Positions 1 to 15,712 of a stretch of 15,712 nucleotides of DNA are shown in pieces. The notes beneath the pieces are model-generated. The model saw only the letters and a program-made list of their open reading frames with translations. It made no database searches and was not told where the DNA came from. Location: contig JANPLU010000001.1 of NCBI GenBank assembly GCA_031422435.1, positions 1-15,712 on the forward strand, read 5' to 3'. A program made the position numbers and the translations under genes. The stretch comes from Acaryochloridaceae cyanobacterium VAR_48_metabat_390 (GTDB taxonomy: Bacteria > Cyanobacteriota > Cyanobacteriia > Thermosynechococcales > Thermosynechococcaceae). Each line of letters starts with the position of its first letter. Position 1 is the stretch's first letter.

Positions 1-380
1 AAATTCAGAGAAGGATCAATCCCAGTAGCCTGAGCCGTGAGGGCAGAAGGACCGACAACACTCGTCGCCGAACTTGCCAGAACACTGCTAGAGGCTGACA
101 AATTTAACGCGCTTTGGCTAGAAGCGTTAAGCGGGGTACTGGCTCCAGCGCTGGGTAAGGCTGAACCACCGCCAACGGGTGCAGGTGCACACTCAGACGA
201 GGCGCTCGATGGAAAGGACTGCATTTCAGGCACAATGGGCTTTAAGAGTGAGCCTGAATCTACAGACCCGCCTTTGAGAGAAGCACCATAAGCCAACGGT
301 GTCTGAGCGACCTGAAAAGCACATACCATAATGCCTAAGGCAAAAGGTGAGAATTTCTGAATAGCGTTGTGTTTTTTCAT
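1..380 (-). CDS. Secreted Ser/Ala-rich hypothetical protein, 5' part only (runs off the left edge)
   Basis: Hand translation from ATG at 380: MKKHNAIQKFSPFALGIMVCAFQVAQTPLAYGASLKGGSVDSGSLLKPIVPEMQSFPSSASSECAPAPVGGGSALPSAGASTPLNASSQSALNLSASSSVLASSATSVVGPSALTAQATGIDPSLN..., open to base 1. Sec-type signal peptide (basic N-terminus, hydrophobic core, AYG/A). AAAGG lies 5 nt upstream. Co-oriented, 61 bp downstream of the 442..1137 gene. Confidence 0.8.
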   Translation of the reverse strand, partial: MKKHNAIQKFSPFALGIMVCAFQVAQTPLAYGASLKGGSVDSGSLLKPIVPEMQSFPSSASSECAPAPVGGGSALPSAGASTPLNASSQSALNLSASSSVLASSATSVVGPSALTAQATGIDPSLN

Positions 381-441
381 GCTTGCCTTTACTAAATAAT
401 CCTCCACCGTGTTTAACTTCTAGGCCTTTAGCAGCGCTGAG

Positions 442-1137
442 TTACCACAATCCCCGAATAGGCACAGGTGCAACTGGCATACCGCCCCCCTGAGGCATTG
501 GGGTAGGCGCAGGCACCATTGGGATGGTACTGACTGGTGCGGGGGTTTCGACACAGCAAATTTTGGTCGCCCAAGTCCCTGCATAGGTCGTAACCTTTAG
601 CTCCTTGCTCGGAACAAGACCTAAGCGGGCAATCGTTGCAGTATCAACAGCCGTGGTAAAAGTTTCGCCGCTAGAAGTCAGTAGCGTAACCTGATCTCCG
701 TTAATAGAAGAAATGGTTCCCTGAACTTCGCGCTCAACCGTGGCAGGCTCGATACGTGCCACGCTTCCAGAAGCGTCAGTATCAAACCCTACAAGAGAAC
801 CAGGTCGTAGACCACTGGTAGAAGAAGCTAGAGCGCTTGGAATAGTCAACTGCTTGGAGGTTCCGTCTAGTGAACGAACCTCAACCATTCCGTTTGACAT
901 GGAACGAACTAGGCCATAGTTGGCAGGTATTTTAGGCTTAGCGGAGGTTGAGTCAGAAGATGTAGAACCAGCGGGCGTAATGGAAGAGTCTGGTTGACTC
1001 TGAGCCAGTATAAATTGTGGGGTTGAGCGAGAAAACTTTGACTGAATCTCCTGAGCACTGATAGATTGCGCAGATCCCGCTAACGTAGCTGCGACAACAA
1101 GAGAAGGGAAGCTCACAATGGTCAAAAATCTTTTCAT
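442..1137 (-). CDS. Secreted hypothetical protein with two tandem small beta-rich repeats and a Pro-rich tail ending PIRGLW
   Basis: The ORF track gives 442..1194; ATG at 1137 (MKRFLTIVSFPSLVVAATLAGSAQSISA/Q) gives a clean signal peptide and is preferred. Ser/Thr linker, two ~60-aa repeats, Pro-rich C-terminus. Confidence 0.8.
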   Translation of the reverse strand: MKRFLTIVSFPSLVVAATLAGSAQSISAQEIQSKFSRSTPQFILAQSQPDSSITPAGSTSSDSTSAKPKIPANYGLVRSMSNGMVEVRSLDGTSKQLTIPSALASSTSGLRPGSLVGFDTDASGSVARIEPATVEREVQGTISSINGDQVTLLTSSGETFTTAVDTATIARLGLVPSKELKVTTYAGTWATKICCVETPAPVSTIPMVPAPTPMPQGGGMPVAPVPIRGLW

Positions 1138-1738
1138 CGGATTACTCAAAATGCAATTAGTGTATGTGTCAAATTTTTCATCCCCCGCCGTCACACCATA
1201 TCTTAACCAGGCTTTCCCTGATTGTCTCTAGTTTCTAAGTTTAATAAGAAAATAGTCAAACTTAACAAACTGATAAGACCTAGGGAGGCGTGCTGACGGT
1301 TGACAATAAAATTACCTATAAAGGAAAGAGATGTTTCACTAGACAACGCGTTCTATAAAATCAAGCTGATCTTGCGCTCTGTCTTAAGACTCTGCTCTTA
1401 TGGACTAGGCGAGTCACAGACCACAGCGCTTCAATTATGTTTTGCCAGACTTCAGCAGTGCTGGCCACTTGCTTGACTCATCGATTCGTTTTTTAGCGAT
1501 CATTCTCATAACGTGACTTCAACACTAATATAGTACATCGCTATGTCAATTGCTTTTAGGTTCCAAAGGTTTCCTTAAGAGTAGCTTTTAGAGCGGTGTT
1601 ATGGACAAGTCTTAAAGTCTAGGTCTATGTTCAGAGTACGAAATAGGGAGCTGTTTTTCCCTTGCTCCATAAGGTATGAACCAAAATTAATTTCTCTTAA
1701 AGTCTTTACTGTACTGCCAGTGTTCTAGAAAGGTCATT

Positions 1739-4018
1739 ATGCATCCTGAACAAGAATCGGTCGACTTAGAGTTAGCAAAAAGCTATGAAGCTGCGGAATA
1801 TCTGGGGATAAAAAGCTGGAATGCTAATGATATGCCCCAAAAGCAGGGTCTGACCCTCAATCCGATTAAGCGGCTAGTCCAACGCAATTGGCTACTGATT
1901 GCCATTCCTACGCTTTTGGCAGGGGGTATTACAAGTGCATTGGTGCTGCTAAGCCCTCAAAGCTACTCTGGAATGTTTCAGGTGTTAGTAGAACCAATGA
2001 GTACAGAAGGAAAGCTGGTACAGCCTGCTGTCCTCTCACCCGATGCTAGTACGGCGGCAGCAGAGCTTGACTATTTAACATTGCTCAGGGTTCTGACTAG
2101 CCCAAGTGTCTTGTCAGGGATTCTTCAGAAAATTAAGGTGAAGTATCCTAAGGTGGATTATGCTGACTTAACTGAAAGGTTAGTTGTTGAGCGTATTGAA
2201 AAAAATCCGGCTGAAAAAACAAAAATCCTCAGCGTGACCTATGAGAGCGCAGATACTCAAAAAATTCTGTTTATATTGAATGAGTTGGCTGCGGGCTACC
2301 TGAAGTTTGGCCTAGAGGATCGCAAGAGCCAAATTGGCGGAGGGGTTGCATTTATTGAGCAGCAGTTGCCAGCATTGAAACAAAGGGTTGAAGCGCTAGA
2401 AGCCCAGATGCAGGCCTTACAGCAGCAGAATAGTATTAGCGATCTGGATAGTGAAGGCTCGGCGTTAGCCCAGCAGTCTCGTCAGCTTCAAACGCAGCAG
2501 CTTGAGGCTCAGCGAGATTTGGCTGCCCAAAAAAGTCTTTATGGCAATCTCCAGCAGCAGTTGGGAGGCTTGACACCAAAGGATGTGATTAATGCATCTT
2601 CTCTAAGTGAGAATCCTCGTTACCAGGCGCTGCTGTCTCAACTGAAGCAGCTTGAGGCTCAAATTGCGCTTCAGTCTGCTCAATTCCAGCCTGAGTTTCC
2701 GGGACTGCAGACGCTGCAAGAGCAGCGTAAAGGTTTACTAACGCTGCTGCAGCAAGAGTCGCAAAAGCTGGTGGGCAGCAATTCTGTCCCGCAGTTTCAG
2801 GCTTCAATCCAAAAGACCATGAGTCAGCAGTTGGTCGATGCGCTCAATCAAACACAGGTTTTGGAGGTTCGTAATCAGGCTTTGATTCAAGCAAGTGCGG
2901 CGATTGAGCAAAAAACAAAGCAATTTCCTGAAATTAAAAGACGTGCTAACGACCTACAGGCTCAGCTTGAAATTGCCCAAAATACCCTGAAGCAGCTTCA
3001 GCTTAAGCGCGAAAGCTTGCGGGTTGAAGCGGCTCAAAAAGAGGTGCCTTGGCGCTTGCTCTCTAAGCCAGACTTGCTTAGAGATTCTCAGGGGCAGCCT
3101 ATTTCGTCTTCGCGCAAGGGATTGCAAAAGGTTTTGCTGGGCATTTTAGGGGGCTTTTTACTGGGGCTGGGTCTTGCAATTCTTCGAGAAAAGCGCCGAG
3201 ATATTTTCTATTCTTTGGAGGATTTACAGGAAGATGTAAAATCTCCTGTGGTTGGCGTCTTTCCTGTAGAGGTCAAATCAACTTCGGTTTTGCCTAGCAG
3301 CCAGTTGGCAAACGAACCCTGGACAGATCATCCCTCTCCGTTACTAAAGGCGGCAGAGTCGCTTTACACAAACCTGAGGTTTTTGCCCCTCGAAACGGGA
3401 CTTAAATCGCTGGTGATTGCATCTGCTAGTCCCCGAGATGGCAAAACGACAGTCATCACCTATTTGGCGAAGGCTGCTGCCAGTATGGGGCAGCGGGTGT
3501 TAGTGGTAGATGCCAATATGGTGACCCCACAGATTCATTCTTGGCTAGATGTGCCAAATTTTGAGGGGCTTAATGAGGTGTTGACCAAAAGCATTGACCC
3601 CAATCAGCTCATCCAGCGATCGCCGCAGCAGACTAATCTCTTTGTGCTAACTTCGGGACAGGTTTCAGCCGCCTCTCGTAAGCTTGTTGCTTCTCAGCAA
3701 ATGCAGCACTTAATGGCGCAGCTTCAAACGATGTTTGATTTGGTGTTGTACGACACGCTGCCGCTCCAGAGCTACGCAGATGCCAATTTTCTTTCGCGCA
3801 ATGCCGATGGAATGCTGATGGTCGTGAGCGTCAAGAAAACGCGGCGATCACTGGTTTTAAGGCTTTTGAAAAAGATCCAAGGCGTTCAGATCCCACTATT
3901 GGGTATTGTGGCGAATCAGGTTAAGTTAATGCCTGAGCGTGAGGTCAGCAATAGAGATTCTCTAGATCATTTTGAAGATGAATTTGAGATGTTTCGCATT
4001 GCGCCTTCACAAGAGTGA
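1739..4018 (+). CDS. wzc: GumC/Wzc-family polysaccharide co-polymerase / BY-kinase-like chain-length determinant
   Basis: N-terminal TM segment (WLLIAIPTLLAGGITSALVLL), long Gln-rich coiled-coil region, second TM (VLLGILGGFLLGLGLAIL), C-terminal P-loop domain with Walker A SASPRDGKTT, A' VLVVDAN, Walker B DLVLYDTLP and closing LLGIVAN. The symbol is family-level only. Confidence 0.92.
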   Translation: MHPEQESVDLELAKSYEAAEYLGIKSWNANDMPQKQGLTLNPIKRLVQRNWLLIAIPTLLAGGITSALVLLSPQSYSGMFQVLVEPMSTEGKLVQPAVLSPDASTAAAELDYLTLLRVLTSPSVLSGILQKIKVKYPKVDYADLTERLVVERIEKNPAEKTKILSVTYESADTQKILFILNELAAGYLKFGLEDRKSQIGGGVAFIEQQLPALKQRVEALEAQMQALQQQNSISDLDSEGSALAQQSRQLQTQQLEAQRDLAAQKSLYGNLQQQLGGLTPKDVINASSLSENPRYQALLSQLKQLEAQIALQSAQFQPEFPGLQTLQEQRKGLLTLLQQESQKLVGSNSVPQFQASIQKTMSQQLVDALNQTQVLEVRNQALIQASAAIEQKTKQFPEIKRRANDLQAQLEIAQNTLKQLQLKRESLRVEAAQKEVPWRLLSKPDLLRDSQGQPISSSRKGLQKVLLGILGGFLLGLGLAILREKRRDIFYSLEDLQEDVKSPVVGVFPVEVKSTSVLPSSQLANEPWTDHPSPLLKAAESLYTNLRFLPLETGLKSLVIASASPRDGKTTVITYLAKAAASMGQRVLVVDANMVTPQIHSWLDVPNFEGLNEVLTKSIDPNQLIQRSPQQTNLFVLTSGQVSAASRKLVASQQMQHLMAQLQTMFDLVLYDTLPLQSYADANFLSRNADGMLMVVSVKKTRRSLVLRLLKKIQGVQIPLLGIVANQVKLMPEREVSNRDSLDHFEDEFEMFRIAPSQE

Positions 4019-4078
4019 GCAAAATGGGAATACTAGAGGCTAACCTACGCTAGATGTTGAGTTTTATGTGCTGTTTTT

Positions 4079-5305
4079 ATGCACCTTAGTGCCGCCGCTC
4101 TCGTCCTGGGGCTGAGTTGGATCCCAATGATAGGCTTGGGAGGGCTGGGGTTAATCTTTTTAATTGAGGTTTGGTCGGCTCAACCTCGTTTAGAGAGTGT
4201 CCAGGGGGCAACAGTCTTCACCGCTTCACCACGCACTACGATTTTGGTTCCTGCCCACAACGAAGAGGCAGACATTGGGGTCACGGTTCAGTCTCTTTTA
4301 GGAGATTTGCAGCCTTGCGATCGCCTGATTGTGATTGCAGATAACTGTAGCGATCGCACGGCTGAAGCCGCCCGACGGGCAGGTGCATTTGTGTTAGAGC
4401 GCACCGATCTTGTGCAGAAGGGTAAGGGGTACGCCCTGGACTATGGACTCAAGTTTTTGGCAAAAGATCCGCCAGAGATGGTGGTGTTTATGGATGCAGA
4501 CTGCACTGTAAAACCAGGAAGTATTGGAATTTTGGTACAAACGGCCTGGGATCTTCAGTGTCCAGTTCAAAGCACCTACTTAATGGAGCAACCCGCAGAA
4601 GCGACGCTTCGCGATCAGATTTCGGCGTTTGCCATCACCCTTAAAAACCTGGTGCGTCCCCTTGGCATGAAAGCATTGGGATGGCCTTGCCTATTAACGG
4701 GTTCGGGCATGGCTTTACCCTGGAGCTTACTGGTGCCAATTTCTTTGGCAGGCAATCGAAATGCAGACGATATGCAGCTTACGGTGGATCTGTCGCTTCA
4801 GGATGTATCGCCTGTGTATGAGCCGCGATCGCAGGTGATGGGTCGGCTGATGCAAGCAGAGGACGCCTATAGCCAGCGCACCCGATGGGAACACGGTCAT
4901 CTCAGAATGATTTTGACCCAGGTGCCTCGACTGCTGAAAGCCATGGTGGTTCAGCGACGCTTTGATTTACTCATTTTGGCCTGCGATATGGCCATTCCGC
5001 CACTCTCTCTATTTATATTGCTGTGGATAGGAACTGCGGTTTTAAATTTAGGGGCGCTTAGTCTTGGCGTGGGGAATCCCTGGAGCTTCATGTTTAGCCT
5101 TTTGATAGGGTTGCCCATTATTTTGGGCGTTTGGACGGCCTGGCATCGATTTGGGCGCACTCTTCTGCCGAGCCAAAACTGGAAGGAAATTCCTCGCTAT
5201 CTACTCTGGAAAGCACCCATCTATCTAAAATTTATGACCCGTCCACAGACCCGCTGGCTCAAAACCGAACGGGATGGAGATAGAAGGGCTGATCGGTCTG
5301 ATTAA
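4079..5305 (+). CDS. Glycosyltransferase family 2, membrane-bound (cellulose synthase/PgaC-like superfamily)
   Basis: Motifs ILVPAHNEE, VIADNCSDRT, GKGYALD, DxD (FMDADC), LTGSGM and QxxRW (QRTRW); N- and C-terminal TM helices; directly downstream of the wzc-like gene. Confidence 0.92.
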   Translation: MHLSAAALVLGLSWIPMIGLGGLGLIFLIEVWSAQPRLESVQGATVFTASPRTTILVPAHNEEADIGVTVQSLLGDLQPCDRLIVIADNCSDRTAEAARRAGAFVLERTDLVQKGKGYALDYGLKFLAKDPPEMVVFMDADCTVKPGSIGILVQTAWDLQCPVQSTYLMEQPAEATLRDQISAFAITLKNLVRPLGMKALGWPCLLTGSGMALPWSLLVPISLAGNRNADDMQLTVDLSLQDVSPVYEPRSQVMGRLMQAEDAYSQRTRWEHGHLRMILTQVPRLLKAMVVQRRFDLLILACDMAIPPLSLFILLWIGTAVLNLGALSLGVGNPWSFMFSLLIGLPIILGVWTAWHRFGRTLLPSQNWKEIPRYLLWKAPIYLKFMTRPQTRWLKTERDGDRRADRSD

Positions 5306-5408
5306 CTGTGCTGTTTAACCCATGCCATCATAGGGAAACGGTTTGAAGCAGAAGGACTATCCTCAACGCTGCCAACGCCTAAACCCACTGAATGGATAAG
5401 TGATCGGA

Positions 5409-6947
5409 ATGGATAAAATGCAGGGATTTGCTTGGAAAACACTCCAAAATGGGTCAGATATCCGAGGCGTTGCACTAGAGGGGGTTGTAGATGAGGCCGT
5501 CAATCTAACGCCTGAAGTGGTCAGTATTTTAGGCAAAGCATTTGTGCGGTGGCTTGAGCAAAAGCTAGAGACAGCCGCTGCTGCTCTAACCATAGCCCTA
5601 GGGCGAGATAGTCGTCTATCTGGGGAACTGCTGATACAGGCTGCTATTGATGGCATTTCATCTTTAGGCGTTACTGTCTATGACTTTGACATTGCTTCTA
5701 CCCCCGCAATGTTTATGAGTACGGTGACGGCTGGGTTTAACTGCTGTGGAGCCATTATGTTGACTGCCAGTCATTTACCCTTTAATCGCAATGGACTCAA
5801 GTTTTTTACAGCGCAGGGTGGCCTTGGAAAGCAAGATATTACAGACATCTTAAAGCTGGCGCAGCAAAATGACTTTGGCAGTGCCGCAAAAAGGGGTGAA
5901 GTGACAAAGCGCGACTTTATTTCTATCTATGCCAATCATCTTGTGCAGACTATTCGGCAGGGGGTTAATCATCCCCATTGCTACGAGCAGCCCCTGAAAG
6001 GATTTAAAATTATTGTAGACGCTGGGAATGGGGCTGGAGGTTTTTTTGCTAGCAAAGTGCTTGAGCCACTGGGTGCCGACACTAGAGGGAGTCAATTTCT
6101 AGAGCCGGATGGCACATTCCCGAACCATATCCCGAACCCTGAAGATAAAGTCGCCATGGTAGCCATCTCTCAGGCGGTGATTAACCATAAGGCGGATCTT
6201 GGCATCATTTTTGATACCGATGTTGATCGTGGCGCTGCGGTTGATCGCCTAGGTCAACCGCTTAACCGCAATCATCTGATTGCGCTGCTGTCAGCGATTG
6301 TCCTGCGGGAGCATCCTGGAAGCACGATTGTGACTGATTCTGCCACCTCTGATGGCTTAACTCAGTTTATTGAGGAAGATTTGCAGGGCATTCACCATCG
6401 TTTTAAGCGTGGCTACAAGAACGTCATTGACGAAGCGATTCGCCTCAATGAGATTGGACAGAAATGCTATCTGGCGATCGAAACTTCCGGCCATGGAGCG
6501 GTGAAGGAAAACTACTTTCTCGATGACGGAGCCTATTTAGTCAGCAAGCTTTTGATTGAACTCGCTCGCTTAAGTCTGGCCGGAAAGTCGCTGTCAGATC
6601 TGATTGCTACGCTAAAGGTGCCACAGGAAAGTGAAGAATTTCGGATTAGGCTGCTGGAAAATGACTTTAAATCCTATGGAAAAAACGTTATTGATCAGCT
6701 TCAGGCCTTTACCCAATCTCAACCAAGCTGGGAAGTTGTTCCCAATAACTATGAGGGGTTAAGGGTTTCTTGCACTGCATCGAACCAGGTGGGCTGGTTT
6801 TTACTGCGCTTATCGCTCCATGACCCCGTGATGCCGATTAATATCGAGTCAGATGTCCAAGGTGGTGTGGCACAAATTAAGGCGATGCTAGCGCAATTTT
6901 TACGACAATTCGAGAGCTTAGATGTGTCAGCGCTTTCCTCTGACTAA
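5409..6947 (+). CDS. Phosphomannomutase/phosphoglucomutase (alpha-D-phosphohexomutase)
   Basis: LQNGSDIRG N-terminus, catalytic phosphoserine loop TASHLP, metal loop FDTDVDR, sugar-binding ETSGH. Start uncertain: GTG 5400, ATG 5409 or ATG 5418. Confidence 0.95.
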   Translation: MDKMQGFAWKTLQNGSDIRGVALEGVVDEAVNLTPEVVSILGKAFVRWLEQKLETAAAALTIALGRDSRLSGELLIQAAIDGISSLGVTVYDFDIASTPAMFMSTVTAGFNCCGAIMLTASHLPFNRNGLKFFTAQGGLGKQDITDILKLAQQNDFGSAAKRGEVTKRDFISIYANHLVQTIRQGVNHPHCYEQPLKGFKIIVDAGNGAGGFFASKVLEPLGADTRGSQFLEPDGTFPNHIPNPEDKVAMVAISQAVINHKADLGIIFDTDVDRGAAVDRLGQPLNRNHLIALLSAIVLREHPGSTIVTDSATSDGLTQFIEEDLQGIHHRFKRGYKNVIDEAIRLNEIGQKCYLAIETSGHGAVKENYFLDDGAYLVSKLLIELARLSLAGKSLSDLIATLKVPQESEEFRIRLLENDFKSYGKNVIDQLQAFTQSQPSWEVVPNNYEGLRVSCTASNQVGWFLLRLSLHDPVMPINIESDVQGGVAQIKAMLAQFLRQFESLDVSALSSD

Positions 6948-6976
6948 AATATGAAAATCAAACAGCATCTAGGTTG

Positions 6977-7045
6977 TGTAAGGGCGGACTTTGCAGATGA
7001 ATCATAGAATTTTCCACTGCGAGATCGGCTAAACTCGCCCTTACA
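6977..7045. repeat. REP-like/MITE-like imperfect inverted repeat between convergent genes
   Basis: TGTAAGGGCG (6977-6986) pairs perfectly with CGCCCTTACA (7036-7045); the stem extends imperfectly inward (GACTTTGCAGAT / ATCGGCTAAACT). Resembles, from memory, GTAG-type cyanobacterial REP elements (GTAGGGGCGGGTTT...AAACCCGCCCCTAC). Confidence 0.7.
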
Positions 7046-7054
7046 TCTTCAGTA

Positions 7055-7474
7055 TCATTCGCGTGTAAGTTGAATGGGGCCGTTGAAGTCGAGGGTTACA
7101 GCATCGCTGGTAAGAGACACCGTAACCACACTTTTAAGCGTAGGTGGAGCTGTAGGTTGTCCCCCAAGAAAGGTAAAGGTCAGGGTACTGTTGCCATTAT
7201 CTTTGAAGGGAGATTGAGTGGCTGGTCCATACATTGAGGTCTCTGCCCGATAGTTATTGAGTCCGCCATTTGCGCGTTCTGCAGCTTGCCGAGCTAAATT
7301 CATGGCGCGTGTTTGCGCCCCGTCTGGGTAGACGGGCGATGTTTTGGCAGGCTCCCCTAAAAAGCCATCTATAATGCCGCGAATTTTAGAAGGAATTTCT
7401 TGCGAATTTGCAGTAGACACGCCCTGAAGTAGGGTTGCGCTGATCAAGCTAAGGACAATCAGTATTTTATTCAT
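7055..7474 (-). CDS. Small secreted conserved cyanobacterial hypothetical protein
   Basis: Signal peptide MNKILIVLSLISATLLQGVSTANS/Q; GGGAGAG upstream on the minus strand; core RAMNLARQAAERANGGLNNYRAE...DNGNSTLTFTFLGG looks like a conserved cyanobacterial domain of unknown function. Confidence 0.8.
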   Translation of the reverse strand: MNKILIVLSLISATLLQGVSTANSQEIPSKIRGIIDGFLGEPAKTSPVYPDGAQTRAMNLARQAAERANGGLNNYRAETSMYGPATQSPFKDNGNSTLTFTFLGGQPTAPPTLKSVVTVSLTSDAVTLDFNGPIQLTRE

Positions 7475-7664
7475 GGTGCTATTACTCTCCCGTTATCTCA
7501 AGTGCTACAAGCCTTTCCATGCCTAAATTTCTCGCAATAGCCCCATTATTTCAGTAATCTTCGTCATCCATCAAAGGTGAGTTTGATCACAGGTGTCTGT
7601 CGGTTGCGTAGCGCTTCGTGAGGTTATCTGAACAGCTCAACCCATGAGGTTCTAAACCACCTTT

Positions 7665-7670
7665 TATAAT
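7665..7670 (+). promoter_or_regulatory. Candidate -10 element for the 7704 gene
   Basis: Perfect TATAAT 33 nt upstream of ATG 7704; no matching -35, which is common in cyanobacteria. Confidence 0.35.
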
Positions 7671-7703
7671 GGAAAAGAGGCTGGTTAATTCTTTCGCAAC
7701 ATT

Positions 7704-8996
7704 ATGTTCTTAAACCCTAAAGTTATTGCGGCAGTCGAGCAGCTTAATTATCGCGTGACGGTGGGCGATGTAGCGATTAAATCTGGGCTAGAGCTACAGG
7801 TGGCTCAGCAGGCGCTCATGACTTTAGCGTCTGAAGCTGGCGGACATCTTCAGGTGACAGAAACGGGAGAGGTTGCCTACCTATTCTCTAAAAATCTTCG
7901 GTCTGTGCTTCAGGCTAAATTTTTGAAATTACGCCTATTGGCTGGGTGGCAAAAAATTTGGAAGGTGCTGTTTTATCTCATTCGCATTTCCTTCGGTATT
8001 CTGCTCATTGCCTCTATTTGCATTATTGCGATCGCCATCATAGCCATCATTATTGCTACTACCTTAAGCAACAAAGATTCTGAGGGCAGCGACTCAGACG
8101 ATGACGTTGGGTTTGGCGGGTTTCCCATTGGCTGGATCTTTACGGACTGGCACTACTTTTTTCTGCCCGATCCCTATGCTGGTTCTGCTAATATTTCCCC
8201 TGCCAAGCAGGGATCAATGAACTTTCTAGAAGCGGTGTTTTCGTTTCTGTTTGGGGATGGAAACCCCAACTCTCATTTGGAAGAGCGACGCTGGCAAGAG
8301 GTTGGCAAAGTTTTGAGACAGCATGGCGGGGCTGTTGCGGCAGAGCAGGTGATTCCCTTTCTTGAGCCGCCTAGCGCAGGGCAGTCCGTTGATGATGCAA
8401 TGCTAGCGGTGCTGCTGCGCTTTAATGGACAGCCTGAAGTTAGCCCTGATGGCGAAATTGTTTATTACTTCCCCGATCTACAAACCTCTGTTGAAGCGAA
8501 TCGCAGTGCCCCTGCTGCACCTTTTTTGAGAGAATCCCTCTGGAAATTTAGCCATGCATCCTTCTCTCAAGTTTTAGGGGCGATTGGGTTGGGAAGCGCA
8601 AATCTGATTGGTGCGGTTATCCTGGGCAAGCTTCTCGGCGAGATCGGCTCTACAACTGGGTTCTTAAGCTTTGTTCAGGCAATATATGGGGGGTTGCTCG
8701 CCTACGGCATCGGCTTTTTAGTGATTCCGCTAGGTCGCTATTTTTGGATTCAGTGGCAAAATCAACGCATTGCGGCTCGAAACCAAGCCCGCGCACAATG
8801 GGCAGAACAGCTGCTTTACGAACCCTCTCAGACGCTGACGCAAAAGCTAACCTTTGCCCGTCAGTTTGCGCGCTCAACCTTGGTAGACGATCTTGACTTG
8901 GTGTACACCACCGAAACAGATCTGCTGGAGCAAGAGTCTGAAAACCAGGCCAAAATTAATGCAGATTGGGAAAAGCGCTTAGGTTCCTCTGCCTAA
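7704..8996 (+). CDS. Conserved cyanobacterial/plastid membrane protein of unknown function (At5g03900-like)
   Basis: N-terminal AVEQLNYRVTVGDVA...LASEAGGHLQV..GEVAYLF block, TM region IRISFGILLIASI, acidic loop, MNFLEAVFSFLFGDGNPN motif and two C-terminal TM helices. Family assigned from memory. Confidence 0.75.
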   Translation: MFLNPKVIAAVEQLNYRVTVGDVAIKSGLELQVAQQALMTLASEAGGHLQVTETGEVAYLFSKNLRSVLQAKFLKLRLLAGWQKIWKVLFYLIRISFGILLIASICIIAIAIIAIIIATTLSNKDSEGSDSDDDVGFGGFPIGWIFTDWHYFFLPDPYAGSANISPAKQGSMNFLEAVFSFLFGDGNPNSHLEERRWQEVGKVLRQHGGAVAAEQVIPFLEPPSAGQSVDDAMLAVLLRFNGQPEVSPDGEIVYYFPDLQTSVEANRSAPAAPFLRESLWKFSHASFSQVLGAIGLGSANLIGAVILGKLLGEIGSTTGFLSFVQAIYGGLLAYGIGFLVIPLGRYFWIQWQNQRIAARNQARAQWAEQLLYEPSQTLTQKLTFARQFARSTLVDDLDLVYTTETDLLEQESENQAKINADWEKRLGSSA

Positions 8997-9047
8997 GAGA
9001 CTCAATGACTCGGGTAAGCCTTAGCTATGCTTGTGCTGAATGATTCT

Positions 9048-9554
9048 TTACCCTTTGACCTCGATGGTTCCTGCCATGCCTGCCTCAGCATGGCCTGGAA
9101 TGGTGCAGCGTAGGCTGTAGATCCCTGCCCGTAGCGGAATAAAAACCCAATCGGCTGTCGACCCAGGCCGTAGCTCTAGCTCATGAATCGCCCCTTTGAC
9201 TTCTACATTGCCAGCATCCACTTTTTGAGACCAAATTGCGTCAGCAAAATCTTTGGCGGTAAAGTAGTGCTTCTGAGAGCTTGGGTTTTGCAGCACTAGC
9301 TTATAGCGACTCCCTGCCTCAAACACAAGTCGATTCGGGATAAAGCTGAGTTCTCCTGCTTCGCTACCTAAGCTTACTGACTTGACAATAGGTGGCTGCT
9401 TAGACAGAGGCACGGATGCCGCGAAGGCAGGCTGAGCCTGGAGACCAACGCTTAAAACAAACGCGAGGGCAAAAACTCCAGCTACACAAAAACGATGCCA
9501 GTGATGACAGATCTCTAAAATGGAAGACGTGAGTTGAGTGGGGAGCTTAGGCAT
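9048..9554 (-). CDS. Exported cupredoxin (plastocyanin/azurin-like type-1 copper protein)
   Basis: Signal peptide ending PAFA/A; upstream His (SQKHYF) and C-terminal ligand loop C-x4-H-x4-M (CTIPGHAEAGM) followed by GTIEV. Confidence 0.9.
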   Translation of the reverse strand: MPKLPTQLTSSILEICHHWHRFCVAGVFALAFVLSVGLQAQPAFAASVPLSKQPPIVKSVSLGSEAGELSFIPNRLVFEAGSRYKLVLQNPSSQKHYFTAKDFADAIWSQKVDAGNVEVKGAIHELELRPGSTADWVFIPLRAGIYSLRCTIPGHAEAGMAGTIEVKG

Positions 9555-9598
9555 AAAGGGTGCCCTACAACACGACCATTAAGTTCTTGAGAACCCCT

Positions 9599-10357
9599 AT
9601 GATACGCACTTTCCTCCTATTTTTGGGCGTTATTACATTCGTTTACGCGGTGCTGTGTGCTGCTCTATTTAGATTTCAGCGTTCATTTATCTACTTTCCG
9701 CAACCGCGATCGCTGGGGGACAGCACGAACCTAATCACACTGCCTGTAGAGGGTGCTACCGTAAACGTAACCATTCGTCCCTACAGTGGCTCAAAGGCGC
9801 TCCTCTACTTTGGCGGCAACTCAGAAGATGTCTCCCGAAGGCTACCTACTTTTTCAACTGCGTTTCCTGGCTATGCCCTTTACCTACAGCATTATCGAGG
9901 TTATGGGGGCAGCTCCGGTAAGCCTTCAGAGGCCGCACTCTTTGCTGATGCGATCGCACTGTTCGACAAGATTTATGCAGAGTACCCAAGCATCACGGTT
10001 GTGGGTCGTAGTTTAGGCAGCGGCGTTGCGGCTTACTTAGCGAGTCAGCGACCTATCGCTCGTCTTGTGCTTGTAACGCCCTATAGCAGTATTCAAGAAC
10101 TGGCTGCTCAGCGTTTTCCCTACTTTCCGGTGCGGTGGCTGCTGGTGGATAAGTTTGAGTCTTGGAAGTACGTCAAGCGGATTGACGCGCCAGCGCTCAT
10201 CATCGCCGCCGAACACGATGAAGTTATACCGCGTGCAAGCACTGCATCACTTTTTAACCGCTTTCGTGCCGGAACTGCATTTCTTAAAATTATTTCTGGT
10301 ACAAGCCACAACACGATCTCCGACAGCCCTGAGTACATTTCGCTCCTTAAAGGATAA
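9599..10357 (+). CDS. Alpha/beta hydrolase with N-terminal membrane anchor (ABHD13/BEM46-like)
   Basis: ATG 9599 preferred over GTG 9560. TM anchor, QRSFIYFP, YFGGN, YRGYGGSSGKPSE, nucleophile elbow GRSLG, Asp in EHDEVIP, His in SHNTI. Confidence 0.9.
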   Translation: MIRTFLLFLGVITFVYAVLCAALFRFQRSFIYFPQPRSLGDSTNLITLPVEGATVNVTIRPYSGSKALLYFGGNSEDVSRRLPTFSTAFPGYALYLQHYRGYGGSSGKPSEAALFADAIALFDKIYAEYPSITVVGRSLGSGVAAYLASQRPIARLVLVTPYSSIQELAAQRFPYFPVRWLLVDKFESWKYVKRIDAPALIIAAEHDEVIPRASTASLFNRFRAGTAFLKIISGTSHNTISDSPEYISLLKG

Positions 10358-10386
10358 TGATGAATAGGCGTAGGGGATGAACGGAA

Positions 10387-10827
10387 GTGAATCGAAATAC
10401 TGGCGACTATCAGAACCCTAATCGTCAACGCGATCACCAGGCCAATGAGCGCACCTTTCTCGCTTGGCTGCGCACGGCGATCGCCCTAATTGGCTTTGGG
10501 TTTGCGATCGCGCGGTTTGGGCTATTCACGCGCCAGCTTCAGGCGACCCTGACGACTCAACCGCTCCCAGAGCAGCCCGGACTAACCTCAGAAAGCCTGG
10601 GAATTGGACTAGTGTTGTTGGGGGTATTGTCCATTGCGATCGCAGCTTGGCGACACAATCAGATCTTTCGGCAAATTGAGCGGCAAACCTATCAGCCCAA
10701 TCCGGTTTTGGTATGGTTGATGACGGCGGCAGTCATGATTCTTGGAACCCTCAGTCTCCCCCTCATTATTTGGCGAGTAGAGAACTCAGCGCCGTCATCA
10801 CCCCCTCAACTTAAACGAAGCCCTTAA
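10387..10827 (+). CDS. YidH/DUF202 family inner membrane protein
   Basis: Signature RDHQANERTFLAWLRT followed by three TM helices; GTG start. Confidence 0.9.
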   Translation: MNRNTGDYQNPNRQRDHQANERTFLAWLRTAIALIGFGFAIARFGLFTRQLQATLTTQPLPEQPGLTSESLGIGLVLLGVLSIAIAAWRHNQIFRQIERQTYQPNPVLVWLMTAAVMILGTLSLPLIIWRVENSAPSSPPQLKRSP

Positions 10828-10878
10828 AGAATTGACCACCATCGTCCCATGATTGACCTATAAGCCTTTGGAGTTTGT

Positions 10879-11556
10879 ATGGAACCGATTCGGATTTTTT
10901 ACTTTTCAGATATTCTCTGCATTTGGGCGTACATTGCACAGATTCGTCTAGATGAGCTGCAATCGACCTTTCAAGACCAGATCGCAATTCAATATCACTT
11001 TGTACCTGTGTTTGGCAATGCGCAGGAAAAGCTTAAGCATGGATGGCGCGATCGCGGGGGCTTACCTGGCTACAGTCAGCACGTAAAGGACGTAACCCAA
11101 AAATTCAGCCACATCACGCTTCATCCCGAGATTTGGATGCATGTTGTTCCGGCATCCTCTACTGCCTGTCATTTGTTTCTGCACGCCATTCAGCTTTTAG
11201 AACAAAAGGGTATCTTTGAGTCTTCCGAGCGGATGTTTGAAAAAGCAGTTTGGGCATTTCGAGAAGCCTTCTTTACAAAACTGGCAAATGTGGGCGATCG
11301 CAAAGTGCAGTTTGAAATTGCGGAAGAATTGGGTTTGCCCGTGACCGCCATTCAGGCACAAATCGACAGCGGTGAAGCCTACGCTCAGCTCTCGAAAGAT
11401 TTTGAATTGGTTAAAGAGCATACCGTAACGGTTAGCCCTACGCTCATTTTTAATGAAGGACGGCAGCGGCTCCATGGCAATGTGGGGTATCGGGTGATAG
11501 AAGCTAACATTCGTGAACTGCTTCACAACCCATCTGGCGAACAGTCGTGGTGCTAA
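10879..11556 (+). CDS. DsbA-family thioredoxin-fold protein (FrnE/HCCA isomerase-like), cytoplasmic
   Basis: N-terminal YFSDILCIWAY active-site region, cis-Pro loop VSPTLIFN, no signal peptide; GGAG RBS at 10870-10873. Confidence 0.85.
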   Translation: MEPIRIFYFSDILCIWAYIAQIRLDELQSTFQDQIAIQYHFVPVFGNAQEKLKHGWRDRGGLPGYSQHVKDVTQKFSHITLHPEIWMHVVPASSTACHLFLHAIQLLEQKGIFESSERMFEKAVWAFREAFFTKLANVGDRKVQFEIAEELGLPVTAIQAQIDSGEAYAQLSKDFELVKEHTVTVSPTLIFNEGRQRLHGNVGYRVIEANIRELLHNPSGEQSWC

Positions 11557-11754
11557 CTCAGGCGGTACCACCGCAAAGGTTTGACGGCAAGGCAAGCGAT
11601 TATTAGGATAAGACTTATGTCCAGAAAGACGGGGTTAGCTAATACCGCATTTAAAAATCTCAAATCTATCGACAACACCCGCTCTTACAAGATCTGGATG
11701 TTATTGACTTCACAATCTTAAACTTTCTCAAGACCCATCCCTTTTAGGTAGACG

Positions 11755-13338
11755 ATGACTGTTTTTCTTACGGCTGCGCTGTATAAATTTGTGGAGCTAC
11801 CCGATTTTGAGGCGCTTCAATCACCTTTGTTAGCCTGCTGTCAAAAAAACGCCATCAAAGGAACCATTCTGCTGGCAGCAGAAGGGATAAATGGCACCAT
11901 CGCAGGCGCTCCGGAGCAGGTTCATCAATTGCTGGCGTTTCTGCGCCAAGATCCGCGATTGGCAGATTTGGTTCACAAAGAATCCTACGGAGAGCAGGCA
12001 CCCTTCTACCGGATAAAGGTGCGGCTGAAGCAGGAAATTGTGAAGATGGGGGTTCCTGGCATCAATCCAACCCAAATGGCGGGGCAGTATGTCAAACCCG
12101 AAGACTGGAACGCGCTCATTGCCGACCCCAGCGTGGTGGTGATTGATGTGCGTAATGACTATGAGATCGGCGTAGGCACCTTTAAGGGGGCAATTAATCC
12201 TCAAACTAAGTGCTTTTCTGAATTGCCAGACTGGGTGAGACAAGAAGCCCTTCTCGAAAATAAACCCAAGGTGGCGATGTTTTGTACAGGGGGCATTCGC
12301 TGCGAGAAATCCACCGCCTTTTTACGAAGCCAAGGATTTGAGGAGGTCTACCATCTAGAGGGCGGCATCTTAAAGTATTTAGAAACGGTGCCCGAGACCG
12401 AAAGCCTATGGGAAGGGGAGTGTTTTGTCTTCGACGAGCGCGTGACGGTTCGTCATGGGCTAAAGCCTGGACACTATGAACTGTGCCGCGCCTGCCGCCA
12501 GCCCATGAGCGAAGCGGATAAGGCATCTGAACTGTATGTGCTGGGCATGAGCTGTCCCCACTGCTACGGGCAAAAAACCGAGGCGCAGCAGAAGGCGTTG
12601 ATGGAGCGTCAGAGACAAATTGAGTTGGCAAAGGCGCGCAACCAAGCTCATATGGGAGCGGTTTACAAATCTAAGCAAGAGACGCAGGCCAAGAACGCGC
12701 TGCCAATTTTGTATTCTTTTCGGCGCTGCCCTTTTGCAATGCGATCGCGGTTGGCACTAGCCGTCAGTGGGCAGGTCTGTGAACTGCGAGAGGTTGTGCT
12801 GCGCGACAAGCCCCAGGCATTGCTGGATGCTTCTCCCAAGGGGACAGTTCCGGTATTGATTGATGGCGAAGGGAAGGTGTTAGAGCAAAGTCTGGATATT
12901 ATGCTTTGGGCACTAGAGCGTAACGACCCCCAAGGCTGGCTAACCCCAGAGCAAGGCACGGTAGAGGATATGCGGCGGCTGATTGCCCAGTTTGACGAAG
13001 GGTTTAAGTATCACCTTGACCGCTACAAGTATCCAGAACGTTACGCAGATGTTGACGCTCAAGTTCACCGCGCTGAAGGTGCGCAGTATTTAGAGCGGCT
13101 TAACACTCAGCTCAGTGAAACACCATACCTATTTGGGCAGCGTGCAGCACTGGCAGATATGGCGATCGCCCCTTTTGTGCGTCAGTTTGCGATCGCCGAT
13201 TTAGATTGGTTTAATGCTCAGCCTTGGCCTCATCTACAGACATGGTTGTCAATCTGGCTAAATTCAGATCTCTACACTCGCATTATGCAGAAATATCCCC
13301 AGTGGGTTCCTGGTCAAGATAAGGTTATTTTCGACTAG
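11755..13338 (+). CDS. trhO: Fusion: tRNA uridine(34) hydroxylase TrhO (YceA/UPF0176, rhodanese-like) plus C-terminal glutathione S-transferase (Omega-like, Cys-type)
   Basis: About aa 1-302: [78 protein letters not shown] (TrhO). From about nt 12700: [61 protein letters not shown] (GST N- and C-domains). Single uninterrupted frame. Confidence 0.9.
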
Positions 13339-13358
13339 ATTTTCAGACTTCCACAATT

Positions 13359-13541
13359 TTATAGGCTGAATACAGGTGGCTGGGGCATCGGGTTGGGTTC
13401 TGGCATAGGAGGCTCTGGAAAAGGCGGCTCTGGCATCGGCGCAGGTTCTGGCGTGGGTGGCTCTGGCATGGGGAATCCTGGCTGAGGGGTAGGTTCTGGC
13501 GGCGTAAAAATTGCTTTTCGATTGATAGCAGTAGTATTCAT
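13359..13541 (-). CDS. 60-aa proline-rich microprotein with six Pro-Glu-Pro repeats
   Basis: 24 of 60 residues are Pro. The unit GG(T/C)TCTGG on the + strand recurs at 13396, 13411, 13426, 13444, 13459 and 13492. All spacings are multiples of 3 and the variable base is the synonymous GAA/GAG position, which supports coding. Confidence 0.65.
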   Translation of the reverse strand: MNTTAINRKAIFTPPEPTPQPGFPMPEPPTPEPAPMPEPPFPEPPMPEPNPMPQPPVFSL

Positions 13542-13669
13542 AAAAAAGCCCAGCTTAGTACTGCCTCTAAAGTATCCATGACTGCCCTGCCTTTGTCTCT
13601 GTCATCGGGGAGGTTTTAGGCGCAATGACACCTCAAAGCTTTATCCCTTTAGAATAGCCACTAGACCGT

Positions 13670-13699
13670 TTTACATTACTGGCCTAACCCTGCTACGCT
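13670..13699 (+). promoter_or_regulatory. Candidate sigma70-type promoter of mfd
   Basis: TTTACA (13670-13675), 18 nt spacer, TACGCT (13694-13699) preceded by an extended -10 TG (13691-13692); 26 nt upstream of ATG 13726. Confidence 0.4.
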
Positions 13700-13725
13700 C
13701 CCAGGGCTAGAGAACTGCAAAGGCT

Positions 13726-15712
13726 ATGACATTTTCCGCACTCGTTCGCTCCCTAAGCCGATCGCGCCTCACAGAAGAACTCCTCACTAAACTGACCCAA
13801 ACGCAAGACCTGCACCTGAGCGGATTGGCAAGATTGCCCAAGGGACTTGTAGCCTCGGCGATCGCCCAAGTCCGCAATCAACACCTGTGCATCATTACCG
13901 CCACTCTAGAAGAAGCAGGTCGCTGGGCGGCACAGCTAGAAGCAATGGGCTGGGCAACCGTGCAGTTTTACCCCACCGCAGAATCTTCACCCTACGAAGC
14001 CTTTGACCTCGAAGCCGAAATGACCTGGGGACAGCTCCAGGTTTTGGCAGAACTGCTCAACCCCAGCCAGCCGATCGCATTGGTTGCCACCGAGCGATCG
14101 CTCCAGCCCCATCTGCCCCCCGTTGAAGCATTCCGCCCCTACTGCCTGACCCTCCATAAAGGGATGGAATACAACCTAGAAACCCTCAGCCGTCAGCTTG
14201 CCACCCAGGGGTACGAACGGGTTTCCCTTGTTGAAACTGAAGGCCAATGGAGTCGGCGCGGGGACATTATCGACGTGTTTCCGGTTTCGGCAGAGCTGCC
14301 CGTGCGGTTGGAATGGTTTGGGGATGAGCTGGATAAGCTACGGGAATTCGATCCGGCATCCCAGCGATCGCTTGAAAGCATCACCCAGCTCACCCTTACC
14401 CCCACCAGTTTTCAGCCCATCACCATTGCCCACCTTACCGACGCCCAGCGGCAGCAAATCCAGACGCATCTTTCTCCCGAAGCCCAAGACCAGCTTGAAA
14501 ACGGCACCCTAGAAGGCGCGCGTCGTTTTTTAGGCATTGCCTTTGGACAGCCTGCCTCTTTGCTTGATTACCTACCTGAAAATACCCTGATTGCCCTTGA
14601 CGAACCGGAGCAGTGCCAAGCCCACTGCGATCGCTGGGTCGAACACGCCGAAGAACATTGGCAGAGCCTTGACCAAACCGAACTAGTGCTGCCTAAAATT
14701 CATCAGTCTTTCGCGGAAGGGCTAGACCAGATGGGCACCTTTGAACGGCTGCGGCTCAATGAGCTAGCGGTAGAAAACCAGGGTTTAAATCTTGCCAGTC
14801 GGCCTGTACCTGCCCTGCCTCATCAGTTTGGAAAATTAGCAGAGACGCTGAGGACAGAACGCGATCGCAAGTTCCAGATTTGGCTCGTTTCTGCCCAACC
14901 CTCACGGTCAGTCTCACTGCTGCAAGAGCATGACTGTCCGGCACAGTTTGTGCCTAACCCTAGGGATTTTCCGGCGATCGACAAGCTTCATGAGTACAAA
15001 ACGCCCGTGGCGCTGAAGTATTCGGGACTGGCAGAGCTAGAAGGCTTTATTCTGCCCACGTTCCGCGTGGTGCTGGTAACGGATCGGGAGTTTTTTGGGC
15101 AGCATACCCTTACTACGCCCAGCTATATTCGCAAGCGTCGTCGCGCGGCTTCAAAGCAGGTTGACCCCAATAAGCTTCAGCCAGGAGATTATGTGGTACA
15201 TCGCAACCACGGAGTGGGGCGCTTCATCAAGTTAGAAAGTCTCACCATTAATCAAGAAACCCGCGAGTATCTGGTGATTCAGTACGGCGACGGCTTACTG
15301 CGGGTGGCGGCAGATCAGTTGGGGGCGCTGTCTCGATTACGGGCAACCAGCAGCCAGCCCCCCGAACTCAACAAAATGTCTGGCAAAGCCTGGGAAAAAA
15401 CCAAGAGCAAAGTCCGCAAGGCGATCAAAAAGCTGGCGGTGGATTTGCTTCAGCTTTACGCCCAGCGATCGCAGCAGCAGGGCTTCACCTACCCGACGGA
15501 TCTCCCCTGGCAGGCCGAAATGGAAGATTCCTTCCCCTACCAGGCCACCCCCGACCAGCTCAAGGCGACGCAAGATGTGAAGCGAGATATGGAAGGCGAT
15601 CGCCCAATGGATCGACTGGTCTGTGGAGATGTGGGCTTTGGCAAAACCGAGGTTGCCATCCGCGCCATCTTTAAGGCGGTGACAGCAGGCAAACAGGTCG
15701 CCCTTTTAGCCC
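13726..15712 (+). CDS. mfd: Transcription-repair coupling factor Mfd, 5' part (runs off the right edge)
   Basis: Hand translation from ATG 13726: [20 protein letters not shown]...[15 protein letters not shown]...[29 protein letters not shown] (UvrB-homology module), [17 protein letters not shown] (CarD/RID domain), [14 protein letters not shown] and [20 protein letters not shown] (helicase motif I). Confidence 0.97.

Follow-up and report, generated by a model that had tools for sequence, protein, structure and literature searches.

Why should an enzyme that hydroxylates the wobble uridine of tRNA carry a glutathione S-transferase (GST) at its C-terminus? Ever since its identification in 2019, TrhO has posed the question of how a rhodanese-fold protein with no known redox cofactor can use O2 to hydroxylate uridine. 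The locus analyzed here lies in a window of 15,712 nucleotides from Acaryochloridaceae cyanobacterium VAR_48_metabat_390 (assembly GCA_031422435.1, contig JANPLU010000001.1, positions 1 to 15,712) and encodes TrhO and a GST in a single open reading frame, a natural single-chain construct for biochemistry. As set out below, the two genes form a recurrent pair with repeated fusions, a pattern that names a testable candidate for the reductant, namely glutathione (GSH) supplied via a dedicated transferase.

One reading frame, two domains

The fusion gene is laid out as follows (positions in the window, strand, and residues of the product):

11755..13338, + strand: whole TrhO-GST fusion frame, 527 aa plus stop, with an ATG start and 0 internal stops
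11770..12039, + strand: UPF0176_N domain (acylphosphatase-like), aa 6-95, Pfam E = 2.5e-28
12100..12381, + strand: rhodanese domain, aa 116-209, Pfam E = 1.3e-10
12283..12303, + strand: catalytic loop C177-T178-G179-G180-I181-R182-C183 (CXGGXR; CTGGIRC), aligned with E. coli C200-C206 and invariant in 106 aligned fusions
12484..12564, + strand: C-terminal Cys pairs C244/C247 and C267/C270, invariant in the same alignment of 106 fusions
12652..12699, + strand: flexible linker, aa 300-315, with pLDDT < 50 at aa 300-313
12700..12924, + strand: GST N-terminal thioredoxin-fold domain, aa 316-390 (Pfam GST_N_3 at aa 319-390, E = 6.2e-17)
12727..12732, + strand: catalytic C325-P326 of the GST active site SFRRCPF (C325 at 12727-12729), in invariant alignment columns
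12961..13335, + strand: GST C-terminal helical domain, aa 403-527 (Pfam GST_C_2 at aa 438-498)

A sequence-only reading of the window had described a complete TrhO domain fused in frame, with no stop, to a complete GST with an RRCPF site, and each part of that description holds. The TrhO half scores 325.6 bits against the NCBIfam equivalog NF001133 (cut-off 170; aa 7-234), with CTGGIRC and the C-terminal Cys residues intact, the GST half (212 aa at the C-terminus of TrhO) is covered by both Pfam GST models with C325 in its motif, and the 13-residue linker lies exactly where it had been placed, at 12661-12699 (aa 303-315). The Pfam Rhodanese_C model reaches 20.3 bits at aa 220-273, under its cut-off of 26.9. 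In the 3.7 Mb of genome searched, the fusion frame is the sole match to TrhO or to this GST subfamily, and a promoter and terminator scan over 11400-13800 gave counts no higher than expected by chance. An in-frame ATG (M300) stands directly ahead of the linker.

The junction is supported by assembled contigs, not raw reads, and no indels are reported: Logan contigs from run X1, possibly the source sample, span 12300-13100 with 0 differences, and a 299-nt contig from run X2, which comes from a second sample in the same study, bridges 12529-12827 without a single difference or gap. AlphaFold2 folds both domains of the full-length protein well (mean pLDDT 90.1) but leaves residues 300-313 disordered, and a pTM of 0.54 means that the packing of one domain against the other is not predicted with confidence. 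A complex prediction for the TrhO half and the GST half, with an alignment for each but run without controls, scored 0.00 and counts neither way. The gene product is predicted to be a genuine bifunctional protein in which an O2-dependent tRNA U34 C5-hydroxylase (TrhO) and a Cys-type GST are tethered by a flexible linker.

E. coli TrhO (YceA), the O2-dependent tRNA U34 hydroxylase of Sakai et al. 2019 (PMC6599085, available text), has the same UPF0176_N, rhodanese and Cys-rich C-terminal parts (32% identity over 277 aa) but is a stand-alone protein of 350 aa, whereas here a GST follows at the C-terminus. According to the mutational data in that text, C200, T201, G203, R205, K112 and R114 are essential in the E. 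coli enzyme. The first four align with C177, T178, G180 and R182, which are invariant in the 106 fusions, and K112 and R114, from the tRNA-binding sheet, align with R90 and K92, each at least 90% conserved in the fusion alignment, so that the basic charge of the sheet is retained. The literature identifies O2 as the oxygen source for hydroxylation and the loop Cys as essential. E. coli TrhO binds two Zn, according to the available part of a preprint (bioRxiv 10.1101/2025.11.10.687516); C244/C247 and C267/C270 likely form a Zn site, with the four Cys residues as putative ligands.

Modeled alone, the GST domain is predicted with high confidence (AlphaFold2 pLDDT 97.4, pTM 0.92), and Foldseek matches it to GST chains, at least 500 of them having E ≤ 0.001, while TM-scores to GSTs are 0.72-0.79. 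In the model, C325-P326 stands just ahead of helix 326-338, that is, at the N-terminus of helix 1, the cis-Pro loop V365-P366 precedes strand 367-369 (strand 3), and S379 starts helix 379-389 (helix 3); all three elements are invariant in 31 stand-alone subfamily members and in the 106 fusions, and the model and alignments place them where GSTs and glutaredoxins bind GSH. The subfamily alignment also marks LDRYKY (K425, Y426) and FVRQF (R476, Q477) in the C-terminal domain. From these data, the GST half is predicted to be a catalytically competent, glutathione-binding enzyme of the Cys type, and both halves look active, to judge from the TrhO score and the invariant active-site residues.

The domain had earlier been called a Cys-type, Omega-like GST. 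The Cys type and the Omega-like motif stand, but membership of the Omega class proper does not: its identity to a solved GST never exceeds 28% (Foldseek list: 16-26%), Omega GSTs match at E = 5.7e-9 without being the best match, and the Omega chains found by Foldseek are 19-22% identical, where by convention members of a GST class share ~40% identity. Being Omega-like in motif only, the domain is therefore filed as a separate GST subfamily, whose motif SFRRCPYAMRAR we take to resemble the Omega active-site stretch. With other Cys-type GSTs (Omega GSTO1/2, Lambda, DHAR, GrxB) it shares the two-domain fold (TM-scores 0.71-0.79), a Cys-Pro that opens helix 1 and sequence matches at E = 5.6e-10 to 1e-7 (23% identity over 83 aa with E. 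coli GrxB), but it differs from them in its own invariant motifs, LDRYKY and FPFVRQF. The subfamily comprises 522 representative clusters at E ≤ 1e-30, most of its members standing alone. None of the NCBIfam GST models exceeds its cut-off on the GST half, an ESM Atlas look-up of the domain gave nothing beyond generic 'glutathione S-transferase' clusters, and we found no characterized member. The link to TrhO is a first functional lead for this large uncharacterized bacterial group.

Fusions and gene pairs in other bacteria

All of the best 120 protein-database matches listed (120/120) are full-length fusions with the frame kept, at 54-94% identity, and they bear only the names "UPF0176" or "rhodanese-related sulfurtransferase", which conceal the GST half. 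Among long TrhO proteins (≥530 aa; 4,501 matches), a GST partner is present in 112 of the 120 listed, making GST by far the commonest TrhO fusion partner within that list. The linkers of other fusions are 13-43 aa long and unrelated in sequence, varying in both respects between clades, and a concatenated tree of 98 linked pairs requires 6 changes between the fused and adjacent states, of which well-supported branches impose at least 4 as independent events. Supposed long-linker fusions in Microcoleaceae-type cyanobacteria (open frames of 606-662 aa) were rejected, the two genes being separate, adjacent ORFs in 10/10 loci.

Natural TrhO fusions have served as a Rosetta-stone clue before, in the form of the TrhO-TrmR proteins of Phytophthora and Phaeodactylum (PMC6599085, available text). 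There the partner belongs to the same pathway, TrmR being the downstream ho5U O-methyltransferase, whereas the GST has no known place in the pathway.

Adjacent genes are more frequent than fusions. Among 80 genome loci picked by likeness to the fused GST, a choice that overstates linkage, 2 carry the fusion, in 45 trhO is the gene immediately upstream on the same strand, 31 are unlinked (no trhO within ~4 kb) and 2 are untestable, giving adjacency in 45 of the 78 testable loci. All but one of the adjacent pairs (44/45) are ≤433 nt apart, with many overlapping by 1 or 4 nt, and the order trhO then gst is constant across Cyanobacteria, Alpha- and Betaproteobacteria and Myxococcota. The fusion is a minority form of this wider trhO→gst gene pair. 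The flanks of the 31 unlinked GST genes (62 ORFs, Pfam) are heterogeneous, and no second recurrent partner was found in them; isolated translation-related neighbors (an RF-1 domain, SmpB, Sua5) are anecdotal. A DsbA-like gene upstream of the fusion (10879-11556) was considered as a third redox partner and rejected, a homologue being found near trhO in 0/80 metagenome loci.

The GST-TrhO partnership is clade-specific and facultative, not obligatory. In an even sample of Alphaproteobacteria, the GST is present in 10/31 genomes with TrhO and in 0/60 without it, and is adjacent to trhO in 7 of the 10 (one TrhO-only genome of the sample, G461, is unpublished). The corresponding figures for Burkholderiales are 14/36 and 6/55, and only 2 of the 20 GST-bearing genomes have the genes linked, while 6 of the 20 have no TrhO at E ≤ 1e-30. 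TrhO occurs in 18/18 cyanobacterial genomes with a listed GST match versus 132/301 overall, and TrhO-bearing cyanobacteria are mostly without the GST. It should be noted that related genomes are not independent and that no statistical test is claimed for these counts. Of 68 testable metagenome loci carrying a similar TrhO, 49 show no GST on the downstream side, and among the 31 genomes whose close GST is unlinked, 7 have no TrhO match at E ≤ 1e-10, a complete Thalassospira chromosome among them. Linked and unlinked members are intermingled on the GST tree (18 changes), and the GST therefore probably has a TrhO-independent job too. The Rosetta-stone pairing proposed in the sequence-only reading is thus borne out as a recurrent adjacency and fusion of the same TrhO and GST clades, but one that is facultative, with most TrhO genes unpaired.

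Glutathione as a candidate electron donor

Putting one O atom from O2 into U34 costs two electrons, and we know of no redox cofactor in TrhO. The repeated adjacency or fusion of the two genes in bacteria singles out glutathione as a good candidate for the donor that is missing. Most likely, at what we judge to be even chances, the GST would channel glutathione to TrhO as a reductant or as a thiol-repair partner. The host can make glutathione, since genes for a gshB-type enzyme (246 bits) and a GCS2-type ligase (189 bits) are present. A working analogy is provided by the 1-Cys peroxiredoxin Prdx6, which is reactivated by GSH-loaded GST-pi; in both cases GSH would be brought by a GST to the oxidized catalytic Cys of another enzyme, although the families, the substrate and the organisms differ.

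As described in the available text of PMC6599085, the in vitro TrhO reaction contained buffer, salt, Mg and 10 mM 2-mercaptoethanol as the only reductant, and 75% was reached only at a tenfold excess of enzyme; the mechanism is called open there by its discoverers and again in the available part of a 2023 review. In the reaction that we propose, Cys177 would attack C6 of U34, and the encounter of the resulting C5 carbanion with O2 would yield either a peroxy intermediate or an enzyme Cys-sulfenate. Cys325 and the bound GSH of the GST domain would then reduce the intermediate, or re-reduce or deglutathionylate the TrhO thiol, whereupon ho5U and reduced enzyme, ready for more turnovers, would be released. 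A more specific version of the glutathione proposal, which we put forward tentatively, as possible rather than probable, is that GSH is the physiological two-electron donor of TrhO, with the GST subfamily as its dedicated 'TrhO reductase': by resolving a peroxy or sulfenate intermediate, these GSTs would turn a near-stoichiometric enzyme into a catalytic one. Unlinked orthologues would act in trans, with other thiol systems substituting elsewhere, for example in E. coli. If GSH is indeed the donor, wobble decoding of NYN codons would be tied to the glutathione status of the cell.

Against a general need for the GST stands E. coli K-12, where TrhO works in a cell that has no member of the subfamily (best match 22 bits). 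A literature search, with subscription journals and supplements outside its scope, found no paper tying TrhO to GSH or a GST, and in the available part of a P. aeruginosa screen gshA/B are mentioned only for another modification. The earlier remark that no description of the fusion was known agrees with this search as regards publications, but the fusion itself is widespread among public database entries, well beyond this one genome.

Other possible roles for the GST

Cys-type GSTs of the Omega, Lambda or glutaredoxin-2 kind typically catalyze thiol transfer, and the GST might instead act as a redox switch that reversibly glutathionylates and deglutathionylates Cys177 (or C183). In an oxygenic phototroph such a switch would guard the residue against over-oxidation and tune wobble hydroxylation to the glutathione redox state, with no supply of electrons in each cycle. 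Adjacency, repeated fusion, co-occurrence and the rank of GST as commonest partner apply equally to such a switch, the flexible tether with no fixed interface in the model suits occasional repair, and the accessory, facultative spread is more what one would expect of a protective add-on than of a core catalytic subunit. The evidence presented here fits per-cycle reduction alike, however, and the trhO-gst pair is present in many non-phototrophic aerobes and is therefore not tied to oxygenic photosynthesis. We regard the switch as somewhat unlikely.

The two genes might also merely be co-expressed, for example in an aerobic or oxidative-stress programme, with shared operons and with fusions as neutral accidents that arise where stop and start codons overlap. 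Given the 1- or 4-nt overlaps of many pairs, one frameshift suffices to fuse trhO and gst, and the frequent loss of linkage on the GST tree and the mixed neighbors of the unlinked GSTs point the same way. Such accidents are hard to reconcile with a gene order kept across four bacterial groups, with fused clades that persist, diversify (at least 120 clusters, 54-94% identical) and keep both active sites unchanged, and with the finding that no other partner recurs, either in the 31 unlinked flanks or among the 120 long TrhO proteins listed; we consider mere co-expression distinctly unlikely.

GST-like domains are known in eukaryotic aminoacyl-tRNA-synthetase complexes and in eEF1B-gamma, a parallel for a GST fold that serves only in binding or assembly, for tRNA or for another protein. 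The invariant basic residues R323, R324, R330, R332, R345, K425 and R476 could point towards RNA or another anionic partner, and the non-enzymatic SspA is among the nearest sequence matches in solved structures. Yet the Cys-Pro, the cis-Pro loop and the helix-3 Ser are invariant in stand-alone and fused members alike, which is unexpected for a purely structural role, and SspA-type proteins do not have this conservation pattern; a non-catalytic module is more improbable still.

It is highly improbable that the GST works downstream of hydroxylation, with ho5U-tRNA or a small-molecule by-product as its substrate, making or removing a further derivative where CmoA is absent: no CmoA over its cut-off was found in the genome (best 25 bits versus 193.3) and a Methyltransf_3 O-methyltransferase is present (167 bits), but GSTs of the Cys type are poor at conjugation and we know of no precedent for a GST acting after tRNA hydroxylation. 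The genome also contains Peptidase_U32 matches, a possible TrhP route.

The fusion protein and its junction

The fusion is a single open reading frame (11755-13338, + strand) of 527 codons with an ATG start and no internal stops, whose product is divided by Pfam as listed here.

Domains of the fusion protein (Pfam)
aa 6-95: UPF0176_N
aa 116-209: Rhodanese
aa 220-273: Rhodanese_C, weak match
aa 316-527: GST part (GST_N_3, GST_N_2, GST_N, GST_C_2, GST_C)

Together with a score of 325.6 bits for the N-terminal 302 residues on the NCBI TrhO equivalog model (cut-off 170), the ORF call and the Pfam matches bear out the sequence-only reading of one stop-free frame carrying a TrhO and a GST domain. 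The protein is 32% identical to E. coli TrhO (K-12 record) over 277 aa; when the two are aligned, the residues essential according to Sakai et al. are all conserved (C200, T201, G203, and R205 of E. coli TrhO correspond to C177, T178, G180, and R182 of the fusion), and the basic sheet residues K112 and R114 correspond to R90 and K92. The essential residues of E. coli TrhO, including K112 and R114, come from mutational data (PMC6599085). The fusion gene is the sole TrhO and the sole GST-subfamily member in the 3.7-Mb, 99.99%-complete host genome.

The full-length model (mean pLDDT 90.1, pTM 0.54), in which residues 300-313 of the linker region fall below pLDDT 50, depicts two domains, each well folded, that are joined by a flexible tether and whose packing against each other is not confidently predicted. 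With 31 aligned subfamily members as input, the GST part is modeled in the canonical GST fold (pLDDT 97.4, pTM 0.92) and matches many solved GSTs in Foldseek with TM scores of 0.72-0.79 at identities of merely 16-26%. In this model Cys325-Pro326 directly precede helix 1, Val365-Pro366 precede strand 3, and Ser379 opens helix 3, the predicted positions of three classical glutathione-site elements. The motifs of the subfamily alignment are strongly conserved (e.g., FPFVRQFA), with many basic residues invariant. Among solved structures, the best sequence matches of the GST part are SspA, DHAR, tau, and Omega GSTs (E about 1e-10), and no NCBIfam GST model matched it at cut-off. Its initial description as an Omega-like Cys-type GST holds for the active-site motif, which resembles that of Omega GSTs, but not for class membership, which our sequence comparisons did not bear out. 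The GST domain retrieved 522 clusters at E <= 1e-30 from 1.84 billion representatives; among the best 150 of these, 148 are at most 343 aa long and one is a TrhO-length fusion. Members are annotated at source as plain "glutathione S-transferase", our search for a characterised one found none, and the trhO-gst link is the first functional context for this large subfamily.

The junction was checked in Logan contigs rather than raw reads: contigs of one run, possibly of the source sample, cover 12300-13100 with 0 differences, and a 299-nt contig from a second sample of the same study spans 12529-12827 with neither difference nor gap, so that contigs of two runs of one study cross it unchanged. 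Conservation of the fusion is stronger evidence than these contigs. Each of the best 120 matches in a collection of 5.8 billion proteins combines a rhodanese with a GST domain (Pfam). Query coverage is 97% or more, with 54-94% identity, for 119 of these matches and 89% for the other, a 488-aa entry. Both catalytic loops are invariant in an alignment of 106 of the fusions. The window has 22 copies of the HIP1 palindrome GCGATCGC (e.g., at 12741, 13162, and 13189) versus 0.18 expected by chance; three of them fall in the fusion ORF, all in the GST half and none in the TrhO half. These copies, and a GC content equal to that of the surroundings, mark the fusion gene as at home in a cyanobacterial genome rather than a chimeric contaminant.

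Other features of the window
1739-6947, + strand: probable exopolysaccharide cluster, with a Wzz/P-loop tyrosine-kinase-like protein (759 aa), a family-2 glycosyltransferase (408 aa), and a phosphoglucomutase/phosphomannomutase (515 aa)
10879-11556, + strand: DSBA-like thioredoxin-fold gene, 198 nt upstream of the fusion
13359-13541, - strand: 60-aa ORF convergent with the fusion gene, Pro/Glu-rich with PEPP-like repeats MPEPPTPEPAPMPEPPFPEPPMPEP, no NCBIfam match
from 13726 onward: Mfd/TRCF-like gene, downstream of the fusion

Across 80 metagenome loci, trhO has no homologue of the DSBA-like gene nearby; the neighborhood of the fusion is thus not conserved.

Frequency of fusion and adjacency

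The architecture and adjacency search proposed in the sequence-only reading found both forms, and linked loci recur across Cyanobacteria, Burkholderiales, Alphaproteobacteria, and Myxococcota. The fusion is the minority form and the gene pair the broader one. Among the 80 loci most like the window's GST, taken from a one-genome-per-species search with the GST-subfamily alignment, two are fused (one Acidovorax, one Comamonas) and 45 have a same-strand trhO as the immediate upstream gene (at <= 433 nt in 44, with many overlaps of 1 or 4 nt). Another 31 lack trhO within about 4 kb, and the last 2 could not be scored. The linked loci come from Microcoleus, Kamptonema, and Elainellales in Cyanobacteria, from Acidovorax, Polaromonas, Rhodoferax, and Pusillimonas in Burkholderiales, and from Sphingomonadaceae, Rhodospirillales, Kordiimonas, and Parvibaculaceae in Alphaproteobacteria. 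TrhO is encoded elsewhere in 24 of the 31 genomes with an unlinked close GST; in the remaining 7, a complete Thalassospira chromosome included, no TrhO was found at E <= 1e-10.

Because this set is biased to the clade of the window's GST, even samples were drawn as well. In Cyanobacteria, TrhO is present in 132 of 301 genomes, mostly alone, and it accompanies the GST in each of the 18 genomes whose GST match was listed (a lower bound, with 8 further matches outside the listing): the genes are adjacent in 12, 2.3 kb apart in one, and unlinked in 5. The only cyanobacterial fusion among the matches listed is that of the window's own genome; in the three other genomes of its family (G125, G140, and G276), neither TrhO nor the GST was matched at E <= 1e-10. 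In Alphaproteobacteria (n = 91, including one unpublished TrhO-only genome, G461), the GST occurs in 10/31 TrhO-bearing versus 0/60 TrhO-lacking genomes and is adjacent to trhO in 7 of the 10, once in reverse order. The corresponding figures for Burkholderiales (n = 91) are 14/36 versus 6/55, with two of the 20 GST-bearing genomes linked, one by fusion and one by adjacency. Of 80 metagenome loci picked for TrhO likeness, 49 have TrhO only and 12 could not be scored; in the others the two genes are fused (6), adjacent (10), about 1.1 kb apart (2), or divergent (1).

At ten Microcoleaceae-type cyanobacterial loci (L006-L015), open frames of 606-662 aa were rejected as single ORFs, being two ORFs with one to several stop codons between them; upstream of trhO-gst at L006 lies a 393-aa ORF (2732-3913, - strand) that we take to resemble sulfate adenylyltransferase. 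The GST subfamily is not represented in E. coli K-12 (best match 22 bits). In the K-12 genome (NC_000913.3; record L097, 8808-9860 and 15408-16055), seven genes and about 5.5 kb separate grxB from trhO. The product of grxB, glutaredoxin 2, is a GST-fold Cys protein 23% identical to the fusion's GST over 83 aa; the proximity of the two genes is probably due to chance.

History of the pair

In a maximum-likelihood tree of concatenated TrhO and GST parts from 98 linked pairs (IQ-TREE quick search, LG+G4, SH-aLRT), six changes between fused and adjacent states are needed, compared with 32 on average for shuffled labels; branches with support >= 95 force at least four of the six.

Fused clades in the pair tree
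Cyanobacterial clade, holding the window's fusion
Pair of database proteins, P0035 and P0047
Comamonadaceae clade of 19 rows, with adjacent Rhodoferax pairs as sisters
Acidovorax clade, beside adjacent Acidovorax pairs
Comamonas clade

Linkers differ between clades in length (13-43 aa) and sequence, as expected if the fusions arose independently. Linked pairs from Cyanobacteria group together, in 30 rows with support 96, and are nested among Burkholderiales rows, and the alphaproteobacterial and myxococcotal rows lie across the midpoint root from both. This nesting and the patchy cyanobacterial distribution suggest that the pair has moved between phyla as a unit, in a direction that the unrooted tree does not fix; with the absence of TrhO and GST from the three same-family genomes, the nesting also hints at horizontal acquisition. 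Linked and unlinked members interleave on the GST-only tree (18 changes, at least 6 forced), which indicates that linkage was often gained and lost and that unlinked genes are near kin of linked ones.

A possible glutathione partner for TrhO

Mono-oxygenation by O2 requires two electrons, and glutathione is the chief cellular thiol of cyanobacteria and proteobacteria; the host genome encodes both glutathione biosynthetic enzymes. TrhO takes the oxygen that it inserts into ho5U from O2 and cannot act without its rhodanese-loop Cys, and recombinant TrhO alone produces ho5U34 in Tris, NaCl, MgCl2, and 10 mM 2-mercaptoethanol with nothing else, 75% conversion requiring a tenfold TrhO excess (PMC6599085). 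E. coli TrhO binds zinc and no redox metal (bioRxiv 10.1101/2025.11.10.687516). The mechanism is left open in the authors' own account (PMC6599085) and likewise termed unknown in a 2023 review (PMC10135228). With neither a flavin nor a redox metal known in TrhO, a thiol is the obvious electron donor, and on these grounds we give an even chance to the tethered GST being TrhO's glutathione partner, as reductant or thiol restorer. Cys325 with bound GSH would either restore the TrhO thiol or reduce a TrhO-cycle intermediate of the peroxy or sulfenate type. We infer these individual steps from analogous chemistry, that of Cys-dependent C5-pyrimidine enzymes and that of 1-Cys peroxiredoxin, whose recycling is assisted by a GST. 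Several points count against an obligatory role: the majority of TrhO enzymes lack a GST partner of this kind, certain members of the GST subfamily are found where TrhO is missing, and E. coli does without the subfamily. The GST is accessory at most, replaceable by other thiol systems.

A closely related explanation, which these data fit equally well but which we rate as less probable, is that the GST serves to protect or regulate TrhO by (de)glutathionylation and does not act as a per-cycle reductant. That trhO and gst are merely co-expressed is improbable, being hard to reconcile with repeated, long-lived fusions and with a GST partner in 112 of the 120 long TrhO proteins listed. A purely structural GST domain is likewise improbable, as the GSH-site residues are invariant.

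TrhO is a known enzyme; its recurrent GST accessory domain or gene partner is undescribed. The initial impression that the fusion had no known description stands for the literature, in that a full-text search, with subscription journals and supplements outside its scope, found no published link of TrhO, YceA, or ho5U to glutathione or GST, but not for databases, where the proteins are already public, with names that pass over their GST half. The TrhO-GST combination falls short of a new class of system, but it offers a concrete lead, cheap to test, on an enzymatic mechanism still unsolved.

The 120 listed long TrhO proteins also include two with a PRK/uridine-kinase-family domain, three with PF14903, and three with no recognised partner (among these non-GST proteins are P0333, P0341, P0321, P0322, P0324, and P0320). 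Those joined to PF00485 (phosphoribulokinase/uridine-kinase family) are 540-559 aa long and those joined to PF14903 845-873 aa, and one 877-aa protein has TrhO-type domains alone.
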